Below are positions 1 through 34,525 of a DNA stretch of 34,525 nucleotides, piece by piece. The DNA is from Elusimicrobiota bacterium (GTDB lineage: Bacteria > Elusimicrobiota > UBA8919). How positions within the stretch are numbered: position 1 is the first letter of the stretch; each line of letters opens with the position of its first letter. The notes under the pieces are model-generated. The model made no database searches. It saw only the letters and a program-made list of their open reading frames with translations, and was not told the origin of the DNA. The translations under genes were made by a program, and so were the position numbers. Location of the stretch: positions 1 to 34,525 of the forward strand of contig DMMW01000010.1 in NCBI GenBank assembly GCA_003452965.1, written 5' to 3'.

Positions 1-85
1 ACACAACACAACATACATATATTAACTAATTAAAAATAAATAATAATAATGGAAAAACGAAAAAAAAGGGTCTCTGTCCCCTTTT

Positions 86-207
86 TCTTGGTGTTGCATC
101 CGGCCCGCCACAGAACCGATGGCGAGGCCTATTATAATGCGAAAGTTAATATAGCAAACTATAATCTCTAAAATTCGGATTATTTTTATCTTGGTGTTGC
201 ATCCGGC
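86..207. repeat. 19-nt exact direct repeat (tcttggtgttgcatccggc) at 86-104 and 189-207; the second copy is the 3' end of the SDR gene
   Basis: Identical 19-mers read directly from the sequence. Copy 189-207 encodes the last codons (PDATPR) next to the stop at 186-188. Copy 86-104 lies 103 nt further downstream of the gene. Confidence 0.85.
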
Positions 208-1358
208 AGACCGCCGTCAACGGGAATGGTTGCGCCTGTGGTTGGTGTTTGCCGTGTTACAAAGAAGAGAACTGCATTTGCGACATGTCTTGCCGTAATT
301 TTTGCCTTAAGTAAATTACGACTTTGATAATATTCTTGTAATTTATTTTCATCAGTTATTCCTCTGTGCTTCATCCTGTCGGGACCTATTTTTTCCCATA
401 ATCCTGATTTAGTATTTCCATCTGAAAATACCGCATCAGGAGCCACCATGTTGACTCGTATATCAAATTCTGCTAATTCCAGACTTGCAATGCGTCCCAA
501 TTGATGTGCAGCTGCTTTTGTTGCACTGTATGCACCGAAACGCGCACCGGGAGCAAATACGTTTTTAGTAGATACTATTACGATATCTCCGCCGGTTCCC
601 TGCATACGCAAATGACGGCCGGCTTCTGATAGGGTAAGTAAAGTGCCCTCAACATTTACTTTCTCAAGTTTTTGGAAATCTTCCAGTTGCATTTCATCAA
701 GCGATGCAATTAACGGTATTCCGGCATTTGCAATTATAATATCAACACCGCCCCAAACTTTACTTACTTCATCGAATCCGTTAGCTACTGAATCCGTATT
801 TGTAATATCCATTCCAATACCGAAGATGTGGTTTTCGGCTATTTTTTTAAGCTCTTCAACTAATTTATCAAGCCTTTCGCCAGGTAAGTCGGTTGCGGCA
901 ACAAAGCAGCCTTTTTCCAGCAGGCCTCTGCAAATTCCCGAGCCAATCGCACCTGCAGCACCGGTAACTATTGCAACTTCGTTTTGAAGAGGGAATCTTG
1001 AATCAGGTTCATTATCAATATAAATAATACCGATGTCTTTCAAAAATACTATTTTTGGTTTTGTGTTGTTTTTATCAATAAAACTACTCATCGCGATAGT
1101 TATTTGTTTTTTGATATTTTCAATAGGGGCATTAACATCAATAGAATCTAATTGAAGCGGTGGAATTTTTACATTTTTCAAAGGAATAGGACATAAATTT
1201 AGATTATTATTATTTTTTGAATTAACAAATTCTACTACCGATATACTTGAGCAAAATTTTAATATAACACGATTGTAACGAACATCTTCATTGCCAGAAG
1301 GTTCGGCTAAAAGCCCACGAATAATCGGTAATATTTTATATACAGTATTATTTTCCAT
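186..1358 (-). CDS. Short-chain dehydrogenase/reductase with a ~125-aa N-terminal extension; resembles the dehydrogenase half of bifunctional rhamnulose-1-phosphate aldolase/dehydrogenase (YuxG/RhaEW type)
   Basis: 390-aa ORF. Contains TGAAGAIGSG (Rossmann TGxxxGxG), IIIANAGI (NAG) and catalytic YSATK (YxxxK). Sits immediately downstream of a class II aldolase gene on the same strand. Confidence 0.75.
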   Translation of the reverse strand: MENNTVYKILPIIRGLLAEPSGNEDVRYNRVILKFCSSISVVEFVNSKNNNNLNLCPIPLKNVKIPPLQLDSIDVNAPIENIKKQITIAMSSFIDKNNTKPKIVFLKDIGIIYIDNEPDSRFPLQNEVAIVTGAAGAIGSGICRGLLEKGCFVAATDLPGERLDKLVEELKKIAENHIFGIGMDITNTDSVANGFDEVSKVWGGVDIIIANAGIPLIASLDEMQLEDFQKLEKVNVEGTLLTLSEAGRHLRMQGTGGDIVIVSTKNVFAPGARFGAYSATKAAAHQLGRIASLELAEFDIRVNMVAPDAVFSDGNTKSGLWEKIGPDRMKHRGITDENKLQEYYQSRNLLKAKITARHVANAVLFFVTRQTPTTGATIPVDGGLPDATPR

Positions 1359-1432
1359 AATTGTGTTATAGGGTTACTTGGGTTACTAGAGTTATAGGGT
1401 TGAACTCTAAAAACTCTATAACTCAACAAACT

Positions 1433-2083
1433 CTATGAACTCTTGATGAGTTTTCGACGGTATACTTCTGCTTCTAAAGTATCCATTTGCATGTAGATTT
1501 TTTCACTGAAAAAATTCATTTTGCCTAAAATTTTTGATGCTACAACGGTTTTACAGGCACTTTCAACATACAGTGTTCTGTAATACGCTTCCTTCAAATT
1601 TGAGCCAACTGTTAAAAGTCCATGATTAGCCATTAAAATTGCATTATGGTTTTTTATTACTTCGCTTACTTTGTTTGCAATATTTTTACTACTCGGAACT
1701 GCAAATTTAATAGTAGGTACATTTGAACTGATTATACCTACAAAATCCGGTGTAAATGCTTTTAATGTTTTACCTTGCATTGCATATGCGATAGAATACG
1801 GTGGATGTGTGTGTATTACAGCGGAAATATCTTTTCTTGTATAATAACAGGCGAGATGCATTTGTATTTCGCAGGTCGGTTTTCTATTGTCGTTAATATT
1901 TTTCCCGGTTTTCAGGTTAACTGCGATATAATCAGATTCCTTAGTATCTTCAAAACATGCACCAGATACTTTCATATAAACGGTATTATCTACTCGTACA
2001 CTGGTATTACCGCCGGGTCCGACGACAAAACCTTTATCGGCTAATTCTTTTCCTATTCTAACCAGTTCTTTTTTTATATTCAT
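1433..2083 (-). CDS. Class II aldolase/adducin-family protein (fuculose/rhamnulose-phosphate aldolase-like)
   Basis: Contains GPGGNTSVR, the IHTHPP metal-binding His pair and ANHGLLTVG. The track start at 2089 is a TTG; the first ATG is at 2083. No clear SD, and the heptamer array abuts the start. Confidence 0.8.
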   Translation of the reverse strand: MNIKKELVRIGKELADKGFVVGPGGNTSVRVDNTVYMKVSGACFEDTKESDYIAVNLKTGKNINDNRKPTCEIQMHLACYYTRKDISAVIHTHPPYSIAYAMQGKTLKAFTPDFVGIISSNVPTIKFAVPSSKNIANKVSEVIKNHNAILMANHGLLTVGSNLKEAYYRTLYVESACKTVVASKILGKMNFFSEKIYMQMDTLEAEVYRRKLIKSS

Positions 2084-2090
2084 AATCAAA

Positions 2091-2244
2091 ATTCAGGATA
2101 CAGGATACAGGATACAGAATACAGAATACAGAATACAGGATACAGGATACAGAATACAGGATACAGGATACAGAATACAGAATACAAGATACAGGATACA
2201 GAATACAAGATACAGGATACAGGATACAGGATACAGGATACAGT
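2091..2244. repeat. Tandem heptanucleotide array, ATACAGR x21 plus one degenerate leading unit (ATTCAGG)
   Basis: Counted unit by unit: 12 ATACAGG, 6 ATACAGA, 2 ATACAAG and 1 ATACAGT from 2098 to 2244. Intergenic, between the LsrF-like stop (2288) and the aldolase start (2083). Confidence 0.95.
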
Positions 2245-2287
2245 GCTCAGTAAACAGATTAAGTGATCTCTTTACCCTTCTACCTTT

Positions 2288-3175
2288 CTACCTCTTTACC
2301 TTTGTCGCTAATGTTTTATATAATTCTAACGCTTCTTGTGGTTTCATGTTTTTATGCACAACATTATTTACTGCTTTTATCATTGCAATAGGATTTTCGC
2401 TTTGGAATATGTTTCTGCCCATATCCACACCCGACGCACCCTGCTGTACGGCACTATATGCCATTGTAAGTGCATCCAACACTGGCAGTTTTTTACCGCC
2501 TGCCATAACAATGGGAACAGGACATGATGCCGTTATAGTTTCAAAATCTTCTGGAACATAATATGTTTTTACTACATGTGCACCCAATTCTGCACATATA
2601 CGGCATGCAAGCCGAAAATATTTAGCATCCCTTACCATATCCTTGCCTACTGCGGTTACTGCTAAAACAGGTATTCCATAACGCATTCCCATATCAACCA
2701 ACTTGGTCATATTATGTATTGACCGTGTCTCAAATTCACCTCCGATAAATACCTGTATTGCCATAGCTGATACATTCATTCTGATAGCATCTTCAATATC
2801 AACAGCTATTTCTTCATTTGAAAGTTCTTTTAAGATGCTTGGTCCACCGCTTGTTCTCATAACTATAGGTGTTGTAAACGACGGAGGTATAGTAGTTCTC
2901 AAGATTCCGCGGGTCAACATAATTGCATCTGCATATTTTACAAGCGGAACAATATTTAAATCAATCCGTTCCAATCCGGTTGTAGGTCCCTGAAAATAGC
3001 CATGATCTATTGCCAGCATGACCGTGCGTCCAGTATCGCTGTTGAATATTCTTGACAGGCGGTTTTTCATACCCCAATCTAAAGAATTAGACCCTTTAAG
3101 AAAAAAACATTCCGATTTCATTGGAATATCTTCATAATATTTTTTTTCTTCTTTATTTGCGTCTGTTTCCGGCAT
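2288..3175 (-). CDS. DhnA/FbaB/LsrF-family class I aldolase (TIM barrel)
   Basis: [12 protein letters not shown] and a GAHVVKTYY-type Schiff-base lysine region. The track ORF is trimmed to ATG at 3175 (MPETDANK...), which is preceded by GGAGG on the minus strand. Confidence 0.75.
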
Positions 3176-3259
3176 AACTCCTCCCTGGAAATTTATTAAT
3201 TTTAATAACCTCATTATATATAAAAAATATTTTATTTTCAATAAAAATTTAAAAACCTC

Positions 3260-3287
3260 TTGCAAATTATCAATGTTTAGATACAAT
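3260..3287 (+). promoter_or_regulatory. Putative sigma70-type promoter for the cupin/esterase genes (TTGCAA-16-TACAAT)
   Basis: TTGCAA at 3260-3265 and TACAAT at 3282-3287, about 27 nt upstream of the cupin ATG, within an AT-rich divergent intergenic region. Confidence 0.4.
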
Positions 3288-3313
3288 AATAGAAAATAAT
3301 ATTGGGAGATTTT

Positions 3314-3628
3314 ATGCCTATAATCTCGGGAAAGAATGCTGTGCAAAATACCGGTGAGTTCCCGGCATGGGGATTGGTTCACTTCAAAGCAGGACAGAAA
3401 AACATAACAGAATTACATTATCACGATAGTGACGAATTTTTCTTTATGATTGAAGGAAGATGTGTGATGAAATCGGAAGGGAAAATATATACTCTTGAAA
3501 AAGGCGATGTTTTTGTTACTCGCATGGGTGACGAACACGAACTTTTTGAGATATTGGAAGATACGACACTTTTTTGGCTATGCACAGAACTTCGCGGTCA
3601 AAAAAGGCAAGGACACCAGCACAGGTAA
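3314..3628 (+). CDS. Cupin-domain protein
   Basis: Cupin motif 1 is [14 protein letters not shown] and motif 2 region is [15 protein letters not shown]. The ATG at 3314 is preceded by GGGAG. Confidence 0.7.
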
Positions 3629-3654
3629 AAATGGATAAAGATTGGAGGAATGAT

Positions 3655-4617
3655 ATGTCATTAATATTTGGGATGTCTTTGAGAAAACTAAAAGAATATA
3701 AGGGCAGAAATCCGCGTCCTAAAGATTTCGATAAGTTTTGGGAAAGAGGTCTTTCTGAAATGAATTCAATAGCTCCAAAAATAAAAATAGTTCCTGCAAA
3801 GTTTCAGGTACCTTTTTGCAAGTGTTTGCATCTGTACTTTACTGGTGTAGGCGGAGCGCGTGTTCACGCAAAAGTTTTGCGTCCCAAAAAACCGGCTAAA
3901 AAACATCCTGCAATATTGATGTTTCACGGATATTCCTGCAGCAGCGGAGATTGGTACAACAAGCTTGCCTACGCAGCTTTGGGCTATACCGTTGCTTATT
4001 TAGATTGCCGCGGACAGGGTGGTTTATCCGAAGATAAAGGTGGGGTTACCGGCTGGACACTACACGGGCATATTGTTCGCGGATTAAGCGATTCGCCGGA
4101 AAAACTGTTATTCAGGAATATATTTCTTGATGTGGCCCAGATTGCCAAAATAGTAATGGAAATGTCCGACGTGGATGAAAACCGCGTTGGCGCCATAGGC
4201 GGCAGCATGGGCGGGGCACTTTCGTTAGTTTGCGCCGCATTGGAGCCGAGAATCAGAAGAGTTGCGCCTAATTATCCGTTTCTTTGCGATTATAAAGGTG
4301 TATGTGAAATGGATGTGACTAAAACAGCTTATGCGGAATTTCACGATTATTTCAGGAAATTTGATCCGTTACATGAAAGGGAAGAAGAGTTTTTTAACAA
4401 ACTTGGCTATATAGATGTTCAGCATTTTTGCAGCAGGATAAAAGCGGAGGTATTGATGGGTACCGGCTTGATGGATACCGATTGTCCGCCGTTCAGTCAG
4501 TTTGCCGCATACAATAAAATTAAGTCAAAAAAAACATTAGAAATATATCCGGATTTTGCGCATGAGGATTTTCCATATCATAACGATAAAATCTTCCAGT
4601 TTATGAGCAATCTATGA
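3655..4617 (+). CDS. Acetyl-xylan esterase / cephalosporin-C deacetylase family (CE7) serine hydrolase
   Basis: All three CE7 signatures are present: RGQ (CRGQGG), a GxSxG nucleophile elbow (GGSMGG) and HE (FAHEDF). The N-terminus LKEYKGRNPRPKDFDKFW is typical. The ATG at 3655 follows GGAGG at 3644-3648. An alternative ATG lies at 3631. Confidence 0.8.
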   Translation: MSLIFGMSLRKLKEYKGRNPRPKDFDKFWERGLSEMNSIAPKIKIVPAKFQVPFCKCLHLYFTGVGGARVHAKVLRPKKPAKKHPAILMFHGYSCSSGDWYNKLAYAALGYTVAYLDCRGQGGLSEDKGGVTGWTLHGHIVRGLSDSPEKLLFRNIFLDVAQIAKIVMEMSDVDENRVGAIGGSMGGALSLVCAALEPRIRRVAPNYPFLCDYKGVCEMDVTKTAYAEFHDYFRKFDPLHEREEEFFNKLGYIDVQHFCSRIKAEVLMGTGLMDTDCPPFSQFAAYNKIKSKKTLEIYPDFAHEDFPYHNDKIFQFMSNL

Positions 4618-4639
4618 TTAGGACAATGTAAAGGAAGTT

Positions 4640-4738
4640 ATGAAAATAGGCTTCATTGGATTAGATAAAATATATAGATGAAAAAATGGTTGCATTGGAA
4701 AATAAATGCAATCCCAAAAAGGTTACTCCATATTTTGT
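4640..4738 (+). pseudogene. Degenerate copy of the first ~100 nt of the ychF-like gene (5614)
   Basis: MKIGFIGLDKIYR* followed by frame-shifted DEKMVALENKCNPKKVTPYFV, compared with MKIGFIGIEIPEGKIKYKDEKFVALENKCEPKKITPYFV at 5614. It has its own AAGGAAG RBS. Confidence 0.75.
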
Positions 4739-4765
4739 TTAATAAAATCTCTTTAAAAAAATTAG

Positions 4766-4843
4766 TGTTTAGATACAATATTTATGAGGATTCTTGTAAT
4801 AAAAACTTTGTATGCTTGAAAAGGTGATATTTTTGTTGCCCGT
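4766..4843 (+). pseudogene. Remnant of a second promoter + cupin gene copy with a large internal deletion
   Basis: The 15-mer tgtttagatacaata is shared with 3274-3288. MRILVIK compares with MPIISGK. KGDIFVARLED compares with [11 protein letters not shown] after a 1-nt deletion that creates TGA at 4817. The remnant runs in frame into the UDG-like ORF. Confidence 0.55.
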
Positions 4844-5617
4844 TTGGAGGATAACATAAATAAATATGAATTTGGGTTTTTAGGTGCAAAATTCCGGGTT
4901 CACAAAGACTGGAAACATTTTTTTGAAAATATATGCCTGGAATGTATAGAGAAGAATATTAGAAGAGATAAAATTACACCTTCTAAAGAAAATATTTTCA
5001 AAGTTTTTGAGAAACTCGGTCCTAAAGATATTAAAGTAGTAATAATCGGGCAGGACCCATATCCGCAACCAAATATTGCAACAGGCCGCGCATTTGAAGT
5101 TAAAGAATTGAATTCATGGCTTATTCCATTCAGGCAAGCAACATTAAGAAACATTTTGAAAATGTTGTATAACTGGCATGACAGTAAGAAGAATAAAAAA
5201 GCTTCAAGATTAGAAAAAATTGAAATTATAAAAAACGCAATAGAAAAGAAAGATTATAATATATTGCCGCCGGATAAGGTATTTGATTATTGGGAAAAAC
5301 AAAAAATATTTTTATTGAATTTTGCATTGACATACAGGATGGGTAATTGTGATAGTGGGGATTCTCATTTAATGTATTGGAAAGATTTTAATTATAAATT
5401 GGTAAGATGTTTATCAAAAATAAATAAAAATATAGTATGGTTGTTATTCGGAAAAGTTAACGAAGAAAATAACTGGATTATTAAACAAAATGCTTTTTAT
5501 ATTGCCCATCCGTCTGACAGGAGGGGAATAAACCCTAAGGATTTAGAAAAAATACGTCAATTTTTCGATATTTCGGTTAAGAAACATAAAATAGATTGGC
5601 TCGGAGGAAATTTATGA
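4844..5617 (+). CDS. Divergent uracil-DNA glycosylase superfamily protein (family-1-like scaffold with altered motifs)
   Basis: VVIIGQDPYPQPNIATGRAFEV compares with the UNG motif GQDPYHGPGQAHGL. FLLNFALT, VWLLFGK and AHPSDRRG compare with HPSPLS. The start is uncertain: TTG at 4844 with no in-frame ATG near the 5' end. The stop overlaps the next start (ATGA). Confidence 0.65.
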   Translation: MEDNINKYEFGFLGAKFRVHKDWKHFFENICLECIEKNIRRDKITPSKENIFKVFEKLGPKDIKVVIIGQDPYPQPNIATGRAFEVKELNSWLIPFRQATLRNILKMLYNWHDSKKNKKASRLEKIEIIKNAIEKKDYNILPPDKVFDYWEKQKIFLLNFALTYRMGNCDSGDSHLMYWKDFNYKLVRCLSKINKNIVWLLFGKVNEENNWIIKQNAFYIAHPSDRRGINPKDLEKIRQFFDISVKKHKIDWLGGNL

Positions 5618-6303
5618 AGATAGGTTTTATCGGGATAGAAATACCTGAGGGTAAGATAAAATACAAAGATGAAAAATTTGTCGCATTGGAAAATAAATGC
5701 GAACCTAAAAAAATAACTCCATATTTTGTAGAATTCATTATTAATGAATTCGTTCAGGTAAACGCTATTGTTATTTCAAAAGATAAAATACTTGATTTGC
5801 TTATTCCCGATATTGAAAAACTTGAAGCACGTGTGCAGAATACAAATGATAATTTTGAAAAAGAATTAATAAAAAAATGTATATCTTGTCTTGAAAATGA
5901 AATGCCTTTATGTGACATCGTTTTTAACGAACAGGAACAGAAACTTCTTCAGATGCTGTCACCGAATAGCATGAAACCGATTGTAATTATTGATGACAAA
6001 GTTGAAACAAACGAAATAATTGAAAAAGTATTAAAAAAATCACAAACTATATTTTTTTATACAGCGGGAAAAGATGAGGTTCATGCCTGGCCTGTAAAAG
6101 CAGGTTCCGATATTGTGACCTGTGCGGGCAGGATACATTCCGATTTAGCACGCGGATTTATAAAAGCGGATATTGTAAGTTTTGACAATTTTATGAAATG
6201 CCATAATTTTAATGATGCCAAGACAAAAGGATTGGTAAAGCTAGTAGATAGGGAATATATTATCCAAGAATCAGATATTATAGAGATACGCTTCAATGTA
6301 TAA
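5614..6303 (+). CDS. YchF-like protein retaining the C-terminal TGS/DUF933 domain but with a degenerate P-loop
   Basis: The C-terminus AWPVKAGSDIVTCAGRIHSDLARGFIKADIVSF...EYIIQESDIIEIRFNV matches the YchF C-terminal domain. The N-terminus MKIGFIGIEIPEGK replaces G(L/I)VGLPNVGKST. GGAGG RBS, and the ATG overlaps the upstream stop. Confidence 0.7.
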   Translation: MKIGFIGIEIPEGKIKYKDEKFVALENKCEPKKITPYFVEFIINEFVQVNAIVISKDKILDLLIPDIEKLEARVQNTNDNFEKELIKKCISCLENEMPLCDIVFNEQEQKLLQMLSPNSMKPIVIIDDKVETNEIIEKVLKKSQTIFFYTAGKDEVHAWPVKAGSDIVTCAGRIHSDLARGFIKADIVSFDNFMKCHNFNDAKTKGLVKLVDREYIIQESDIIEIRFNV

Positions 6304-6390
6304 ACAAAAAGCATAGAATTGAGAGATATTAAAATAAGAATCTTGGAATAGATTATTTCATCAAAATAAATAAAATGGTGTAATTTAAAA

Positions 6391-6630
6391 ATGAAGATTT
6401 TGTATCGTGATGTTAAAAAATATTGTGTGTTGACGAATAGAGAAGTGGAAGTCTTGCAGAAACTTATTCATAATACATTACCCAACGGGAATGAAGAAAT
6501 AATTCCTGTTCAGAAAATAAAATGTCCATATGCTATCAAGTGTTTCTATGAAGCGAGAGATTGCATTTACACTGAAAGCAATATCAATTCTAAAAATGAT
6601 CCCTTAATATTCAAAAATGAAGAGAAGTAA
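6391..6630 (+). CDS. Small hypothetical protein (79 aa, 4 Cys)
   Basis: Only ORF-level evidence. It overlaps the next gene by 14 nt. The short LTNREVEVLQKL stretch is reminiscent of LuxR-type HTH but too short to call. Confidence 0.3.
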   Translation: MKILYRDVKKYCVLTNREVEVLQKLIHNTLPNGNEEIIPVQKIKCPYAIKCFYEARDCIYTESNINSKNDPLIFKNEEK

Positions 6631-7714
6631 ATTGGAACTTAAATATAAACCGGATTTTGATTATGCAAAAGAAATGTGGAATCATTATTGGGCAAAAGAA
6701 GTATTGAAACGTCCGCTTGTGGTTGCCAATGTAGTTAAACAAGAAGGAAAAACTGTTGATAAAGATAAGTATAAGTATTATAATGCATGTACGAAGAATT
6801 ATAGAGAACAACTGACGATAATTGATGAATGGTTGGATAATACGTTATTTCTTGCTGAATCAATTCCGTGTTTTTCTCCAAGTCACGGTCCTGACCAGTT
6901 TGCTGCAATGCTCGGTGCTGATTTAAAATTTTCAGAAAGTAGCAAAACTACGAATTGGGTAGAACCTATAGTAGAAAATTGGGAAGAATTTATCCCGAAG
7001 ATTAAATTAAATGAAAATAATTCCGTCTGGCAAAGTCTTCTGGAATATTCAAAGATTCTTAAAGAACATTCAAAGGGGAAATATCTCGTTGGGATTTGCG
7101 ATTTTTATTCAAATGCCGATATGTTAAGTGCGATTCGGTCTCCGGCTAAATTGTGTATGGATTTTTATGATTATCCCGAATCAATAGCAAAGGCAATGTT
7201 ATCAGTCAGAAAATTATATAAAACGGTATATAATTCTTTATATGAAGCAGGCGGAATGAACAACGAAACCGGTACTATAGGGTGGATTCCTTTTTGGTGT
7301 AAAGATAAATATGCAACGATTCAATGTGATTTTATATGTATGGTATCACCGAAAATTGCAAATGAATATATAATTCCGGCATTAGAGGAAGAGGCGAATT
7401 TTCTTGACCATTGCATCTATCATCTTGACGGTCCCGGAGCATTACCACATCTTGATAATATTCTTGCAATAAAAAAAATTGATGCAATTCAGTGGATACC
7501 CGGTGATGGGCAGCCGCCGCAGTATGAATGGATTGATGTTCTGAAAAAATGCCAGAAAGCTGGTAAGGGACTTCAGATTTTGGATGTCACAAGCATAGAT
7601 ATTATAAAAAAATTCAGCAAAGAACTCAGTCCGGAAGGACTGGTATACTGCATAGACGTAAAGACTGAAAGAGAAGTTGATGAAATAACGACATGGCTTG
7701 AAAAAAACACTTGA
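6617..7714 (+). CDS. Hypothetical protein, possibly a uroporphyrinogen-decarboxylase (URO-D)-like TIM-barrel family member
   Basis: 365-aa ORF. The overall pattern (SHGPDQFAAMLGA..., CIYHLDGPGALPHLDNILAIKKIDAIQWIPG) recalls URO-D/MtaA-like proteins. The family call is from memory only. Confidence 0.4.
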   Translation: MKRSKLELKYKPDFDYAKEMWNHYWAKEVLKRPLVVANVVKQEGKTVDKDKYKYYNACTKNYREQLTIIDEWLDNTLFLAESIPCFSPSHGPDQFAAMLGADLKFSESSKTTNWVEPIVENWEEFIPKIKLNENNSVWQSLLEYSKILKEHSKGKYLVGICDFYSNADMLSAIRSPAKLCMDFYDYPESIAKAMLSVRKLYKTVYNSLYEAGGMNNETGTIGWIPFWCKDKYATIQCDFICMVSPKIANEYIIPALEEEANFLDHCIYHLDGPGALPHLDNILAIKKIDAIQWIPGDGQPPQYEWIDVLKKCQKAGKGLQILDVTSIDIIKKFSKELSPEGLVYCIDVKTEREVDEITTWLEKNT

Positions 7715-7926
7715 AGCTCCATCCCGATAACAATCGGGATTATAACATTTACCATAAGATTTTAAGGAGCGGAATCCGGCCCGTCAAGGCTTCGGCCTTG
7801 GCTGGCTGCAGGATGAAGCTCCATCCCGATAACAATCGGGATTATAACATTTACCATAAGATTTTAAGGAGCGGAATCCGGCCCGTCAAGGCTTCGGCCT
7901 TGGCTGGCTGCAGGATGAAGCTCCAT
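7712..7926 (+). repeat. Perfect 102-bp tandem duplication (7712-7813, 7814-7915) plus an 11-nt third start; each unit carries two hairpins
   Basis: The two units are identical by direct reading. Hairpin A is atcccgat-aaca-atcgggat (7721-7740 and 7823-7842). Hairpin B is caaggc-ttcg-gccttg (7785-7800 and 7887-7902), a C(UUCG)G tetraloop on the + strand. The array begins at the stop codon of the upstream gene. Confidence 0.95.
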
Positions 7927-8000
7927 TCTGTGTGGCGAGACAAGTTGCATTGGGAATGGGTAAGATGAAGTTTTACAATCATAAAAAAGGAATGAAAATT

Positions 8001-8954
8001 ATGGATTTTCAAAAACCAAAGGTTGCAATAATCGGTGCAGGAAGTGTCGGTAGTACATTTGCTTTCAGTTTGATGAATAGCGGCCTGTCAAGAGAAATTG
8101 TTCTAATTGATAGGAATGCATTACGTGCAAAAGGTGAATGCATGGATTTGAATCATGGGATAAGTTTCACTCAACCTGCAAAAATTTATTCAGCGGGATA
8201 TGAAGGTTGTGAAAATGCAGATGTTATAGTTATAACGGCAGGAGCTAAACAAATTCCGGGTCAGTCAAGAATAGATTTGGTGCAACAAAATACCGAAATA
8301 TTCAAGGATATAATTCCTAAAATAATAAAATATGCCAAAGATGCGGTAATTTTAGTTGTTTCAAATCCGGTAGATATATTAACATATGTAACTTTGAAAA
8401 TTTCCGGATTTCCTTCAAATAGAGTAATAGGCTCCGGGACTGTCTTGGATACAGCAAGATTCAAATATTTAATTAGTGAACATTGCGGGATAGATTCAAG
8501 AAATATTCATGCTTATGTTATTGGTGAACATGGAGACACAGAACTTCCCGTGTTAAGCAATGCAAACATTGGCGGAATGGTATTGTCAAAATATTGTGCA
8601 ATATGTTCCAGACATTGCGACAATAGTAGGAGCGAATTGGAAAAGATATTCAGTGAGGTTAAAAATGCTGCTTACAAAATAATTGAAGCAAAAGGTGCGA
8701 CCTATTACGCTGTTGCCTTGGCATTAGTCAAGATAACGGGCTCAATATTAAGAAATGAGAATTCTATTTTACCGGTTTCAACTCTAATTAATGATTATTA
8801 CAACATCTCTAATATATGTCTCAGTATTCCGGCTATAGTTAATAAAAACGGTGTTGAAAAATTTTTAAGAATAGAATTATCAGAACAGGAACAAACACAG
8901 CTTAAAAGTTCTGCAGATTCATTAAAAGAAATATTAGAAAAAATTAAGTTCTAA
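8001..8954 (+). CDS. ldh: L-lactate dehydrogenase
   Basis: KVAIIGAGSVGS NAD-binding fold, VITAGAKQ..GQSRIDL, SNPVDIL and the IGEHGD catalytic His region. The start is chosen at 8001 (AGGA 9 nt upstream). An alternative ATG lies at 7992. Confidence 0.9.
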   Translation: MDFQKPKVAIIGAGSVGSTFAFSLMNSGLSREIVLIDRNALRAKGECMDLNHGISFTQPAKIYSAGYEGCENADVIVITAGAKQIPGQSRIDLVQQNTEIFKDIIPKIIKYAKDAVILVVSNPVDILTYVTLKISGFPSNRVIGSGTVLDTARFKYLISEHCGIDSRNIHAYVIGEHGDTELPVLSNANIGGMVLSKYCAICSRHCDNSRSELEKIFSEVKNAAYKIIEAKGATYYAVALALVKITGSILRNENSILPVSTLINDYYNISNICLSIPAIVNKNGVEKFLRIELSEQEQTQLKSSADSLKEILEKIKF

Positions 8955-8964
8955 TTTGTTGTTC

Positions 8965-8993
8965 TTGACATACTTTACGAGACGGTATATAAT
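8965..8993 (+). promoter_or_regulatory. Consensus sigma70-type promoter TTGACA-17-TATAAT upstream of otsA
   Basis: TTGACA at 8965-8970 and TATAAT at 8988-8993 with exact 17-nt spacing, about 60 nt upstream of the otsA ATG. Confidence 0.55.
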
Positions 8994-9052
8994 TAAAGGT
9001 GTTCCAACCTCTATACTCTATATGCTAATCTCTGTTGTTATTAGGAGGCAAA

Positions 9053-10516
9053 ATGTGGGATAAGAATGTTCTGCAAGATTTAATGAAGGAAAAATTGGCA
9101 AAATATAAATTTATTATAGTTTCCAATAGACAGCCTTATGTTTTTGATTATGTTGGAAGAAAAGTTAAATGTACAAAAACTATAGGTGGTTTGGTAACAG
9201 CAATGGATCCCGTAATGCAGGCCTCAGAAGGTGTATGGGTAGCTGCTTCTTCAGGTGATGCCGATAACAGTGTTATTGACAAAAATAATATTGTAAAAGT
9301 TCCTCCTGAAAAATCTGCATATTCAATGAAATTGATAAATCTAACAAAAAATGAAGAACAAGGTTATTATTACGGTTATTCAAATCAGGCATTATGGCCG
9401 TTAAGTCATATTGCGTATCGTCAGCCCAATTTTATGCATTCCGATTGGGAGACTTATAAAAATGTAAATAAAAGATTTGCAGAAAGTGTTCTGGAATTGT
9501 TTGATGATAAGCAGCCTTTTATTTGGTTACAGGATTATCATTTAACTCTTTGTGCAAAATACATAAAAGAAAAAAAACCGGAAGCGGTGAGTTCCCTTTT
9601 TTGGCATATACCATGGCCAAATCCGGAAGTTTTCAGAGTATGTCCTCAGAAAACTGAAATTTTAGAGGGATTGTTAGCGAATGATTTATTGGGTTTTCAT
9701 ATCAAATATCATTGTCATAATTTTCTTGAAACATGTGAAATTGAATTAGAATCAAAAGTTGACTGGGAAGAATCAGCAGTAACGTATAAGGGACATAAGA
9801 CTTTAATTAAAGATTTTCCTATAAGTGTGGATTTTGAATCATTGTCTGAAATGGCTGGTAGTGCAGATGTTACTAAAAAGGTCGAGGATTTGTCTTTTGA
9901 AATAGACCCTCCGTATGAAATTCTTGCACTGAGTATTGACAGAGTTGATTATACAAAAGGTATAATTGAAAAAATTCGGGCTGTAGATAAATTTTTAGAA
10001 AAATATCCTGAATACCATAAAAAATTCGTTTTTTTTCAAAAGGGTGCGCTTAGCAGATTACATATTAAGGCATATAAGGAATTAATAGATGAAATTCAAG
10101 CGTTGACTGAGGAAATAAACTGGAAATATCGTTCCGGCAATTGGTATCCGATTGTGCTTTTAAACAAGAAAATTGATTATACAACGCATATCGCTTTATA
10201 TCGGGCATGCGATTTGTGTTTGGTAGGTTCTCTTCATGATGGAATGAATTTGGTTGCAAAAGAATTTATCTCTGCTAATGTTGATATAAAAGGCATTCTA
10301 ATGTTATCAAAATTCACAGGTGCCGCTAGGGAACTGAAAGATGCTGTTCTGGTAAATCCGTACGATACCGAAGGTTTTGCTGATGCTATAAAAATGGCGA
10401 TTGAAATTCCGCCCAATGAAAAAAAGGAACAGATAAAAAGGATGCGCGAACATATTCAAGAAAACAATATTTATAAGTGGGCTGGCAAGTTTATAAGCAC
10501 ATTAATAAAAATATAA
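9053..10516 (+). CDS. otsA: Trehalose-6-phosphate synthase (GT20)
   Basis: IVSNRQPY, NQALWPLSH, WLQDYHL, FWHIPWP, DRVDYTKGI and HDGMNLVAKEF. GGAGG lies before the ATG at 9053. Confidence 0.9.
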   Translation: MWDKNVLQDLMKEKLAKYKFIIVSNRQPYVFDYVGRKVKCTKTIGGLVTAMDPVMQASEGVWVAASSGDADNSVIDKNNIVKVPPEKSAYSMKLINLTKNEEQGYYYGYSNQALWPLSHIAYRQPNFMHSDWETYKNVNKRFAESVLELFDDKQPFIWLQDYHLTLCAKYIKEKKPEAVSSLFWHIPWPNPEVFRVCPQKTEILEGLLANDLLGFHIKYHCHNFLETCEIELESKVDWEESAVTYKGHKTLIKDFPISVDFESLSEMAGSADVTKKVEDLSFEIDPPYEILALSIDRVDYTKGIIEKIRAVDKFLEKYPEYHKKFVFFQKGALSRLHIKAYKELIDEIQALTEEINWKYRSGNWYPIVLLNKKIDYTTHIALYRACDLCLVGSLHDGMNLVAKEFISANVDIKGILMLSKFTGAARELKDAVLVNPYDTEGFADAIKMAIEIPPNEKKEQIKRMREHIQENNIYKWAGKFISTLIKI

Positions 10517-10536
10517 AAGCGGGCTATAGCACATAT

Positions 10537-12009
10537 ATGATTAAATTAATAAAAAAAATGTCTTTTAAATTAAAATTGATTATAATTATTTCTTTTATAA
10601 ATATTTTGGTTATATCTATTATTTCATATATAAGCATGCTCCACATGGAAAGAAGTTTAAAAGAGAGAATGGAATTAAGAACCAAGGTGATTGTTGATGT
10701 AATAGTACATAGCATTGATGACGAGACAAAATTAAAACGAGAGGTAATAGAAGAATATTCTAACTTTATTATCAATGAACGGGAGATACAATATATAGCA
10801 TTTTTTGATAAAAGAAATAATTTAATAAGTATAGCCGGTGAACGTGGAAAAACTGAAATTAAATTTGTTACAGAAAATATATTTGATATGCAAGATAATA
10901 TATACGATGTTTACGGGGAGATAATAGGAAAAAATAAAATAAAAATAGGTTCTATAATAGTAGGATTCCCGATTACAAAGCTGAAGCAGGCAATTAATAA
11001 AGGAGTAGTAACAAGTATAATATTATGGTTAATAGCTATCGTCGTGATAATGATTTTTAATTATTCAAGTTTAACATATTTTTTACGACCTATCAGAGAT
11101 TTATTTCGTGCAGCTGAATGTGTTTCCAAAAGGGACTTTAATTGCAAGATACCTGTTTATAATGCTGATGAAATCGGAAAAATATCAGAACAATTTAATC
11201 TTATGATAGTTGAATTAGAATCTTTTTATAATTCACTTGAGGAAAAAGTTAAAATAGCAACTAATGGATTAGAAGCATCAAATGAAAAATTAAAAGAGAA
11301 AACAAAAGAGTTGGAAGAAATGGATAAAAGGAAAACAGAGTTTGTTTCCATTGTCGCCCATGATTTAAGGTCGCCTCTTACTTCAATGATGGGTTTTGCG
11401 GATACATTAAACAATGAAAATTTAAATTTAAGCGAACAAGACAAAAAAAGATATATAAATATAATACGCACTGAAACGCGGCGACTATCAAAGCTAATTT
11501 CAAATTTCCTTGATATATCTTTAATTGAAGAAAACAAAATTGTTATGGATGCTGAAAAAACAGATTTAGAAGAATTAATTAATGATGTGCTTAATTCTAT
11601 GAGCGAAAACATAATAAAAGGGATAAGAATATCGCTTGAAGTTGGAGAAGATATTCCTCAAATTTATATGGACAGAGATAGAATAATTCAAGTTTTACAG
11701 AATCTCATTATCAATGCATTAAAATATTCACCTGAGATGTCTGAGATTAAAATTATAGCCAAAAGGTTTCCCGATGAAGTAAGGATAAGTGTAATAGACC
11801 AAGGTCCTGGAATACCGGACAGGCAAAAAGAAAAAATATTTAATAAATTTAGCAAATTGAGTGAACAAAAAGCAAAAAAGGAGTCTGGAATAGGTTTAGG
11901 ATTGTTCATAGCAAAATCTATTGTTAATCTGCATGGTGGCAAAATATGGGTTGAAGATGCTGAAAATAAAGGCAGTAATTTTTCATTTACATTGCCAATA
12001 AAGGAATAA
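10537..12009 (+). CDS. Membrane sensor histidine kinase (2 TM, extracytoplasmic domain, HAMP, HisKA, HATPase_c); no cognate response regulator in the window
   Basis: H-box FVSIVAHDLRSPL, N-box NLIINALKYS, G1 DQGPGIP and G2 GIGLGLFIAKS. HAMP-like ADEIGKISEQFNLM follows the second TM. Confidence 0.85.
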   Translation: MIKLIKKMSFKLKLIIIISFINILVISIISYISMLHMERSLKERMELRTKVIVDVIVHSIDDETKLKREVIEEYSNFIINEREIQYIAFFDKRNNLISIAGERGKTEIKFVTENIFDMQDNIYDVYGEIIGKNKIKIGSIIVGFPITKLKQAINKGVVTSIILWLIAIVVIMIFNYSSLTYFLRPIRDLFRAAECVSKRDFNCKIPVYNADEIGKISEQFNLMIVELESFYNSLEEKVKIATNGLEASNEKLKEKTKELEEMDKRKTEFVSIVAHDLRSPLTSMMGFADTLNNENLNLSEQDKKRYINIIRTETRRLSKLISNFLDISLIEENKIVMDAEKTDLEELINDVLNSMSENIIKGIRISLEVGEDIPQIYMDRDRIIQVLQNLIINALKYSPEMSEIKIIAKRFPDEVRISVIDQGPGIPDRQKEKIFNKFSKLSEQKAKKESGIGLGLFIAKSIVNLHGGKIWVEDAENKGSNFSFTLPIKE

Positions 12010-12013
12010 AGTA

Positions 12014-13417
12014 GTGTTTAGAAAATATTTTCCGAAAGAAATAAAAATAAAACAAAGAGTTTTTGAACAGAGTATTCTAATAGCAAGTATCGTAAAATGG
12101 ACTTTATTGGCGATAATAATAGGAACTGTTGTAGGATTTTCTACCGGACTATTTTTATTTTCTTTGGATATTACAATTAGTTTTTTTAATAGATTTAATT
12201 ATTATTTTTTTATTTTACCAATAATTATTTTACTTATTGCCATAACAATAAGGAATATTTCTCCTGAATCGGAGGGACATGGCACAGAAAAAGTTATAGA
12301 ATCTATTCATAAAACACACGGACAAATTTCTTGGAAGGTTATACCCATCAAAGCCATAACTTCGATTCTTACTATTACTTTCGGAGGTTCGGTAGGTAAG
12401 GAAGGCCCTTGCGCACAGATAGGGGGTGGAATAGCTTCTTTATTCTCAAACATTTTAAAATTTCATCCAATTGACCGTAAAAAACTTGTAATTTGTGGAA
12501 TAAGTGCCGGTTTTGCTGCCGTTTTTGGAACTCCTATTGCTGGTGCGCTTTTCGGTGTTGAGGTTTTGTTCATAGGACAGATTTTTTATGAAGTATTATA
12601 TCCGTCTTTCATTGCTGGAATTGTGGGTTTTCAAACCTGCAGATTATTCGGTATAACATATTTCACACATCCGATAAATCTTGTCCCTAAATTTACTGAT
12701 TTATTTTTATTAAAAGTAGTTGCTTTTTCAATTCTTATTGGTTTGGTTGCATATTTATTCATTGAGACATTAAATTTCACCCATAAAAAGTTCAAAAAGA
12801 TTCCTTATAAAAAGAGAGCTATATTAGGTGGTTTATTAGTTGTATTTATTGTACAGGTTACTTCTCGGAGATATCTTGGACTTGGATTGGATACTATAGC
12901 GCAAGCTATCAATGGTGAACATATACCTAAACTTGCTTTTTTGTGGAAGACAATAGTAACATCTATTACATTGTCATGTGGCGGTAGTGGTGGGATTGTG
13001 ACTCCTATTTTTTACGTAGGTGCTGCAAGCGGGAACTTGTTTGCAAGGATATTTAATTTTGATTTAGGTACATTTTCAGCAATTGGTATGACATCTCTTC
13101 TTGCTGCCTGCACAAATACACCAATTGCCTCATCAGTTATGGCGATAGAGTTATTTGGACCCAAAGTGGGTATTTATTCTGCGATTTGTTCAATTATTAG
13201 TTTTACTATAGTTGGCTACAGGTCTGTATATCCAAGCCAAATATTAGGTGTTCTAAAAAGCCAGAGTTTCAAGGTGGAATTAAATAAAGAAATTAAGGAT
13301 GTAGAAAGCACGGAACAATTCAAGATGTTTTCACAACGAAATACATTAACACATATTATAATATCAATATATTTAAAGATAAAAAAATGTAGATTATTCA
13401 TGAAAAAAAAGAAATGA
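12014..13417 (+). CDS. ClC-family voltage-gated chloride channel / H+-Cl- antiporter
   Basis: GGSVGKEGP, FGTPIAGALFGVE and GGSGGIVTPIFYVGA, with multiple TM helices. GTG start with AAGGA 8 nt upstream, and no internal Met for over 100 aa. Confidence 0.85.
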   Translation: MFRKYFPKEIKIKQRVFEQSILIASIVKWTLLAIIIGTVVGFSTGLFLFSLDITISFFNRFNYYFFILPIIILLIAITIRNISPESEGHGTEKVIESIHKTHGQISWKVIPIKAITSILTITFGGSVGKEGPCAQIGGGIASLFSNILKFHPIDRKKLVICGISAGFAAVFGTPIAGALFGVEVLFIGQIFYEVLYPSFIAGIVGFQTCRLFGITYFTHPINLVPKFTDLFLLKVVAFSILIGLVAYLFIETLNFTHKKFKKIPYKKRAILGGLLVVFIVQVTSRRYLGLGLDTIAQAINGEHIPKLAFLWKTIVTSITLSCGGSGGIVTPIFYVGAASGNLFARIFNFDLGTFSAIGMTSLLAACTNTPIASSVMAIELFGPKVGIYSAICSIISFTIVGYRSVYPSQILGVLKSQSFKVELNKEIKDVESTEQFKMFSQRNTLTHIIISIYLKIKKCRLFMKKKK

Positions 13418-13476
13418 AATATTTTTTTAAAGAATTAGGAAAAATAAAAGGGTACAAAATATTAAGAAAATTATGA
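13414..13476 (+). pseudogene. Duplicated, truncated 5' end of otsB (MKYFFKELGKIKGYKILRKL*)
   Basis: A 37-nt exact match, 13412-13448 = 13701-13737. Its ATG overlaps the ClC stop (ATGA), as expected for the ancestral ClC/otsB junction. Confidence 0.8.
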
Positions 13477-13649
13477 AAAATCATGGTTTTTCACTAGACG
13501 CGATATTTTCATCAAGGCATGCCTTGATGAACGGCTCAAAAAACACTAAAATTTCAAAACTCACTTGCTATGCTCGTTCAGACAGTTGAAATTTTTTAAC
13601 GGTTTTTTATCGCCTAAATATCGCTATATCGTTCAAAACCAGATTTTTC
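13475..13649. mobile_element. 175-bp non-coding element with imperfect ~35-nt terminal inverted repeats and two internal hairpins (MITE-like or structured RNA)
   Basis: The left end gaaaaatcatggtttt...gcgatattt matches the reverse complement of the right end, gaaaaatctggtttt...gcgatattt. Internal features are the 22-bp perfect palindrome tcatcaaggcatgccttgatga (13509-13530) and the pair aaaatttcaa/ttgaaatttt (13548-13605). Confidence 0.5.
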
Positions 13650-13702
13650 GATAATGTAATTATTCTTGAAAGATGTGAATTATTTTTTAAAAAAAATAAA
13701 AA

Positions 13703-14473
13703 ATGAAATATTTTTTTAAAGAATTAGGAAAAATAAAGAAAAAAATAAAAGGATATAAAATATTACTCTGCCTGGATTATGATGGTACTCTAACCCCCAT
13801 AGTTAAAAAGCCAGAATATGCCAAACTCGGGCAAAACATTAAGCATGCTTTAGAAAACATTAAAAGTAATAAAAATATTATATTGGCTATAATATCAGGC
13901 AGGACTTTATCAGGAATAAAAAAATTAGTCAATCTTAGAAATGTTATTTATGCAGGCAATCACGGTTTTGAAATAGAGATAGGCAGGGATGTTTTTATCC
14001 ATCGGGGACTCAAGGAAGCTATTCCGATAATCAGCAAAATAAAAAAAGCGATAAGTAAAAAAATAAAAGGAATACGGGGTGCATTTATTGAGGATAAAGA
14101 ATTTACATTAAGCATTCATTGGCGGTTGGTCAAAAAAAAATATTTAAATAAGTTGTTTCTAATAATTAAAAATATTATACATAATAATAGTAAAATAAGA
14201 TTAACCATAGGTAAAAAGGTATGGGAAATCAGGCCTAATATTGCTTGGGATAAGGGTAAAGCCGTTGAATTAATATATTCAAAAGTAAATAAAAATAATA
14301 ATTTAAAAATCATATATATAGGTGATGATACAACTGATGAAGATGCTTTCTCGGTATTGAAAAAAGAAATAACAATAAAAATCGGTAAATCAAATAAGTC
14401 AAAAGCAAAATATTATTTAAAAAAACAATCAGAAATAAAAAATATTCTCAATTTATTGAGTAATATAGGCTGA
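13703..14473 (+). CDS. otsB: Trehalose-6-phosphate phosphatase (HAD-IIB)
   Basis: LCLDYDGTLTP (DxDGT), ISGR, and the WDKG...YIGDDTTDEDAF motif. Confidence 0.85.
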   Translation: MKYFFKELGKIKKKIKGYKILLCLDYDGTLTPIVKKPEYAKLGQNIKHALENIKSNKNIILAIISGRTLSGIKKLVNLRNVIYAGNHGFEIEIGRDVFIHRGLKEAIPIISKIKKAISKKIKGIRGAFIEDKEFTLSIHWRLVKKKYLNKLFLIIKNIIHNNSKIRLTIGKKVWEIRPNIAWDKGKAVELIYSKVNKNNNLKIIYIGDDTTDEDAFSVLKKEITIKIGKSNKSKAKYYLKKQSEIKNILNLLSNIG

Positions 14474-14484
14474 TAATATATTTT

Positions 14485-15132
14485 ATGAATAATCCGTTTA
14501 TTTTCTTTACACGTTTCAATCTCACCGAGCTTTTAGGGATAAAGGCAAAGAACATAATAGAACTTCTTGAAGGCATTAAATCTGTTCCGGGTTCATCCAT
14601 TTATTTTCATACGCACAGATATATTCAGCAGCACCATTTTTTATCTCCCGAGCCACCGAATGATTTTGCCTATTGGGTTACAAATATTTTACAGGAAGAT
14701 AAACTTGGCGAGCGGTTGGCATCAATTGATATAATACAATTCAAAAAAATTTCAGATATTAGAGAAATATTTATTACAATAATAGAACAATACATAAACA
14801 GAAATCCGTCAAGCAGACAAGCATATGAAGGGGAACAGTTCCACTTTATGAAATCAATCTCATTTATAATGAAAACCCAATATTCTGCAAAGGATTTGAA
14901 GGAATTTCTCGAAATTGTAAAAAAAGTATCTATACACTCCATATATTTCCATATGTTTGAAGCGCGGCTTCGTCTTGAAAAAGTGGAAAATGATTTTTCG
15001 TACTGGATGACAACTGAGTTAAGAGAGGGGGATTTAGCGGATAAGATATCAAAACTGGACCCATATACTCAAACATTGGAATCATTAAGAAATGAAATAA
15101 TATTTTTGATTGAAAAGAGAATAAATGGCTAA
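14485..15132 (+). CDS. Conserved-looking hypothetical protein built from two homologous half-repeats
   Basis: SIYFHTHRY...PNDFAYWVTNILQEDKLGERLASID compares with SIYFHMFEA...ENDFSYWMTTELREGDLADKISKLD. The gene overlaps the treT-like start by 8 nt. Confidence 0.6.
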   Translation: MNNPFIFFTRFNLTELLGIKAKNIIELLEGIKSVPGSSIYFHTHRYIQQHHFLSPEPPNDFAYWVTNILQEDKLGERLASIDIIQFKKISDIREIFITIIEQYINRNPSSRQAYEGEQFHFMKSISFIMKTQYSAKDLKEFLEIVKKVSIHSIYFHMFEARLRLEKVENDFSYWMTTELREGDLADKISKLDPYTQTLESLRNEIIFLIEKRING

Positions 15133-16357
15133 AATAAATGATTATATTAAAATAGTAGGTGAGGATATAATAGAAGAGTTAAAAATCCTTAGTGAAAGAT
15201 TAAAAGGTAAAGTTATCCAAAATATCAATTCTACCTCTGTAGGTGGAGGTGTTGCAGAGATATTGAACAGAATAGTTCCGCTAATGAATGAACTTGGAGT
15301 GGATACCCGTTGGGATTTGATAAAAGGCGGCGAAAGATTTTTCAATATAACAAAGAGATTTCACAATACGCTGCATGGCATACCAGCCGAAATAAGCGAC
15401 GAAGAATTTGATTATTTTTTACAAGTGGAAAACGAGAACGCACAAGCGATAAATTTTTATGGCGATGTGATATTGATTCATGACCCGCAACCAATCGGGC
15501 TTATCAACAGAAAAAAAGATTTCGGTAATAATAAGAAGTGGATATGGAGATGCCATATTGACATTTCCCATCCCGAAATTAAGGTATGGGATTTTTTAAA
15601 GCAGTTTATTAATTCATACGATGCATCAATATTTTCTGCTCCGGTGTTTTCAAAGGAACTTCCCATAAAACAATTCTTAATCTCACCATCTATAGATCCG
15701 CTTTCCGATAAAAACAAAGAACTTGATGCATCTACTATTGATTCTGTTTTATATAAATATAAAATTACCAAAGATAAACCGATTATAACACAGATTTCAC
15801 GCTATGATATATTGAAAGACCCGCTTGGAGTAATAGATGCGTTCAAATTAGTACGGAAACATATTGATTGTCAATTAATACTTGCTGGAAATACAGCTAC
15901 TGATGATCCGGAACATGACAAGGTTTTAAATATGGTAAAAGAGAAAGCTGGAAATGATTCGGATATTCATATACTTGTAATAGAACCTGCAAATAATGAT
16001 ATTGAAATAAACGCTTTACAGCGTGCATCGGATATAGTTTTACAAAAATCACTTAAGGAAGGCTTCGGACTTACAGTTTCTGAAGCACTTTGGAAGAAAA
16101 AACCTGTAATTGCAGGGGCTGTTGGTGGAATTCCGCTACAAATTACGCATAAACATTCTGGAATTCTTACCCATACTGTGGAAGGAACGGCTTATTGGAT
16201 AAAACAACTCATTAATTCGCCTGAATATGCCAAAAAACTCGGTCTAAACGGGCATGAACACATAAAGAACAATTTTCTTCTAACTCGCCATATTCTCGAA
16301 TACTTTCTTTTATTCACTTCACTTTATCACAGCGGTGACATCATCCACCTTAATTAG
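15125..16357 (+). CDS. GT4 glycosyltransferase of the TreT (trehalose glycosyltransferring synthase) type
   Basis: N-terminal NSTSVGGGVAEILNRIVPLMNELGVDTRWDLIKG..FFNITKRFHNTLHG is typical of TreT-like enzymes. The C-terminal E(x7)E region is EGFGLTVSEALWKKKPVIAG. Confidence 0.75.
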   Translation: MAKINDYIKIVGEDIIEELKILSERLKGKVIQNINSTSVGGGVAEILNRIVPLMNELGVDTRWDLIKGGERFFNITKRFHNTLHGIPAEISDEEFDYFLQVENENAQAINFYGDVILIHDPQPIGLINRKKDFGNNKKWIWRCHIDISHPEIKVWDFLKQFINSYDASIFSAPVFSKELPIKQFLISPSIDPLSDKNKELDASTIDSVLYKYKITKDKPIITQISRYDILKDPLGVIDAFKLVRKHIDCQLILAGNTATDDPEHDKVLNMVKEKAGNDSDIHILVIEPANNDIEINALQRASDIVLQKSLKEGFGLTVSEALWKKKPVIAGAVGGIPLQITHKHSGILTHTVEGTAYWIKQLINSPEYAKKLGLNGHEHIKNNFLLTRHILEYFLLFTSLYHSGDIIHLN

Positions 16358-16431
16358 GGTCTGCTGAAAAACTCCATGCCTACACTAAAGCTTCGGCAGG
16401 CAGGCAGCATCCCCCTGATGAATATTCCTAT

Positions 16432-17127
16432 CTAATCTGTATTTTTAATACTCAGGATTTCTTTCAAAGGAACTATTTCATATCCTTTCTTCTTAATTCC
16501 GGTTATTATCTCGGGCAACGCTTCCGCAGTCAGTTTCTTTTCATGCATTAATATTATAGCACCAGGTTTAATTTTATTTAGATATTTTTCTACAAGTTGG
16601 TCCTTTGACATTTTTTTCCAATCGAACCCAAAAGACCAATTAACAATAATATATTTTCTTTCTTTTGCCACCTCTTCAACAACAGGGGAATTAAAACCGT
16701 TCGGCATTCTTAAAAACAGCGGTTTAACATCTGTTATATCCTTTATCATCTCCTCTGTCCTATCAATCTCATCGATTAATATTTTTTTAAATTCGTTTTT
16801 TGTTTTCTTTTTTCTTAAGTTATAAAAACTTAAATGTGAATAGGTATGATTTCCAATTTCCTGCCCGTATTGTATATATTTATTCGCTGAGTTCGGAAAT
16901 CGTGCCATATTAGAACCAAGAATAAAAAAGGTTGCTTTGATTTTCTCCTTTTTTAAAATTTCAAATATTTTATCATGTACAAACGGATTAGGTCCGTCAT
17001 CAAAAGTTAATGTAACCCATTTTTTTGTCGGCAATCCATCGGAATAAAATTTACCGTATTTTAGTTCTTCTGCTTGTAAATTTATACTTAAAAGTAAAAT
17101 ATAAAATATTAATACTATTTTTTTCAT
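16432..17127 (-). CDS. Secreted polysaccharide deacetylase (CE4)
   Basis: TLTFDDGP, GNHTYSH and RMPNG motifs. The signal peptide is MKKIVLIFYILLLSINLQA. The track ORF is trimmed to ATG at 17127. Confidence 0.85.
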   Translation of the reverse strand: MKKIVLIFYILLLSINLQAEELKYGKFYSDGLPTKKWVTLTFDDGPNPFVHDKIFEILKKEKIKATFFILGSNMARFPNSANKYIQYGQEIGNHTYSHLSFYNLRKKKTKNEFKKILIDEIDRTEEMIKDITDVKPLFLRMPNGFNSPVVEEVAKERKYIIVNWSFGFDWKKMSKDQLVEKYLNKIKPGAIILMHEKKLTAEALPEIITGIKKKGYEIVPLKEILSIKNTD

Positions 17128-17134
17128 TTTTTGA

Positions 17135-17497
17135 TTAAACAAGGTAATTCCGTAATTCATCCTCAGAAAAACCAAAGTAATGACCAATTTCATGAATCAC
17201 CGTTTTTATTATCTGGGTTTCCATTTCTTCTTGTTCTGTGAAAGCCATTACAAAACTTTCTTTATATAATTCAATTCTCGTCGGTTCACTCTGTATATTG
17301 AAAATGGAACGTTTATTGTGCGGAACACCTATGAATACACCAAATACAATACTGTTCTTAAATTTATCCTTAACAGCAGCCGGCACACTTTCTCTTGGAA
17401 GTAACCTAATATTCTCTTTTTCTAATATTTTTTTAAATTTCCTGGGAATTCTATTAAAGGCTTCTTCAATAATTTTTTCAAATTGATTCATATCCAT
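17135..17497 (-). CDS. Small zincin-like metallopeptidase-family protein
   Basis: C-terminal VIHEIGHYFGFSEDEL (HExxH). 120 aa. Confidence 0.7.
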   Translation of the reverse strand: MDMNQFEKIIEEAFNRIPRKFKKILEKENIRLLPRESVPAAVKDKFKNSIVFGVFIGVPHNKRSIFNIQSEPTRIELYKESFVMAFTEQEEMETQIIKTVIHEIGHYFGFSEDELRNYLV

Positions 17498-17549
17498 ATT
17501 TAATCAGAAATATTTAATTAAGGACAGCTATCCCTAATTATCCCTCTAA

Positions 17550-20500
17550 TCATTCATGTTCGTGTTTTTTTTCAAGTTCCGACATAGCTTCTTTAACATC
17601 TTTTAAATGTTTGCGGCTTTCAAATACCGACATAAGGCTGTATACACAAGGCACTACAAACAGGGTAAGCAGTGTTGAAAGGAACACACCACCTATGATA
17701 ACCACAGCCATAGGTACTCTTGTTTCTGCACCCGGTCCTAATGCAAGTGCGGGCGGGATTGCGGCGGCAATAGTTGAAAAGGATGTCATTATAATAGGTC
17801 TTAATCTTACAGGACAAGCTTCCATAAGCGCTTCCCTAACATCTTTCCCGCTTTCTCTCTTTTGGTTTGTAAAATCTACAAGTAAAATAGAATTTTTTTT
17901 CACAATACCCATTAATAAAATTATACCTATAGCGCTATACATATTCAACGATTTTCCGGTAATGAGCATAGCGAATATAGCACCTGAAATACTAAAGGGA
18001 AGAGCAATAAGTACCGTGAAAGGATGAATAAAACTATTAAACTGCGTTCCTAAAACCATATATGCTACAAATATACCGAGAATCAATGCTATATATAAAC
18101 TATTAAACGAGTCTTTAAATGTCTGAGCGCTTCCAGAAAAAACCAGCTTATATTCTTCTGGCAGAATTCTTTTACCCAAAGCTTGTACAATTTTAAGCGC
18201 TTCACCCTGAGATTTACCCAACGGAATGTTTGCATACATCCTTATTGCACGTTCTCGGTTTTTACGCGTTATTGAAAGCAAAGTTGGCTTTTCTACTATA
18301 CTTACAACTTCAGAAAGCCGTATAAGTTCACCCCGATTGTTTCGTATCCATATTTTACTTATATCGGAAACATTGCGTCTGTCTTTTTCGACAAGCTGGA
18401 CTCTTACATCATATCGCCTACCACCTTTTGAATATTTGCCGGAACGTACTCCGCCGATTAACGCATTAATAGTATTACCTATCGCGGAAATACTTACACC
18501 ATGGTTTGCAGCTTTTTGTCTATCGGGGACTACATTTACTTCAGGCATTCCAAGAACATAATCAGAATTTACGTCGGTTAAAAATTCTGTTTTTTCCATT
18601 TCTTCTTCCATTATTCTGCTGAAATTTGCAAGCTTATCCCAATCGGGACCATTAATAGTAAACTCAACAGGGAATCCACGCCTTCCCCCCAGACTCATAA
18701 GCGAAGGATCCTGAATAACTACTTTTTCAACACCTGCAATAGTCCTTAAACTTTTGCGTAAAATAGGTATTAATTCTTGTTGTGTCAATGGTTGTTTTTT
18801 ACTTTTATCTATAGGGCGCTGATTGTATGGTTTTAAGGTAAGCATTATTTGACCGGTATTTACCATATCACCGCCAATATTTGTAAAATATGCTTCTATT
18901 TCCTTAATATTTATTAGTTGCTCTTCAATATTTTTAAAAATATCATCAGTATACTCTAATGATGAACCTACTTTTGTTTCCATCCTAACCATTAATCTAC
19001 TTATATCCTGTGCTGGTGTAAACTCGGTTTTAACTAATTTTACGAGCAGCAATGAACCAACAAAGAAAATTATGGAGGTAAGCACAACTTTCAAACGATT
19101 ATCTAAACACCAATTTAATAGTTTTGAATAAATTCTTTTAAAAGATAACATAAAACTATCTATTATTTTCCCAAGTTGCGTAACATGCCCAACTTGTAAG
19201 AACTGAGCGCAAAACATCGGGGTAAGTGTCAAAGCTCCTAATAATGAAATTGCAACTGCAACAGAGATAGTAACTCCAAACTGGAGAAAATAGCGACCAA
19301 TTACTCCTTCCATAAAAATAACAGGTACAAATATCGCAAGTATTGCAGCTGTTGCAGCAATTGCGGCAAATGTAATTTCACGTGCACCCCATATAGCCGC
19401 TTTTACCTTAGTTTCGCCTGCTTCTCTGTGTCTCGCAATATTTTCAAGCATCATAATAGCGTCATCAACCACTATACCTATCACTAACGAAAGTCCTAAA
19501 AGTGTAAACATATTAAGCGTAAACCCGAGAATATACATTACAAAAAGTGTTCCGCATAATGACATAGGTATAGTTAAAAATACATTTAATGCTGAACTGA
19601 ACGAGCCTAAAAACAACCAGCTTACCATGCCTGTGAGTAAAATAGATAATATCATCACAAAATACATTTCATGAATAGATTCCTCAATAACGTTAGTTGT
19701 ATCAAAGCGTATTGCCAAAACCAGACCTTCAGGCAGATATTTGTTCATATTATCAAGTTTCTTTTTAACTTCTTTAGCTACCTTGACTGCATTTGTACCG
19801 CGTTGTTTTCGTATACCCATGCCTACAGTTGTGACTCCCATAGCGCGTGAAATCCTGCGGATATTTTCAGTGCCTTCTTCAACTTCTGCAACATCTCCAA
19901 TAGTGAATTTTTTCCAGATAGGTGAACCTCTACGTGCGGGAATTATCAATGACGCAAACTCCTCAACAGAGCCAGCTTCACCCACTACCCGTATATTCAT
20001 TTCCTTCTTACCGGTATCTATATAACCTGCAGGTACTTCTGCATGTTCGGATTGAATTGCTGAAGTAATATCATCTATTGTCATTTCGTTGTTTCGCATT
20101 TTTTCGGCATTCAACCATACTCTAAGATTGGGTTCGGCAAAACCTCCCATAAAAACCTCACCTACACCGGGAGTAGTTGCCAGTTGGTCAACTATTTGAT
20201 TCTTTGTATATTCCATAAGATATTTCAACGGTTTGTTTCCAGACAAAGAAATCCATAATATCGGCTGGTCTTCAGTATTGCTTTTTGAGATAATAGGCGG
20301 TTCTGCATCGCGAGGCAGGTTCCTCTGACTGCGTGCTACTGAGCTCTGAACATCCTGCAGAGCAACATCTATATTTTTATTAATATCAAAATAAACAGTA
20401 ACTCTTGAACGACCTCTTTGTGAACTAGATAAAACTTCCTGAACACCTTCAATACCCATAACCGCATCTTCCAAAGAATTAGTAACTTCCGTCTCCATAA

Positions 20501-20672
20501 CTTCAGGAGATGCGCCTTCCCATGAACAGGATACTGAAAGCACCGGTTGATCTACATCGGGAAGCTGACTTATGCCAAGTTGAAAAAAAGAAATTATTCC
20601 AAAGATGATAATACCAAACATCACCATCCATGCAAATACAGGATTTTTAATTGAAAAATCCGATAAAGTCAT
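17550..20672 (-). CDS. RND efflux transporter permease (AcrB/HAE1-like)
   Basis: 1040 aa. The N-terminus FSIKNPVFAWMVMFGIIIFG is typical, with a 12-TM architecture, two large periplasmic loops and VVDDAIMMLENI. Confidence 0.9.
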   Translation of the reverse strand: MTLSDFSIKNPVFAWMVMFGIIIFGIISFFQLGISQLPDVDQPVLSVSCSWEGASPEVMETEVTNSLEDAVMGIEGVQEVLSSSQRGRSRVTVYFDINKNIDVALQDVQSSVARSQRNLPRDAEPPIISKSNTEDQPILWISLSGNKPLKYLMEYTKNQIVDQLATTPGVGEVFMGGFAEPNLRVWLNAEKMRNNEMTIDDITSAIQSEHAEVPAGYIDTGKKEMNIRVVGEAGSVEEFASLIIPARRGSPIWKKFTIGDVAEVEEGTENIRRISRAMGVTTVGMGIRKQRGTNAVKVAKEVKKKLDNMNKYLPEGLVLAIRFDTTNVIEESIHEMYFVMILSILLTGMVSWLFLGSFSSALNVFLTIPMSLCGTLFVMYILGFTLNMFTLLGLSLVIGIVVDDAIMMLENIARHREAGETKVKAAIWGAREITFAAIAATAAILAIFVPVIFMEGVIGRYFLQFGVTISVAVAISLLGALTLTPMFCAQFLQVGHVTQLGKIIDSFMLSFKRIYSKLLNWCLDNRLKVVLTSIIFFVGSLLLVKLVKTEFTPAQDISRLMVRMETKVGSSLEYTDDIFKNIEEQLINIKEIEAYFTNIGGDMVNTGQIMLTLKPYNQRPIDKSKKQPLTQQELIPILRKSLRTIAGVEKVVIQDPSLMSLGGRRGFPVEFTINGPDWDKLANFSRIMEEEMEKTEFLTDVNSDYVLGMPEVNVVPDRQKAANHGVSISAIGNTINALIGGVRSGKYSKGGRRYDVRVQLVEKDRRNVSDISKIWIRNNRGELIRLSEVVSIVEKPTLLSITRKNRERAIRMYANIPLGKSQGEALKIVQALGKRILPEEYKLVFSGSAQTFKDSFNSLYIALILGIFVAYMVLGTQFNSFIHPFTVLIALPFSISGAIFAMLITGKSLNMYSAIGIILLMGIVKKNSILLVDFTNQKRESGKDVREALMEACPVRLRPIIMTSFSTIAAAIPPALALGPGAETRVPMAVVIIGGVFLSTLLTLFVVPCVYSLMSVFESRKHLKDVKEAMSELEKKHEHE

Positions 20673-20692
20673 ATAAAAATCTCCTTAAAAAT

Positions 20693-21934
20693 CTATTGAT
20701 TTGCTGCAGCATTCAGTAATGCTTTATCTATTTTCGCTTCAACAAGTGCCCTGTCTAAATTACGTTTTGCATCAGACATTGTAGTCATAGCTGCTAATAC
20801 ATCAAGATTATTAACTAATCCGAGTTTATAGTCGCGTAATTGTAGCTGGTAACTTTTTTCGGCTTTTTCGTATGATTCCCTATACGCCTTGACTTGATTA
20901 AGTGAAGATATAAGAGCCTGATAATACTTTTTAACCTCGCTAACAGCGTCTTGCTCAATTAAATCTAATTTGCTTTCCATTTCCTGGAGCCTAAAAGATA
21001 CTTCTTTTATTCTACTACGAATAATTCCACCTTGAAACAAAGTCGCATCCAAATAAATATAAGCGTCCCATTCACTATCAACATTTCCGTTGTTTCGGTT
21101 AATATATTTAGAACCTTCAAGATTAAGTGTGGGTAAAAGAGAACCTTTAGCTATACGCAATTCATAAGATTGTATTTCTTTATCTTGTCGTGCGGATTCA
21201 ATATCAGCTCTGTCTTTAACAGAATCAACATAATATTCCAATATACCCGCATCAGTTATATCCTGGGTATCATCATCAACTTTAAGTGAAGCCGAATCCA
21301 TATAAACTAAACGACTAAGGATTTCTACAGCATTTGCACGTTCACCTGCGGTTTTTTCAAGCTGAGCCTTAAAAGTAGCAATCTGAGATTCAACGGCAAG
21401 CACTTCGCTTTCCCGCGATTTTCCTAAGCGGAACCTTTCATTAAGTTCTTTTACTCTGTCCTGCATAAGTTTAAGTATATATTTCAAGTTTACAATATCT
21501 ACATCGGCTTGAACAACAGAAAAAAAAGCTTGTGATACATCCGCTTTTAGTAAACGCAAGGTATTGTTAAATAATGCCTGTTCTTTTTTAATTTCTGCTT
21601 TTGATTGGGATATCGCTTTAGTTTTTCTAAAACCATAAAACAAAGGTTGGCTCAAAGTGAATTTGGAATCACCGCCACCTGATGCATATTCACCGCCTGC
21701 GGTATCTCTCTGAAATCTTGAATATCTGAATCTAATATCCGGAAGCATTTCACCTCTTCTTTGGTTTAGTAACTGTTCTGCTTCGAGATGTTTTTGTTTT
21801 TGTATATTTAATTCAAGACTATGCGACTGTGCCATATCAAGGCATTGTTTCAGCGTCCAGCCGTCAGCACCGTTTTCAGCATACATACAGGACACACAAA
21901 TTGGAATAAGTAATAGAAATGACAAAATATTCAT
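20693..21934 (-). CDS. Outer-membrane efflux protein (TolC/OEP family)
   Basis: 413 aa with a signal peptide ending ...ICVSC. Internally repeated coiled-coil/beta architecture, with a typical LD(L/V)L.A...L..A tail. Lies 20 nt upstream of the RND gene. Confidence 0.8.
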   Translation of the reverse strand: MNILSFLLLIPICVSCMYAENGADGWTLKQCLDMAQSHSLELNIQKQKHLEAEQLLNQRRGEMLPDIRFRYSRFQRDTAGGEYASGGGDSKFTLSQPLFYGFRKTKAISQSKAEIKKEQALFNNTLRLLKADVSQAFFSVVQADVDIVNLKYILKLMQDRVKELNERFRLGKSRESEVLAVESQIATFKAQLEKTAGERANAVEILSRLVYMDSASLKVDDDTQDITDAGILEYYVDSVKDRADIESARQDKEIQSYELRIAKGSLLPTLNLEGSKYINRNNGNVDSEWDAYIYLDATLFQGGIIRSRIKEVSFRLQEMESKLDLIEQDAVSEVKKYYQALISSLNQVKAYRESYEKAEKSYQLQLRDYKLGLVNNLDVLAAMTTMSDAKRNLDRALVEAKIDKALLNAAANQ

Positions 21935-21999
21935 AATTAAAATACTTTTAAAAAAAGGGATATTACATTAGATGTTTAAATCAGTAAAAAGGTTTACTC

Positions 22000-22070
22000 C
22001 ATTAGAGATTAGTTATTGTGGAATATAAATTACCACGGAATCATATTAAAGCGTTTTCTATCTCTAATGG
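22000..22070 (-). promoter_or_regulatory. 11-bp perfect inverted repeat (ccattagagat ... atctctaatgg) with a 49-nt loop in the tolC-like leader
   Basis: Arms at 22000-22010 and 22060-22070 read directly, located between the putative promoter and the tolC-like start. Confidence 0.4.
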
Positions 22071-22118
22071 GGCTTACTCCTTACGAAAATATTGATAAGG
22101 ATATTTCTCAACAAGCAC

Positions 22119-22146
22119 ATTATATATTTTTCAACTAACTTTGCAA
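22119..22146 (-). promoter_or_regulatory. Putative promoter for the tolC-RND operon (TTGCAA-16-TATAAT on the minus strand)
   Basis: TTGCAA at 22141-22146 and the reverse complement of TATAAT at 22119-22124. Confidence 0.4.
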
Positions 22147-22477
22147 CCTTAAAATAAAAAAACCTTAAAAAATAATATTATACAATTTAAAAAAACACTG
22201 TCGGGATAAACTCCATTGGCAGTCGCAATCTTGCCTGCCTAAGATTTCTTGTCCTTCGTAGCTTTATCGGTTGAAATTGAAAATTGACCCACCATAGAAG
22301 AAGTTAATCAAAGAATTCCTCCTTGTTTTTTCATAAAAATTGGATATAATCAGTTAAGTAAGTTAATATGATGTGTATGAGATATGTAGTATGTCCCCAG
22401 CATCCCAGAAATCGTAGGAAAAGCAGGATAATATAAATGGAGTGTCTTTGACATTACCATATTCTTTAGGAGGTCAT

Positions 22478-23338
22478 ATGATAGACGAAAAAGATGTTTA
22501 TGAGGCTAAGAAGAAAGTGCAGTCTGCAATGAAGGATGCGACTGTAAGGATGGCGGTGATTGTTGGGGCGATTCTGTTGGGCATTCTGTTCTTTAGACCA
22601 TGGATCCAGATTGGTCCTGGCGAAAGAGGTGTTGTCTTAAATTTTGGTGCTGTTCAGAAAAACGTGCTTGGAGAAGGATTGCATTTTAGGATACCTATAG
22701 TGCAGACGATTGCCATAATGGATGTAAAGGTGCAGAAGGCAGAGACAGGTGCTGCATCCGCCTCGTCCGATCTTCAGGATGTGACATCATCGGTTGCGCT
22801 TAACTATCATATAGTCCCGGATAAGGCAAATGTTGTCTATCAAACCATCGGGGTATACTTTAAGGAGCGTATTATAGACCCTGCAATACAAGAGGTAATG
22901 AAAGCTGTGTCAGCCAAGTATACAGCAGAAGAACTTATAACAAAGAGGGCAGCAGTAAGCGAGGCTATAAGAGAAACACTTGCTGAAAGACTTTTAGCAT
23001 ATAATATAGCAGTTGATGCATTTTCCATTATCTCATTCAGTTTCTCTAAGGTATTTACAGAAGCCATTGAGTCAAAACAGACAGCAGAACAGCTTGCACT
23101 AAAAGCAAAGAGAGACCTGGATAGGATAAAGATAGAGGCGGAGCAGACAATTACGGCAGCAAAAGCAGAGGCGGAGTCCCTGAGGCTGCAAAGAGCGAAT
23201 ATTTCTACGGACCTTATAGAATTGAGAAAAATAGAGGCAAACCTTAAGGCAATAGATAAGTGGAATGGAATCCTTCCGCAGGTTACAGGTAGCGGAGCAA
23301 TACCATTTATTGGAGTAGGGGATATACAGAAAAAATAA
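22478..23338 (+). CDS. SPFH/Band-7 (prohibitin-like) membrane protein
   Basis: An N-terminal TM followed by IGPGERGVVLNFG, a PHB core and a C-terminal coiled coil (AEQLALKAKRDL...). GGAGG lies before the ATG at 22478. Confidence 0.85.
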   Translation: MIDEKDVYEAKKKVQSAMKDATVRMAVIVGAILLGILFFRPWIQIGPGERGVVLNFGAVQKNVLGEGLHFRIPIVQTIAIMDVKVQKAETGAASASSDLQDVTSSVALNYHIVPDKANVVYQTIGVYFKERIIDPAIQEVMKAVSAKYTAEELITKRAAVSEAIRETLAERLLAYNIAVDAFSIISFSFSKVFTEAIESKQTAEQLALKAKRDLDRIKIEAEQTITAAKAEAESLRLQRANISTDLIELRKIEANLKAIDKWNGILPQVTGSGAIPFIGVGDIQKK

Positions 23339-23341
23339 ATT

Positions 23342-23614
23342 ATGAGTAGATATTTTCTTTTTCTTATTATTGCGGGGATAGTAGGCGGTATTATAGCCAG
23401 AAGAAACGGGCGCAACTTTACAATCTGGTTTATGCTATGTGTCCTTTTCCCTTTTCTTATCATTGTTATTGCGTTACTTCCACCTTTGCTATCTGAAGGA
23501 TATACAAAAAAGTGTCCTTACTGTGCAGAAATTATTAAAGAAACCGCAAAATTTTGTAAACACTGTGGTAAGGAGCAACCTATAGATATGGTCAGGGTGT
23601 CTTCTAATAAATAA
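23342..23614 (+). CDS. Small two-TM membrane protein with a C-terminal zinc ribbon
   Basis: CPYCAEIIKETAKFCKHCGK (CxxC-x10-CxxC). The start lies 4 nt after the SPFH stop. Confidence 0.6.
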   Translation: MSRYFLFLIIAGIVGGIIARRNGRNFTIWFMLCVLFPFLIIVIALLPPLLSEGYTKKCPYCAEIIKETAKFCKHCGKEQPIDMVRVSSNK

Positions 23615-23724
23615 CTATGCATCTCAACGACATGTCTAAATGTCCGGTTTGTAGAAACTTTATTTCTTTTTGTAATGAATGTTGTAGGTAAATATTTAAC
23701 ATGGAATCATGGGGGTATTTAGAA

Positions 23725-25428
23725 ATGATAGAAACATTTTCTAATAAAGAAATAAAAAAGGATAGTAAGATAGCCTATTTCTCAATGGAGATAGGCATTG
23801 ATTCAAGAATTCCAACATACAGTGGTGGACTCGGAGTTTTAGCCGGGGATACACTTAAATCCTGTGCAGACCTGAAAGTACCGGTGGTTGGGATAACGCT
23901 GTTATATAAAAAAGGATATTACTATCAGAAATTGGATGAACGGGGAAATCAAATAGAATTACCTGTACAATGGACACCGTCTGATTTTTTAGAACTGTTG
24001 CCAGAAAAAATAAATGTAAAAATAGAAAACAGAGATGTAATTGTTCAAGCATGGCAATACAACTTGGAATCGGTAGACGGGCGTAATACGACGGTCCCTA
24101 TACTCTTCCTTGATACGGATATTTCTGAAAATAGTAACTACGATAGGTCGCTTACGGATAAACTCTATGGCGGAGATGAGAAATATCGGCTTGCACAGGA
24201 GATTATTTTAGGAATTGGCGGTGTGCATATCCTCCGTAAACTTGGATATAATAGTATAAAAAAATACCATATGAATGAAGGGCATGCAAGTTTGTTGGTT
24301 TTGGAATTGCTCCGAGAACTCAAAAAACAAGAAGACTCTTCATTGGATTTTGATGCGGTGCGAGATATGTGTGTTTTCACAACGCATACGCCTGTTCCTG
24401 CAGGACATGACAAATTTTCTTACGACTTAGTAAAAAATGTTCTGGGTGAATTTCTTCCGATTGATGTGCTCAAAATGCTTGCCGGAGAAAAGAATTTCAA
24501 CATGACATTACTTGCGTTAAACTCATCCAAATATATAAACGGCGTAGCAAAAAAACATGGAGAAGTTTCCCGCGAAATGTTTCCCAATTATTCTATTGAC
24601 TCAATAACAAACGGAATTCATTCATACTCTTGGGCATCGGGAAGTTTCAGGAAATTATATGATAAATATATTCCCGGTTGGACAAAAGACCCTTTTACAT
24701 TAAGGTACACTATCAGTATTCCAAAAACTGAAATATGGAATGTACATCTGGAAGCAAAAAAAAACCTTATTGATTATGTCAATAAAGAAACGAATGCCGG
24801 AATGGATTATGAAACATTCACAATAGGGTTCGCAAGAAGGGCATCTACATACAAACGTGCAGACCTTTTATTTTTTGATAATCATCGGCTTGTTAATATA
24901 TCTAAAATCGGAAAAATACAAATCATATTTGCCGGAAAGGCACACCCGAAAGATATACCGGGAAAGGAGATAATTAAAAAAATTTTCAGTCATATACACA
25001 ATTTAAAAACCGATATAAAAATTGCTTACCTTGAAGATTACAATATAGAACTTGGAAAAATGATTACATCCGGGGTTGATTTATGGTTAAATACGCCGTT
25101 AAAGCCTAGAGAGGCATCAGGCACTTCCGGTATGAAAGCATCGCTTAACGGAGTGCCGAATTTTAGTGTTTTAGACGGTTGGTGGATAGAGGGCTGTATT
25201 GAAGGTATTACCGGCTGGTCAATAGGGACAAAGTTAGCCGAAGAAAACTCCGATAAGAAAGATGCCGAAGATTTATACGCAAAGTTAGAAAATATAATTA
25301 TTCCGATGTTCTACAAGTATAGAGAGCAGTGGCTGAATATTATGCAATACAGTATTGCATTTAATGCCTCTTTTTTTAACACGCACAGAATGGTTCACCA
25401 GTATGTGCTAAATGCGTATCTGGATTAA
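23725..25428 (+). CDS. Alpha-glucan phosphorylase family protein (GT35, short GlgP/maltodextrin phosphorylase type)
   Basis: IAYFSMEIG...YSGGLGVLAGD, HMNEGHA and the PLP-lysine motif EASGTSGMKASLNG. The start is ambiguous (23701 or 23725). Confidence 0.85.
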   Translation: MIETFSNKEIKKDSKIAYFSMEIGIDSRIPTYSGGLGVLAGDTLKSCADLKVPVVGITLLYKKGYYYQKLDERGNQIELPVQWTPSDFLELLPEKINVKIENRDVIVQAWQYNLESVDGRNTTVPILFLDTDISENSNYDRSLTDKLYGGDEKYRLAQEIILGIGGVHILRKLGYNSIKKYHMNEGHASLLVLELLRELKKQEDSSLDFDAVRDMCVFTTHTPVPAGHDKFSYDLVKNVLGEFLPIDVLKMLAGEKNFNMTLLALNSSKYINGVAKKHGEVSREMFPNYSIDSITNGIHSYSWASGSFRKLYDKYIPGWTKDPFTLRYTISIPKTEIWNVHLEAKKNLIDYVNKETNAGMDYETFTIGFARRASTYKRADLLFFDNHRLVNISKIGKIQIIFAGKAHPKDIPGKEIIKKIFSHIHNLKTDIKIAYLEDYNIELGKMITSGVDLWLNTPLKPREASGTSGMKASLNGVPNFSVLDGWWIEGCIEGITGWSIGTKLAEENSDKKDAEDLYAKLENIIIPMFYKYREQWLNIMQYSIAFNASFFNTHRMVHQYVLNAYLD

Positions 25429-25431
25429 ATT

Positions 25432-26847
25432 ATGCGTAAAACAAAAATTATCTGTACTATGGGTCCGGCTTCAGAAAAACCCGTAACGATTGAAAAAATG
25501 ATAAAATCGGGAATGGATATTGCGCGTCTGAATTTTTCACATGGCAACCATGAAGAACATAGAGAACGTATCAACATTATACAAAAAGTATCAAATAAAT
25601 TGAGTAAAAACATAGGGATTATGCAGGATTTACAGGGTCCAAAGATTCGTATTGGCAAATTTAAACCGGGAATACAAAATATAATCCTACAACCTGGTGA
25701 GAAATATATTTTAACTACCGAAAATTGCCCAGAGGGAGATAAAAATAAAGTAAATGTAGATTATAAAGAACTACACAGATATCTTACTAAAAACGATAGA
25801 ATTTTTCTTGATGACGGCAAAATAGAACTATTAGTAAAGAAGGTTATAAATAGAAATATTGAGTGTGAAGTAGTTGTCGGTGGCGAATTATCAGAACGCA
25901 AAGGACTCTCTTTACCGGATAAGCATCTACCACAACCTGTGATTACTCAACAAGATATAAATGATTTGTATTTTGGCATGAAAATCGGAGTAAATTATGT
26001 TGCAGTATCTTTCACAAGAAAAAAAGAAAATATACTGAAAATAAGAAAGCTGCTTAGAAACAATAATAAGATATCGCTAATTGCTAAAATTGAGGATGCT
26101 GAAGGATTAAGTAATATTAACAGTATAATTGATGTATCTGACGGTATAATGATTGCACGTGGTGACTTAGGTGTATGCTTACCAAGAGCAGAAGTACCTC
26201 TAATACAAAAAGAAATAATTAGAAAATGCCGTAAATCAGGTAAACCGGTAATAGTTGCAACACAGATGCTTGATTCAATGACAACAAATCTTCATCCTAC
26301 TCGTGCAGAAGTGAATGATGTTGCTAATGGTGTGTTAGATGGGGCAGATTGTTTAATGCTTTCTGGGGAAACTTCTATAGGCAAATATCCTATAGAAACA
26401 GTCAGGGAAATGGGCGAAATCATTAACACAATAGAAAAATCCGCTGATTATCTGAAAACCCTAACTTCAGAAAATTTTTATCCACAAGAACGCGGATTAA
26501 TTCAAGGATTAAGTATAGCAATTGATAAACTTTCACAAGTTGACAATGCAAAAGCAATTATCTGTTTAACCAAAACCGGTAATACAGCTAAAATAATTTC
26601 ACAATATCGCCCGCAATTACCGATAATTGCTGTTACGGTAGATAAAACGATTGCAATGAAATTACTTGTCTATTGGGGGATAAAAGTTTTAATCGGTAAA
26701 AAAGTAAAAGATGTAGAACGGAATTATAACACTTTTGTCAGGCAAGTAAAAAGAGAAGGACTGGTTAATGAAAGTGGTATAGTAATTATTACAAGTGGAA
26801 TAAAAGAAAAACCATTTCTAGCAAATATTTCTGTAGTTGAAGTATAA
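25432..26847 (+). CDS. pyk: Pyruvate kinase
   Basis: MRKTKIICTMGPA, ARLNFSHG, MIARGDLG, ATQMLDSM and MLSGETS. Confidence 0.9.
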   Translation: MRKTKIICTMGPASEKPVTIEKMIKSGMDIARLNFSHGNHEEHRERINIIQKVSNKLSKNIGIMQDLQGPKIRIGKFKPGIQNIILQPGEKYILTTENCPEGDKNKVNVDYKELHRYLTKNDRIFLDDGKIELLVKKVINRNIECEVVVGGELSERKGLSLPDKHLPQPVITQQDINDLYFGMKIGVNYVAVSFTRKKENILKIRKLLRNNNKISLIAKIEDAEGLSNINSIIDVSDGIMIARGDLGVCLPRAEVPLIQKEIIRKCRKSGKPVIVATQMLDSMTTNLHPTRAEVNDVANGVLDGADCLMLSGETSIGKYPIETVREMGEIINTIEKSADYLKTLTSENFYPQERGLIQGLSIAIDKLSQVDNAKAIICLTKTGNTAKIISQYRPQLPIIAVTVDKTIAMKLLVYWGIKVLIGKKVKDVERNYNTFVRQVKREGLVNESGIVIITSGIKEKPFLANISVVEV

Positions 26848-27238
26848 GGGGGCTGGGACTATGCTCTTGACTTTTTATTGTAGTATGTCCCCCAAGGTCC
26901 ATAGTAAACAACGAATGGTATTTTGGGGAATACAATACCTAAATAACGTCAAAAAAAATGAAAAATCAATGAAAACACAACTAATTGCTGAAGCAAACGT
27001 ATGGTGGAAATTTGGTAAAAACTTTTCTTACATATCAAAAGAATTACAAAGGAATTGACCCTACCCCATTAAATTTTACTAATACTAAATCCTATCTAAA
27101 AATTACTTGACAATTTATGAATATTATTATAAGACATATATGTAATATAAATGATAGTATACACGGTAAATGCGAGCAAATAATAGCATACTCATAAGTA
27201 TCCTACTCGTGAGTATTCTAACTAAAAGGGTGCGGTTT

Positions 27239-27574
27239 ATGGAGCATAAATTCATAAATAGAAAATCTGAAATTGATTCATTAGAAAAAAAGTGGGAAGA
27301 GAAAAAAAGCCACTTGATTATTGTTTACGGCAAAAGGCGTGTAGGTAAAACGGAAATCATAAAACAGTTTATTAAAAATAAACCCTCTGTATATTTCTTG
27401 GCTGACAAACGGACTATAAACGAACAACTCAAAGAATTAGGCAGGTTATTCGGCGCTCATTTCAAAGATGCCCTACTTGAAAAGAACGGATTTACCGACG
27501 ATATGCTGAAACTGGCGAAACAAGAACGTGTTTACTTAGTCAACAAGAACGAATTGATTGAGATGCAAGAGTAA
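27239..27574 (+). pseudogene. Internally deleted ATPase of the Arch_ATPase + DUF234 type (N-terminal ~95 aa joined to the last ~30 aa)
   Basis: FINRKSEIDSLEKKW..HLIIVYGKRRVGKTEIIKQFIKNKPSVYFLA (Walker A) runs directly into GFTDDMLKLAKQERVYLVNKNEL, the typical extreme C-terminus of such ~450-aa proteins. Confidence 0.6.
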
Positions 27575-27624
27575 TAAGACAGTATAGGTCGCGACAGAGC
27601 AACAGTTTATAAGTTAAAGATTGA

Positions 27625-27891
27625 TTCGTTGCATTAGTATTTAAAGAAATTGGACGAGCTGACGAGATGGGGTCGGGTGTCAGGAAACTCTATAAATATT
27701 GTAAAATCAACTCGGGATTAAATCCCCAGTTGATAGAAGAGGATATATTTAAAATTATTATTCCATTAGATGAGCAAGTTGGTGAGCAAGTCCTAAAGAT
27801 ACTTAAATACTGTAAAATCTCAAGAAAGAAGCAAGAAATATCCGATATGTTATATCCCGACGAAGGAACGGAAATCTTTCACTTTATATGA
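27625..27891 (+). pseudogene. C-terminal fragment of a COG2865-type (HATPase_c_4 + wHTH) protein, paralogous to the 27961 gene
   Basis: FKEIGRADEMGSGVRKLYKYCKINSGLNPQLIEEDIFKIIIPL compares with QQAGSGTLEMLKQCKAKGLPEPDF in the intact neighbour. The open frame starts only at 27625, just after a stop. Confidence 0.5.
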
Positions 27892-27923
27892 TAAAAGATG
27901 AAAAACCAAAAAGACCCCGTTCC

Positions 27924-27951
27924 TTGATTTTTCACTGTAAAAGAGTATAAT
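27924..27951 (+). promoter_or_regulatory. Putative promoter TTGATT-16-TATAAT ending 9 nt before the ATG (near-leaderless transcript)
   Basis: TTGATT at 27924-27929 and TATAAT at 27946-27951, with the ATG at 27961 and no SD between them. Confidence 0.4.
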
Positions 27952-27960
27952 CAAATCATT

Positions 27961-29436
27961 ATGAAAAAGTATAAAATATTCGTGAGTGGTGTGCAGAAAG
28001 AACTCAAAGCAGAACGCCGGGCAGTGAAAGATTCGATTCTCGGTGATGTCTTGCTCTCCGAGTATTTTGACGTTTTCTTGTTTGAAGATTCACCGGCTAA
28101 AAGCCATTCAGCAGAAAAGGCATATCTTGAAGAAGTCCGTAAAGGCAATATCTATATCAGCATTCTTGGCGATAAATACGGCAGCACGGGCAAGAATAAA
28201 ATTTCTCCTACCGAAGCAGAATTTCGGGAAGCAAAAACCAAGCATAAAGACATTTTAATTTATATAAAAGGTGAAAACTCCGTTGATAAAAACCGTGAAG
28301 CAGGCGTACAGAAACTTATTAAGGAGATTAAAGATTCCAAGGTGGGTTATTGTTATCGCAGATTTAATTCCATCAGCGAATTAACCAACCTTGTTTATGA
28401 AAGTTTGATTGTCTTTTTAAAAGAGAAAGGAGAAGTCGGCAGAGCCGTATTTGACCAGCGGATATGCGACAGTGCGACTTTCTCCGATATTGACGATGAA
28501 AAAGTTAAGTGGTTTTTAAAAACAGCACGAGCCAAACGGAATTTTCCACTTGCTCTTGATTCTTCAACACAAGATGTTTTTACTCATCTAAAACTTTTGA
28601 AAGACGGCAAATTGACCAACGCCGCAGTTTTATTATTCGGCAAAGAACCGAGAAAGTTTTTTGACCAGGCAAAAATCAAATGTATTCATCTGCCAAGTAC
28701 CGAAGTAGAGAAACCGTTCACATCATATCAAATTTACGAAGGGAATTTATTTGAGCAGGTGGACAAGGCAGTTAGTTTTGTATTTGATATACTCAAATTC
28801 CCTGTTATTCAGCAGGAACATACTGTCCAGGTATCTCGGCCCCGTGAAATTCCAGTATTCGTGGTTCAGGAAGCCATCGTCAACGCAGTTGCTCACCGCG
28901 ACTATAACACGACGTCCTCTGTTCAGGTAATGGTATTTCTTGACCGAGTGGAAATATGGAATTCTGGGACTTTACCAGCCCACTTAAAAATAGAAGACCT
29001 CAAAAAACCACACGCATCTCACCCGACAAATACTTTATTAGCCACAGTAATGTTTTTTGCCGATTACATTCAACAAGCAGGTTCGGGAACATTGGAGATG
29101 CTCAAACAGTGTAAGGCAAAGGGACTTCCCGAGCCGGACTTCGTATCAGTGCGGAATCTTGAATTCAAAACAATATTAGCCAGAGATATTTTTACGGAAG
29201 AGGTCTTAAATAAACTGGGATTGAATGAACGCCAGTTAAAAGCAGTAAAATATGTAAAAGAAAAAGGCAGAATAACGAATAAAGAATATCAGTTAAATTT
29301 TGGTGTTAAGAAAAGACAAGCAACAGATGATTTAAAAGATTTAGAAAATAAAGAGGTCTTAATTAAGATTGGATCTACTGGAAGGGGAACATATTACAAG
29401 GTTAATGGGGCGATAATGGGGCGAAAGGGGCAATAA
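27961..29436 (+). CDS. Fusion protein: N-terminal DUF4062-like domain + COG2865-type body (HATPase_c_4-like) + C-terminal wHTH
   Basis: The N-terminus KIFVSGVQKELKAERRAVKDSI...GNIYISILGDKYGS matches my recollection of the DUF4062 pattern. The middle and C-terminal parts (LTNAAVLLFGKEP, VQEAIVNAVAHRDY, VEIWNSGTLP, AGSGTLEMLKQCKAKGLPEPDF) are typical of RecG-like/COG2865 putative regulators. Confidence 0.75.
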   Translation: MKKYKIFVSGVQKELKAERRAVKDSILGDVLLSEYFDVFLFEDSPAKSHSAEKAYLEEVRKGNIYISILGDKYGSTGKNKISPTEAEFREAKTKHKDILIYIKGENSVDKNREAGVQKLIKEIKDSKVGYCYRRFNSISELTNLVYESLIVFLKEKGEVGRAVFDQRICDSATFSDIDDEKVKWFLKTARAKRNFPLALDSSTQDVFTHLKLLKDGKLTNAAVLLFGKEPRKFFDQAKIKCIHLPSTEVEKPFTSYQIYEGNLFEQVDKAVSFVFDILKFPVIQQEHTVQVSRPREIPVFVVQEAIVNAVAHRDYNTTSSVQVMVFLDRVEIWNSGTLPAHLKIEDLKKPHASHPTNTLLATVMFFADYIQQAGSGTLEMLKQCKAKGLPEPDFVSVRNLEFKTILARDIFTEEVLNKLGLNERQLKAVKYVKEKGRITNKEYQLNFGVKKRQATDDLKDLENKEVLIKIGSTGRGTYYKVNGAIMGRKGQ

Positions 29437-29452
29437 AGGGGCGATAATGGGG
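29407..29452 (+). repeat. Five phased GGGG runs (~11-nt period; GGGGCGATAAT-type units) overlapping the gene's stop; canonical G-quadruplex motif
   Basis: GGGG at 29407, 29418, 29427, 29438 and 29449, with loops of 5-7 nt. The unit ggggcgataat occurs exactly twice. Confidence 0.9.
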
Positions 29453-29697
29453 CAGAGCATTTAAAAAGACAGTATGTTTTTCCGATATAAAAACAGGAAA
29501 GCGCATTGGTCTCGATAAAGGCGGCCACTGGATTATCCTTCGTAGCAATAATAAAGTGGGAAAAGTTGTAGAGAAATAAAAAGAAAAATGTAAAGCGTCC
29601 ACATTTTCCTAATACACAATATGACACACAGATAAAGAACCTAAAATTAGGATTATCATTTCAAAACATAGGTCCCAAAATGACATTTATACAAGAG

Positions 29698-29875
29698 TGA
29701 CCCCACCCCCGAAAACTGTACCAGTTGAAATTAGAGTTTAGAAATGGTAAACTAAACTCATGGGGGTATGGTTATGAAACAGGGCAGGTACAAGGAAGAG
29801 CAGATTATCGGGATATTGAAGGAAGCAGAAGCCGGCATAAAGATAGATAAATTATGCCGTAAATAAGGATTAAAT
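29698..29875 (+). mobile_element. Truncated IS3-family remnant: left end (TGACCCCACCCCC...) plus the first 30 codons of orfA
   Basis: MKQGRYKEEQIIGILKEAEAGIKIDKLCRK* (29774-29866) matches the conserved IS3 OrfA HTH N-terminus (..EEQIIGILKEAEAG....LCRK). A TGA-initiated terminal sequence lies about 75 nt upstream. No remainder of the transposase is present. Confidence 0.6.
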
Positions 29876-29881
29876 GAGATT

Positions 29882-32800
29882 ATGAGCAATCAATTTATAA
29901 CTAATCAGGAAAAACTACTGTCGGAAGTAATAAATAATATTCTCCCATCCACACAAAAGTTAAATATCTTGGTTGGATATTTTTATTTTTCCGGATTCCA
30001 GGAAATTTATAAAAATATAGCAGATAAAGAAGTTAAAATCCTCATTGGTTTAGATATTGAAAAAGATATTTTAAACAAAGTCAAAGAATTTGAACTAATT
30101 CAATCTATAAATCTTTCCCGAAGTCAAGTAAGAGATAATTTCAATAAATCGTTTATCCAATTATTTAACGATTCAGATTATTTTGATATTGAAGAAAAAC
30201 AAGAGGCATTCCGAATATTTCTTGAAAAAATTATAAACAAAACACTTGAAATTAGAAAAACCGTCCAACAAAACCATGCAAAATTATATGTTTTTGAAAA
30301 CAAGCCGGAACATAATCAGAACGGTGAATTCTTAGGAACAATAATTACCGGTTCAAGCAACTTAACCCGTTCAGGATTAAAAGGACAGCGTGAAATAAAT
30401 GTTATATTTCGTGACAATGGCAATTACGAGGAAGCACTCAAAATATTCAACGAACTTTGGAAGGATGAAAACTCGGTAGAAATAGTCGGTAAAACTACAA
30501 CGGACAGTTTTCTTATCGAAATAATAGAAAAAATCTGGATTGATAAACTTTACGATCCATATTTATTATATATTCGTGTCTTGGAAGAATATTTTTCATT
30601 TACTAAGAAAGAAGGTATCATTCTTCCTTCCGAAATTACAAAAAATAAATTCATGAATCTTAAATATCAGAATGACGCTATTTCGCAATCAATAGAAATT
30701 CTTAACCGGCACAACGGCGTTATCATTGCGGATGTTGTTGGATTGGGAAAAAGTATTATTGCTTCTGCAGTAGCCCATAACATGGGATTACGAACAATAA
30801 TTATCTCACCACCGCATCTAATAGGGCAATGGGATGATTATCATATTGATTTTGGATTTAACGCTAAAATATTCAGCAGCGGTAAAATACAGGAAGCATT
30901 AGAATATGATTTTGCATATAATGAGCCAAAATTAATTATTATAGATGAATCGCATAAATATCGCAACGAACTAAACATTGACTACGGATATTTACATCAA
31001 CTATGCCAGGGAAACAAAGTAATTTTATTAACCGCTACGCCATTTAACAACCAACCGCAGGACATATTTTCAATGATAAGATTATTTCAAATACCTGCTA
31101 GGTCCACAATACAAACAGTAGATAATTTATCATACAGATTTAAAGAACTTATCAAGGAATATAAAGAAATAAAAAAATCACAAATACAAAAAAAGTCGGA
31201 TATGAAAGATGAAATTAAAATATTGGCACAAAAAATCCGTGATATACTTGCTCCATTGGTTATTCGTCGGTCAAGATTGGACTTGGAAAAAATTAATGAA
31301 TACCGAGAAGACCTTAAAAAACAAGGGATATCATTTCCTGAAGTTAAAGATCCTACAATTTTAGACTATCCGCTTGGAAAACTTAGTATACTTTACGAAA
31401 AAACTCTTGAAAAAATTGTATCCACGGAAGACGAATCACAGGGCTTCATGGGAACAAGATATAAACCGACAAATTATCTTAAAGAAGAACACAAAAAACA
31501 AGTTGCTGATGAATTAGGTGTAAAAGAAGATTTACTTGTACAGGTACAAATAAACCTGTCAAAATTTATGCGTCGCCTATTAGTCAGGCGTTTTGAAAGC
31601 TCGGTAAAAGCATTTCACGATTCCTTGAACTCACTAATAAAATCATCCGAATACATGCGTGATTGGTATAATAAATTTGAGAGTGTTCCAATATACAAAA
31701 AAGGTGATTTGCCGGACATAGAAATCCTTGAACAATCCACCAGTGAAGATTTAGATGAAGAACTCCAGCAGATTACATTTGACGAGCAACTAAAAAAATA
31801 TTATGACAAAGGACTTAAAATAATAAAAAAAGAATGGCTAAAAGACACTTTCATTAAAGACATTGAAAAAGACATAAAACTACTAAAAGAAATACGTGCA
31901 GAATGGTTTAAAGACGGCATCAAACACGACCCGAAATTAGAATGTTTTGAAAAAGAAATAAAGCAACAACTAAAAAAAGAACCCAACAGAAAAATAGTTG
32001 TATTTACCGAATTTTCAGATACAGCAAACTATCTATACGAAAAACTCAAAAACAAATTGAAAATATTTAAATATACCTCCGCGGACTCAAGTGAAACCAA
32101 CAAAAAAATAATCAAAGAAAACTTTGATGCCGGTAATCCTATACAAAAAGACGACTACGACATTCTTATTGCTACCGATGCAATTTCAGAAGGCTTTAAC
32201 CTTCACAAAGCAGGTATTATATTCAACTATGACATCCCATACAACCCGACAAGAGTAATACAACGGGTAGGACGTATAAACCGCATAAACAAAAAAGTAT
32301 TTAATGAACTTTACATCTATAATTTCTTTCCAACGGCTACCGGTGAAGCAGAAACACGGATAAAAAAGATATCTACATTAAAAATTTCATTATTTAATGC
32401 TTTACTTGGTACCGACATAAAAGTATTAACCTCGGATGAAGAATTGGAATCCTATTACAAAAATGAATTTATAAAATCAATGGCAAATCAAGAAGAACTA
32501 TCATGGGATGTAAAATATCGCAATGAACTTGGAATATTGAAAAATAAACATCCAGATATATTACAAAAGGCAATGGCAGTTCCCCATCGTGCCCGCATTA
32601 GAAGAACAGAAAAGAAAGATACAGCTGGAGTCATTGTATTTGCGCGAAAAGGGAAAGAATACACGTTCAAACTTGGCATTTCAAAGGAAGATTATACAAC
32701 ATTAGGTCCTGAAACTGCACTAAAACTATTTGAATCAGAAATAACCGAAAAATCGGAAAAAATAAGTAAAAACTTTGAACCGATATACCAGCATGTAAAA

Positions 32801-33121
32801 AACAACCTATTCAACAAAAAAACCCAGGTATCTTTTGATAAAGGAAAAACCGAATCAATAAACAAATTAGAAGTATTACAAGAAAAGATTCCAGATAAAA
32901 AGGACTATTTCAACGATTTAAAATATATAATAAAAGAACTGGATGCATTACCTGAAAGATATGCTAAACAAATCCGTCAAATATCAGAAAAATCCCTTAA
33001 AAAAGATGTTGAAGAACTGCAAAAAGATGTATCGCAGAAATACTTAATAGAAATCATAGAAAAAGCACGAAGAATAGAAGATGAAGCAGAAAGCTTAATA
33101 CTCACAGAAGAACTGATATAA
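29882..33121 (+). CDS. PLD-family (single HKD) nuclease domain fused to an SNF2/SF2 helicase
   Basis: LNILVGYFYFSG and HAKLYVFEN...GSSNLTRSGL (HxK...GSxN). Helicase motifs are DVVGLGKS (I), IIIDESHKYRN (II), LLTATPFNN (III), TDAISEGFNL and QRVGRINR (VI). The ~250-aa C-terminal tail is uncharacterised. Confidence 0.85.
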   Translation: MSNQFITNQEKLLSEVINNILPSTQKLNILVGYFYFSGFQEIYKNIADKEVKILIGLDIEKDILNKVKEFELIQSINLSRSQVRDNFNKSFIQLFNDSDYFDIEEKQEAFRIFLEKIINKTLEIRKTVQQNHAKLYVFENKPEHNQNGEFLGTIITGSSNLTRSGLKGQREINVIFRDNGNYEEALKIFNELWKDENSVEIVGKTTTDSFLIEIIEKIWIDKLYDPYLLYIRVLEEYFSFTKKEGIILPSEITKNKFMNLKYQNDAISQSIEILNRHNGVIIADVVGLGKSIIASAVAHNMGLRTIIISPPHLIGQWDDYHIDFGFNAKIFSSGKIQEALEYDFAYNEPKLIIIDESHKYRNELNIDYGYLHQLCQGNKVILLTATPFNNQPQDIFSMIRLFQIPARSTIQTVDNLSYRFKELIKEYKEIKKSQIQKKSDMKDEIKILAQKIRDILAPLVIRRSRLDLEKINEYREDLKKQGISFPEVKDPTILDYPLGKLSILYEKTLEKIVSTEDESQGFMGTRYKPTNYLKEEHKKQVADELGVKEDLLVQVQINLSKFMRRLLVRRFESSVKAFHDSLNSLIKSSEYMRDWYNKFESVPIYKKGDLPDIEILEQSTSEDLDEELQQITFDEQLKKYYDKGLKIIKKEWLKDTFIKDIEKDIKLLKEIRAEWFKDGIKHDPKLECFEKEIKQQLKKEPNRKIVVFTEFSDTANYLYEKLKNKLKIFKYTSADSSETNKKIIKENFDAGNPIQKDDYDILIATDAISEGFNLHKAGIIFNYDIPYNPTRVIQRVGRINRINKKVFNELYIYNFFPTATGEAETRIKKISTLKISLFNALLGTDIKVLTSDEELESYYKNEFIKSMANQEELSWDVKYRNELGILKNKHPDILQKAMAVPHRARIRRTEKKDTAGVIVFARKGKEYTFKLGISKEDYTTLGPETALKLFESEITEKSEKISKNFEPIYQHVKNNLFNKKTQVSFDKGKTESINKLEVLQEKIPDKKDYFNDLKYIIKELDALPERYAKQIRQISEKSLKKDVEELQKDVSQKYLIEIIEKARRIEDEAESLILTEELI

Positions 33122-33134
33122 TGAAGTATAATTT

Positions 33135-34169
33135 ATGAGTGAAAATCGTATCGTTTTAGACAAAACTTATTTGAATTTCTTAAACGAAATCAAACACAAA
33201 ATTGCTTCTGCAAGAATACAAGCAAGTCGGCATTTAAATAAGGAATTGATAGAACTTTACTGGGATATCGGAAAAACAATTATTGAGAAACAAAAGCAAT
33301 ATGGATGGGGACAAAGTATCGTTGAAAAATTAGCCAATGATTTGCAAAATGGATTTCCTAATTTGCGGGGATACTCAAGTCGTAATCTATGGGATATGAG
33401 AAGATTTTATGATACATATAAAGATTCATCAATTCTGCGACAGCTTGTCGCAGAAATACCATGGGGACACAACCTAATGATTATAAACAAAATATCCAAC
33501 ATGAAAGAACGAGAATATTATATTAAATCATCGCGTGATATGGGTTGGTCCAGGAACGTACTTCTGAATCAAATTAAAGCCGGAGCATATCAATTAAGTT
33601 TAAGAAAAAAACAACACAACTTTGAAAAAGCTTTACCTGTACATCTTTCAGAACAAGCGGATGAATCACTTAAAAGTGTTTATAGCCTGGATTTTCTCGG
33701 AATAACAAGACCAGTATTAGAAAGAGAGCTTGAAAAACGGCTTATTGAAAAAATTAAACATTTTCTGCTTGAACTTGGTTCGGGGTTTTCATTCATCGGC
33801 AATCAGTATCGGCTTGAATTAGACGGCACTGAATATTTTGTTGATTTGTTATTTTTTAACCGTAAAATTAAATGTCTCGTTGCCGTTGAACTTAAAACAG
33901 GTAAATTTCAGCCCGAATATGCCGGAAAAATGGATTTTTATCTACATCTACTAAACGAACAGACCCGCCTGAAAGATGAAAACCCGCCGATAGGAATTAT
34001 TCTTTGTGCCGATAAAAGTAATATAACCGTTGAATACGCTTTAAGAAGCGTTAAAAATCCTATGGGTGTATCACAATACAATTTAACAACAAAACTTCCC
34101 GCTGAACTTAAAAAAGTTTTACCGTCGGAAAAGGAAATGAAGAATCAACTTTTAGAAGAAATTAAGTGA
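33135..34169 (+). CDS. YhcG-family PD-(D/E)XK nuclease (DUF1016)
   Basis: The N-terminal domain LIELYWDIGKTIIEKQKQYGWGQSIVEKLANDL...RGYSSRNLWDMRRFY is classic DUF1016. The C-terminal nuclease core is YFVDLLFFNRKIKCLVAVELKTGKF. The start lies 13 nt after the helicase stop. Confidence 0.85.
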   Translation: MSENRIVLDKTYLNFLNEIKHKIASARIQASRHLNKELIELYWDIGKTIIEKQKQYGWGQSIVEKLANDLQNGFPNLRGYSSRNLWDMRRFYDTYKDSSILRQLVAEIPWGHNLMIINKISNMKEREYYIKSSRDMGWSRNVLLNQIKAGAYQLSLRKKQHNFEKALPVHLSEQADESLKSVYSLDFLGITRPVLERELEKRLIEKIKHFLLELGSGFSFIGNQYRLELDGTEYFVDLLFFNRKIKCLVAVELKTGKFQPEYAGKMDFYLHLLNEQTRLKDENPPIGIILCADKSNITVEYALRSVKNPMGVSQYNLTTKLPAELKKVLPSEKEMKNQLLEEIK

Positions 34170-34364
34170 CAAAATACCGGAAATGATTGGTAATGCTCAC
34201 TATATAGATGTCTGTCCCTATTAAATAACATACCATCAACTGATACAGTCGCAAGAGGACAATATAGTGAAGTAAAAAAAACGACAAATTGTCCGCCATT
34301 CGATGAATGGTGGAACAAAAGTGATTGGCTGTGTTGGTTGTAGGGATTTGCGATGTCTTGTAGT

Positions 34365-34456
34365 GGCAGGGTTTCCCTGCCTCCGCCAGTTGGCAGATGT
34401 AGCCGCAGAGCGAAGCTCTGCCTATATTGTCATTCCTGAATGTCTCTATCAGGAAT
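34365..34456. repeat. Cluster of three GC-rich stem-loops in a locally GC-rich intergenic segment (REP-like)
   Basis: ggcaggg-ttt-ccctgcc (34365-34381), gcagagc-gaa-gctctgc (34405-34421) and attcctga-N9-tcaggaat (34432-34456). Confidence 0.5.
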
Positions 34457-34525
34457 CCAAAAATGGGTACAACAAATGTCGTATTGAAAGCCTATTCGCC
34501 GAAACTCTCGTAGTGTAGGCGGGAC

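Follow-up and report, generated by a model that had tools for sequence, protein, structure and literature searches.

A heptanucleotide repeat array of probable slippage origin in the spacer between two aldolase genes of an Elusimicrobia bacterium

The spacer between two aldolase genes of an uncultivated Elusimicrobia bacterium from groundwater is largely filled by 21 head-to-tail heptamers. This array is best explained, at a probability of about 0.6, as a simple-sequence repeat of heptanucleotide units (VNTR, or 'long SSR') that was generated by slippage, is one member of a small genome-wide family and is transcribed as an unstructured and mainly passive intercistronic leader. In the DNA stretch of 34,525 nucleotides that was analysed (hereafter the window) and in related assemblies, we established the anatomy of the array, its family membership, its polymorphism, its lineage-specific origin and the absence of predicted structure.

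Tandem Repeats Finder (TRF) reported a period-7 array at positions 2094-2243 of the window, with 21.4 copies, 91% matches and 0 indels. When the two-unit pattern ATACAGRATACAG was searched with at most one mismatch, 21 matches were obtained, all within 2091-2243, whereas dinucleotide shuffles gave an expectation of 0.06. This confirmed the heptamer array that a first-pass annotation, made from the letters only, had described between the two aldolase genes. Read on the gene (minus) strand, the array of about 150 nt consists of CTGTATC (14 units), CTGTATT (5 units) and TTGTATT (2 units), and the plus strand reads CAGGATA 14 times. All 21 units share an unchanged TGTAT core, variation being confined to the two pyrimidines that join one unit to the next. 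In the wider register 2091-2244 there are 22 units, of which the first (ATTCAGG) and the last (ATACAGT) are degenerate. The array is interrupted by variant units, its longest pure run being 5 units, and its RNA is composed of 49% U, 23% C, 15% G and 14% A, which amounts to 72% pyrimidine. The heptamer units are contiguous and thus lack the unique spacers between repeats that characterize CRISPR arrays.

The array forms part of a 203-nt untranslated spacer, in which the order on the gene strand is the TAG stop of the LsrF-like gene (2290-2288), purine-rich octamers overlapping this TAG, a linker, the 21 heptamers, CTGAATT, TTGATT and the aldolase ATG (2083-2081). The distance from the last full unit to the ATG is 13 nt. 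None of the six frames contains a stop codon inside the array, and the TGA of the degenerate CTGAATT unit (2095-2093), which overlaps the last full unit, closes the aldolase reading frame upstream of its ATG. The purine-rich 8-mers noted at first reading proved genuine and cover the final codons as well as the stop of the LsrF-like gene. At another place in the genome, an GGTAGAAA-like octamer was also observed behind the stop of SecD (TRF, L347 15492-15513). The features of the locus and of the related arrays are collected in Table 1.

Table 1. Positions of the repeat arrays, genes and signals at the array locus in the window, and of the related features at two other intergenic regions of the genome.
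Feature	Position	Strand	Basis or context
SDR, third operon gene	186..1358	-	Pfam; NCBIfam NF006194
Aldolase-SDR spacer with two inverted 9-mer arrays	1359..1432	-	TRF; inverted repeat I1
Class II aldolase, 216 aa, ATG 2083-2081, without SD	1433..2083	-	Pfam Aldolase_II; homologues
Degenerate 22nd unit CTGAATT	2087..2093	-	sequence
Core heptamer array, 21 units	2094..2243	-	TRF; unit parsing; pattern count against shuffles; identity across 10 assemblies
Non-repetitive linker (…ATCACTTAATCTGTTTACTGAGCA) from octamer array to heptamer array, ~24-29 nt	2244..2272	-	sequence
Purine-rich octamer array, GGTAGAAA-like, period 8, 3.9 copies	2273..2303	-	TRF
LsrF-type (DeoC/LacD family) aldolase/thiolase, 295 aa, GGAGG SD	2288..3175	-	Pfam; NCBIfam NF006081
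Promoter-like TTGAAA-17-TATAAT before the lsrF-like gene, 11/12 matches	3241-3213	-	promoter scan
Mini-array, 4 units (CTGTATT CTGTTTA CTGTTTA CTGTGTA)	second locus, 11 nt before Mem_trans ATG	sense to Mem_trans	
Array A, (CTGTATY)n	second locus		upstream of promoter-like TTGACT-16-TAAAAT
Promoter-like TTGACT-16-TAAAAT	second locus		between arrays A and B
Array B, (CTGTATA/CTGTATT)n	second locus		ends 8 nt before GGAGG SD and ATG
HD-SecD spacer: stop-(CAGGATA)2-GC hairpin-(CAGGATR)4.6-loop-(CTGTATA CGGTGTA CTGTATT)-SD-ATG	third region		

The three genes that flank or follow the array, encoding an LsrF-type aldolase, a class II aldolase and a short-chain dehydrogenase (SDR), all lie on the minus strand. 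The identities given to the two neighbouring genes in the first-pass annotation were borne out: the ORF at 2288-3175(-) scored 507.7 bits against NCBIfam NF006081 (the LsrF thiolase model, cut-off 297), and the product of the downstream gene matched Pfam Aldolase_II. Comparison of the junctions showed that the start of the aldolase gene is conserved in the sister species. The SDR matches models of bifunctional aldolase/SDR proteins over their C-terminal half (NF006194, positions 433-703 of 703). It had also been claimed that the aldolase gene has no Shine-Dalgarno sequence (SD) although most genes of the window carry GGAGG. The former holds, but GGAGG-like SDs precede only about 6-9 of the 26 window genes, so that an SD-less aldolase gene is nothing unusual here. 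Behind the aldolase gene, the fold of RNA 1359-1445, which comprises the aldolase-SDR spacer and the end of the aldolase gene, had a z of -3.96 and none of 200 shuffles was as stable, and thus a hairpin is predicted at this place.

Assemblies were retrieved by looking up exact matches to the aldolase and to the LsrF-like protein, which yielded contigs of many groundwater metagenomes and of the NCBI MAG GCA_001800565.1; the organism is named Elusimicrobia bacterium RIFOXYC2_FULL_34_12 at NCBI. These assemblies are at least 99.8% mutually identical around the locus. The spacer was byte-identical in 10 independent assemblies, made with several assemblers from different samples, and a single assembly, ERZ909572, carried one additional interior CTGTATT unit (+7 nt). 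Hence 10 of 11 assemblies are identical, at the level of consensus sequences, and the copy-number variation among assemblies that the first reading had proposed to look for amounts to one +1 allele. Slippage at the array is ongoing, as seen from this extra unit and from two 3-unit blocks that have been duplicated inside the array. These blocks also bear on the earlier remark that the alternation of G and A units is patterned and includes two ATACAAG variants: the two variants exist (TTGTATT on the gene strand), whereas the pattern comes down to the duplicated blocks, since identity at higher-order offsets (0.88-0.93) does not improve on that at one unit (0.916) and the periodicity of the C/T variants is weak.

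The array is real and correctly assembled. That it could be a collapsed or invented repeat, a possibility raised in the first-pass annotation, is hardly credible, because the same sequence was recovered in ten assemblies from different assemblers and samples, and because all k-mers of at least 35 nt across 2040-2300 are unique, which makes de Bruijn assembly of the interrupted array unambiguous; this holds even though two sister arrays, A and B, are frequent break points of contigs from this population (L351-L353), and aberrant joins (L002 and L146) occur in the low-coverage assembly ERZ5996431. In contig L002 of that assembly, whose coverage is about 3.5-3.6x, the last 8 units are joined to a different upstream context. 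We treated this apparent rearrangement as a chimera or mis-join, given the low coverage, the second aberrant join (L146) from the same assembly and an exact 55-nt stretch that is common to the window array and array A and accounts for the chimera; a genuine inversion is conceivable.

The heptamer is not confined to the window. A uniform scan of ~60 kb of the genome revealed 6 arrays at 3 intergenic regions against an expectation of 0.03, and therefore at least five further CTGTATN/CAGGATN arrays exist at two other intergenic regions besides the array in the window. The search for further arrays suggested at first reading thus succeeded, and the idea of a genome-wide heptamer family resembling the STRRs of cyanobacteria was upheld. 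The second locus was reached via a JGI metagenome search for the L002 junction followed by an exact look-up of the Mem_trans protein, which is A2474_00945 of RIFOXYC2_FULL_34_12 (NCBI) and so places the second locus in the same MAG; the look-up recovered this locus from several assemblies. There the arrays lie between divergently oriented genes for Mem_trans and a SurA_N-type chaperone. Among contigs with 100% identical Mem_trans, array A had 24, 24, 19, 11 and 11 units or was replaced by unrelated sequence, and array B had 10, 4, 4 and 10 units; in one assembly the promoter region of this locus was duplicated (77 nt). The HD-SecD spacer, which forms the third region, has a second allele that is 21 nt shorter. 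The strains that co-occur in the samples differ at arrays A and B, whereas the window array is nearly fixed in the same samples.

The arrays follow a rule of orientation. All five start-proximal arrays have the CTGTATN reading in the sense of the gene that follows, and the distance from their end to its ATG is 11-43 nt, and the sole CAGGATN-type array in the scan lies on the stop-codon side of its spacer. Slippage alone does not account for one heptamer seeding several unlinked loci. In addition, CAGGATA units at other places in the genome are accompanied by a REP-like element, CCGCCACTAA…TGGCGGACAAG, which is absent from the window.

The 150-nt array is a recent expansion within one species, as judged from comparison with relatives. 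In the sister species, Elusimicrobia bacterium RIFOXYD2_FULL_34_15 (MAG GCA_001800605.1), the aldolase is 87% identical and the lsrF-like/aldolase/SDR order is retained, but the junction is only 20 nt long, TAATGAGTAACGAGTAATGGGTAATGG, consisting of four GTAATGR heptamers of which the first supplies the stop and the last the start. Homologues at a greater distance (60-66% identical) belong to other operons, where the start of the aldolase gene abuts or overlaps the upstream gene. This implies that the array is lineage-specific. The orthologous Mem_trans locus of the sister species contains CTGTATN arrays too, but these are only short (3-6 units) and degenerate.

We also considered a special ATACAGR family that crosses phyla. 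Three consecutive ATACAGR units occur in at least 119 stretches of species-representative genomes from many bacterial phyla and two archaeal MAGs. However, in viral contigs, which serve only as a proxy for genomes, the same query gave 58 matches, and three control heptamers that were stop-free and matched in composition gave 90, 38 and 13, and thus wide occurrence is expected of any heptamer and the special family was rejected. Among the matches listed, 66 of 113 arrays were intergenic by crude ORF calling, about 27 of these 66 begin 0-12 nt after a stop as (CAGRANN)n in the sense of that gene, and an inverted CTG-type array is found within 150 nt downstream in 16 cases and upstream in 0. This wider pattern echoes the Elusimicrobia rule, with the CAG type after stops and the CTG type before starts. 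A literature search for the exact repeat matched only an unrelated primer.

The spacer RNA is predicted to be essentially unstructured. The minimum free energy of minus-strand RNA from window 2060-2310 was -33.9 kcal/mol as compared with -42.8 ± 4.0 for the shuffles (z=+2.23), and all 200 shuffles folded better. A hairpin between the octamers and the first heptamers, which are paired in the MFE structure, was rejected, because the two segments folded together do not surpass shuffles (z=0.11). With these two z values there is no palindrome of the REP/BIME kind in the spacer or in its octamer-heptamer segment, and no inverted copy of the array was detected within 6 kb. The scan of 1300-3700 detected no terminators, the promoter scan found no minus-strand promoter within the spacer, and Rfam gave zero matches for the whole window at the gathering threshold. 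We also rejected a 40-codon ORF running from TTG 2208 to 2086 and ending 2 nt before the aldolase ATG, since it has no SD, owes its TTG to a variant unit, would encode a YSVSCIL-like heptad product and is shifted in frame by the +1-unit allele.

On the favoured explanation, the array originated and changes in length through slipped-strand mispairing and duplication of multi-unit blocks, having grown within an ancestral lsrF-like/class II aldolase junction of about 20 nt. Transcription of the operon most likely includes the array, which would form an intercistronic leader of 150 nt, pyrimidine- and U-rich and predicted to be single-stranded, that ends shortly before the SD-less ATG. The main effect of such a leader would probably be passive, in that the translation of the two genes becomes uncoupled, and a U-rich single-stranded landing region for ribosomes, bound by protein S1 or by proteins of the cold-shock type, may replace the SD. 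Changes in length would then result at most in graded tuning of expression and not in on/off switching.

The near-fixity of the window array next to the variable arrays A and B could mean that its length is constrained, and hence that it has a specific function instead of a passive behaviour; no other observation hints at constraint. The strict TGTAT core and the consistent orientation would likewise fit a sequence-specific binding partner. We therefore weighed the possibility that the array is a multimeric site, (UGUAUYY)n in RNA or its DNA counterpart, which is read by a dedicated or oligomeric RNA-binding protein that activates or represses the aldolase gene and the other array-preceded genes as a small post-transcriptional regulon. 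The invariance of the core in 21 of 21 units, the sense orientation of all start-proximal arrays at a short distance from the ATG, the predicted single-strandedness and the stable length of the window array while its sisters vary are consistent with this, and a comparable proposal exists for the TAACTGA repeats of Beggiatoaceae (PMC4679880). However, the variants within the array go back to perhaps two mutations, which duplication then spread, and this makes the invariance of the core statistically meaningless. Moreover, at the other loci the arrays vary 2-fold in length or are missing while the flanking proteins remain identical, the sister species does without the array at its aldolase gene, array A is located upstream of a predicted promoter and hence outside the leader, and no candidate binding protein was identified. 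Taken together, a site of this kind, which was one of three explanations offered in the first-pass annotation, is neither supported nor contradicted and is less probable than the passive leader.

The orientation rule could also be read in a wider sense, in which Elusimicrobia, and perhaps other bacteria, have a cis-acting RNA system with two arms, namely CTGTATN arrays before starts and CAGGATN arrays after stops. The pyrimidine arm would be recognized by the ribosome itself or by a protein that binds single-stranded RNA, and heritable changes in copy number would tune the translation of the cistrons. We regard this as a speculative proposal with a low probability of being correct.

Another doubtful explanation holds that the array is a negative polarity element, which would serve as a loading region for Rho, as a series of sites for RNase E-type cleavage (GU|AUU in CTGTATT) or as both, so that the aldolase and SDR genes would be expressed at a lower level than the lsrF-like gene. 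Pyrimidine-rich, unstructured and untranslated RNA is a general requirement of Rho and RNase E. The spacer RNA, with its 72% pyrimidine and 15% G, its predicted lack of structure over 150 nt and its 203 untranslated nucleotides between stop and start, resembles such a substrate. Its C content is only 23%, however, so that C exceeds G by a modest margin, and similar arrays are present directly before essential genes such as secD, which argues against a polar effect.

The first-pass annotation had further suggested a slipped-strand contingency tract that alters the length of the spacer. At such a phase-variation locus, frequent gain and loss of units would switch or grade aldolase expression in a clonal population. 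The part concerning length change was substantiated by the +1 allele in one assembly and by the high polymorphism of the sister arrays (24/19/11/0 and 10/4 units), and a precedent is provided by the 7-bp repeats upstream of Haemophilus influenzae hmw1A and hmw2A (PMC2651432). The part concerning a switch did not withstand comparison with the data. The array is identical in 10 of 11 assemblies though the strains differ at arrays A and B, it is interrupted, and it is located in an untranslated intercistronic spacer, outside any ORF and not between a -35 and a -10, with no minus-strand promoter hexamers spanning it. The adjacent genes are metabolic (sugar) genes and encode neither surface nor restriction functions. 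Phase variation at this locus is for these reasons very improbable.

The CAGGAUG repeats of CsrB sequester CsrA, and the plus strand of the array resembles both the CsrB repeat and the SELEX consensus. An antisense RNA that acts as a CsrB-like sponge by sequestering CsrA with its (CAGGAUA)n can nevertheless be practically dismissed despite the 14 plus-strand CAGGATA units, since the CsrB/Rsm families of Rfam gave no match, the scan showed neither a significant plus-strand promoter upstream nor a terminator, the units are contiguous instead of being exposed in hairpin loops, GGA is missing from 7 units here and from all of array B, and the orientation rule tracks the sense strand of the genes.

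We compared the array, as a slippage-generated and mainly passive leader, with known repeat systems. The TAACTGA heptamers of marine Beggiatoaceae, some cyanobacteria and Bacteroidetes are intergenic, forward-oriented and placed just upstream of starts that often lack an SD (MacGregor 2015, PMC4679880). They occur in many sets per genome, dozens to hundreds being characteristic, with up to 43 copies in some species, strains differ in them by indels in 7-nt steps, and S1, Csp or CsrA have been proposed as binders (PMC4679880). The window array shares the forward orientation and the position of its last unit, 13 nt before an SD-less ATG. It differs in its unit (CTGTATY), in its host and in being a 21-unit array inside an operon, and the Elusimicrobia genome additionally contains reverse-oriented partner arrays beside stop codons. 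Heptamer repeats near start codons have also been described in Nostoc (bioRxiv 10.1101/2022.06.06.494920). The STRRs of cyanobacteria are dispersed non-coding tandem heptamers that vary enough to allow strain fingerprinting (PMC5088731). Like the STRRs, the array belongs to a heptamer family whose tandem copies are spread over several unlinked non-coding sites in a single genome; unlike the STRRs in the strict sense it has the unit CTGTATY and an Elusimicrobia host, and no homology is implied. STRRs as strictly defined (STRR1-3) have the units CCCCAGT, TTGGTCA and CAACAGT and belong to heterocystous cyanobacteria. In kind, the array fits in with both the STRRs and the TAACTGA repeats.

The long simple-sequence repeats (LSSR) of prokaryotes have units of 5-11 nt, heptamers being the most abundant, show a sporadic, lineage-specific distribution and have been proposed to originate by slippage (Mrazek et al. 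2007, as summarized in PMC4679880). With 21.4 tandem copies, far above chance, and unit-step length polymorphism (+7 nt here, 24/19/11/0 and 10/4 units and 21 nt in the sister alleles), the array falls within the LSSR, a descriptive class and not a functional family, so that membership says nothing on function. In H. influenzae, 13-38 heptamers separate the transcription start of hmw1A and hmw2A from the coding sequence, and their copy number modulates expression (Dawid et al. 1999, as described in PMC2651432). Those arrays are pure and hypervariable and precede adhesin genes, whereas the window array is interrupted, nearly fixed and intercistronic in a metabolic operon. As with REP/BIME elements, short repeats are dispersed in the extragenic spacers of operons, and inverted arrays form predicted hairpins at 1359-1445 (z=-3.96) and in the HD-SecD spacer; unlike them, the window array has no inverted partner nearby and is predicted to be unstructured.

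To our knowledge, tandem heptamer arrays have not been described before in the phylum Elusimicrobia. The present case adds a clear rule of orientation relative to start and stop codons, and it adds a natural population, that of Rifle groundwater, with strong polymorphism at some members of the array family and near-fixity of the window array. It is thus relevant to the questions of how one heptamer unit spreads to many loci and whether such arrays act at all. If the arrays are neutral, the lesson is a practical one, namely that short-read assemblies are broken or mis-joined at them, as in L002, L146 and L351-L353. If, on the other hand, the two-arm RNA system is true, the arrays would represent a graded 'rheostat' that acts at the level of the population on operon stoichiometry, rather than neutral debris of slippage.

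The SecD-SecF and Mem_trans-SurA_N spacers were each found to be wholly replaced between co-occurring strains, and the replacing sequence was unrelated and built of repeats. The genes beside the replaced spacers were nearly identical (loci about 98.7% overall; Mem_trans protein 100%). In the sister species, Elusimicrobia bacterium RIFOXYD2_FULL_34_15, the lsrF-like-to-aldolase junction consisted of four GTAATGR units, every one of which contained the TAATG stop/start overlap motif, and the same heptamer was also found after the aldolase stop.

Further short tandem repeats were detected in the genome that carries the window. The octamer GGTAGAAA formed arrays at two unlinked loci, the stops of the lsrF-like gene and of secD, and it appears to represent a second repeat family. 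A REP-like hairpin element with the sequence CCGCCACT(A/G)A…(T)GGCGG was also dispersed through intergenic regions of both species, and most copies had ACAAG after them. CAGGATA or GCTATAC heptamers frequently bordered this element, which was absent from the window. Between ORF 6617-7714 and the Ldh/Mdh gene there was a perfect tandem duplication of 102 bp (2.1 copies, 100% identity). The copy number of this unit differed within the population, with two copies in the window and in contigs L004 and L009, and one in L001, L003, L006, L007 and L010.

Coordinates of the repeats, spacers and joins (L-numbers, compared contigs)
Feature	Sequence	Positions	Remark
Octamer GGTAGAAA, purine-rich, short arrays	window; L347	2273-2303; 15492-15513	at or directly after stop codons
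TAATGGGGCGA x4.8	window	29403-29453	spans end of ORF 27961-29436; GGGGCGA core
TGTTGGGGCGATTC x2.3	window	22561-22590	GGGGCGA core
102-bp duplication	window	7712-7926	between ORF 6617-7714 and Ldh/Mdh gene
Paired 9-mer arrays	window (-)	1359-1445	aldolase-to-SDR spacer
Aldolase and SDR genes	window	186-2083	
REP-like element CCGCCACT	L347	776-796	
REP-like element CCGCCACT	L349	947-967, 13904-13924	
REP-like element CCGCCACT	L350	4417-4437	
REP-like element CCGCCACT	L132	5704-5724, 7182-7202	
REP-like element CCGCCACT	L357	5748-5768	
SecD-SecF spacer	L347 vs L350	15475-15592 vs 5967-6091	
Mem_trans-SurA_N spacer	L349 vs L347	9610-10010 vs 9440-10010	
GTAATGR junction and repeat after aldolase stop	L132	4976-5003, 5648-5680	sister species
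Joins to unrelated sequence	L002; L146	5932-5990; 2430-3511	ERZ5996431

In two contigs of assembly ERZ5996431 (3.5x coverage), the aldolase locus ran into unrelated sequence, with the join at the heptamer array in one contig and at the octamer array in the other; these contigs are probably repeat-induced chimeras. Contigs L351-L353 terminated within arrays A and B, the polymorphic CTGTATN arrays of the Mem_trans-SurA_N spacer.

The class II aldolase and the short-chain dehydrogenase (SDR) are separate genes. Jointly they cover both halves of the NCBIfam models for a bifunctional aldolase/short-chain dehydrogenase, the SDR aligning to positions 433-703 of 703. Judging by these matches, the pair is the split form of an enzyme that is usually fused. 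The spacer between the two genes is composed of two 9-mer arrays inverted to each other. The hairpin of these arrays is predicted to be stable on the minus strand (z=-3.96, matched by none of 200 shuffles) and to terminate about 6 nt upstream of the SDR start codon.

Among the matches to ATACAGR x3 listed from species-representative genomes (L011-L129), (CAGRANN)n arrays started 0-12 nt past the stop codon in many phyla, and an inverted (NNNNCTG)n array lay within 150 nt after the (CAGRANN)n array in 16 of 113 cases and before it in none. Among these matches, some genomes had many such loci, with at least seven in the Gammaproteobacteria MAG CAVPOO01 and at least four in Calothrix NIES-3974. 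The succession of (CAGRANN)n and inverted (NNNNCTG)n arrays would thus give rise to long hairpins of repeats 3' of genes.

Follow-up and report, generated by a model that had tools for sequence, protein, structure and literature searches.

How did two neighboring gene units come to carry the same flanks around different middle genes? We addressed this question in a window of 34,525 nucleotides, the whole stretch of DNA analyzed, from Elusimicrobia bacterium RIFOXYC2_FULL_34_12, a member of the groundwater Elusimicrobia. Unit 1 holds a predicted promoter, a cupin gene, a CE7 esterase gene and a broken piece of a ychF-like gene. Unit 2 holds a copy of that promoter, a decayed cupin copy, a UDG-like gene and the complete ychF-like gene. 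The original prediction took this for a variable cassette locus in which two alleles had been joined through conserved flanks. Our data point to a scar left by a single tandem segmental duplication, which took place long ago in the window lineage and after which redundant genes were lost reciprocally, a reading to which we give a probability of about 0.6.

We observed that the promoter, cupin and ychF 5' blocks are direct repeats in colinear order. The promoter block at 3252-3288 matched 4744-4780 at 30 of 37 positions (81%). The 15-mer TGTTTAGATACAATA was exact at 3274-3288 and 4766-4780, just as predicted, and had no other mismatch-free copy in the window. A dispersed regulatory motif was rejected for this 15-mer because only two exact copies exist and near-matches occur at chance level. 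The ychF-like 5' pseudogene fragment (4640..4740, forward strand) corresponds to ychF nt 1 to ~118. It carries a 17-nt deletion, an in-frame TAG and 10 private substitutions, in agreement with the frame-broken fragment that had been described. Counted from the ATG, 82 of 99 positions matched (blastn E = 3e-12), and 4658-4743 was 83% identical to 5649-5734. The homology of the flanks of the two units was thereby upheld, as was the claim that the copies are diverged and not recent (17-24% divergence between copies).

The ychF fragment ends at ~4740-4743 and the second promoter copy begins at 4744, leaving one new junction (4740..4745). Here ychF nt ~118 abuts a position 12-13 nt before the -35 hexamer; copy 1 of repeat D1 ends at 4743 and copy 2 of repeat D2 starts at 4744. 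We judge the join of the ychF fragment to the second promoter to be non-homologous. Because this junction is the single new one that a tandem duplication makes, the conserved flanks would have resulted from the event and would not have served as its substrate. The 240-bp spacer between the esterase and UDG-like genes is a three-piece mosaic whose templates all lie within 1.5 kb. An Rfam scan of 3000-8200 detected no structured RNA, and a general inverted-repeat scan detected no notable pair at 3250, 4620 or 4745. Positions 3100-6400 were identical, with 0 mismatches, across 10 independent metagenome contigs (ENA, JGI and NCBI; several samples and assemblers), which rules out an assembly artefact.

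The nearest relative, RIFOXYD2_FULL_34_15, whose YchF-like protein was 84% identical, carries a single promoter-UDG-ychF unit at this locus, with no cupin, esterase or repeats. A 104-aa ORF in this genome, considered as a cupin, proved orthologous to the 79-aa ORF at 6391-6630 of the window. Relatives at about 70% identity had unrelated neighbors, and the locus was missing. A scan of genome contigs returned 5 loci, among which RIFOXYD2_FULL_34_15 alone was informative. Looking up exact copies of the ychF-like protein yielded identical loci only, and a metagenome contig scan with the UDG-like protein returned only relatives at 30-40% identity, including an ordinary Ung. No genome intermediate between the relative's arrangement and that of the window was found in these contig and protein searches. 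Alternative middle genes between the cupin and ychF flanks, which a cassette locus would display, did not appear either: there were two states only, the window type (10 contigs) and the sister type. Among the called genes with Pfam matches on either side of the locus, none had a transposase, integrase or recombinase domain. Plasmid and phage searches gave nothing beyond a weak match of the esterase gene.

We assessed the promoters against the same relative. Predicted promoter P of unit 1 (3252..3288, forward strand; TTGCAA-16-TACAAT at 3260-3287) forms the left end of the duplicated segment, and its predicted copy P' lies in unit 2 (4744..4780, forward strand; TTTAAA-16-TACAAT at 4752-4779). 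Just outside the segment, a predicted divergent sigma-70-like promoter (3213..3241, reverse strand; TTGAAA-17-TATAAT, 11/12 match) serves the deoC-aldolase-dehydrogenase genes. In the relative, the orthologue of P is the TTGAAA-16-TAAAAT that precedes UDG. Identity was 30/37 between P and P', 30/37 between P and the relative, and 27/37 between P' and the relative, which makes the duplication old and somewhat younger than the species split. The 15-nt core was identical in P and P' and matched the relative at 13 of 15 positions; this conservation suggests that selection maintains both promoters. Promoter-like matches were as numerous as in shuffles, and P and P' are only presumed to be active.

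The intact cupin gene (3314..3628, forward strand) encodes 104 aa (Pfam Cupin_2, E = 7e-11). The leader before it was homologous to the relative's UDG leader as far as the ATG; what stands in front of the cupin is, on this comparison, the ancestral UDG 5' leader with its Shine-Dalgarno. The closest cupin homologues (78% identity) occur in other taxa and adjoin GFO_IDH_MocA genes. Import of a conserved cupin-esterase pair was rejected, since cupin homologues adjoin GFO_IDH_MocA and URO-D genes and the neighbors of esterase homologues are unrelated. BLASTP gave no similarity between the downstream 365-aa ORF and the URO-D genes beside cupin homologues. The decayed copy (4781..4847, forward strand) has its Shine-Dalgarno deleted, keeps TTTATG, and bears an internal deletion followed by a 45-nt remnant (4803-4847) with a 1-nt frameshift. 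The dead cupin piece expected in unit 2 was confirmed with both lesions: the remnant matched cupin positions 3482-3527 at 35 of 46 aligned positions, with one 1-nt gap. Its similarity was above chance, with a score of 20 against 9.8 ± 1.3 (maximum 15) in 500 shuffles and a best score of 13 elsewhere on both strands of the window. The remnant was nearer to the window's AT-rich cupin than to the GC-rich homologues.

The second gene of unit 1 (3655..4617, forward strand) encodes a 320-aa CE7/AXE1 acetyl esterase that matches the Pfam AXE1 profile PF05448 over positions 3-320 of 321 (E = 3e-120), and its earlier assignment to CE7 was correct. The relative's orthologue was 81% identical and lies at another site ~9 kb away, between a TPR gene and bipA. 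The esterase dN/dS was 0.08, and dS against the relative was similar for the esterase (1.48) and ychF (1.44). GC content was 40-42% in the esterase and cupin region and 29-31% in UDG and ychF. Because the relative's esterase is also at 40% GC, this composition belongs to the gene itself and does not point to import. We conclude from these comparisons that the esterase is a vertically inherited orthologue whose position has changed. A candidate 3' remnant of UDG past the esterase stop (TGATTAGGA, compared with TGGTTAGGA in the relative) was discarded because the match is too short.

The UDG-like gene (4844..5617, forward strand) encodes a divergent family-1-like protein. It matched the UDG superfamily in Pfam at E = 3e-7 (PF03167 score 31.2, cutoff 24.3), and its best PDB matches were Ung proteins (E = 1e-15). 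Against the NCBIfam ung model TIGR00628 (E = 1e-27), its score of 97.2 was below the cutoff of 185.75. It shares with family 1 Ung the fold family as judged by sequence, GQDPY with the catalytic Asp, and the HPS motif. It differs in carrying GQDPYP for GQDPYH, ATGRAFE for AHGLxFS and HPSDRRG for the HPSPLS leucine loop, and in bearing an insert of ~40 aa. Given the score below the TIGR00628 cutoff and the GQDPYP and HPSDRRG motifs, we would place the protein in the UDG superfamily only and not in family 1 Ung. With a dN/dS of 0.14, the intact gene evolves under purifying selection.

The UDG-like ORF was confirmed to have no in-frame ATG, and its first canonical start is the TTG at 4844, where the ORF opens. 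The ATG of the relative's UDG aligned to ATA 4856, the ancestral start position, which is preceded by GGAGGA (4846-4851) 4 nt upstream. The alignment to the relative resumes at 4843, in the Shine-Dalgarno region (TTTGGAGGATAAC), although likeness of this region to the relative's was no better than to the window's other ribosome-binding sites. Because the alignment resumes at 4843, the cupin-derived stretch would end at ~4843-4847 and be mainly 5' leader. This qualifies the earlier view that the 5' end of the UDG-like ORF is the tail of the dead cupin: KGDIFVARLED is indeed in frame with TTG 4844, but the native N-terminus is not simply cupin tail. We infer that the gene starts at a non-ATG codon, with TTG 4844 and ATA 4856 as candidates. 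The UDG-like gene may have recruited a pseudogene remnant as its leader, with a non-ATG start that is possibly AUA.

The start of the ychF-like gene (5614..6303, forward strand) overlaps the UDG stop (ATGA). It encodes a 229-aa protein with the YchF C-terminal domain only (E = 2e-28) and evolves under a dN/dS of 0.07. Only residues 132-229 matched TIGR00092 (score 101.6, cutoff 279.2). When aligned to 1jal, the protein has its residue 5 opposite YchF residue 34, and the P-loop region is therefore missing. Like the YchF/Ola1 ribosome-binding ATPase, the protein has a well-conserved C-terminal TGS-like YchF domain and traces of the central helical region; it has 229 aa versus about 365 aa, and the first ~33 residues including the P-loop are gone. 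With neither a Walker A P-loop G domain nor a full-length TIGR00092 match, it falls outside the YchF ATPases. We found nothing on a P-loop-less family in the DUF933 literature.

We used four outgroups to place the ychF fragment. Derived sites were shared by the fragment and the window's ychF at 4 positions, by the fragment and the relative at 1, and by the window's ychF and the relative against the fragment at 0, a signal of 4 sites in about 100 nt. This pattern suggests that the copy arose inside the window lineage, after its split from the relative. The fragment had 10 private changes and the live copy about 3-6, an asymmetry expected for a pseudogene and a functional gene. In view of this within-lineage origin, the non-homologous junction and the lack of alternative middle genes, two cassette alleles joined through conserved flanks are not supported.

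Under the favored duplication with reciprocal loss, the ancestral state would be that seen in the relative, with deoC facing one way and the promoter, leader and Shine-Dalgarno driving the UDG-like and P-loop-less YchF-like genes the other way. The cupin and the genome's own CE7 esterase would then have ended up between the leader and the UDG-like gene in the window lineage. Next, a head-to-tail duplication would have copied the segment that begins 12-13 nt before the -35 hexamer and ends at ychF nt ~118; the junction is visible, and the content of the segment is our reconstruction. Copy 1 would have lost UDG and kept the cupin, the esterase and the dead ychF stub. Copy 2 would have retained UDG and the whole of ychF but shed its esterase and the greater part of its cupin. 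Today the locus would comprise two neighboring transcription units, each behind a copy of the one promoter: P would drive the cupin and esterase, and P' the UDG-like and YchF-like genes, which would be translationally coupled via their ATGA overlap. The 240-bp scar would have no function of its own except the cupin remnant as UDG leader. At a minimum, this path takes four events (a gene gain, a duplication and two deletions), plus small deletions in the copy 2 leader. That the cupin and esterase were present at the time of duplication is deduced solely from the 45-nt cupin remnant.

The duplication may instead have come first. A promoter-UDG-ychF stub like that of the sister genome would have been duplicated in tandem, the UDG of copy 1 overwritten by the cupin and esterase, and the cupin patch of copy 2 added later by gene conversion from the shared promoter. 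We regard this order as unlikely, although it deserves some weight: it predicts the same junction and phylogenetic placement, overwriting of one UDG copy would be understandable if that copy was redundant, the leader of unit 1 runs on from the relative's UDG leader right to the ATG, and GGAGGA-ATA in unit 2 occupies the place of the relative's Shine-Dalgarno and ATG. It requires, however, an extra and odd conversion to place 45 nt of mid-cupin between P' and the UDG ribosome-binding site, and the patch is about as diverged (76% identity) as the other repeats and so is not obviously younger. Somewhat less plausible is that promoter-cupin-esterase-ychF and promoter-cupin-UDG-ychF alleles from different strains came together, either through recombination or because DNA of a close relative was integrated. 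The divergence of the copies, the difference in GC content between esterase/cupin and UDG/ychF, and site patterns that leave room for a donor more closely related to the window than RIFOXYD2_FULL_34_15 is agree with it, and a very close relative as donor is indistinguishable from an intragenomic copy. No contig examined contained such alleles, though, and the non-homologous junction would need an illegitimate join anyway. The GC content of the relative's esterase, an esterase dS equal to that of neighboring native genes, and fragment decay whose asymmetry fits a long pseudogene time also speak against it.

The mosaic spacer, with its nearby templates, and ATATTTT at both junction partners could also reflect one complex replication or repair event, in which template switches copied the ychF 5' end, the promoter and mid-cupin as filler between the esterase and UDG. 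We consider this improbable, since about five switches would be needed and the pieces are ordered and oriented exactly as they would be after a simple tandem duplication; the data do not separate it from duplication followed by deletions. Still further down we place a scheme in which the promoter block and the ychF 5' end are recurrent recombination flanks, genes are swapped or stacked between them in this clade by an undescribed mechanism, and the window is one captured state. Chance similarity or a chimeric metagenome assembly might be suspected from the AT-rich sequence and the short promoter and cupin matches, but the E value of the ychF match, a cupin remnant that outscores every shuffle, and identical sequence in 10 independent assemblies make it almost negligible.

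Duplication with reciprocal loss gives the locus modest significance, as a clean and datable case in which a bacterial operon acquired genes and subsequently broke up into two units that have the same promoter. For the spacer, the corrected annotation is two pseudogene fragments and a second promoter copy, and the unusual start of the UDG-like gene is flagged. The downstream genes are more interesting than the scar, as a divergent UDG-like family and a very conserved P-loop-less YchF-like family.

The locus shares with known tandem duplications with reciprocal loss its colinear direct repeats, one new junction with a truncated gene stub, one surviving copy per gene and faster decay of the dead copies. 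Bacterial tandem duplications are mostly unstable and collapse quickly; compared with most of them, the event in the window is old (17-24% divergence). Because the promoter copy was apparently kept, the operon was split into two units. Like integron cassette arrays and site-specific cassette loci, the window has a common promoter followed by different genes that are set between short recurring sequences. Unlike integron arrays, it has no integrase among its called genes, its repeats are a promoter and a coding-gene stub and not recombination sites, and its middle gene does not vary within the population or between species in our data. Overall, this looks like ordinary genome evolution and not like a swappable gene-cassette system or a new genetic system.

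We observed that two stretches of the window occur twice, as the original prediction had described. The repeat finder paired 3252-3288 with 4744-4780 (promoter copies P and P'; 81%) and 4658-4743 with 5649-5734 (the 5' end of a ychF-like gene; 83%). The 15-mer TGTTTAGATACAATA has exact copies at 3274 and 4766 and no further mismatch-free copy in the window. Counted from its ATG at 4640, the dead ychF-like fragment matches the live gene at 82/99 positions and carries a 17-nt deletion (blastn, E = 3e-12). A Shine-Dalgarno-like AAAGGAAG and the ATG are still present in this stub (4640-4681), and its 13-codon open reading frame (ORF; MKIGFIGLDKIYR) may still be translated. On the forward strand, the locus encodes a 104-aa cupin (3314-3628; Cupin_2, E = 7e-11), a full-length CE7/AXE1 acetyl esterase (3655-4617; E = 3e-120), a UDG-superfamily protein (4844-5617; Ung equivalog models, E = 1e-27, with scores far under their cutoffs), and a 229-aa YchF-like protein (5614-6303; match confined to the C-terminal YchF domain). 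Upstream, deoC, class II aldolase, and short-chain dehydrogenase genes lie on the opposite strand, and the divergent deoC promoter (3213-3241, reverse strand; 11/12 match) is just beyond the duplicated segment.

The window sequence is that of Elusimicrobia bacterium RIFOXYC2_FULL_34_12 (GCA_001800565.1), a groundwater metagenome genome. Positions 3100-6400 showed 0 mismatches across ten contigs (ENA, JGI, and NCBI assemblies); the structure is thus genuine and has gone to fixation in the population sampled, and an assembly chimera is ruled out. The first ychF repeat copy ends at 4743 and the second promoter copy starts at 4744, so that the order is P, cupin, esterase, and ychF 5' stub (unit 1), then P', cupin remnant, UDG, and ychF 5' end (unit 2), followed by the remaining ychF. 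This is the layout expected when a segment between a point just 5' of the −35 hexamer and ychF nt ~118 is duplicated head to tail, an event that creates one non-homologous junction. These data establish the junction and the paralogy of the copies; what the segment held when it was duplicated we infer from the cupin remnant.

The cupin remnant (4803-4847) aligns with the cupin gene at 3482-3527 (35/46, a single 1-nt gap). Its alignment score of 20 exceeded those of 500 shuffles (9.8 +/- 1.3, maximum 15), which places the similarity beyond chance, and the next-best score in the rest of the window (13, both strands). The remnant was closer to the window's own AT-rich cupin than to the GC-rich homologues of other organisms. 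The frames were also as first described: the ORF beginning at ATG 4784 runs for 11 codons to TGA 4817, and loss of 1 nt from an A-run puts the cupin-derived KGDIFVARLED into the same frame as the UDG-like ORF, whose first canonical start is TTG 4844.

The nearest relative in databases is Elusimicrobia RIFOXYD2_FULL_34_15 (84% identity for the YchF-like protein, 76% for the UDG-like protein, and 81% for the esterase). At the corresponding site, deoC runs one way; the other way, the same intergenic region and promoter (TTGAAA-16-TAAAAT) lead to UDG, which starts at ATG (MEYYKFKFLG...), and ychF, and cupin, esterase, and repeats are all absent there. Homology between the relative's leader and that of unit 1 extends as far as the start codon, so that in the window the ancestral leader is now followed by the cupin where UDG used to be. 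In the relative, the esterase orthologue is found ~9 kb further downstream, flanked by a TPR gene and bipA. At this synteny break (locus L022 of the relative, 8001-12108; TPR-AXE1-bipA-zincin-polysaccharide deacetylase), the window has only the zincin and deacetylase genes (16447-17497, reverse strand), without bipA or esterase and adjoining a 1040-aa ORF; its esterase is instead at 3655-4617. The esterase therefore moved in one of the two lineages, and two more distant esterase loci gave no decision on which. A search for a cupin orthologue in the relative found none, and the closest cupins (78% identical) belong to other taxa and adjoin GFO_IDH_MocA and URO-D genes. ychF-like genes at ~70% identity have unlike neighbours, with radical SAM and NMO genes in 3/4 loci and aminotransferase and thioesterase genes in the fourth.

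We analysed site patterns in the ychF fragment together with the relative's gene, and with four further ychF-like genes as outgroups. The fragment has 4 derived sites in common with the window's live ychF and 1 with the relative, and window and relative share 0 against the fragment; the copy therefore arose in the window's lineage, after its split from the relative. Private changes since copying number about 3-6 in the live ychF and 10 in the fragment, besides its deletion and an in-frame TAG, the faster change being expected of a pseudogene. Identities over the fragment were 82.8% (fragment-window), 81.8% (fragment-relative), and 85.3% (window-relative), and those of the promoter block were 30/37 (P-P'), 30/37 (P-relative), and 27/37 (P'-relative). 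The duplication is old, if not quite as old as the species split.

We consider it probable (about 0.58) that the locus is the scar of this old tandem duplication with reciprocal gene loss, preceded by gain of the cupin and esterase. These two genes would have come to sit between the ancestral leader and UDG, and the segment from the promoter through ychF nt ~118 would then have been duplicated in tandem. UDG would have been lost from copy 1, and from copy 2 the esterase along with all but a remnant of the cupin. Tandem duplication with reciprocal loss is a well-known kind of event. The opposite order, in which duplication came first and the cupin and esterase later overwrote a spare UDG, is unlikely and requires a separate event for the cupin patch in unit 2.

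Somewhat more doubtful still is the original prediction's account, two alleles of a variable cassette locus joined by recombination between conserved flanks. The divergence between the copies that prompted it is explained by the age of the duplication, its donor alleles were not observed, and it requires an illegitimate junction anyway. Esterase GC (41.6%) is matched in the relative (40.0%), so the high GC is no sign of import, and esterase dS against the relative (1.48) is that of ychF (1.44). No other middle gene occurs between the same flanks in any genome or contig found, which leaves the variable cassette unsupported. No called gene around the locus has an integrase or transposase domain, no notable inverted repeat marks its boundaries, Rfam gave no match (3000-8200), and plasmid or phage similarity was limited to a weak esterase match.

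Both promoter copies have plausible hexamers (P, TTGCAA-16-TACAAT; P', TTTAAA-16-TACAAT). The 15-nt core is identical in P and P' (13/15 in the relative), and the flanking 22 nt match at 15/22. This pattern hints that both copies may be under selective maintenance, although promoter-like matches in the region are as many as in shuffles. No terminator-like site lies between the units on the forward strand, so transcription from P may also read through.

In comparisons with the relative, the UDG-like gene had a dN/dS of 0.14, ychF 0.07, and the esterase 0.08. The UDG-like alignment is gap-free over 253 codons from ATA 4856, which pairs with the relative's ATG. GGAGGA (4846-4851) lies 4 nt before this ATA, and UDG homologues sharing 33-42% identity have their starts at most a few residues from its position; the probable translation start is therefore either TTG 4844, which lacks a well-placed Shine-Dalgarno sequence, or ATA 4856, which has a strong one. 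Local alignment to the relative picks up at 4843 (TTTGGAGGATAA-CATA vs TTTGG-GGATAATTATG), and the Shine-Dalgarno regions are likely, though not proven, to be homologous: the match is no closer than that to the window's other ribosome-binding sites. The UDG-like 5' end had been read as the cupin tail; the remnant is in frame, but with either start it is mainly leader, not coding 5' end.

Downstream of ychF, the relative (loci L011/L012, about 5560-12080) has ~6 kb of extra genes before the orthologue of the window's 79-aa ORF, including an ECF-type sigma factor, a DUF3106 protein, and a Y1 transposase, with a DDE transposase upstream; the window counterpart is 6303-6391. This part of the locus is a hot spot of rearrangement. 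The 79-aa cysteine-containing ORF (6391-6630; 74% identical to the relative's 104-aa ORF) overlaps the start of a 365-aa ORF (6617-7714) with no Pfam or NCBIfam match. BLASTP showed no similarity between the latter and the URO-D genes neighbouring cupins in other genomes. Between the 365-aa ORF and a lactate/malate dehydrogenase gene, a 102-nt unit is perfectly repeated in tandem (7712-7926; 100%, 2.1 copies), with a core that is GC-rich and hairpin-like; the counterpart position in the relative holds a Y1 (IS200/IS605-type) transposase gene. Elsewhere in the window, the aldolase-deoC spacer contains ~21 copies of the 7-nt unit CAGGATA (2094-2243; 91% match), and a short tandem repeat (TAATGGGGCGA; 11-nt or 20-nt period, about 2.5-4.8 copies) lies at 29403-29454.

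The P-loop-less YchF-like family and the altered-motif UDG-like family are more interesting than the duplication scar. In this clade, the UDG-like stop overlaps the YchF-like start (ATGA; GTGA in the relative). The 229-aa YchF-like protein (5614-6303) is without the entire P-loop region, its residue 5 aligning with residue 34 of H. influenzae YchF. It has many 229-aa homologues, 55-60% identical and very conserved across several phyla (Desulfobaccales, Omnitrophica, SAR324, Nitrospirota, and others), named only 'DUF933 domain-containing protein'; a literature search on DUF933 turned up no publication about the shortened form. The UDG-like protein (4856-5617) has a single close relative (76%), the next ones being <=42% identical, and represents a distinct family of ~240 aa with a ~40-aa helical insert. 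Whereas Ung carries the motifs GQDPYH and HPSPLS, this family instead has an invariant GQDPYP...ATGRAFE and an HP motif.

Follow-up and report, generated by a model that had tools for sequence, protein, structure and literature searches.

A UNG-like glycosylase gene overlapping a reduced YchF gene in an Elusimicrobia lineage

Family-1 uracil-DNA glycosylases, represented by E. coli Ung, human UNG and Coxiella Ung (3TR7), are the closest described relatives of the first of two overlapping genes considered here. A second point of comparison is the mimivirus UNG (PDB 5X55/6LYD), which possesses a water-activating loop reading GQDPYP and has been used in activity assays (PMC5538708). Within the wider uracil-DNA glycosylase (UDG) superfamily, the best structural match of Brig1 is a family-4 UDG; Brig1, whose pocket is enlarged beside C5, is found near other putative defense systems (PMC11078745). 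For Brig2-like proteins, an average of 41% are encoded no more than 20 kb from a mobile element or in the vicinity of known defense systems (bioRxiv 10.1101/2025.10.29.685425). The second gene is related to YchF/OLA1, an Obg-family P-loop ATPase with solved structures (1JAL, 2DBY, 2OHF, 8KIE), in which the YchF-type G4 motif is defined as (N/T)(M/L/V)xE (PMC11814078). A literature search returned no description of either the GQDPYPQ UDG subfamily or the mini-YchF subfamily characterized below, and no link between a UDG and YchF.

The two genes, termed ORF A and ORF B, lie on the forward strand of a 34,525-nucleotide contig (DMMW01000010.1, assembly GCA_003452965.1) from an Elusimicrobiota bacterium; this whole stretch is the window referred to throughout. 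A first-pass annotation made from the sequence had assigned ORF A to the UDG superfamily and the C-terminus of ORF B to the YchF TGS/DUF933 domain, and both assignments are borne out by Pfam, TIGRFAM and Foldseek. Structure prediction, which it had proposed for both proteins, yields a UNG fold for ORF A and a match to whole YchF for ORF B (AF2).

ORF A and the GQDPYPQ/ATGRAFEV glycosylase clade

ORF A (4844–5617, + strand) encodes 257 residues from a TTG start, and is a family-1-type (UNG-like) glycosylase of the GQDPYPQ/ATGRAFEV clade. It scores 31.2 bits against the Pfam UDG profile PF03167 (cutoff 24.3) and 97.2 bits against TIGR00628 'ung', far under the equivalog cutoff of 185.75, and thus falls below the NCBIfam Ung equivalog cutoffs (TIGR00628/NF0035xx). 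The AF2 model (pLDDT 89) adopts the UNG α/β fold, and its top 50 Foldseek matches in the PDB are all family-1 UNGs (TMq ~0.65, TMt ~0.72); the family profile matches solved UNGs with E=1e-30.

Alignment to E. coli Ung places the water-activating loop GQDPYPQ at residues 69–75 (5048–5068, + strand; GQDPYPQP spans residues 69–76, nt 5048–5071). Relative to the canonical GQDPYH, the catalytic Asp71 and Tyr73 are retained and the His is replaced by Pro74. The uracil-recognition residue Asn159 (5318–5320, + strand), within FLLN, corresponds to N123 in the E. coli LLLN motif, and Phe84, within GRAFEV, corresponds to F77; both are invariant across the clade. The catalytic His222 (E. coli H187) is also retained, and opens the HPSDRRG loop defined by alignment and conservation (residues 222–228, 5507–5527, + strand; AHPSDRRG spans residues 221–228). 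Here Arg226 occupies the Leu-intercalation position, and the alignment reveals no canonical HPSPLS Leu wedge. The Gly-Ser loop is likewise missing, with GK/GN where 'GS' is expected from the alignment and clade conservation, as is the proline run of the Pro-rich loop, a region of which just the Ser of 'SL(R/K)NI' (S100) is retained. Overall, ORF A and family-1 UNGs are predicted to have a common fold and share the catalytic Asp, Tyr gate, stacking Phe, LLLN Asn and HP(S) His. They differ in that AHGLAFSV reads ATGRAFEV in ORF A, which also features an insertion of ~25–35 residues that follows the SLxNI helix and precedes the W-x-x-QGVLLLN strand and, in the AF2 model, an additional N-terminal β-hairpin. 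The first-pass annotation is borne out on the His-to-Pro change, the non-canonical character of the Leu-loop and the insertions.

These features recur across a large family. Relatives of ORF A are encoded at 340 loci in GTDB species genomes, and among its 120 best homologs all carry G[QEMR]DPYPQ, with GQDPYPQ in 112. Across 40 clade members (32–39% identity, rising to 76% for the congener), D71, Y73, F84, N159 and H222 are 100% conserved, as are P72, P74 and Q75 of the water-activating loop. The Leu-loop is variable, reading HPMMCY, HPQLNN or HPRLNS in other members. The GQDPYP sequence is also present in 59 of 80 viral relatives (IMG/VR), and is common to ORF A, the mimivirus UNG and UNG-like proteins of phages and giant viruses; however, these GQDPYP-type proteins share just ~27–35% identity with ORF A. 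The viral proteins examined carry ADGxAFSC and HPASAAY where the ORF A clade features ATGRAFEV and HPxxxx, and the long insertion is missing from them. Our literature search found no enzyme assay of a GQDPYPQ/ATGRAFEV clade protein.

To judge from sequence conservation, the His-to-Pro substitution and the loop differences are traits of a large bacterial UNG-like clade, not private degeneration of ORF A. The first-pass annotation had taken these motifs to suggest an altered substrate or a non-catalytic role, an interpretation that does not hold for clade-wide traits accompanied by invariant catalytic and uracil-pocket residues. Invariant Asp71, His222, Asn159, Phe84 and Tyr73 form the pattern expected of a retained active site, and ORF A most probably remains able to flip out and excise uracil or a base that closely resembles it. 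In the chemistry we propose, the Asp would activate water, the Tyr would form a steric gate at C5 and the Phe would stack against the base, with the Asn reading O4/N3 and the His stabilizing O2. The loops that grip DNA appear to be remodeled, with Arg226 and Arg227 as candidate wedges in place of the canonical Leu. As the Leu-, Gly-Ser and Pro-rich loops are all non-canonical, ORF A could act on a different DNA substrate, whether in strandedness (single or double) or in sequence context.

ORF B and the mini-YchF family

ORF B (5614–6303, + strand) encodes a 229-residue 'mini-YchF' that comprises a reduced G-domain remnant, a shortened helical hairpin and a TGS/DUF933 domain. The latter, the TGS-like YchF-GTPase_C domain, occupies residues 146–228 (6049–6297, + strand; PF06071, 98.6 bits) and is clearly homologous to that of YchF/OLA1, with residues 281–363 of 1JAL aligning to ORF B at E=4e-15. 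Against TIGR00092 'YchF' the protein scores 101.6 bits (cutoff 279.2), matching profile positions 271–368 only. The AF2 model (pLDDT 95.2) nonetheless matches full-length YchF/OLA1 structures in Foldseek with TMq values of 0.7–0.82, the three-part arrangement being preserved at up to 0.82. The elements recognizable from YchF/OLA1 are β1, the switch-I hairpin, β3, β4, the helical hairpin and β5; the predicted helices 56–76 and 80–94 align to the YchF helical domain, with a tip ~12 residues shorter.

What ORF B lacks are the G1, G3 and G4 motifs of YchF/OLA1. GxxxxGK[ST] is absent throughout the protein, the G3 DxxG region is deleted or replaced in the alignment with YchFs ('FI-INEFV'), and IIDD stands at the post-β5 position where the YchF-type G4 (N/T)(M/L/V)xE would be. 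Also missing is the Lys cluster K149/K152/K156/K159, which in E. coli YchF binds 23S H62. ORF B is ~134 residues shorter than solved YchFs (363–368 residues), in line with the earlier estimate of ~130. The first-pass annotation was similarly correct that the P-loop is lost, with one refinement concerning the PEGK segment. In a MAFFT alignment with full-length YchFs, β1 (MKIGF) is retained, a deletion has removed ~28 residues that include the P-loop and helix 1, and 'EIPEGKIKYKD' aligns to the switch-I hairpin region; PEGK was thus rejected as a mutated or degenerate Walker A. A hidden upstream or frameshifted P-loop was also rejected, because the frame closes six codons upstream and the 229-residue length is family-wide.

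The best 120 matches of ORF B are nearly all 229 residues long, at 55–100% identity, and are named "DUF933 domain-containing protein" at NCBI. The family spans Elusimicrobia, SAR324, Omnitrophica, Desulfobaccales, Nitrospirota and the PVC group with 55–72% identity across phyla, and its alignment has a mean column identity of 70% and almost no indels. No mini-type homolog scanned contains a Walker A motif. When the N-terminal 145 residues were searched against 1.84 billion representatives, they matched mini-type proteins only, and canonical YchF was no longer detected with this segment by HMMER. At one metagenomic locus (L137), a mini-YchF gene immediately precedes that of a canonical P-loop YchF. 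We propose that the family derived from YchF, losing the P-loop, helix 1, G3, G4 and ~56 residues of the G-domain, and that it retains the helical hairpin and TGS domain in the YchF arrangement. With the G motifs lost and the hairpin and TGS domain kept, mini-YchF is presumably a nucleotide-independent, TGS-mediated binding protein and no NTPase, with the ribosome or an RNA as putative partner.

The junction and its genomic context

The ATGA overlap of stop and start described in the first-pass annotation is present at 5614–5617 (+ strand), where the ORF A TGA (5615–5617) meets the ORF B ATG (5614–5616). A GGAGGA Shine-Dalgarno sequence for ORF B lies at 5603–5608 (+ strand), within the 3′ end of ORF A. 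It is conserved in the junction of a congener, GGAGGAATCTTGTGA, where the equivalent overlap is GTGA. From the 4-bp overlap and internal Shine-Dalgarno sequence, we infer that ORF A and ORF B are co-transcribed and translationally coupled. A promoter and terminator scan around the two genes performed no better than on shuffled sequences. Their GC and GC3 are those of neighboring genes, on which basis recent horizontal transfer of the pair was rejected.

Beyond the congener, the pairing is not conserved. A DUF933 gene lies within the ±6 kb flanks of just one of 80 UDG-clade loci, namely the congener (L009). The reciprocal analysis used the 48 of 80 metagenomic mini-YchF loci with at least 800 bp of upstream sequence, one of which has an upstream UDG; this locus (L089) is on the same congener contig as L009. 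No UDG gene neighbors mini-YchF at an Elusimicrobia locus encoding a 72% identical protein (L001) or at a PVC locus (L003), no YchF gene lies beside the UDG-clade members P0003 and P0057, and the adjacency is absent from L001, L003, L006 and L008 alike. The first-pass annotation had raised the question of a functional link and would have taken a lack of synteny in other genomes as refuting it; outside this one congener, neither family was found adjoining the other. Within the congener, the two proteins are 77–84% identical to those described here, and the genes overlap in both genomes though the flanking genes differ on either side. This persisting overlap is compatible with selection for a unit, at an identity of 77–84% that is too close to tell.

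Neighboring genes in the window encode an SDR, a class II aldolase, DeoC, a cupin, an acetyl-xylan esterase, an LDH/MDH, an OtsA-type GT20 and a histidine kinase. Elsewhere, members of the UDG clade neighbor cytidylate-kinase-like, Sua5/YrdC, DapD, PrmC and RecX genes, and neighbor clustering indicates that these are housekeeping genes inherited at the level of the order. The same clustering found no recurrent neighbor of mini-YchF, the largest real clusters comprising 7 of 82 loci. PADLOC returned no match for ORF A or ORF B, their PHROGs matches are to families of 'unknown function' only, and no RNA element was identified in the window by Rfam.

Interpretation of the locus

From the domains and motifs observed, the size of the two families and the lack of conserved synteny, we consider it probable that ORF A and ORF B are two independent genes sharing a chance operon in one Elusimicrobia lineage, without hallmarks of defense or of mobile elements. 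That the two are neighbors in this lineage only means that nothing indicates a joint function. A lineage-specific functional module, in which the UDG-like enzyme and mini-YchF act jointly in this Elusimicrobia clade, is improbable. Such a module, in which the TGS/helical protein might for example target or regulate the glycosylase on nucleic acid, would accord with the conservation of the 4-bp overlap and internal Shine-Dalgarno sequence despite differing flanks, and with the DNA-binding potential that has been reported, as cited in PMC11814078, for the cleft that the helical and TGS domains of YchF form between them. Yet 79 of 80 UDG-clade loci lack the adjacency, as do 47 of 48 usable mini-YchF loci, and so does the 72% identical mini-YchF locus from Elusimicrobia. 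Moreover, mini-YchF is conserved at 55–70% identity in phyla without the pairing, which suggests that its function predates, and is independent of, any association with the glycosylase. Slightly more doubtful still is a recruited two-component unit, in which the TGS/helical protein would deliver the UNG-like enzyme to nucleic acid or gate its access.

Two further readings concern ORF A independently of ORF B. The superfamily has been co-opted for defense in Brig1 (PMC11078745) and Brig2 (bioRxiv 10.1101/2025.10.29.685425), with which ORF A shares the UDG-superfamily α/β fold and candidacy as a monofunctional glycosylase. Its remodeled DNA-contact loops would also suit an antiviral enzyme that excises modified phage pyrimidines, and the silence of PADLOC v2 (2023) is weak evidence as this library is older than Brig1 and Brig2. 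We regard this role as quite unlikely, to the same degree as the recruited unit. Unlike Brig1, with its family-4 match, enlarged C5 pocket and putative defense neighbors, ORF A is family-1-like, with canonical small-pocket residues in which the Tyr73 gate, Phe84, Asn159 and His222 are invariant; with Brig2, compared here from its published description, the contrast is one of genomic setting. Its neighbors are metabolic or housekeeping genes, in the window and at other clade loci, and its GC3 is not atypical. The defense or modified-base role raised in the first-pass annotation hence finds neither a PADLOC match nor a suitable neighborhood, and the thymine-excluding Tyr is retained; the evidence points instead to the housekeeping role that the same annotation had allowed as equally possible. 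Least probable of all is that ORF A is a pseudo-glycosylase, a protein that binds DNA or uracil but has lost catalysis. Its score of 97 bits against the Ung equivalog cutoff of 185.75 and the loss of the Leu wedge and Gly-Ser loop would fit such a protein, whereas five active-site residues conserved in 100% of 40 members are as expected of a retained active site.

With two independent genes as the preferred reading, the UDG–YchF pair matters little as a unit, and the proposed link between them is unsupported. The ORF A clade is large and biochemically uncharacterized, with an active site that appears intact and DNA-contact loops that appear remodeled, and its preference for DNA substrates, or its sensitivity to inhibitors of the Ugi/p56 type, could diverge from that of canonical Ung. 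The uncharacterized mini-YchF family is the single modest lead to emerge from this locus. It may represent an undescribed, widespread pseudo-GTPase paralog, sharing YchF's partner without nucleotide control, which is a weaker claim to novelty than a two-component unit of UDG and mini-YchF, yet a more likely one. As a natural separation-of-function variant, mini-YchF could reveal roles of the YchF/OLA1 helical and TGS domains that are independent of ATP hydrolysis.

Organization and synteny of the gene pair

The UDG-like gene ORF A (4844..5617, + strand; 257 aa, TTG start) overlaps the YchF-derived gene ORF B (5614..6303, + strand; 229 aa, ATG start), with the TGA stop of the former at 5615-5617 and the ATG of the latter at 5614-5616. 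A GGAGGA Shine-Dalgarno sequence lies 6 nt upstream of ORF B (5603-5608, +). The motifs cited in the first-pass annotation (GQDPYPQP, AHPSDRRG, MKIGFIGIEIPEGK and IEIRFNV) were all found, and its reading of the sequence of the pair is accurate. The source is an Elusimicrobia bacterium, ORF B matching a 'Elusimicrobia bacterium RIFOXYC2_FULL_34_12' protein at 100% identity, and the GC3 of both genes resembles that of the host.

The same annotation had raised the possibility of a functional link between the two proteins, and had itself named a lack of synteny in other genomes as evidence against it. The only congener (RIFOXYD2_FULL_34_15-like; 77% ORF A and 84% ORF B identity) keeps the junction, with a GTGA overlap and the Shine-Dalgarno sequence, between flanking genes unlike those of the window on both sides. 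Beyond this congener synteny is absent, and the proposed link is thus not supported: a DUF933 gene lies within ±6 kb at 1 of 80 loci of the UDG clade (the GQDPYPQ/ATGRAFEV glycosylases that include ORF A), and a UDG lies near mini-YchF (the 229-aa YchF derivatives that include ORF B) at 1 of the 48 loci, from a total of 80, with 800 bp or more of sequence upstream; both are the congener. No UDG adjoins a 72%-identical Elusimicrobia mini-YchF (neighbors: aminotransferase and thioesterase) or its PVC counterpart (LptD and PilZ). At individually inspected UDG-clade loci the adjoining genes are unrelated; the clade's recurrent neighbors are housekeeping genes (cytidylate-kinase-like, Sua5/YrdC, DapD, PrmC and RecX), and no recurrent neighbor was found among the mini-YchF loci. 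The literature searched yielded neither a UDG–YchF link nor a description of either subfamily.

Immediately 3' of the pair (6391-7714) are ORFs of 79 aa (6391-6630) and 365 aa (6617-7714), which have no Pfam match and are not kept downstream of the congener pair. Between the unannotated 365-aa ORF and an LDH/MDH-like gene (7932-8954) sits a 102-bp tandem duplication (7712-7926; 2.1 copies, 100% identical), which has no second site in the window and no match in Rfam; either a recent duplication or an assembly artefact could explain it. An intergenic heptamer microsatellite, (CAGGATA) x 21.4 (2094-2243; 91% matches), is flanked by a class II aldolase gene (1433-2089, -) and a DeoC-family aldolase gene (2288-3382, -), and a short imperfect tandem repeat, TAATGGGGCGA x 4.8 (29403-29454), overlaps the 3' end of ORF 27961-29436.

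A divergent family-1-type UDG clade

ORF A matches the Pfam UDG family (31.2 bits; cutoff 24.3), and Ung equivalog models match it far below cutoff (TIGR00628, 97 bits vs 185.75). It has only two close homologs (100% and 77% identity), followed by hundreds of 235-258 aa at 31-42% identity from Marinilabiliales/Prolixibacteraceae, Clostridia, Cloacimonadota, Desulfobacterales, Ignavibacteria, Crenothrix and others; a motif scan of GTDB species-representative genomes detected relatives at 340 loci. GQDPYPQ is present in 112 of the 120 best homologs, and G[EMR]DPYPQ in six more. Throughout the clade, the His that follows GQDPY in canonical UNG is Pro, and AHGLAFSV is replaced by ATGRAFEV. Clade members also differ from canonical UNG in an extra segment ahead of the W-x-x-QGVLLLN strand, in lacking the Pro-rich loop and the Gly-Ser loop, and in a variable loop in place of HPSPLS, where Arg226 occupies the Leu-wedge position of ORF A. 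The AF2 model of ORF A (pLDDT 89) matches family-1 UNGs only (TMq about 0.65), and the family profile matches solved UNGs (E about 1e-30).

The His-to-Pro change, together with the altered intercalation loop and the insertions, had been taken to suggest an altered substrate or a non-catalytic role. This reading is not supported, and the Pro need not mean that catalysis was lost: the change is clade-wide, and GQDPYP also forms the water-activating loop of mimivirus UNG, an enzyme used in activity assays (PMC5538708), and occurs in 59 of 80 UNG-like genes from IMG/VR viral contigs. Moreover, residues invariant in a 40-sequence alignment include D71, P72, Y73, P74, Q75, F84, N159 and H222, among them the equivalents of E. 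coli Ung catalytic Asp64, Tyr66 gate, stacking Phe77, Asn123 and His187. This conserved active site argues, at sequence level, that the clade is enzymatically active, and the retained Tyr gate would speak against 5-substituted pyrimidine substrates, given established UNG structure-function knowledge. Many of the viral GQDPYP(Q) proteins are 238-240 aa with ADGxAFSC, QGVLLLNTALT and SHPASAAY, and their genes appear to form a sizeable clade of non-canonical family-1-like UDGs in phages. The PHROG match of ORF A is phrog_12143 ('unknown function').

A conceivable defence function likewise finds no support, the Tyr gate being kept. PADLOC returned no match for ORF A or ORF B, and the neighbors in the window are sugar and central metabolism genes plus a histidine kinase. 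The antiviral glycosylase Brig1 has a family-4 UDG as its closest structure, an enlarged pocket and a location near other putative defence systems (PMC11078745). For Brig2-like proteins, an average of 41% have a mobile element within 20 kb or known defence systems nearby (bioRxiv 10.1101/2025.10.29.685425). None of these hallmarks is seen in ORF A, Brig2 being compared by description rather than sequence.

The mini-YchF family

Residues 146-228 of ORF B match YchF-GTPase_C/DUF933 (98.6 bits), and the YchF equivalog covers the protein by its final 98 profile positions only (101.6 bits vs 279.2). Its 120 best matches, labelled 'DUF933 domain-containing protein' by NCBI, are nearly all exactly 229 aa and share 55-72% identity across Elusimicrobia, SAR324, Omnitrophica, Desulfobaccales/Thermodesulfobacteriota, Nitrospirota and the PVC group. 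They align essentially without indels (mean column identity 70%), and no member contains a Walker A motif. Searching the N-terminal 145 aa against 1.84 billion representatives returned 96 proteins, all mini-type (223-234 aa, or fragments) and none a canonical YchF.

HMMER comparison with H. influenzae YchF (1JAL) and MAFFT alignment with six full-length YchFs gave consistent deletion maps. Mini-YchF retains beta1, loses the P-loop and helix 1 (about 28 aa), retains the switch-I hairpin, next helix and beta3 ('EGKxKYxD...PKK...EFI'), loses the G3/switch-II segment, retains beta4, the helical hairpin (tip about 12 aa shorter) and beta5 (without a YchF-type G4), and loses about 56 aa ahead of the TGS domain, its best-conserved surface. 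The very confident AF2 model of ORF B (pLDDT 95.2) superposes on entire YchF/OLA1 structures (TMq 0.7-0.82). For E. coli YchF, binding to the 50S subunit runs mainly through the Lys-rich tip of the helical domain (PMC11814078); the mini-YchF tip is shorter and not Lys-rich, so mini-YchF need not dock on the ribosome in the same way. The motif E12-G13-K14-x-K16-x-x-D19 is invariant, and C89, C100 ('PLCD') and C170 ('TCAG') are invariant or nearly so. By analogy with canonical YchF, which NCBIfam (TIGR00092) calls 'redox-regulated ATPase YchF', these cysteines might have a redox or metal role.

In metagenomic contig Ga0364919_10657, a gene for canonical P-loop YchF (5712-6830; 366-372 aa) directly follows that for mini-YchF (4992-5693), in the order NrdR - PurC - mini-YchF - YchF - CrcB. 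At least one organism thus has both forms, and 'paralogue', the term first applied to ORF B, is apt. This arrangement suggests that the two forms arose by tandem duplication or are paired functionally.

Overall, the pair is likely an operon private to this lineage in which two independent genes adjoin, one for a divergent family-1-type uracil-DNA glycosylase that is probably active, the other for an NTPase-dead mini-YchF. Its remaining value lies in the two subfamilies, both uncharacterised, and most of all in mini-YchF with its cross-phylum range.

Follow-up and report, generated by a model that had tools for sequence, protein, structure and literature searches.

A conserved GTAG motif located 5' of the hairpin foot is a hallmark of REP elements (PMC3479197). 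For tandem duplications, microhomologies of 4–15 bp at the duplication junctions and template switching over distances of hundreds of base pairs are established (PMC1428787). The window analyzed here, a 34.5 kb stretch of DNA (34 525 nucleotides) from an Elusimicrobiota bacterium, contains a perfect 102 bp tandem duplication of a hairpin-bearing spacer between a gene for a 365-residue protein and the gene for L-lactate dehydrogenase (ldh). We conclude that an event of a known kind has affected an orphan structured spacer and that the locus is an ordinary length variant. Our main reading, to which we assign a probability of about 0.6, is that the structured spacer was recently duplicated by slippage, that its stem-loop is likely to be functional and that carrying a second copy has little effect on fitness.

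TRF reports positions 7712–7926 as a repeat of period 102 with 2.1 copies, 100% matches and a score of 430. Direct string comparison shows that unit 1 (residues 7712–7813, plus strand) and unit 2 (7814–7915, plus strand) are identical letter for letter and that they are followed by an 11 nt partial third unit (7916–7926, plus strand), TGAAGCTCCAT, which matches the first 11 nt of the unit. The two methods agree in supporting the perfect 102 bp duplication with 11 nt of a third unit that had been described from the sequence alone. A perfect repeat of 113 nt cannot be the product of chance. The left copy of the 11 nt direct repeat (hereafter R; 7712–7722, plus strand) is present in both the one-copy and the two-copy alleles described below, and the partial third unit is its right copy. 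The TGA at 7712–7714 is both the stop codon of the upstream open reading frame (6617–7714) and the first triplet of unit 1. Base 7711 is T and base 7813 is A, so that the repeat starts exactly at the T of this TGA, as the sequence-only reading had stated; this coincidence with the stop codon is most simply fortuitous and merely reflects the position of the left 11 nt microhomology. The GC content is 50% for the unit and 65% for the part that forms hairpin 2, compared with 34% for the window, and the description of the units as locally GC-rich in an AT-rich genome is borne out. The unit corresponds to 34 codons and is open in one frame (ORF 7711–7968, 85 residues). A coding unit was nevertheless rejected: it has no Pfam match, it was not called by any gene caller in any contig and its AAGGAG motif lacks a start codon 4–12 nt downstream.

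Each unit contains two hairpins. Hairpin 1 (ATCCCGAT-AACA-ATCGGGAT; 7721–7740, plus strand, in unit 1 and 7823–7842, plus strand, in unit 2) is the perfect 8 bp hairpin with an AACA loop noted previously, and its predicted stability is equal on the two strands (−10.4 and −10.8 kcal/mol). An interpretation of ATCCCGAT-N4-ATCGGGAT as an operator palindrome was rejected, since no other site occurs in the window at ≤3 mismatches. Hairpin 2 has an 8 bp core, GTCAAGGC-UUCG-GCCUUGGC (7783–7802), with its UUCG tetraloop at 7791–7794 in unit 1. The extended hairpin 2 (7766–7822, plus strand, in unit 1 and 7868–7924, plus strand, in unit 2) spans 57 nt and comprises 21 bp arranged in four helices, including two G·U pairs. 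The C(UUCG)G hairpin previously reported for each unit is real, but the 6 bp attributed to it is too small for both the core and the extended stem. The base of hairpin 2 is formed by GGAGC (7766–7770, part of AAGGAGC), which pairs with GCUCC (7818–7822) of the next 11 nt repeat with a predicted probability of 0.99. Because GGAGC pairs with the GCUCC of the following R, the partial third copy completes the hairpin of unit 2 by supplying the GCUCC that closes it.

The predicted plus-strand RNA fold has an energy of −35.7 kcal/mol (z = −4.6) and accounts for 83% of the ensemble, compared with −24.4 kcal/mol (z = −2.0) for the minus strand. These values uphold the proposed preference for the plus strand, which is the direction of the flanking genes; the two G·U pairs are weak evidence for the choice of strand. 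The UUCG hairpin is the most stable 50 nt fold on either strand in the entire 34.5 kb window. Folded as single-stranded DNA, the 113 nt element has a predicted energy of −23.7 kcal/mol (z = −4.3).

Copy number varies among assemblies. The flanking proteins identify the organism as a groundwater Elusimicrobia bacterium of the RIFOXYC2_FULL_34_12 type. Exact-protein look-ups yielded, from ENA, JGI, NCBI and Logan assemblies, about 20 contigs that carry this locus and could be compared. One unit plus 11 nt is present in L001–L005, L007–L010, L232, L233 and L235, and two units plus 11 nt, with both flanks spanned, are present in L011 and L234 (a 36 kb JGI contig); in L006 and L012 the contig breaks off within unit 2. 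Copy number aside, the contigs match the window at 100% identity over 4–7 kb, with a handful of SNPs over 11 kb, and the other differences among the compared loci are almost exclusively a few SNPs and variation near the left end of the window. The population is near-clonal. Within PRJNA292723, a single pipeline at k127 yielded one copy for SRR2177953 and at least two copies for each of its sister runs SRR2177956, SRR2177986 and SRR2177362. Of the JGI samples, 3300025152 shows two copies and 3300009296 one.

A rival explanation is that the extra unit is an assembly artefact, or that the single-copy contigs are collapsed arrays, with no real polymorphism. In favor of such an explanation, three assemblies have contigs that terminate within the repeat, and at k ≤ 114 a one-copy contig can be spelled from reads with at least two copies and a two-copy contig from reads with at least three. 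Since all k-mers of the one-copy allele also occur in the two-copy allele at k ≤ 114, the one-copy contigs from small-k assemblies (SPAdes, older JGI or IDBA-type) could be collapsed arrays. However, the one-copy allele has private k-mers from k ≥ 115 onwards (13 at k = 127 and 27 at k = 141), and the one-copy contigs L007, L010 and L232 come from k127/k141 MEGAHIT assemblies. The one-copy allele must therefore exist in the reads, although this large-k argument is slightly weakened by the fact that MEGAHIT brings contigs forward from smaller k. Conversely, k-mers across the unit-to-unit junction are impossible to derive from the one-copy allele and require real reads; four independent assemblies, from different samples and pipelines, contain them in addition to the window, so that a multi-copy allele must also exist in the reads. 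Up to k = 216, every k-mer of the two-copy sequence also occurs in arrays of three or four copies, and ‘two’ is thus a lower bound. Judged from the assembled contigs and this k-mer logic, both alleles exist and the duplication did not originate in assembly; an artefact was the outcome that had been singled out as fatal to the sequence-only reading. The contrast between SRR2177953 and its sister runs under one pipeline points the same way, and we regard a purely artefactual origin as very unlikely.

The single-copy allele has the architecture R-X-R (TGAAGCTCCAT-91 nt-TGAAGCTCCAT) and the duplicated allele R-X-R-X-R. From the upstream stop codon to the ldh ATG, the gap measures 184 nt with one copy, 286 nt with two and, for three, 388 nt. 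The features of a tandem duplication are all observed: the units are identical and head-to-tail, the flanking repeat recurs at the new junction and length alleles are present in the population. By chance alone, a window of this kind should contain about three pairs of exact direct repeats of ≥11 nt lying no more than 150 nt apart, and therefore the 11 nt microhomology needs no special origin. A strong single-stranded fold between two repeats should favor slippage misalignment. The ancestral state would have been a single 113 nt structured spacer, R-X-R, in which X consists of 91 nt with two hairpins, situated between the stop codon of the 365-residue protein gene and ldh in this groundwater bacterium. 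R-X-R-X-R would then have arisen when replication slipped, or switched template, from one R copy to the other, a step probably aided by hairpins that form in single-stranded DNA and draw the two R copies close. We infer this mechanism from the step from R-X-R to R-X-R-X-R, an architecture that is a signature of microhomology-mediated slippage; the same architecture suggests that the change was from one copy to two rather than from two to one. The event appears to have been too recent for any substitution to have accumulated, and both length alleles still coexist. The second copy is probably near-neutral. The lack of divergence between units follows from this recency, since the population itself shows almost no substitutions. 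Of the two explanations previously offered for the identity of the units, a very recent duplication is favored by the coexistence of the single-copy allele in a near-clonal population, and ongoing homogenization becomes unnecessary, as recency accounts for the identity.

The upstream gene (6617–7714, plus strand; from the ORF list and an AlphaFold model) encodes a 365-residue protein of an uncharacterized family with a predicted URO-D/MtaA-type fold. The protein has no sequence match in Pfam, NCBIfam or the PDB. Its AF2 model has a pLDDT of 96.3, and Foldseek matches it to PDB entries 4ay7, 4wsh and 1r3y, which are MtaA-type methyltransferase and URO-D structures, with TM scores of about 0.6. 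The earlier label ‘URO-D-like’ consequently holds for the modeled fold but not at the level of sequence families. More than 500 homologues were found, the best with 68% identity, and none of them is syntenic. The downstream gene (8001–8954, plus strand) matches Pfam Ldh_1_N and Ldh_1_C and TIGR01771 (2.6e-119), in agreement with its earlier assignment as ldh. On the sense strand, the element precedes the ldh start codon by 75 nt, and every gene within 3574–16357 is on the plus strand. A weak candidate promoter-like site (TTGGGA-18-TACAAT; 7950–7979, plus strand; 9/12 matches) follows the repeat and precedes the ldh start codon. It is the only promoter-like site for ldh and is downstream of the element; the number of such sites in the window equals the shuffle expectation, i.e. 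chance frequency. A minus-strand promoter-like site present in each unit (TTGACG-17-TAAAAT) was discounted, since the window contains such sites about as often as chance predicts.

The closest available relative, locus L240, encodes an LDH with 79% identity. In L240 the homologue of a gene for a 79-residue protein is joined directly to ldh, without the 365-residue protein gene and without the spacer, which places the spacer in a lineage-specific segment. The LDH relatives show ≤79% identity and have different neighbors. The GC3 of the 365-residue protein gene is ordinary and the GC richness is confined to the stem. Recent horizontal transfer was therefore rejected as the origin of the GC-rich segment, and the ordinary GC3 argues that the segment as a whole is not a fresh transfer.

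Searches for relatives of the unit were negative. Rfam gave no match in the window at the gathering threshold; at E ≤ 10 in the region 7300–8300, the only match on the units was 5 nt of a chance miRNA match. The element accordingly could not be assigned to a known RNA family at either threshold. A search for tRNA and tmRNA found none. A covariance model of the 121 nt module (R1), run against the window with filters off, recovered the tandem copies only. The same model found no further copy in about 24 kb of additional flanking DNA of the same genome (contigs L232–L239), no copy in 82 loci (0.5 Mb) encoding relatives of the two flanking proteins, and no match and no such leader among the closest LDH relatives. 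A blastn-short search returned no second copy, only chance 10–13-mers. In all, about 58 kb of the genome was scanned for further copies, an extent at which low-copy dispersed families would escape. In the GTDB species genomes, where this species is apparently not represented, scanning for an exact 29-mer returned 0 matches. A 20-mer scan of the JGI metagenome collection, from which the element's own locus is absent, gave 13 matches, all attributable to chance and located in GC-rich coding DNA, with 37–43 of 102 positions identical in register. Scans of IMG/VR viral sequences with both hairpins returned generic UUCG hairpins only. The further copies of the unit envisaged in the sequence-only reading were thus found neither in the ∼58 kb of genome and the 0.5 Mb of related loci nor in the metagenome and viral scans.

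Our favored reading of the spacer concerns the RNA. In a plus-strand transcript, the very stable stem-loop would stand at the 3' end of the message of the upstream gene, ahead of ldh, where it would block 3'-to-5' exonucleases or mark a processing point between the two. A role at the RNA level is suggested by the co-directional genes, the plus-strand fold, the retention of the stem in an AT-rich genome and the position of the ldh promoter-like site downstream of the element; it is deduced from one sequence and a modeled fold. By analogy with intercistronic REP-type stem-loops, the element may serve as a 3'-end or intercistronic barrier, while being neither a REP element nor a canonical terminator. 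The earlier suggestion of a terminator does not hold in its canonical form. A GC-rich stem-loop is present, but no U tract follows the stem and the terminator scan is silent at this site, so that termination is not predicted; canonical terminators with T runs are present elsewhere in the window (for example at 60–89). An integron attC site was also rejected, by reading of the sequence, as the core-site consensus RYYYAAC/GTTRRRY is missing at the element ends. A small RNA gene is unlikely.

The chief rival to a functional stem-loop is that the spacer has no function, being a relic, for example of an old terminator or of DNA that arrived with the 365-residue protein gene, and that its duplication is neutral slippage. 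The hairpin could indeed be such a relic: the element is unique to its lineage, the closest relative lacks both gene and spacer, no search found a homologue, and neither a U tract nor an Rfam match is present. It is difficult, however, to reconcile decay with a 57 nt, 21 bp UUCG stem of 65% GC that folds more stably than anything else in the window, whose GC content is 34%, as AT-ward mutation pressure should erode a functionless stem, and the ordinary GC3 of the 365-residue protein gene indicates that its acquisition was not recent. We consider the relic a minor but appreciable possibility. A cis-regulatory leader of ldh, either riboswitch-like or protein-binding, with copy number tuning expression, would fit the location of the element on the sense strand, 75 nt before the start codon, its strong strand-specific structure and its SD-like AAGGAGC with two possible GCUCC partners. 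A switch between these partners is, however, thermodynamically disfavored and was rejected, as the alternative pairing is less favorable by 4.7 kcal/mol, with a predicted probability of 0.002. The ribosome-binding site of ldh lies outside the structure, the promoter-like site is downstream of the element, LDH relatives have no such leader and Rfam offers no match; we find a leader of this kind improbable. A broader version, in which the 113 nt module is a lineage-specific RNA (a protein- or metabolite-binding leader or an insulator) that regulates ldh or the upstream gene, and in which its proneness to slippage turns copy number into a heritable and reversible tuning knob, strikes us as highly improbable. 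If it were true, the expression of a fermentation gene would vary in a contingency-like manner within a natural groundwater population.

The REP/MITE-like element proposed in the sequence-only reading would make the unit a mobile or dispersed repeat, with the 11 nt repeat as its target-site duplication. The hairpin-rich 91 nt core is flanked by 11 nt direct repeats, as this would require, and a Y1_Tnp transposase gene is found near ldh in the closest relative (L240); in the 34.5 kb window, no RAYT (Y1) transposase is present. Against mobility, the unit has no second copy in the ∼58 kb of genome, the related loci or the collections, and its two hairpins are unrelated in sequence. Assignment to REP/BIME is not supported, because the unit contains neither GTAG, expected at the hairpin foot (PMC3479197), nor CTAC and has no dispersed copies in ∼58 kb. 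Assignment to MITE is likewise not supported, because there are no terminal inverted repeats, the ends of the 91 nt core (CCCGATAAC... and ...GCTGCAGGA) not being complementary, and because this is the sole locus found; the 11 nt repeat is formally a possible target-site duplication, yet it forms the base of hairpin 2. A mobile repeat is, on this evidence, distinctly improbable, and the REP/MITE label is not retained.

A recent slippage duplication of a structured spacer thus remains our preferred reading. It provides a clean natural case of microhomology slippage in an uncultivated phylum. The stem-loop, if functional, would be a small orphan RNA element in Elusimicrobia, although nothing requires it to be so. 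The main lesson is methodological: a metagenome-assembled genome can carry a short and perfect tandem duplication that is both real and polymorphic, and the assembled copy number depends on k, which calls for caution with short-read assemblies.

Among known systems, the locus most closely resembles microhomology-mediated tandem duplications (slipped-strand or template-switch), among them bacterial VNTR-type polymorphisms with short units, with which it shares identical head-to-tail units, a junction formed by the flanking direct repeat and copy-number variation within a population. Its 11 bp microhomology falls within the 4–15 bp range and the distance between the repeats is within the few hundred base pairs that are typical of template switching (PMC1428787). 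It differs in that the locus is known here as assembled metagenome alleles and that the copy number of two is a minimum. Like REP/BIME elements, it contains an extragenic, imperfect and very stable stem-loop after a stop codon among co-directional genes, with a plausible role as a barrier to 3'-to-5' exonucleases (PMC3479197, PMC2777011). Unlike them, it has no dispersed copies in the DNA searched, no GTAG, no inverted partner and no RAYT in the 34.5 kb window, and its stem is longer (57 nt). The element is similar to intrinsic terminators in that its GC-rich stem-loop, capped by a stable tetraloop, follows shortly after a stop codon, and is distinguished from them by what follows the stem, which is AUUCUGUGUGG, or the next unit in the case of unit 1, in place of a U tract.

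The gene immediately upstream of the 102-bp hairpin-bearing repeat (6617–7714) encodes a 365-residue protein with more than 500 homologues in Spirochaetota, Kiritimatiellia, Lentisphaerae and other groups. Sequence searches of Pfam, NCBIfam and the PDB with this family returned no match. The AlphaFold model of the protein (pLDDT of 96.3) displays a barrel of the URO-D/MtaA type, and its Foldseek matches have TM scores of ∼0.6 at 10–12% sequence identity. The protein appears to represent a family of enzymes that has not been characterised and is not covered by any profile.

The minus strand of each 102-bp unit contains a promoter-like sequence, TTGACG-17-TAAAAT (10/12 match; 7759–7787 and 7861–7889), which points into the gene for the 365-residue protein. 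Such promoter-like sites occur at the frequency found in shuffled sequence and the match is therefore probably a product of chance. A perfect σ70 consensus, TTGACA-17-TATAAT, is located at 8965–8993, within the 81 nt that separate ldh from the gene for trehalose-6-phosphate synthase (otsA), and suggests that otsA is served by a strong promoter of its own.

Other tandem arrays are present in the window. The heptanucleotide CAGGATA is repeated 21 times with 91% matches (2094–2243) in the gap between two minus-strand genes, one for a class II aldolase and the other of the DeoC type. This array is of equal length across the four contigs that carry the same locus in the near-clonal groundwater population (L232–L235), as their alignments are gap-free in this region. 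A GGGGCGA core underlies two short arrays: TAATGGGGCGA × 4.8 (29403–29453), which covers the end of the DUF4062 gene (27961–29436) and the sequence just downstream, and TGTTGGGGCGATTC × 2.3 (22561–22590).

At the left end of the window, a 19-nt direct repeat, TCTTGGTGTTGCATCCGGC, is found at positions 86 and 189, with the second copy forming the 3′ end of an SDR gene. No alignment with L232–L234 is obtained for the initial ∼81 nt of the window, and L235 differs from the window at positions 38–85 by several mismatches and indels. Beyond the SDR gene, L232–L234 are longer than L235 by ∼1 kb, which includes a 190-residue ORF. The population thus carries, besides the copy-number variation of the 102-bp unit, a second structural polymorphism at this left end (window positions 1–207; L232–L235).

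The right end of the window (27170–34169; also 11432–17037 of L236, a contig giving flanking sequence of the same genome) is a defence-like island with a truncated ATPase_2 gene and genes for a DUF4062 plus HATPase_c_4 protein, a 1079-residue PLD-helicase and a YhcG PDDEXK nuclease. An MmeI-type methyltransferase/endonuclease comes next in contigs that extend further.

The closest available relative (L240; ERZ4902888 NODE_879, positions 2978–4951) has an LDH that is 79% identical. Directly before ldh, it carries a homologue of the 79-residue gene of the window together with a 219-residue gene with a Y1 (IS200-like) transposase domain, and its acetyl-xylan-esterase homologue is located downstream of ldh rather than upstream as in the window. 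The neighbours of ldh therefore differ between the two lineages, and we conclude that the gene order has been rearranged between them.

What the first reader, a model, noticed from the sequence alone, without database searches (positions are those of the whole stretch)
8965..16357. Trehalose genes, an orphan sensor kinase and a ClC channel organised as one tight operon; both OtsAB and TreT routes are present
A consensus TTGACA-17-TATAAT promoter precedes six same-strand genes: otsA, a HAMP histidine kinase, ClC, otsB, a two-repeat unknown protein and a TreT-like synthase.

The gaps or overlaps are 20 nt, 4 nt, an ancestral ATGA overlap, 11 nt and an 8-nt overlap.

Placing an ion channel/antiporter and a membrane sensor between otsA and otsB suggests an integrated osmotic or ionic stress module. 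As I recall, an archaeal precedent links trehalose synthesis genes to a mechanosensitive channel in one operon (Thermoproteus tenax tpsp-gt-msc).

No response regulator is encoded here, so the kinase's output is unknown. It might act directly on a pathway component.
Basis: partly seen in the sequence, partly recalled or inferred. Interest (0 to 1): 0.5.

Follow-up and report, generated by a model that had tools for sequence, protein, structure and literature searches.

The report
Trehalose operon with channel and kinase
A groundwater Elusimicrobiota bacterium carries a widely conserved four-gene trehalose-making cassette into which a chloride-channel-family gene, then a partner-less sensor kinase, then a small mobile repeat were inserted; the channel link recurs in other bacteria and looks functional, while the kinase is found in this one species only.

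Summary
The six same-strand genes and the perfect TTGACA-17-TATAAT promoter are real. One stated junction is wrong for the present sequence. ClC and otsB are 285 nt apart, split by a 175-nt MITE-like repeat flanked by a diverged ~75-nt duplication of the old ClC/otsB junction.

Comparative work changes the picture:
- **Core cassette.** The core is otsA-otsB-DUF5752-treT, found in 51 of 59 surveyed loci across Elusimicrobiota, Omnitrophota, Planctomycetota and Krumholzibacteriota.
- **ClC.** It lies between otsA and otsB in the closest relatives and joins the cassette in at least three other positions elsewhere. An MscS channel occupies the same slot, or lies just upstream, in 19 genomes.
- **Kinase.** It is unique to this species. 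In seven of seven loci holding its closest homologues (39-55% identity), the kinase lies elsewhere, followed by receiver-only regulators.
- **OtsA.** In most cassettes OtsA carries a fused Cache-HAMP membrane sensor. Here it does not.

Verdict: a derived variant of an osmotic-stress module analogous to the T. tenax msc-gt-tpsp operon. The channel link is supported. The kinase's role is unresolved.

The parts
8965..8993 (+). sigma-70-type promoter-like site TTGACA-17-TATAAT. It lies 10 nt after the LDH stop and 59 nt before the otsA ATG, which has an AGGAGG Shine-Dalgarno.
   Evidence: 12/12 match, the only perfect one in the window. Function not tested.
9053..10516 (+). otsA, trehalose-6-phosphate synthase (GT20). 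This is the 'short' 487-aa type, without the Cache-HAMP membrane extension.
   Evidence: Pfam PF00982 413 bits. TIGR02400 433 bits, below its 565 cut-off. 79% identical to L022 otsA. Short versus long types.
10537..12009 (+). Membrane sensor histidine kinase: TM, ~130-aa extracytoplasmic domain, TM, HAMP, HisKA, HATPase_c. A lineage-specific insertion with no adjacent response regulator.
   Evidence: Pfam. Homologues and their contexts. Absent at the same junction in L022.
12014..13417 (+). ClC-family anion transporter or channel of an atypical 'GHGTE' subfamily, with no CBS domains. GTG start 4 nt after the kinase stop.
   Evidence: Pfam PF00654 254 bits. PDB comparisons and motif alignment. 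Orthologues attached to the cassette.
13414..13476 (+). Remnant of the original otsB 5' end: 20 codons, MKYFFKELGKIKGYKILRKL*. Its ATG overlaps the ClC stop (ATGA).
   Evidence: Compare the intact otsB start at 13703 and the L022 junction.
13393..13464 (+). Copy 1 of the duplicated ClC-end/otsB-start junction.
   Evidence: searches (D5, D11; D1, D2): 89-92% identical to copy 2, with a 12-nt indel.
13475..13649 (.). MITE-like inserted repeat: imperfect terminal inverted repeats, an internal 24-nt perfect palindrome (13508-13531), and no ORF of its own.
   Evidence: I11, I12. Folding of a 238-nt stretch containing it (13465-13702) gives z = -5.3. The same element continues into a different gene in L008. 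No Rfam match.
13682..13765 (+). Copy 2 of the duplicated junction. It supplies the present otsB start and its upstream 20 nt.
13703..14473 (+). otsB, trehalose-6-phosphate phosphatase.
   Evidence: Pfam PF02358 163 bits. TIGR00685 153 bits, above its 68 cut-off.
14485..15132 (+). DUF5752 / OrfY-family protein with two structural repeats. It is the invariable upstream partner of treT.
15125..16357 (+). treT, trehalose glycosyltransferring synthase (GT4). It overlaps DUF5752 by 8 nt and is followed by a convergent gene.
   Evidence: Pfam TreT_GT1 184 bits. PDB 6zj4 E 7e-116 and 2x6q E 5e-98.

Best explanation
The locus is a derived version of a widespread bacterial trehalose cassette, otsA-otsB-orfY(DUF5752)-treT. 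The cassette makes trehalose by two routes: OtsA/OtsB from NDP-glucose plus glucose-6-phosphate, and TreT from NDP-glucose plus glucose. OrfY probably acts as a stoichiometric partner or regulator of TreT.

**Order of events in the window's lineage**
1. A ClC-family anion transporter was inserted between otsA and otsB. This step is shared with relatives UBA4817 and CG06.
2. A membrane Cache-like/HAMP histidine kinase, without its receiver genes, landed exactly between otsA and ClC. This is seen in this species only.
3. A MITE-like repeat split ClC from otsB, and a duplicated junction rebuilt the otsB start.

**How it probably works**
- All six genes are probably still transcribed from the consensus promoter at 8965.
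- The module pairs solute synthesis with a membrane ion pathway, as MscS does in sister cassettes and in T. tenax. The ClC would move anions during osmotic shifts, either as a counter-ion shunt or as a release valve.
- The kinase most likely signals to distal single-domain or GGDEF-linked receivers, as its homologues do. Whether that output touches trehalose is unknown.

**Shown:** gene identities, synteny statistics, the order of insertions, and OrfY homology.
**Inferred:** co-transcription, the ClC's ion and its direction of transport, the role of OrfY, and the kinase's output.
For: - **Core cassette.** otsA-otsB-DUF5752-treT, with or without accessory genes, occurs in 51 of 59 genome loci that have enough upstream sequence. 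DUF5752 is adjacent to treT in 72/72.
- **Enzyme identities.** TreT homology. OtsB equivalog.
- **DUF5752 = OrfY.**. It is 55-70% identical across phyla.
- **ClC linkage.**
  - L022 reads otsA-ClC-otsB-DUF5752-treT. L021 and L100 read ClC-otsB-DUF5752-treT.
  - ClC lies downstream of treT in L058, L063, L098, L108, L119, L120 and L127.
  - ClC lies after otsB in L104, L161 and L142, and upstream of otsA in L117 and L178.
  - In all, 13 of 80 ClC-subfamily loci touch the cassette.
  - TreT is the top neighbour family of this ClC.
- **Slot equivalence.**
  - MscS lies between otsA and otsB in L037, L040, L060, L072 and L082.
  - CBS + Na/H exchanger fills the slot in L089.
  - MscS lies directly upstream of otsA in 14 loci.
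- **Order of insertion.** L022 junctions are TAA|ATG and TAATG. In the window the kinase has 20-nt and 4-nt spacers and ClC starts with GTG.
- **Read-through.** No terminator-like site was found in the ClC-otsB gap or between the genes.
- **Precedent.** T. tenax msc-gt-tpsp is co-transcribed, and the GT activates TPSP (PMC3634074).
Against: - There are no expression data. The 285-nt structured insert (z -5.3) could attenuate or uncouple otsB-orfY-treT from the upstream genes.
- The otsB start now has no obvious Shine-Dalgarno and has lost translational coupling to ClC.
- The ClC's ion is unknown.
  - Its filter is atypical: GHGTE replaces GSGIP, and Glu_in is Val.
  - Its nearest solved relative is a fluoride/proton antiporter.
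- 67 of 80 ClC-subfamily loci show no trehalose genes, though many of those contigs are short.
- The kinase has no comparative support at all.
- OrfY is labelled 'transcription factor' in PDB 4cso. It may therefore be a regulator rather than an enzyme partner.
Confidence: 0.62

Rival explanations
1. The kinase is a passenger. Either a duplicated or translocated kinase gene lost its receiver genes, or the ClC-otsB segment replaced them. It then became fixed inside the operon with no functional tie to trehalose. It signals, if at all, to distal receivers that control unrelated processes such as c-di-GMP turnover.
For: - All 7 examined loci that hold its homologues place it next to receiver-only genes, and often next to an RR-GGDEF-RR gene, in non-trehalose contexts.
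- The closest cassette relative lacks it.
- No other cassette among 80 + 80 loci has a kinase inserted.
- Apart from identical copies, the nearest homologue is 55% identical.
Against: - The insertion is clean, co-directional and in a translationally tight position (20-nt and 4-nt gaps).
- All catalytic motifs are intact (HDLRSPL H-box, DxGxG, GxGLGL).
- It is present in every contig of the species that reaches far enough.
- Most sister cassettes wire a Cache-HAMP membrane sensor directly to OtsA. Sensor input at exactly this position is therefore the norm, and this OtsA lacks it.
Confidence: 0.45
2. TreT and OrfY are not a second synthetic route. TreT runs in reverse to mobilise trehalose (trehalose + NDP gives NDP-glucose + glucose). 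Alternatively, TreT/OrfY act as protein activators of OtsA/OtsB, as the GT4 protein does for TPSP in T. tenax.
For: - Thermococcales TreT is reversible (established knowledge; see the review PMC11046441).
- The T. tenax GT4 protein activates TPSP by complex formation (PMC3634074).
- The four genes are kept together in 51/59 loci. Such constancy is hard to explain by simple redundancy.
Against: - The best structural relative is the Thermoproteus-type TreT (6zj4, E 7e-116).
- In T. tenax that type is reported as a unidirectional synthase (PMC3634074).
- The T. tenax activator GT is PimA-like, not TreT-like.
- No trehalose uptake system lies beside the cassette.
Confidence: 0.2
3. The ClC is a fluoride or other toxic-anion exporter, and its position in the operon is incidental.
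For: - The nearest solved structure is the CLC-F F-/H+ antiporter: 6d0j, E 3e-35 for the single sequence and 1e-48 for the profile. ClC-ec1 scores 1e-16 and about 5e-28.
- Like CLC-F, it has Val at the Glu_in position and a VTP motif.
Against: - The CLC-F signatures are not met. The gating motif is GKEGP, not GREG(V/T). The E318 position of GGEVTP is Ile (GGIVTP).
- No fluoride riboswitch or any other Rfam family was found in the window.
- The recurrent, multi-position linkage to the trehalose cassette, and interchange with MscS in the same slot, argue for a role tied to the cassette.
Confidence: 0.08
4. The MITE-like insertion has functionally split the cluster into two units, otsA-kinase-ClC and otsB-orfY-treT. 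The 'six-gene operon' would then be historical rather than current.
For: - There is a 285-nt gap holding a strongly structured element.
- Weak promoter-like matches lie at 13330-13373 and 13524-13552.
- The duplicated junction preserves an independent otsB start.
Against: - No terminator-like hairpin with a T-run lies in the gap.
- The internal palindrome is followed by A-rich, not T-rich, sequence.
- None of the internal promoter-like sites scores better than 10/12.
Confidence: 0.25

Closest known systems
Thermoproteus tenax msc-gt-tpsp operon (Zaparty et al. 2013, PMC3634074)
   Same: Trehalose-6-P synthase and phosphatase activities, a GT4 glycosyltransferase and a membrane channel sit on one transcript. 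The proposed logic is to make the solute under stress and vent through the channel on relief. Sister bacterial cassettes found here carry an MscS gene in the same way.
   Different: Here TPS and TPP are separate genes. The GT4 is a true TreT rather than a PimA-like activator. An OrfY gene is present. The channel is a ClC rather than an MscS-like protein. A histidine kinase is inserted. The paper states the arrangement is unique to Thermoproteales, and the bacterial cassettes seen here extend it.
T. tenax OrfY (PDB 4cso) with the unidirectional TreT pathway (Kouril et al. 2008; the orfY-treT gene pairing is recalled from memory, paper not held)
   Different: The bacterial proteins are far more conserved (55-70% identity across phyla). 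They carry an invariant HTHR..QQH...SPEPPNDF..W motif that is only partly present in OrfY. The pair is welded to otsA-otsB. OrfY's function is unknown in both.
Escherichia coli otsBA operon
   Same: The same two enzymes act in osmotically relevant trehalose synthesis.
   Different: The order is otsA then otsB. In E. coli there are no TreT, OrfY, channel or sensor genes in the operon. In E. coli regulation is by RpoS, not by an encoded sensor (established knowledge).
ClC-ec1 Cl-/H+ exchanger and CLC-F F-/H+ antiporters
   Same: The ClC fold and the gating glutamate (GKEGP) are present. The protein is short, with no CBS domains. It has Val at Glu_in and a VTP motif, like CLC-F.
   Different: Ser_cen is His (GHGTE for GSGIP). 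It lacks the CLC-F GREG(V/T) motif and E318. No member of this subfamily has been characterised as far as I know.
Canonical HAMP sensor kinases with adjacent receivers (for example the Elusimicrobiota homologues P0002-P0009)
   Same: The same domain order and 45-55% identity over the full length.
   Different: The receiver gene that follows 3-83 nt downstream in the homologous loci is replaced here by ClC, so the kinase is an orphan within this window.

Membership tests
OtsA (GT20 trehalose-6-phosphate synthase) | Full-length GT20 domain | tested here: met
   PF00982 413 bits, residues 19-484.
OtsA (GT20 trehalose-6-phosphate synthase) | Score above the NCBIfam equivalog cut-off (TIGR02400) | tested here: not met
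   433 bits against a cut-off of 565. Glucosylglycerol-P synthase scores lower, at 286 bits.
OtsB (trehalose-6-phosphate phosphatase) | TIGR00685 equivalog score above cut-off | tested here: met
   153 bits against a cut-off of 68. PF02358 163 bits.
TreT (GT4 trehalose glycosyltransferring synthase) | Full-length homology to structurally and biochemically defined TreT enzymes, including the TreT-specific N-terminal domain | tested here: met
   6zj4 E 7e-116 over residues 4-397. 2x6q E 5e-98. PF21269 184 bits.
TreT (GT4 trehalose glycosyltransferring synthase) | NCBIfam equivalog cut-off (NF041139, a Thermococcales model) | tested here: not met
   372 bits against 775. The model is clade-specific.
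TreT (GT4 trehalose glycosyltransferring synthase) | Trehalose synthesis from NDP-glucose + glucose, and its directionality | not testable with these tools
   Needs an enzyme assay.
OrfY / DUF5752 | Two-repeat fold and sequence-profile match to T. tenax OrfY | tested here: met
OrfY / DUF5752 | Gene adjacent to treT | tested here: met
   8-nt overlap in the window. 72/72 loci.
ClC Cl-/H+ exchanger (ClC-ec1 type) | GSGIP with central Ser, gating Glu (G[KR]EGP), internal Glu (E203), GxFxP | tested here: not met
   GHGTE (Ser to His), GKEGP present, E203 to Val, GIVTP (alignment to 4ene/3ejz). ClC fold membership is met (PF00654).
CLC-F fluoride/proton antiporter | GREG(V/T) gating motif and the Glu of GGEVTP (E318). 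The signature is recalled from the CLC-F literature. | tested here: not met
   GKEGP and GGIVTP. This is despite the best PDB E-value being to 6d0j.
Two-component system | Kinase with H-box and ATP-binding domain | tested here: met
   HisKA 61 bits, HATPase_c 104 bits, HAMP 31 bits.
Two-component system | Cognate response regulator encoded alongside | tested here: not met
   No receiver domain was found in any ORF of at least 100 aa in the window. In the loci of its homologues, a receiver gene follows the kinase.
Operon (single transcription unit) | Same strand, short gaps, one promoter, no internal terminator | tested here: inconclusive
   Four junctions are 20 nt or less. One is 285 nt and holds a structured repeat. 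No terminator-like site was predicted. Co-transcription cannot be tested here.
T. tenax-type trehalose + channel operon | Channel gene co-oriented with and contiguous to the TPS/TPP genes, recurring in relatives | tested here: met
   ClC in the window, L021, L022 and L100, and at other positions in 12 or more loci. MscS in 19 loci.
T. tenax-type trehalose + channel operon | Fused TPSP and a PimA-like activator GT | tested here: not met
   otsA and otsB are separate genes, and the GT4 is TreT.

The most novel reading that the evidence does not exclude
In most versions of this cassette, OtsA is a membrane protein with a periplasmic Cache-like domain and a HAMP-like linker fused directly to the GT20 enzyme (35 of 55 loci). 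That makes it a one-component osmotic or envelope sensor that gates trehalose-6-P synthesis.

The window's lineage has the short, sensor-less OtsA. It has instead acquired, immediately downstream of otsA, a separate Cache-like/HAMP kinase with no receiver.

The most novel reading is that this kinase is a split replacement for the lost sensor. It would control OtsA, or ClC, directly, by interaction or phosphorylation, rather than through a transcription factor. The embedded ClC or MscS would be the coupled ion or solute valve of a self-contained osmostat.
Probability: 0.12. Interest if true: 0.7.

Novelty: new variant of a known kind. Interest (0 to 1): 0.5.

Why it matters
Trehalose is a major stress solute, but how bacteria sense the need for it and couple synthesis to ion and solute fluxes is poorly defined outside E. 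coli.

This locus led to four observations:
- A four-gene cassette, otsA-otsB-orfY-treT, is conserved across several mostly uncultivated phyla.
- The cassette repeatedly recruits membrane channels: MscS, an uncharacterised ClC subfamily, and a Na/H exchanger.
- In most genomes the cassette fuses a Cache-HAMP sensor to OtsA itself.
- DUF5752 is identified as the OrfY family and is always adjacent to treT, which suggests the two proteins work together.

Each observation gives a concrete, testable hypothesis:
- a physiological role for an orphan ClC clade;
- a function for DUF5752/OrfY;
- a sensor-regulated GT20 enzyme.

The kinase in this window is a single-species curiosity unless it is shown to act on the pathway.

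Tried and rejected
- **Rfam.** A search of the whole window gave no family. There is thus no fluoride or other riboswitch, and no known RNA in the ClC-otsB gap.
- **Literature.** Searches for DUF5752, OrfY, 4CSO, and bacterial otsAB/treT/channel clusters found nothing relevant beyond PMC3634074 and a review. The Kouril 2008 TreT paper is not held.
- **Is the kinase's sensor domain homologous to the Cache-HAMP extension of long OtsA?** The result is inconclusive.
  - BLASTP found nothing beyond a HAMP-region match at E 0.81.
  - hhalign gave 80% probability (E 1.4e-5) with HAMP included, but only 19% for the sensor alone.
  - Both families give only sub-threshold Cache hits.
- **CLC-F.** Assignment of the ClC to CLC-F was considered because of the PDB ranking. 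It was rejected on signature residues.
- **Assembly chimera for the kinase.** Rejected. 16 contigs carry the identical ClC, and the 8 examined all show the kinase upstream where they reach that far.
- **Intrinsic terminator in the MITE-like element.** The palindrome is not followed by a T-run on either strand.
- **Cognate regulator.** It could not be identified. The genome is not in the species-representative collection (best DUF5752 match 70%), and only about 43 kb of contig is available.

Full report
**1. What is in the sequence**

ORF listing and Pfam confirm six co-oriented genes.

| Gene | Coordinates | Evidence |
|---|---|---|
| otsA (GT20) | 9053-10516 | 413 bits |
| TM-sensor-TM-HAMP-HisKA-HATPase_c kinase | 10537-12009 | Pfam domains |
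| ClC | 12014-13417 | 254 bits |
| otsB | 13703-14473 | 163 bits; TIGR00685 above cut-off |
| DUF5752 | 14485-15132 | 231 bits |
| TreT-like GT4 | 15125-16357 | Pfam TreT_GT1 + GT1 |

- A perfect TTGACA-17-TATAAT lies at 8965-8993. It is 10 nt after the LDH stop and 59 nt before an AGGAGG-preceded otsA start.
- It is the only 12/12 match in the window. With one mismatch allowed there are 3 matches against 0.73 expected.
- No receiver domain was found in any ORF of at least 100 aa across the 34.5 kb.
- The organism is a low-GC (about 33%) Elusimicrobiota bacterium from groundwater metagenomes.
- 16 contigs carry the identical ClC. In the 8 examined, from several samples and assemblers, the kinase lies upstream wherever the contig reaches that far. 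L001 is 100% identical to the window over 7.6 kb. The arrangement is therefore real.

**2. The ClC/otsB junction is not tight**

- ClC ends at 13417 and otsB starts at 13703.
- The ATGA at 13414-13417 opens only a 20-codon remnant, MKYFFKELGKIKGYKILRKL*, of the otsB 5' end.
- A 175-nt element with imperfect terminal inverted repeats lies at 13475-13649. It carries a perfect 24-nt palindrome at 13508-13531.
- A 238-nt stretch containing the element (13465-13702) folds far better than shuffles, z -5.3. It has no Rfam match.
- The element lies between two diverged copies (89-92%, with a 12-nt indel) of the old ClC-end/otsB-start junction, 13393-13464 and 13682-13765.
- In contig L008 the same element continues into a different gene, so it is repeated in the community or genome.
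- Relative L022 has ClC TAATG otsB. An overlapping junction is therefore the ancestral state.
- No terminator-like site is predicted in the gap. Read-through is plausible but untested.

**3. The conserved unit is otsA-otsB-OrfY-treT**

- DUF5752 has more than 4000 homologues and is 55-70% identical across phyla.
- I fetched 80 genome loci around DUF5752 and searched them with tblastn using the window's proteins.
- treT follows DUF5752 in 72 of 72 loci that have room for it.
- The order otsA-otsB-DUF5752-treT, with or without accessory genes, is found in 51 of 59 loci with enough upstream sequence. These loci come from Elusimicrobiota, Omnitrophota, Planctomycetota and Krumholzibacteriota.
- The sixth gene is a genuine TreT: E 7e-116 to the T. 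uzoniensis enzyme (6zj4) and 5e-98 to P. horikoshii TreT.
- The family profile hits OrfY at E 8e-32.
- So the 'two-repeat unknown protein' is the OrfY family, and its constant partner is TreT.
- From memory, orfY is also the neighbour of treT in T. tenax (Kouril 2008). That paper could not be read here.
- 'Both routes present' is thus confirmed. It is a fixed property of a widespread cassette, not a peculiarity of this genome.

**4. The channel link is recurrent**

- The closest relative with full context is L022 (UBA4817; otsA 79%, ClC 69% identical). It reads otsA TAA|ATG ClC TAATG otsB-DUF5752-treT.
- L021 and L100 read ClC-otsB-DUF5752-treT.
- Other Elusimicrobiota (L020, L024, L025, L026) lack the ClC.
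- I surveyed 80 metagenome loci of this ClC subfamily. Thirteen carry cassette genes next to the ClC, in at least four arrangements:
  - ClC after treT;
  - ClC after otsB, in a DUF5752-treT-otsA-otsB order;
  - ClC before otsA;
  - ClC between otsA and otsB.
- TreT is the single most frequent neighbour family of this ClC.
- The slot between otsA and otsB also holds other membrane proteins:
  - an MscS channel in five Omnitrophota genomes;
  - a CBS protein plus a Na/H exchanger in L089;
  - a small DUF202 membrane protein in L065.
- MscS lies directly upstream of otsA in 14 more loci.
- This mirrors the T. tenax msc-gt-tpsp operon. There co-transcription and activation of TPSP by the GT were shown, and a 'make the solute, then vent it' model was proposed (PMC3634074).

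**5. What kind of ClC**

- The protein is short and has no CBS domains.
- Aligned to ClC-ec1, it has GHGTE for GSGIP (central Ser to His).
- It keeps the gating Glu (GKEGP), has Val at the internal Glu, and has GIVTP for GIFAP.
- Its best solved relative is the CLC-F F-/H+ antiporter: E 3e-35 for the single sequence and 1e-48 for the profile. ClC-ec1 scores 1e-16 and about 5e-28.
- The CLC-F signatures, recalled from the literature, are absent: it has GKEGP rather than GREG(V/T), and Ile rather than the Glu of GGEVTP.
- The transported ion is therefore unknown.
- A role as an anion shunt or release path during osmotic shifts is an inference from context only.

**6. The kinase is a one-species insertion**

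- Apart from identical copies, the best homologues are 39-55% identical. All named ones are Elusimicrobiota.
- In seven of seven loci examined, the homologue is not near otsA or ClC.
- There it is followed 3-83 nt downstream by one or two receiver-only genes. In three loci it is preceded by an RR-GGDEF-RR gene.
- In the window the gene 4 nt downstream is ClC instead. Its start has become GTG, and its first codons differ from L022.
- The kinase therefore belongs to a canonical phosphorelay family whose usual outputs are CheY-like and GGDEF-linked receivers.
- Its partner here must be encoded elsewhere. It cannot be found with about 43 kb of contig.

**7. An unexpected context for the kinase**

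- In 35 of the 55 cassettes whose otsA 5' end is visible, OtsA is about 744 aa long.
- These long forms carry a conserved 254-aa N-terminal extension: TM helix, about 140-aa periplasmic domain, TM helix, then a HAMP-like segment. Examples include Elusimicrobiota L020 and L024.
- Nine of ten extensions give sub-threshold Cache hits (best E 6.5e-8). Seven of ten give HAMP hits at the expected position (best E 0.006). The profile weakly matches the Af1503 HAMP.
- So sensor-HAMP input fused to the synthase is the usual state of this cassette.
- The window, L022 and L025 have the short OtsA.
- The window's kinase has the same N-terminal architecture. Evidence that the two sensor modules are homologous is weak:
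  - BLASTP finds nothing;
  - hhalign gives 80% with HAMP included and 19% without it.

**8. Verdict**

- **Observation:** confirmed except for the ClC/otsB junction.
- **Interpretation:** supported for 'trehalose genes plus an ion channel as a stress module' and for 'both routes present'. Not supported for conservation of the six-gene order or for any direct kinase action.
- **Best description:** a derived variant of a conserved and, as far as the searchable literature shows, undescribed bacterial cassette. That cassette is analogous to the archaeal msc-gt-tpsp operon.
- **Novelty:** new variant of a known kind.
- **Interest:** 0.5. This is carried mainly by the recurrent ClC/MscS linkage, the identification of OrfY, and the sensor-fused OtsA found in relatives.

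Noticed in passing
L043:6778-9012, L020:1039-3252, L024:6985-9201 and about 32 other loci: In 35 of 55 cassettes, OtsA is a ~744-aa membrane protein: TM, Cache-like periplasmic domain, TM, HAMP-like segment, fused to the GT20 enzyme. The extension is 61-70% conserved between Omnitrophota and Elusimicrobiota. This looks like a one-component sensor-regulated trehalose-6-P synthase. I found no description of it.
   Followed up: partly
L031, L034, L041, L043, L044, L050, L054, L056, L058, L069, L081, L087, L097 (upstream of otsA); L037, L040, L060, L072, L082 (between otsA and otsB): An MscS-family mechanosensitive channel gene (~351 aa) is the commonest accessory gene of the cassette. This extends the T. 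tenax msc-tpsp link to bacteria, although the 2013 paper called that arrangement unique to Thermoproteales.
   Followed up: yes
window 13475-13649, with duplications at 13393-13464 and 13682-13765: A MITE-like structured repeat lies inside the old ClC/otsB overlap, flanked by an unusually long (~75 nt) diverged duplication that regenerated the otsB start. Low-coverage contig L008 joins the same element to an aminotransferase-like gene. That contig is either a second genomic copy or a chimeric assembly through the repeat.
   Followed up: partly
window 7712-7915: A perfect tandem duplication of a 102-nt unit lies between the unknown 365-aa gene and LDH. There are two copies in the window and L004 but one copy in L001 and L003, so copy number varies between assemblies or populations.
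   Followed up: partly
window 2059-2289: A long array of 7-nt units (CAGGATA/CAGAATA, about 25 units) lies in the intergenic region between the class II aldolase and DeoC-like genes.
   Followed up: no
window 4658-4743 and 5649-5734: An 86-nt direct repeat (83% identical) lies just upstream of the UDG-like gene and again near the start of the YchF_C-like gene. Its meaning is unknown.
   Followed up: no
L011:376-3738 and L012:369-3707: A TreS-maltokinase fusion (1112-1120 aa) and an OmpR-type regulator lie about 5 kb from a homologue of the window's kinase in another Elusimicrobiota genome. This is a second, possibly coincidental, kinase-trehalose proximity.
   Followed up: no
L020:7079-8413 and L024:12949-14268: A CitMHS/ArsB-type permease lies about 1 kb downstream of treT in two Elusimicrobiota cassettes that lack the ClC. 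It may be another alternative membrane accessory.
   Followed up: partly
window 27170-34169: A run of defence-like genes: an ATPase_2 fragment, a DUF4062 + HATPase_c_4 protein, a PLD-nuclease/SNF2-helicase fusion (1079 aa), and a YhcG PDDEXK nuclease.
   Followed up: no
window 14485-15132 (alignment A4): DUF5752 has an invariant His-rich motif, Y-H-T-H-R-x-L-Q-Q-H...S-P-E-P-P-N-D-F-A-x-W, in repeat 1 and a degenerate copy in repeat 2. This level of conservation is unusual for a putative transcription factor and suggests a ligand, metal or partner-binding site.
   Followed up: no

What the first reader, a model, noticed from the sequence alone, without database searches (positions are those of the whole stretch)
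13412..13737. Inverted-repeat element inserted at the ClC/otsB overlap, flanked by an unusually long (37-bp exact, ~60-bp overall) duplication of the junction
The ClC stop and an otsB-type ATG overlap (ATGA) at 13414-13417, but this otsB start runs only 20 codons. The real otsB begins 289 nt later with the identical 37 nt.

Between the copies lies a 175-bp element (13475-13649). It has ~35-nt imperfect terminal inverted repeats, a 22-bp perfect palindrome and a second hairpin.

Target duplications of classic MITEs are 2-10 bp. A duplication of several dozen bp points to a different insertion or repair mechanism, or to selection to regenerate the otsB 5' end.

The insertion also uncouples otsB translation from ClC, and may add a new regulatory RNA structure or promoter within the operon.
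Basis: seen in the sequence. Interest (0 to 1): 0.5.

Follow-up and report, generated by a model that had tools for sequence, protein, structure and literature searches.

The report
Foldback repeat inserted with 90-nt duplication
A roughly 200-base hairpin-forming repeat element sits between a chloride-channel gene and a trehalose-phosphatase gene in an uncultivated Elusimicrobia bacterium, and an unusually long duplication of the gene junction (about 85-95 bases) on either side of it keeps both genes intact.

Summary
ClC ends and a 20-codon otsB stub begins at ATGA (13414-13417). The true otsB starts 289 nt later, and 37 nt are identical (13412-13448 = 13701-13737). Overall X (13382-13464) is repeated as X' (13668-13765) at 88% identity with two indels.

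Between them lies Y (13465-13667), a long imperfect foldback with a 24-nt perfect palindrome. Its fold z-score is about -5 on both strands.

- **Relatives have the empty site.** L013/L014 and L135 carry otsA-ClC-otsB with stop and start overlapping and no insert.
- **A second copy exists.** It is 86% identical and comes from the same groundwater samples, between a metallophosphatase gene and a GFO/IDH/MocA gene. It has no long flanking repeat.
- **The fold is maintained.** The two copies differ by five compensatory base-pair changes and no broken pair. Three of these changes are in the palindrome.
- **It is not coding.** The small ORF inside the element is frameshifted between copies.
- **No Rfam family matches.**

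Y is therefore a member of a new dispersed MITE-like foldback family. The 83-98-nt duplication belongs to this insertion event, not to the family. How it arose is unresolved. My best guess is a single event with widely spaced target nicks or a break, followed by fill-in. Copy number in the genome could not be measured.

The parts
12014..13417 (+). ClC-type chloride channel gene. Its last 11 codons and its stop lie inside duplication copy X.
   Evidence: Pfam Voltage_CLC, E = 2.4e-75. The stop TGA at 13415-13417 overlaps the ATG at 13414.
13382..13464 (+). X, the upstream copy of the duplicated ClC/otsB junction (83 nt). It holds the functional ClC 3' end and a decayed otsB 5' stub.
   Evidence: 88% identical to 13668-13765, with a 12-nt deletion relative to the ancestral length.
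13414..13476 (+). otsB 5' stub ORF of 20 codons. It is still overlapped with the ClC stop (ATGA).
   Evidence: Its first 12 codons are identical to otsB.
13465..13667 (.). Y, the inserted foldback (MITE-like) element of about 203 nt. The core shared with the second copy is 13470-13656.
   Evidence: It is absent from the ClC/otsB junctions of L013, L014 and L135. It is 86% identical to L139 5013-5200. Fold z-scores are about -5. The foldback score is above all shuffles.
13470..13497 (.). Left terminal inverted repeat
   Evidence: It pairs with 13630-13656 (I13, 11, 48). All 21 pairs of this helix are invariant in both copies.
13508..13531 (.). 24-nt perfect palindrome (hairpin side-branch of the left arm)
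   Evidence: I14. It is unique in the window. In copy 2 it reads TTCATCCCGACATGTCGGGATGAA, which gives three compensatory pair changes.
13548..13595 (.). Apical hairpin of the foldback (10-bp stem, variable loop)
   Evidence: I17. There is one compensatory change, and a 9-nt indel in the loop between the copies.
13630..13656 (.). Right terminal inverted repeat
13668..13765 (+). X', the downstream copy of the duplicated junction (98 nt). It holds a relic of the ClC 3' end and the functional otsB start.
   Evidence: It continues seamlessly into otsB.
13703..14473 (+). otsB (trehalose-6-phosphate phosphatase), intact
   Evidence: Pfam Trehalose_PPase, E = 9.8e-48. Homologues are listed.

Best explanation
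**What it is.** Y is one copy of a small, non-coding foldback repeat of MITE type. The family is dispersed in an Elusimicrobia population from Rifle groundwater (MAG RIFOXYC2_FULL_34_12).

**Ancestral state.** The ClC stop and the otsB start overlapped (ATGA), leaving no intergenic space.

**The event.** The element entered this junction in a single event in which the two target strands were opened about 85-95 nt apart. The openings were either widely staggered nicks or a resected break. Fill-in of the single-stranded flanks then duplicated the junction.

**Result.** The upstream copy keeps the ClC 3' end plus a dead 20-codon otsB stub. The downstream copy keeps a dead ClC relic plus the intact otsB start.

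**Why it is seen here.** Only an insertion whose duplication spans both the stop and the start leaves both genes functional, so only such an event could survive at this site.

**Consequences (inferred).**
- otsB is no longer translationally coupled to ClC and must initiate on its own, 286 nt downstream.
- A very stable hairpin (about -50 kcal/mol) now sits in the otsA-HK-ClC-otsB transcript.

**Shown:** insertion relative to relatives; membership of a repeat family; maintenance of the fold; non-coding nature.

**Inferred:** the one-step origin of the duplication; any effect on expression.
For: - **Empty sites.** L013/L014 (OtsB 61% identical) and L135 (58%) have otsA-ClC-otsB with overlapping stop and start and no insert. 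otsB is also fused by ATGA to its upstream gene in L011.
- **Second copy.** It lies at L139 5013-5200 and is 86% identical over 198 columns. It comes from 7 of the same samples. In ERZ4902888 its coverage is similar (12.1x against 14.8x). Its flanking proteins are 72-73% identical to the Elusimicrobia MAG behind L138, the same distance as the window's DUF933 protein.
- **Fold maintained.** Of 59 consensus pairs, 5 changed on both sides and none is broken. Slid controls give 0-1 such changes.
- **Not coding.** The 38-codon ORF is frameshifted in copy 2.
- **The duplication abuts the element.** It does so on both sides to within about 5-11 nt.
- **Precedent for long duplications.** IS1549 and IS1634 produce variable direct repeats of 8-514 bp (PMC2266710).
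- **Precedent for capture at a duplication junction.** A mobile element was caught between the two copies of a new duplication (bioRxiv 10.1101/2024.06.02.596822).
- **Real sequence.** The region is identical in 10 independent contigs.
Against: - **Few copies found.** Only two copies are known. No related transposase and no autonomous element with matching ends was identified.
- **No long repeat at copy 2.** Copy 2 shows no long flanking repeat and no convincing short one either. The long duplication is therefore not a constant property of the family.
- **Tandem duplications arise without insertion here.** The population carries a 102-nt tandem duplication at 7712-7915 (polymorphic) and a 34-nt one across the left end of copy 2 (L149). 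This makes a two-step origin plausible.
- **Element ends are imprecise.** With two copies they are defined only to about 5-10 nt, so exact adjacency of element and duplication cannot be proved.
- **Age is uncertain.** X/X' divergence (12%) is as large as the divergence between the two element copies (about 8%). Nothing is known about the state just after insertion.
Confidence: 0.5

Rival explanations
1. Two independent steps. First a tandem duplication of about 95 nt arose across the ClC/otsB junction by replication slippage. Later the foldback element inserted, with little or no target duplication, at the joint between the two copies.
For: Tandem duplications of this size exist in the same population. 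One is a perfect 102-nt duplication at 7712-7915, present in the window and L008 but single-copy in L001-L003, L006 and L007. The other is a 34-nt duplication across the left end of copy 2, in L149 only. Copy 2 has no long repeat, which fits an element that itself makes little or no target duplication.
Against: The element would have to land at the joint of the two copies. I estimate the chance at about 10%, given roughly 95 nt of dispensable sequence. No variant carrying the duplication alone was found.
Confidence: 0.25
2. Recombination between two alleles. One allele had the element inserted 33 nt before the ClC stop. An illegitimate (microhomology) joint with an intact allele then stacked the two junctions in tandem. 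This resembles homology-facilitated illegitimate recombination after DNA uptake.
For: The same window holds a rearrangement of this kind. Relative to L136, a cupin-AXE1 block is inserted. It carries a 107-nt stub of the DUF933 5' end (4632-4738 against 5605-5729) and a second copy of the upstream promoter region (3252-3288 against 4744-4780). The last 7 nt of X (AATATTA) resemble the left flank of copy 2 (AATGTTA), a possible microhomology.
Against: It needs a hypothetical intermediate allele that was not seen. Ordinary homologous recombination between such alleles would simply remove the element. The flank similarity is not significant.
Confidence: 0.12
3. Y is not mobile DNA. It is a structured cis-regulatory leader RNA shared by two sugar-metabolism operons.
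For: Both copies lie in the same orientation, about 35-50 nt upstream of the start codon of a co-directional gene. Copy 2 follows an 11/12 sigma-70-like promoter match at L139 4957-4985. Base pairs covary.
Against: It is absent upstream of otsB in every relative examined. No Rfam family comes near its threshold. Stems are almost identical in sequence while the apical loop carries a 9-nt indel, which is the opposite of the usual riboswitch pattern. All 59 consensus pairs are Watson-Crick with no G-U, so the structure is strand-symmetric. Its arrival is accompanied by a duplication of the target.
Confidence: 0.08
4. X and X' are the attL/attR repeats of a decayed integrative element that targeted the otsB 5' end. 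Y is what is left of that element.
For: Direct repeats of tens of bases that regenerate a gene end are typical of site-specific integrative elements (general knowledge).
Against: No integrase or recombinase is present in the 34.5-kb window. Y is a compact foldback that recurs at an unrelated locus without such repeats.
Confidence: 0.03

Closest known systems
Bacterial MITEs and foldback repeats (for example Correia/NEMIS, ERIC, RUP)
   Same: Small size (about 190-200 nt), terminal inverted repeats, ability to fold into one long hairpin, no coding capacity, more than one copy, location between co-directional genes inside transcription units.
   Different: Classic MITEs have target duplications of 2-10 bp, whereas this copy is flanked by 83-98 nt. 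Only two copies are known, no parent IS is known, and there is no sequence similarity to any family I could search.
IS1634 / IS1549 (IS1634 family), which make long, variable direct repeats
   Same: Direct repeats of very variable length (8-514 bp depending on the copy, PMC2266710). This would accommodate about 90 nt at one copy and almost none at another.
   Different: Those are 1.5-2 kb autonomous insertion sequences encoding a DDE transposase. No such transposase or matching ends were linked to this element.
Dup-IS-Dup rearrangements (Ngan et al., bioRxiv 10.1101/2024.06.02.596822)
   Same: A mobile element sits exactly between the two copies of a new direct duplication, without its usual target duplication. 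The authors interpret this as insertion into a break during formation of the duplication.
   Different: That case was a 60-kb duplication with a 1.3-kb IS481 element, observed in the laboratory. Here the duplication is about 90 nt, the element is about 200 nt, and the event is ancient.
REP/BIME-type intercistronic hairpins
   Same: A stable extragenic hairpin inside an operon transcript. By analogy it could protect upstream mRNA or alter relative expression (general knowledge).
   Different: REPs are units of 20-40 nt present in hundreds of copies and associated with RAYT transposases. No such features were seen here.

Membership tests
MITE (miniature inverted-repeat transposable element) | Small size (under about 500 bp) and no coding capacity | tested here: met
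   The insert is about 203 nt with a 187-nt shared core. The only ORF (38 codons) is frameshifted in copy 2. No protein homologues were found other than the spurious ORF called on copy 2.
MITE (miniature inverted-repeat transposable element) | Terminal inverted repeats | tested here: met
   13470-13497 pairs with 13630-13656. The 21-pair helix is invariant in both copies.
MITE (miniature inverted-repeat transposable element) | Multiple dispersed copies in one genome | tested here: inconclusive
   Two loci were found. Assignment to the same genome is inferred from shared samples, coverage and protein distances. The genome-wide count was not obtainable: the genome scan was saturated by chance hits.
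MITE (miniature inverted-repeat transposable element) | Short, constant target-site duplication (2-10 bp) | tested here: not met
   The window copy is flanked by 83-98 nt. Copy 2 has no adjacent direct repeat.
MITE (miniature inverted-repeat transposable element) | A related autonomous IS with the same ends | not testable with these tools
   No transposase is present in the window. The rest of the genome could not be fetched.
IS1634-family type of insertion (long variable direct repeats) | Mobilised by an IS1634-family DDE transposase | not testable with these tools
   No candidate transposase could be linked to the element. The only support is the literature precedent.
IS200/IS605-derived palindrome-associated elements | Subterminal hairpins on one strand, no terminal inverted repeats, no target duplication, fixed 4-5-nt target at the left end | tested here: not met
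   The ends pair with each other over a long range. The local left-end hairpin is not conserved in copy 2, with three disrupting changes. A shared ATRTTA to the left of both copies is suggestive, but it is not significant.
Any Rfam RNA family | Score at or above the family's gathering threshold | tested here: not met
   There are no matches at gathering thresholds in the window. The best sub-threshold hits are 13-21 bits against thresholds of 37-100 bits.
Integrative-element remnant (attL/attR) | Integrase nearby, or the same repeats flanking a larger element elsewhere | tested here: not met
   There is no recombinase in 34.5 kb. Copy 2 lacks such repeats.

The most novel reading that the evidence does not exclude
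This Elusimicrobia lineage has an insertion or repair process that routinely opens targets about 100 nt apart. The foldback element would be one of its substrates.

Three duplications of similar length lie within 34 kb:
- the 83-98-nt junction duplication around Y;
- the 107-125-nt DUF933 5' stub next to an inserted cupin-AXE1 block;
- a polymorphic 102-nt tandem duplication.

If they share one cause, it would be a way of inserting DNA into tightly packed operons while regenerating the interrupted gene ends.
Probability: 0.15. Interest if true: 0.65.

Novelty: new variant of a known kind. Interest (0 to 1): 0.4.

Why it matters
Tightly packed operons with overlapping stop and start codons should be closed to insertions. 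This case shows one way in: an insertion accompanied by a duplication long enough to regenerate both gene ends.

It also adds a structured, fold-maintaining repeat family to a phylum (Elusimicrobia) known almost only from metagenomes. If the long duplication turns out to be made by the element's own mobilising enzyme, it would give IS1634-like long target duplications a non-autonomous counterpart.

For annotation, it is a reminder that short 5' gene stubs upstream of an intact gene mark old insertion events.

Tried and rejected
- **Metagenome scan.** I used the 20-nt palindrome core. It gave 4 hits, all unrelated GC-rich coding DNA. The source contig itself is not in that collection, so this negative carries little weight.
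- **Genome scan.** I used a degenerate terminal-repeat pattern, which was too unspecific.
- **Viral, plasmid and phage searches.** Five viral-contig scans with 20-25-mers, plus plasmid and phage blastn, found nothing.
- **Chimeric six-frame peptide query** against the 5.8-billion-protein set. It found nothing. This was a false negative, because the later exhaustive search with one frame found P0241.
- **Exact look-up of the 38-aa ORF.** It is not on record.
- **Covariance model** of the two copies, searched over 184 kb of held Elusimicrobia sequence. It found no further copy.
- **Tandem duplication followed by decay of an otsB segment into Y.** Rejected: Y has no similarity to otsB or to anything else in the window.
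- **Assembly artefact.** Rejected.
- **Coding function of the internal ORF.** Rejected (frameshift).
- **Terminator or promoter inside Y.** There are no terminator-like sites, and promoter-like matches are within the range seen in shuffled controls (7 found against 4.0 +/- 1.8 expected).
- **Remnants of a UDG gene upstream of AXE1,** to test a duplication-plus-replacement model for the side finding. None were found.
Full report
**Observation**

The window comes from an uncultivated Elusimicrobia bacterium from Rifle groundwater. The contig is MGVQ01000085.1 of GCA_001800565.1, and a protein of the window is named RIFOXYC2_FULL_34_12.

Around the finding lies a trehalose cluster: ldh, otsA, a histidine kinase, a ClC channel, otsB, DUF5752 and TreT. 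ClC (12014-13417) ends with TGA at 13415-13417. That stop overlaps an ATG at 13414, which opens only a 20-codon ORF whose first 12 residues equal those of OtsB. The real otsB starts at 13703.

The stretch 13412-13448 is identical to 13701-13737, 37 nt. With gaps, 13382-13464 (X) aligns to 13668-13765 (X') with 73 matches, 10 mismatches and two indels. X' has the ancestral length, and X carries a 12-nt deletion.

The 203 nt between them (Y, 13465-13667) form one long imperfect foldback. Its self-complement score is 92, against 38.7 +/- 8.6 for shuffles. It carries a 24-nt perfect palindrome at 13508-13531 as a side branch. Predicted folding is about five standard deviations better than shuffled sequence on either strand.

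The 390 nt around the site are identical in ten contigs from different samples and assemblers, so it is not an assembly artefact.

**Is it an insertion?**

OtsB homologues jump from 100% to 62% identity, so no very close relative is available. More distant Elusimicrobia do carry the same gene order without the insert:
- In L013/L014, otsA-ClC-otsB has the ClC stop and the otsB start overlapping as TAATG.
- In L135 they overlap as ATGA, exactly as in copy X.
- In L011, L015 and L134, otsB abuts or overlaps otsA.

A coupled junction is therefore ancestral. Y plus one copy of the junction is extra DNA in this lineage.

**Is Y a repeat element?**

The first searches failed.
- There is nothing else like Y in the window.
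- There is nothing in plasmids, phages or viral contigs.
- The metagenome scan with the palindrome returned only unrelated coding DNA.
- My genome scan used too loose a pattern and was swamped by chance hits.
- A chimeric six-frame peptide query also found nothing.

An exhaustive HMMER search with the 44-residue stop-free translation of the left half of Y then found a 47-aa predicted protein, P0241 (E = 2.6e-8). Its gene lies on 13 contigs. Of the 10 fetched (L139-L148), 7 come from samples that also yielded the window's contig.

There, L139 5013-5200 is 86% identical to window 13458-13655. It sits between a metallophosphatase gene and a GFO/IDH/MocA gene.

Evidence that this contig belongs to the same genome:
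- It has similar coverage in the same assembly (12.1x against 14.8x).
- Its proteins are 72-73% identical to those of the Elusimicrobia MAG behind L138. That is the same distance as the window's DUF933 protein.

So it most likely belongs to the same genome, though this is inferred. The negative was therefore a false negative, and further copies may exist that I could not detect. A covariance model of the two copies found no third copy in 184 kb of held Elusimicrobia sequence.

**What the two copies show**

- **Extent of similarity.** Similarity is confined to a 187-nt core (window 13470-13656). The flanks are not significantly alike (p = 0.28 and 0.96).
- **Pattern of substitutions.** Within the core I count about 14 substitutions by eye from the alignment. 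Ten of them form five compensatory pairs, and the rest fall in unpaired positions. Of 59 consensus pairs none is broken.
- **The palindrome.** Three of the compensatory pairs turn CATCAAGGCATGCCTTGATG into CATCCCGACATGTCGGGATG, so the palindrome is kept while its sequence changes.
- **The loop and the ORF.** The apical loop carries a 9-nt indel, and a 1-nt indel frameshifts the only ORF. The element is therefore non-coding, and its pairing is what is maintained.
- **Limits of the statistics.** With two sequences they are weak (15 of 500 shuffles reach the observed value), and the structure was derived from these same sequences.
- **Strand.** All pairs are Watson-Crick, so the data do not say whether an RNA, single-stranded DNA or a DNA-level correction process maintains the fold.
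- **Known RNA families.** No Rfam family matches.

**The long duplication**

Copy 2 has no long flanking repeat and no convincing short one. The 83-98-nt duplication therefore belongs to this particular insertion, not to the family as a whole. Known precedents fall into two groups:
- IS1549 and IS1634 give direct repeats of 8-514 bp that vary by copy, with no accepted mechanism (PMC2266710).
- An IS481 element has been caught exactly between the two copies of a new duplication, without its normal target duplication. This was read as insertion into a break (bioRxiv 10.1101/2024.06.02.596822).

Either way a single event would place the element exactly between the two copies, as seen here to within 5-11 nt.

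The main rival is a two-step history: a tandem duplication first, then insertion at its joint. This population does carry such duplications:
- a perfect 102-nt one at 7712-7915, present in the window and L008 but single-copy in five other assemblies;
- a 34-nt one across the left end of copy 2 in strain variant L149, which is 99.7% identical to L139 elsewhere.

The two-step history needs the element to hit the joint, which I estimate at about 10%.

A third possibility is recombination between alleles. It is prompted by a second stub in the window. Relative to the sister MAG (L136), a cupin-AXE1 block is inserted between the DeoC-side promoter and the UDG-DUF933 pair. The block carries a frameshifted 107-nt copy of the DUF933 5' end and a second copy of the promoter region.

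I put the single-event reading at about 0.5, the two-step reading at 0.25, allele recombination at 0.12 and the remaining rivals (regulatory leader 0.08, integrative-element remnant 0.03) at about 0.1.

Whatever the mechanism, selection explains the site. With overlapping genes, only a duplication that spans both the stop and the start leaves ClC and otsB intact.

**Consequences**

This part is inferred. otsB is now 286 nt from the ClC stop and must initiate independently. The stub remains coupled to ClC.

A hairpin of about -50 kcal/mol sits in the transcript. No terminator-like site was found, and promoter-like matches are within the range seen in shuffled controls.

Both copies lie in the same orientation 35-50 nt upstream of a start codon, and copy 2 follows an 11/12 promoter match. 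A leader-RNA role therefore cannot be excluded, but several points argue against a native regulator:
- the element is absent in relatives;
- its stems are nearly identical in sequence while its loop is variable;
- its arrival was accompanied by a duplication of the target.

X and X' differ by 12%, as much as the two element copies differ from each other. The insertion is thus old and fixed. The 37-nt identical block inside otherwise diverged copies (about p = 0.03 under uniform mismatches, my estimate) hints at gene conversion or constraint, and remains unexplained.

**Verdict**

Y is a new MITE-like foldback family. It departs from the classic definition in its flanking duplication at this copy.

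It is of moderate interest to mobile-DNA specialists. It would become more interesting if long duplications prove to be a regular product of the process that moves it.

Noticed in passing
window 3252-5729 (3252-3288 / 4744-4780; 4632-4738 / 5605-5729): This is a second stub of a gene's 5' end. Relative to the sister MAG (L136: DeoC <- -> UDG-DUF933), the window has an inserted cupin-AXE1 block. The block is followed by a frameshifted 107-nt copy of the DUF933 5' end (84% identical to the real start at 5614). A second, 81% identical copy of the upstream promoter region is also present. UDG and DUF933 also overlap by ATGA.
   Followed up: partly
window 7712-7915: A perfect 102-nt tandem duplication lies upstream of ldh. 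It is GC-rich for this genome and each unit carries two hairpins. The window and L008 have two units. L001-L003, L006 and L007 have one. L004 and L005 break there. This is either a population polymorphism or assembler collapse. No Rfam match.
   Followed up: partly
L149 215-300 (JGI 3300025152), compared with L139 5001-5034: A strain variant of the copy-2 locus (99.7% identical elsewhere) carries a 34-nt tandem duplication (ATGATTTTAGGTAATGTTAAAAATATTATTAAAA x2). It spans the left flank and the first bases of the element. The variant also has a 1-nt insertion in the apical loop.
   Followed up: partly
window 2087-2250: There is an array of about 25 heptamers (CAGGATA / CAGAATA / CAAGATA) between the aldolase gene (1433-2089, minus strand) and the DeoC gene (2288-3382, minus strand).
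   Followed up: no
window 13412-13448 / 13701-13737: A 37-nt block is perfectly identical inside duplication copies that otherwise differ by about 12% plus indels. This may reflect gene conversion between the copies, or a constraint on the stub's start region.
   Followed up: no
window 13473-13589: The stub's stop codon overlaps (ATGA again) the ATG of a 38-codon ORF that runs through the left arm of the element. The ORF is frameshifted in copy 2, so it is not a conserved gene. Ribosomes coupled from ClC could nevertheless enter the hairpin.
   Followed up: yes
L139 4957-4985: A strong sigma-70-like promoter match (TTGACA-17-TATCAT, 11 of 12) lies directly upstream of copy 2. This would place that copy in the 5' leader of the GFO/IDH/MocA-aminotransferase operon.
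   Followed up: partly
window 10477-12009: A HAMP/HisKA/HATPase histidine kinase gene sits between otsA and ClC. It overlaps the otsA end by 40 nt as listed. It is absent from that position in L013 and L135, where otsA is followed directly by ClC.
   Followed up: no
window 27170-34169: This is a cluster of defence-like genes: an ATPase_2 fragment, DUF4062 + HATPase_c_4, a 1079-aa PLD-nuclease/SNF2-helicase fusion, and a YhcG PDDEXK nuclease.
   Followed up: no

Follow-up and report, generated by a model that had tools for sequence, protein, structure and literature searches.

Left part of a probable variable defence-gene island downstream of pyk in an uncultured groundwater Elusimicrobia bacterium

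Defence islands and variable hot spots beside tRNA genes are a concept that reportedly goes back to Makarova and colleagues in 2011 and Doron and colleagues in 2018. The locus described here resembles such islands in clustering unrelated defence modules with toxin-antitoxin genes, IS debris and pseudogenes, in being absent from relatives and variable between strains, and in lying beside a tRNA gene with partial tRNA repeats. It differs from typical defence islands in its host, an uncultured groundwater Elusimicrobia MAG whose dominant population keeps one version, and in that neither an integrase nor a far-end repeat was found.

Several described systems come close to individual parts of the locus. 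Type-2 BREX-related (BR) systems combine an N-terminal HKD endonuclease-Swi2/Snf2 helicase with an N6-adenine methyltransferase, for which a restriction-modification (RM)-like mechanism has been proposed (Nucleic Acids Res 2026, gkag035; PMC12839542), and BR loci embed auxiliary PD-(D/E)XK and Schlafen-type genes (PMC12839542). Class 1 DISARM is composed of the DrmD SNF2 helicase, the DrmMI methylase, DrmA, DrmB and DrmC (PLD). DUF4062 has been described as a defence NADase domain, with the NIR proteins Evangelion, Swarozyc, Vulcan and Vesta as examples (bioRxiv 2026).

The window, meaning the whole 34,525-nt stretch of DNA analysed, ends within a region that an earlier note had read as a variable defence island following the housekeeping gene pyk. 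That reading is supported by the PADLOC content, by relatives lacking the island genes and by other cargo in a 98%-identical strain, and every item the earlier note had listed was found at or near its position. We conclude that the region is most probably the left part of a defence-gene island in a variable slot between pyk and tRNA-Leu(UAA), filled stepwise and then eroded. The island is real, yet ordinary in kind. In the proposed order of events, self-contained, same-facing defence cassettes would have entered the slot in Elusimicrobia bacterium RIFOXYC2_FULL_34_12, the name under which NCBI lists the proteins of the window, one after another by a presumed recombination mechanism, and later erosion would have come from deletions and from an IS3 insertion that was itself then truncated. 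The features are as follows.

25432-26847, + strand: pyk, last gene of the conserved core block (Pfam PK and PK_C)
26848-27238, no strand: 391-nt spacer without recognisable gene; its sole ORF has 73 codons and a TTG start
27056-27067, + strand: 12-mer resembling an IS3 end, here in its second copy (TGACCCTACCCC); it may be what is left of a solo terminal repeat
27239-27574, + strand: dead ATPase_2/DUF234-type gene, PADLOC PDC-S27-like, 111 aa
27625-27891, + strand: COG2865-type gene fragment, second half of HATPase_c_4 and start of winged helix
27920-27960, + strand: upstream end of the mobile DUF4062 cassette; DNA homology to contig L183 begins at 27920
27961-29436, + strand: intact fusion of DUF4062 (NIR / TIR-like NADase) with a COG2865-type region (HATPase_c_4, wHTH), by Pfam
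29403-29454, + strand: 11-nt tandem array TAATGGGGCGA, 4.8 copies, spanning the fusion stop codon
29455-29697, no strand: 243-nt spacer, from sequence
29698-29724, + strand: left terminal inverted repeat of an IS3-family element, TGACCCCACCCCCGAAAACTGTACCAG; orfA starts 70 nt downstream
29768-29866, + strand: IS3 orfA stub, 32 codons, ending after '...LCRK', 15 nt before the HKD-SNF2 gene
29882-33121, + strand: HKD(PLD)-Swi2/Snf2 helicase (Pfam PLDc_2, SNF2-rel_dom, Helicase_C)
33135-34169, + strand: YhcG/DUF1016 PD-(D/E)XK nuclease (Pfam DUF1016_N, YhcG_C; PADLOC PDC-S02, E = 3.7e-137)
34286-34525, no strand: GC-rich cluster of at least 6 short hairpins
34566-37934 (extrapolated): methyltransferase, HKD-SNF2 partner (PADLOC REase_MTase_IIG, E = 3e-135)

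The island has its left edge at the pyk stop codon. The spacer there, put at about 390 nt in the earlier note, measures 391 nt against 4-60 nt in relatives, and its 73-codon ORF has no Pfam match. The pattern TGACCCYACCCC occurs twice in the window, both times on the + strand, and in none of 100 shuffles, the pattern having been picked after both copies were seen. The ATPase was rightly described as carrying an in-frame internal deletion. Its product matches Pfam ATPase_2 over positions 1-68 of 225 and PADLOC PDC-S27 over positions 1-78 of 474, and its full-length relatives are ~460 aa long. In BLASTP against one of these, the 466-aa P0246, residues 4-85 align to positions 2-83 and residues 78-102 to positions 435-459; since both ends align, ~350 internal codons are gone, in frame. 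This short form is present in every contig of the population. The next gene is indeed a fragment, as had been claimed, though an internal, 3'-proximal one rather than a simple 3' end, since it lacks the 5' part and also ~35-40 C-terminal codons. It matches HATPase_c_4 at positions 44-83 of 89 (E = 0.0047, under the curated cut-off), weakly matches residues 373-433 of the adjoining intact gene, and has the near-invariant motif GRADE(L/M)GSG, common to database relatives labelled RecG-like or HTH regulator.

The IS3 left end with a short orfA was likewise recovered, and it has the left-end traits of the family: a TG-starting terminal inverted repeat, then orfA with HTH_Tnp_1 (the Pfam match covers positions 1-32 of 75 with E = 2.3e-5 and, at 24.9 bits, exceeds the cut-off of 24.1). 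As orfA stops at codon 32 and no orfB or matching right inverted repeat was found, the element is a remnant. Several assemblies break within 29637-29788.

Between these decayed genes lies the DUF4062 fusion, which the earlier note had called intact. Its DUF4062 domain (PF13271) covers residues 5-91 at 65.3 bits against a cut-off of 24.7, and it shares 90% amino acid and 92% nucleotide identity with the L183 homologue at a dN/dS of 0.058. A promoter-like site (TTGATT, 16 nt, TATAAT) was located at 27924-27951 by promoter scan and aligned upstream sequences. The cassette with its promoter has moved between genomes: it is found at 92% DNA identity in a defence cluster of GCA_043802785.1, where it adjoins Fic, Rep3_N, AbiEi/AbiEii and HsdM. 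PADLOC matches the fusion to Argonaute-associated regions, and the stretch 'SPTEAEF' (E85/E87) is present, as seen without alignment to characterised members. Like DUF4062/NIR proteins, it has DUF4062 at the N-terminus of a single protein whose C-terminal region is variable, sits in a defence cluster and is horizontally mobile. Unlike them, its C-terminal partner is a COG2865-type region (HATPase_c_4 and wHTH); the part of the DUF4062/NIR defence literature that was searched (bioRxiv 2026) makes no mention of HATPase, AlbA, Schlafen or COG2865. The fusion is a candidate single-gene defence protein and may act as an NAD-depleting abortive-infection protein, with DUF4062 as effector and the COG2865-type part as sensor.

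The G4 repeat reported in the earlier note is present, as a motif at 29407-29441 formed by the TAATGGGGCGA array, and is the sole G4 motif in 56 kb (shuffled mean 0.025). The homologous cassette does not share this G4 potential: the array in L183 has the same period, but another sequence and no G-runs. The non-coding stretch of ~240 nt that follows corresponds to the 243-nt spacer, and spacer repeats differ among contigs. A possible strain variant, which parts from the window sequence at position 29362, is represented by a single contig of ~2x coverage, L184, that could be a chimera.

The right-hand boundary was reached by extending the contig, as the earlier note had suggested, and proved to be a tRNA-Leu gene with att-like scars outside the window. 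The continuation was read from L003, L091/L092 and L175-L182, coordinates above 34525 being extrapolated from overlapping contigs; across their overlap with it, L001-L010 match the window at 99.9-100% identity. In overlapping public contigs the interval from pyk to tRNA-Leu(UAA) is ~17.9 kb, of which the window holds the left 7.7 kb, and the tRNA gene lies at ~44807 (extrapolated), ~10.2 kb beyond the window end. Beyond it follow the core genes for LPG synthase, UvrD (uvrD), GatC (gatC) and GatA (gatA), and then genes for a PMT/TPR protein and NifU. The island genes, all co-oriented on a single strand, comprise the two dead genes, the DUF4062 fusion, the IS3 stub, the HKD-SNF2 helicase, YhcG, the methyltransferase, a Dsr1-like pair, a HigBA-like toxin-antitoxin pair (Gp49 and HTH_3) and Fic (PADLOC SoFic, E = 1e-51). 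PADLOC models match the ATPase fragment and most of the intact island genes (the DUF4062 fusion, HKD-SNF2, YhcG, the methylase as IIG-like, the larger Dsr1-like protein, the HTH protein and Fic as SoFic); several independent defence-type genes are clustered. NCBIfam matches of the island proteins all fall far under curated cut-offs. The larger Dsr1-like protein, a putative sensor of 932 aa, resembles Dsr1 (defence-associated sirtuin 1) over positions 313-1201 of 1227 (PADLOC, E = 1e-77; NCBIfam 42 bits, cut-off 1400). It differs in having no SIR2 effector (no SIR2 Pfam match) and in that a protein of its own, small and nuclease-like (221 aa, borderline match to pP_pnuc_1), precedes it by 2 nt.

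Possible signs of mobility on the island include, besides the IS3 stub and the tRNA-Leu gene, a 338-nt direct repeat (98.5% identical) on both sides of Fic and repeated tRNA fragments. The 5' end of the tRNA recurs as an exact copy of 32 nt, 125 nt upstream of tRNA-Leu. The left 338-nt copy has a hybrid junction at its inner end: 20 nt that recur unchanged upstream of the tRNA pass into tRNA-like sequence, a 25-nt stretch like the anticodon-arm region (22/25 nt), with the words GCAAGGG common to both sources. Composition varies along the island, whose GC content is 31.5% against 34.3% in the core. The earlier note had seen sequence character change after pyk and had proposed a k-mer/GC check. 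A strong deviation exists off-window at 35-42 kb (25-28% GC, tetranucleotide distance up to ~5 sd above the core mean); in base composition the change is weak inside the window, where the tetranucleotide distance of the island part is within core range and not distinct.

A rival reading is a single integrative element now in decay (a genomic island or what is left of a prophage) that arrived in one site-specific recombination event at tRNA-Leu and whose integrase and far att site were lost afterwards. In its favour are the tRNA gene at the island's end, with its partial tRNA copies and hybrid junctions, the co-orientation of all genes and the deviant composition of one part. We consider this unlikely: no integrase or other recombinase gene was found between pyk and tRNA-Leu(UAA), nor any att-like repeat on the pyk side, and composition is uneven. 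Moreover, the DUF4062 cassette moves alone between genomes, the 338-nt repeat brackets Fic alone, and a sister strain differs in only part of the visible sequence.

Synteny comparison had been set beforehand by the earlier note as the refuting test of a variable island. Gene order and truncated genes were kept only in copies from the same population (99.7-100% DNA identity). In the four relatives L011, L012, L095 and L096, whose pyk is 75-84% identical, Band7 lies upstream of pyk in all four and glgP in two, homology stops at the pyk stop codon, and the next gene differs in each: a P-type ATPase, a small Zn-ribbon protein, an alpha-amylase-like protein and a TolC-like protein. None of the four encodes any island protein. 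The island interpretation is upheld by this result, since the related genomes have neither its order nor its genes. A further strain, L180, is 98% identical from ~85 nt upstream of the tRNA onward and has other cargo beside the tRNA, with no recognisable defence domains in that alternative cargo. An exact empty site was not found, and neither tRNA-Leu nor LPG synthase follows pyk in the four relatives, so the difference could partly be ordinary synteny loss at this distance.

Pressed further, that point leads to an old and stable arrangement, with the differences due to general gene-order loss between distant species and the small ORFs being genuine short genes. One fixed arrangement across many samples of the dominant population, identical in all of its contigs, would fit, as would the distance of the relatives, whose downstream genes also differ mutually. 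However, the same relatives keep upstream synteny and lose it precisely at the stop codon of pyk, other cargo is found in a 98%-identical strain, and the DUF4062 cassette stands in an unrelated context at 92% DNA identity. With the ATPase lacking ~350 internal codons found in all full-length relatives, and the IS3 orfA cut at codon 32, this explanation is largely refuted and highly improbable.

Within the variable slot, the earlier note had paired the PLD-SNF2 gene with YhcG. Both genes are present, but the pair is better read as HKD-SNF2 and the methyltransferase, with YhcG between them. The helicase has the motifs HAK...GSSN, GLGKS and DESH and is matched by PADLOC DrmD and 'HKD+Snf2'; the methyltransferase carries DPACGSG and NPPY. 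Homologues of the two adjoin each other in three distant genomes (P. distasonis, Thermus, Allomeiothermus) with no YhcG between them, the pairing being found on two Deinococcota plasmids, and Parabacteroides distasonis has the same gene order of COG2865, HKD-SNF2 and methylase. HKD-SNF2 is predicted to be the nuclease-translocase half of an RM-like pair, in which the methylase would mark host DNA and the translocase-nuclease would cut unmarked DNA.

The pair resembles type-2 BR in its HKD-Swi2/Snf2 helicase and N6-adenine methyltransferase, and differs in that the island has no DUF499 AAA+ ATPase or standalone DUF3780 gene; neither domain gave a Pfam match among the scanned island proteins or the scanned neighbours of the P. 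distasonis homologue. Like class 1 DISARM, the locus combines an SNF2 helicase and an Eco57I-type adenine methylase with a PLD nuclease domain, but here PLD and helicase form one fused protein. For DrmD and DrmMI, the PADLOC and NCBIfam models gave partial matches only (NCBIfam DrmD 131 bits, cut-off 610), and the sole DrmA match is partial and falls on HKD-SNF2, in its helicase C-terminal region. DISARM, defined by core drmA, drmB and drmC, was rejected, with no DrmB (DUF1998) match and no separate drmA gene. BREX was also rejected, the methylase scoring 93-94 bits against PglX cut-offs of 400-500, with no PglZ or BrxC match. It is a tentative and rather doubtful suggestion that HKD-SNF2 and the methyltransferase (of Eco57I/MmeI type), perhaps joined by a COG2865-type gene upstream, form a compact RM-like system distinct from DISARM, BREX and DUF499-centred BR, into which YhcG was inserted as a nuclease between the partners.

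Toxin-antitoxin pairs and Fic are typical integron cassette cargo. Their presence, the co-orientation of the genes, the hairpin-rich spacers and the same 19-nt word GGGGTCACACCTAATTATT after three modules could be taken for an integron-like cassette array without integrase, with hairpin clusters and repeated word as structured recombination sites, but this is the least probable account of all, given that there is no integron integrase, that the genes are far larger than usual cassettes, that the repeats take the form of long direct repeats or of small nested palindromes, not of an attC-like imperfect palindrome at each boundary, and that a hairpin-bearing repeat unit is also part of the core.

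The hairpin cluster after YhcG, said by the earlier note to continue off the window, is present and runs just ~10 nt past the window end, ~30 nt ahead of the methyltransferase ATG at 34566. It folds with z-scores of -3.8 on one strand and -5.4 on the other and has no Rfam match. One of its hairpins recurs inverted in another island spacer, and L002 carries a 59-nt hairpin-rich insertion within one loop. The repeat unit with hairpins in the core part of the window lies at 7712-7926.

The DNA between pyk and the tRNA-Leu(UAA) gene is supported as a defence island in a variable slot. The earlier note had read the sequence after pyk as an accessory, defence-type island, a reading that is supported and extended here by the absence of the island in relatives, by the different cargo of a sister strain (contig L180) and by a boundary at tRNA-Leu. 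The features it had listed at 26848-34525, including gene decay, an IS3 left end and hairpins, were confirmed as observations by ORF, Pfam and folding checks. They are given below after the conserved block to their left, which was drawn from the ORF list and Pfam.

22442-23338, Band7 gene, conserved block upstream of pyk
Between Band7 and glgP, small Zn-ribbon protein, conserved block
23701-25428, glycogen-phosphorylase-like gene (glgP), conserved block
25432-26847, + strand, pyk, last gene of the conserved block
391 nt after pyk, spacer with no recognisable gene
27239-27574, + strand, ATPase_2-type ORF, 111 codons
27667-27891, + strand, COG2865-type fragment ORF, 74 codons, extending upstream to 27625
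27961-29436, + strand, DUF4062 + HATPase_c_4 protein, 491 codons
29403-29454, 11-nt tandem array with G-runs, unit TAATGGGGCGA
243 nt between this array and the IS3-type terminal repeat, spacer
29698-29724, IS3-type terminal repeat carrying the end TGACCCCACCCCCGAAAACTG
29768-29866, + strand, IS3 orfA stub, 32 codons
29882-33121, + strand, PLD(HKD)-SNF2 helicase, 1079 codons
33135-34169, + strand, YhcG/DUF1016 (Pfam)
After YhcG to the window end, GC-rich hairpin cluster

Scans for tRNAs and Rfam families returned none in the window. Among public contigs, 18 encode the YhcG protein; ten contigs were fetched, with 99.9-100% identity to the window, and the organism is named Elusimicrobia bacterium RIFOXYC2_FULL_34_12 at NCBI. 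Using contigs L003, L091/L092 and L175-L182, the sequence was extended rightward, and the right boundary, which had been placed outside the window, was found at tRNA-Leu(UAA).

34566-37934 (extrapolated), + strand, Eco57I/MmeI-type methyltransferase, 1122 aa, PADLOC REase_MTase_IIG E = 3e-135, motifs DPACGSG and NPPY
38001-41467 (extrapolated; L003 6987-10453), + strand, holding a 221-aa protein with a borderline match to pP_pnuc_1 (predicted nuclease) and the next protein
2 nt 3' of the 221-aa protein, + strand, 932-aa Dsr1-like protein, aligning with Dsr1 positions 313-1201
Between the 932-aa protein and Fic, + strand, Gp49/HTH_3 pair
Right part of the island, + strand, Fic, PADLOC SoFic E = 1e-51
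~44807-44894 (extrapolated), tRNA-Leu(UAA), right boundary
Past tRNA-Leu, core genes for LPG synthase, UvrD, GatC, GatA, a PMT/TPR protein and NifU

This gene content from pyk to tRNA-Leu gives an island of ~17.9 kb, with every gene on the + strand. An Rfam scan of the extension returned tRNA-Leu and no other RNA family. Every contig of the right flank (L175-L182; e.g. L176 11647-13928) carries a gene for an IS200-type Y1 transposase, flanked by gatC and gatA and overlapping both.

Relatives were identified by pyk scans of genomes and metagenomes, at least four of them being informative among the matches listed.

L011, pyk 83%, Band7, Zn-ribbon and glgP upstream; after pyk a P-type ATPase, then queF-murC-murB-ddl-ftsQ
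L095, pyk 84%, Band7 upstream; after pyk an alpha-amylase-like gene, 4 nt past the stop
L096, pyk 78%, Band7, Zn-ribbon and glgP upstream; after pyk a TolC-like gene
L012, pyk 75%, Band7 and a partial Zn-ribbon gene upstream; after pyk a small Zn-ribbon protein and transporters

Island proteins had no tblastn matches in these four genomes, so the same order and truncated genes, which the earlier note had named as the mark of an old and stable arrangement, are not kept in them. Because the upstream genes are kept, the island is absent and the genes after pyk differ, the pyk stop codon is the exact point at which gene order breaks in all four relatives. An empty site, with pyk adjoining tRNA-Leu, was not present among the matches listed. 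The L011 P-type ATPase (L011 11474-14161) was tried as a route to the right flank of the island and rejected; its best non-self match is only 66%, to Omnitrophica-like contigs, indicating that the window organism has no orthologue. This ATPase is probably itself accessory, and the slot after pyk may be variable in L011 too, holding acquired DNA.

Within the species, L180, from the same sample as L091, shares with the 56-kb composite only the sequence that starts ~85 nt before tRNA-Leu and runs rightward, where the two are 98% identical. Its upstream cargo consists of three unrelated genes (279 aa, partial; 1217 aa; 370 aa) for which PADLOC, NCBIfam and the recorded Pfam results gave no match; the two large ORFs, at L180 858-5686, adjoin tRNA-Leu. 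A variant contig, L184, follows the window without a difference as far as 29362 and from there runs into a putative FtsX/MacB-like gene (assigned by eye), at a coverage of ~2x with a chimera possible. Smaller differences in the population affect repeats in the spacers. They comprise a tandem duplication of 103 nt, an additional copy of spacer elements 3' of Fic and, in contig L002, 59 nt of inserted hairpin sequence. The island is a fresh example of a well-known kind of feature and overturns no current ideas. It offers a clean illustration of a defence hot spot in an uncultured Elusimicrobia lineage from groundwater, with one fixed version in the dominant population and an alternative one in the sister strain.

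The island has a GC content of 31.5% versus 34.3% in the core. Its part inside the window has tetranucleotide distances within the core range (2-kb windows); at 35-42 kb the GC content is 25-28% and distances reach ~5 sd over the core mean. At the right end, a 338-nt direct repeat, its copies 98.5% identical, lies on both sides of Fic and contains a consensus promoter, TTGACA-17 nt-TAAAAT. The 5' end of tRNA-Leu has an exact 32-nt copy, which precedes the tRNA by 125 nt. Where the left repeat copy ends on its inner side, 20 nt are identical to a site upstream of the tRNA and are followed by tRNA-like sequence. A 25-nt stretch there agrees with the anticodon-arm region of the tRNA in 22 of 25 nt, and the words GCAAGGG form the overlap between the two sources. 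Judged by sequence, these tRNA-fragment copies and repeats look like products of recombination at the tRNA-Leu gene. No recombinase gene was found within the island, and a search for an att repeat on the pyk side gave only chance-level short matches.

The island was probably pieced together out of independent cassettes. Two dead genes and an IS3 stub lie towards the left. In the ATPase ORF, residues 4-85 align with positions 2-83 of P0246, a full-length homologue of 466 aa, and residues 78-102 with positions 435-459. Since both ends align to full-length relatives of ~460 aa, the ORF has an in-frame internal deletion of ~350 codons, in agreement with the first reading of this gene. The COG2865-type fragment (from 27625) aligns with HATPase_c_4 over its second half (positions 44-83 of 89; E = 0.0047, below the cut-off) and shares the near-invariant motif GRADE(L/M)GSG with relatives labelled RecG-like or HTH regulators in databases. 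Compared with such genes, the 5' two-thirds are missing from the fragment, as are the last 35-40 codons. Both dead genes have the same form in all contigs of the population, and in annotation the short ORFs 3' of pyk are gene wreckage rather than small proteins. The IS3 orfA stub covers positions 1-32 of 75 of HTH_Tnp_1, with a score above the Pfam cut-off, and ends after "LCRK", with the helicase gene beginning 15 nt further on. The 12-mer TGACCCYACCCC, the start of the IS3 end, is copied at 27056 in the first spacer; this pattern, picked post hoc, did not occur in shuffles, and the copy may be a remnant of another IS end.

The HKD-SNF2 helicase is explained by a gene just beyond the window, the methyltransferase. 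Homologues of the helicase were identified in Parabacteroides distasonis (47% identity, full length) and in Thermus oshimai and Allomeiothermus silvanus (32%), and in all three genomes they adjoin a homologue of the island methyltransferase (27-32% identity); from this adjacency, YhcG interrupts a conserved pair in the island. A gap of 13 nt separates the two genes in P. distasonis, where a COG2865-type gene comes ahead of both. This locus (NZ_OY725763; L187 7439-15664) holds the COG2865-type gene (SLFN_AlbA_2 + HATPase_c_4), HKD-SNF2 and an Eco57I-type methylase in island order; downstream of them are genes for a TIR protein and for an SF1 helicase with DUF2726. The island pair is similar to the effector and methylase of Type-2 BREX-related systems (PMC12839542), but DUF499 and DUF3780 are absent here; it also resembles DISARM DrmD/DrmMI, but without DrmA/DrmB, and differs from BREX in having no PglZ/BrxC. 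NCBIfam scores of both proteins are far below the cut-offs. The pair is not a member of the Type-2 BREX-related, DISARM or BREX families, and by inference works like an RM-type system.

The 221-aa/932-aa pair was considered as DUF3780/DUF499 and rejected, with no Pfam matches. Similar-sized P. distasonis genes were likewise rejected as its counterparts, with no tblastn similarity, the 902-aa protein there being an SF1 helicase. The 932-aa protein is homologous to the Dsr1 region after SIR2, but SIR2 is absent here, and the two proteins may form a split Dsr1-like system with a different effector.

The DUF4062 fusion is 90% identical to a protein of another Elusimicrobiota MAG (L183), where its neighbours are Fic, a Rep3_N protein, AbiEi/AbiEii and HsdM. 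At the DNA level the two are 92% identical over a stretch that begins 41 nt ahead of the start codon, takes in a promoter-like site and reaches codon 444. A dN/dS of 0.058 (window versus L183) indicates that the gene is under purifying selection, and the cassette is one caught in movement between genomes. DUF4062 has been described as a TIR-like NADase effector of anti-phage systems, joined to variable partner regions (bioRxiv 2026 preprints), and on domain content its union with a COG2865-type partner fits this pattern. The fusion of a DUF4062 NADase domain with a COG2865-type partner, the SIR2-less Dsr1-like sensor and the minimal HKD-SNF2 + methylase pair are candidate natural variants of recently described defence parts; most worth pursuing are this fusion, the compact HKD-SNF2 + methylase pair and the Dsr1-like pair that lacks SIR2.

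The G-run array at 29403-29454 is the sole G4 motif in 56 kb, where shuffles gave an expected 0.025. In both cassette copies (window; L183 about 11460-11520), an 11-nt tandem array of five copies straddles the stop codon or lies directly 3' of it. The units differ, TAATGGGGCGA in the window versus GGCTCATAATT-like in L183, so that the period is kept and the sequence changed; a conserved G-quadruplex was rejected because the L183 array has no G-runs. The hairpin cluster folds better than shuffled sequence on both strands (z = -3.8 and -5.4), and its growth seems to proceed through small palindromic elements inserting inside one another. In one contig of the same population, L002 (11305-11363, corresponding to window 34438/34439), a 59-nt insertion of small hairpins lies inside the loop of an existing hairpin. 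In the core part, at window 7712-7926, a GC-rich unit of 102 nt that bears a hairpin is perfectly duplicated in tandem (2.1 copies); the duplication overlaps a short ORF as well as the end of another ORF. About 21 copies of the heptamer CAGGATA lie at window 2094-2243, between two minus-strand genes, and the CAGGATA-like words ACAGGATACAG form an inverted repeat just 3' of tRNA-Leu (L092 3569-3642).
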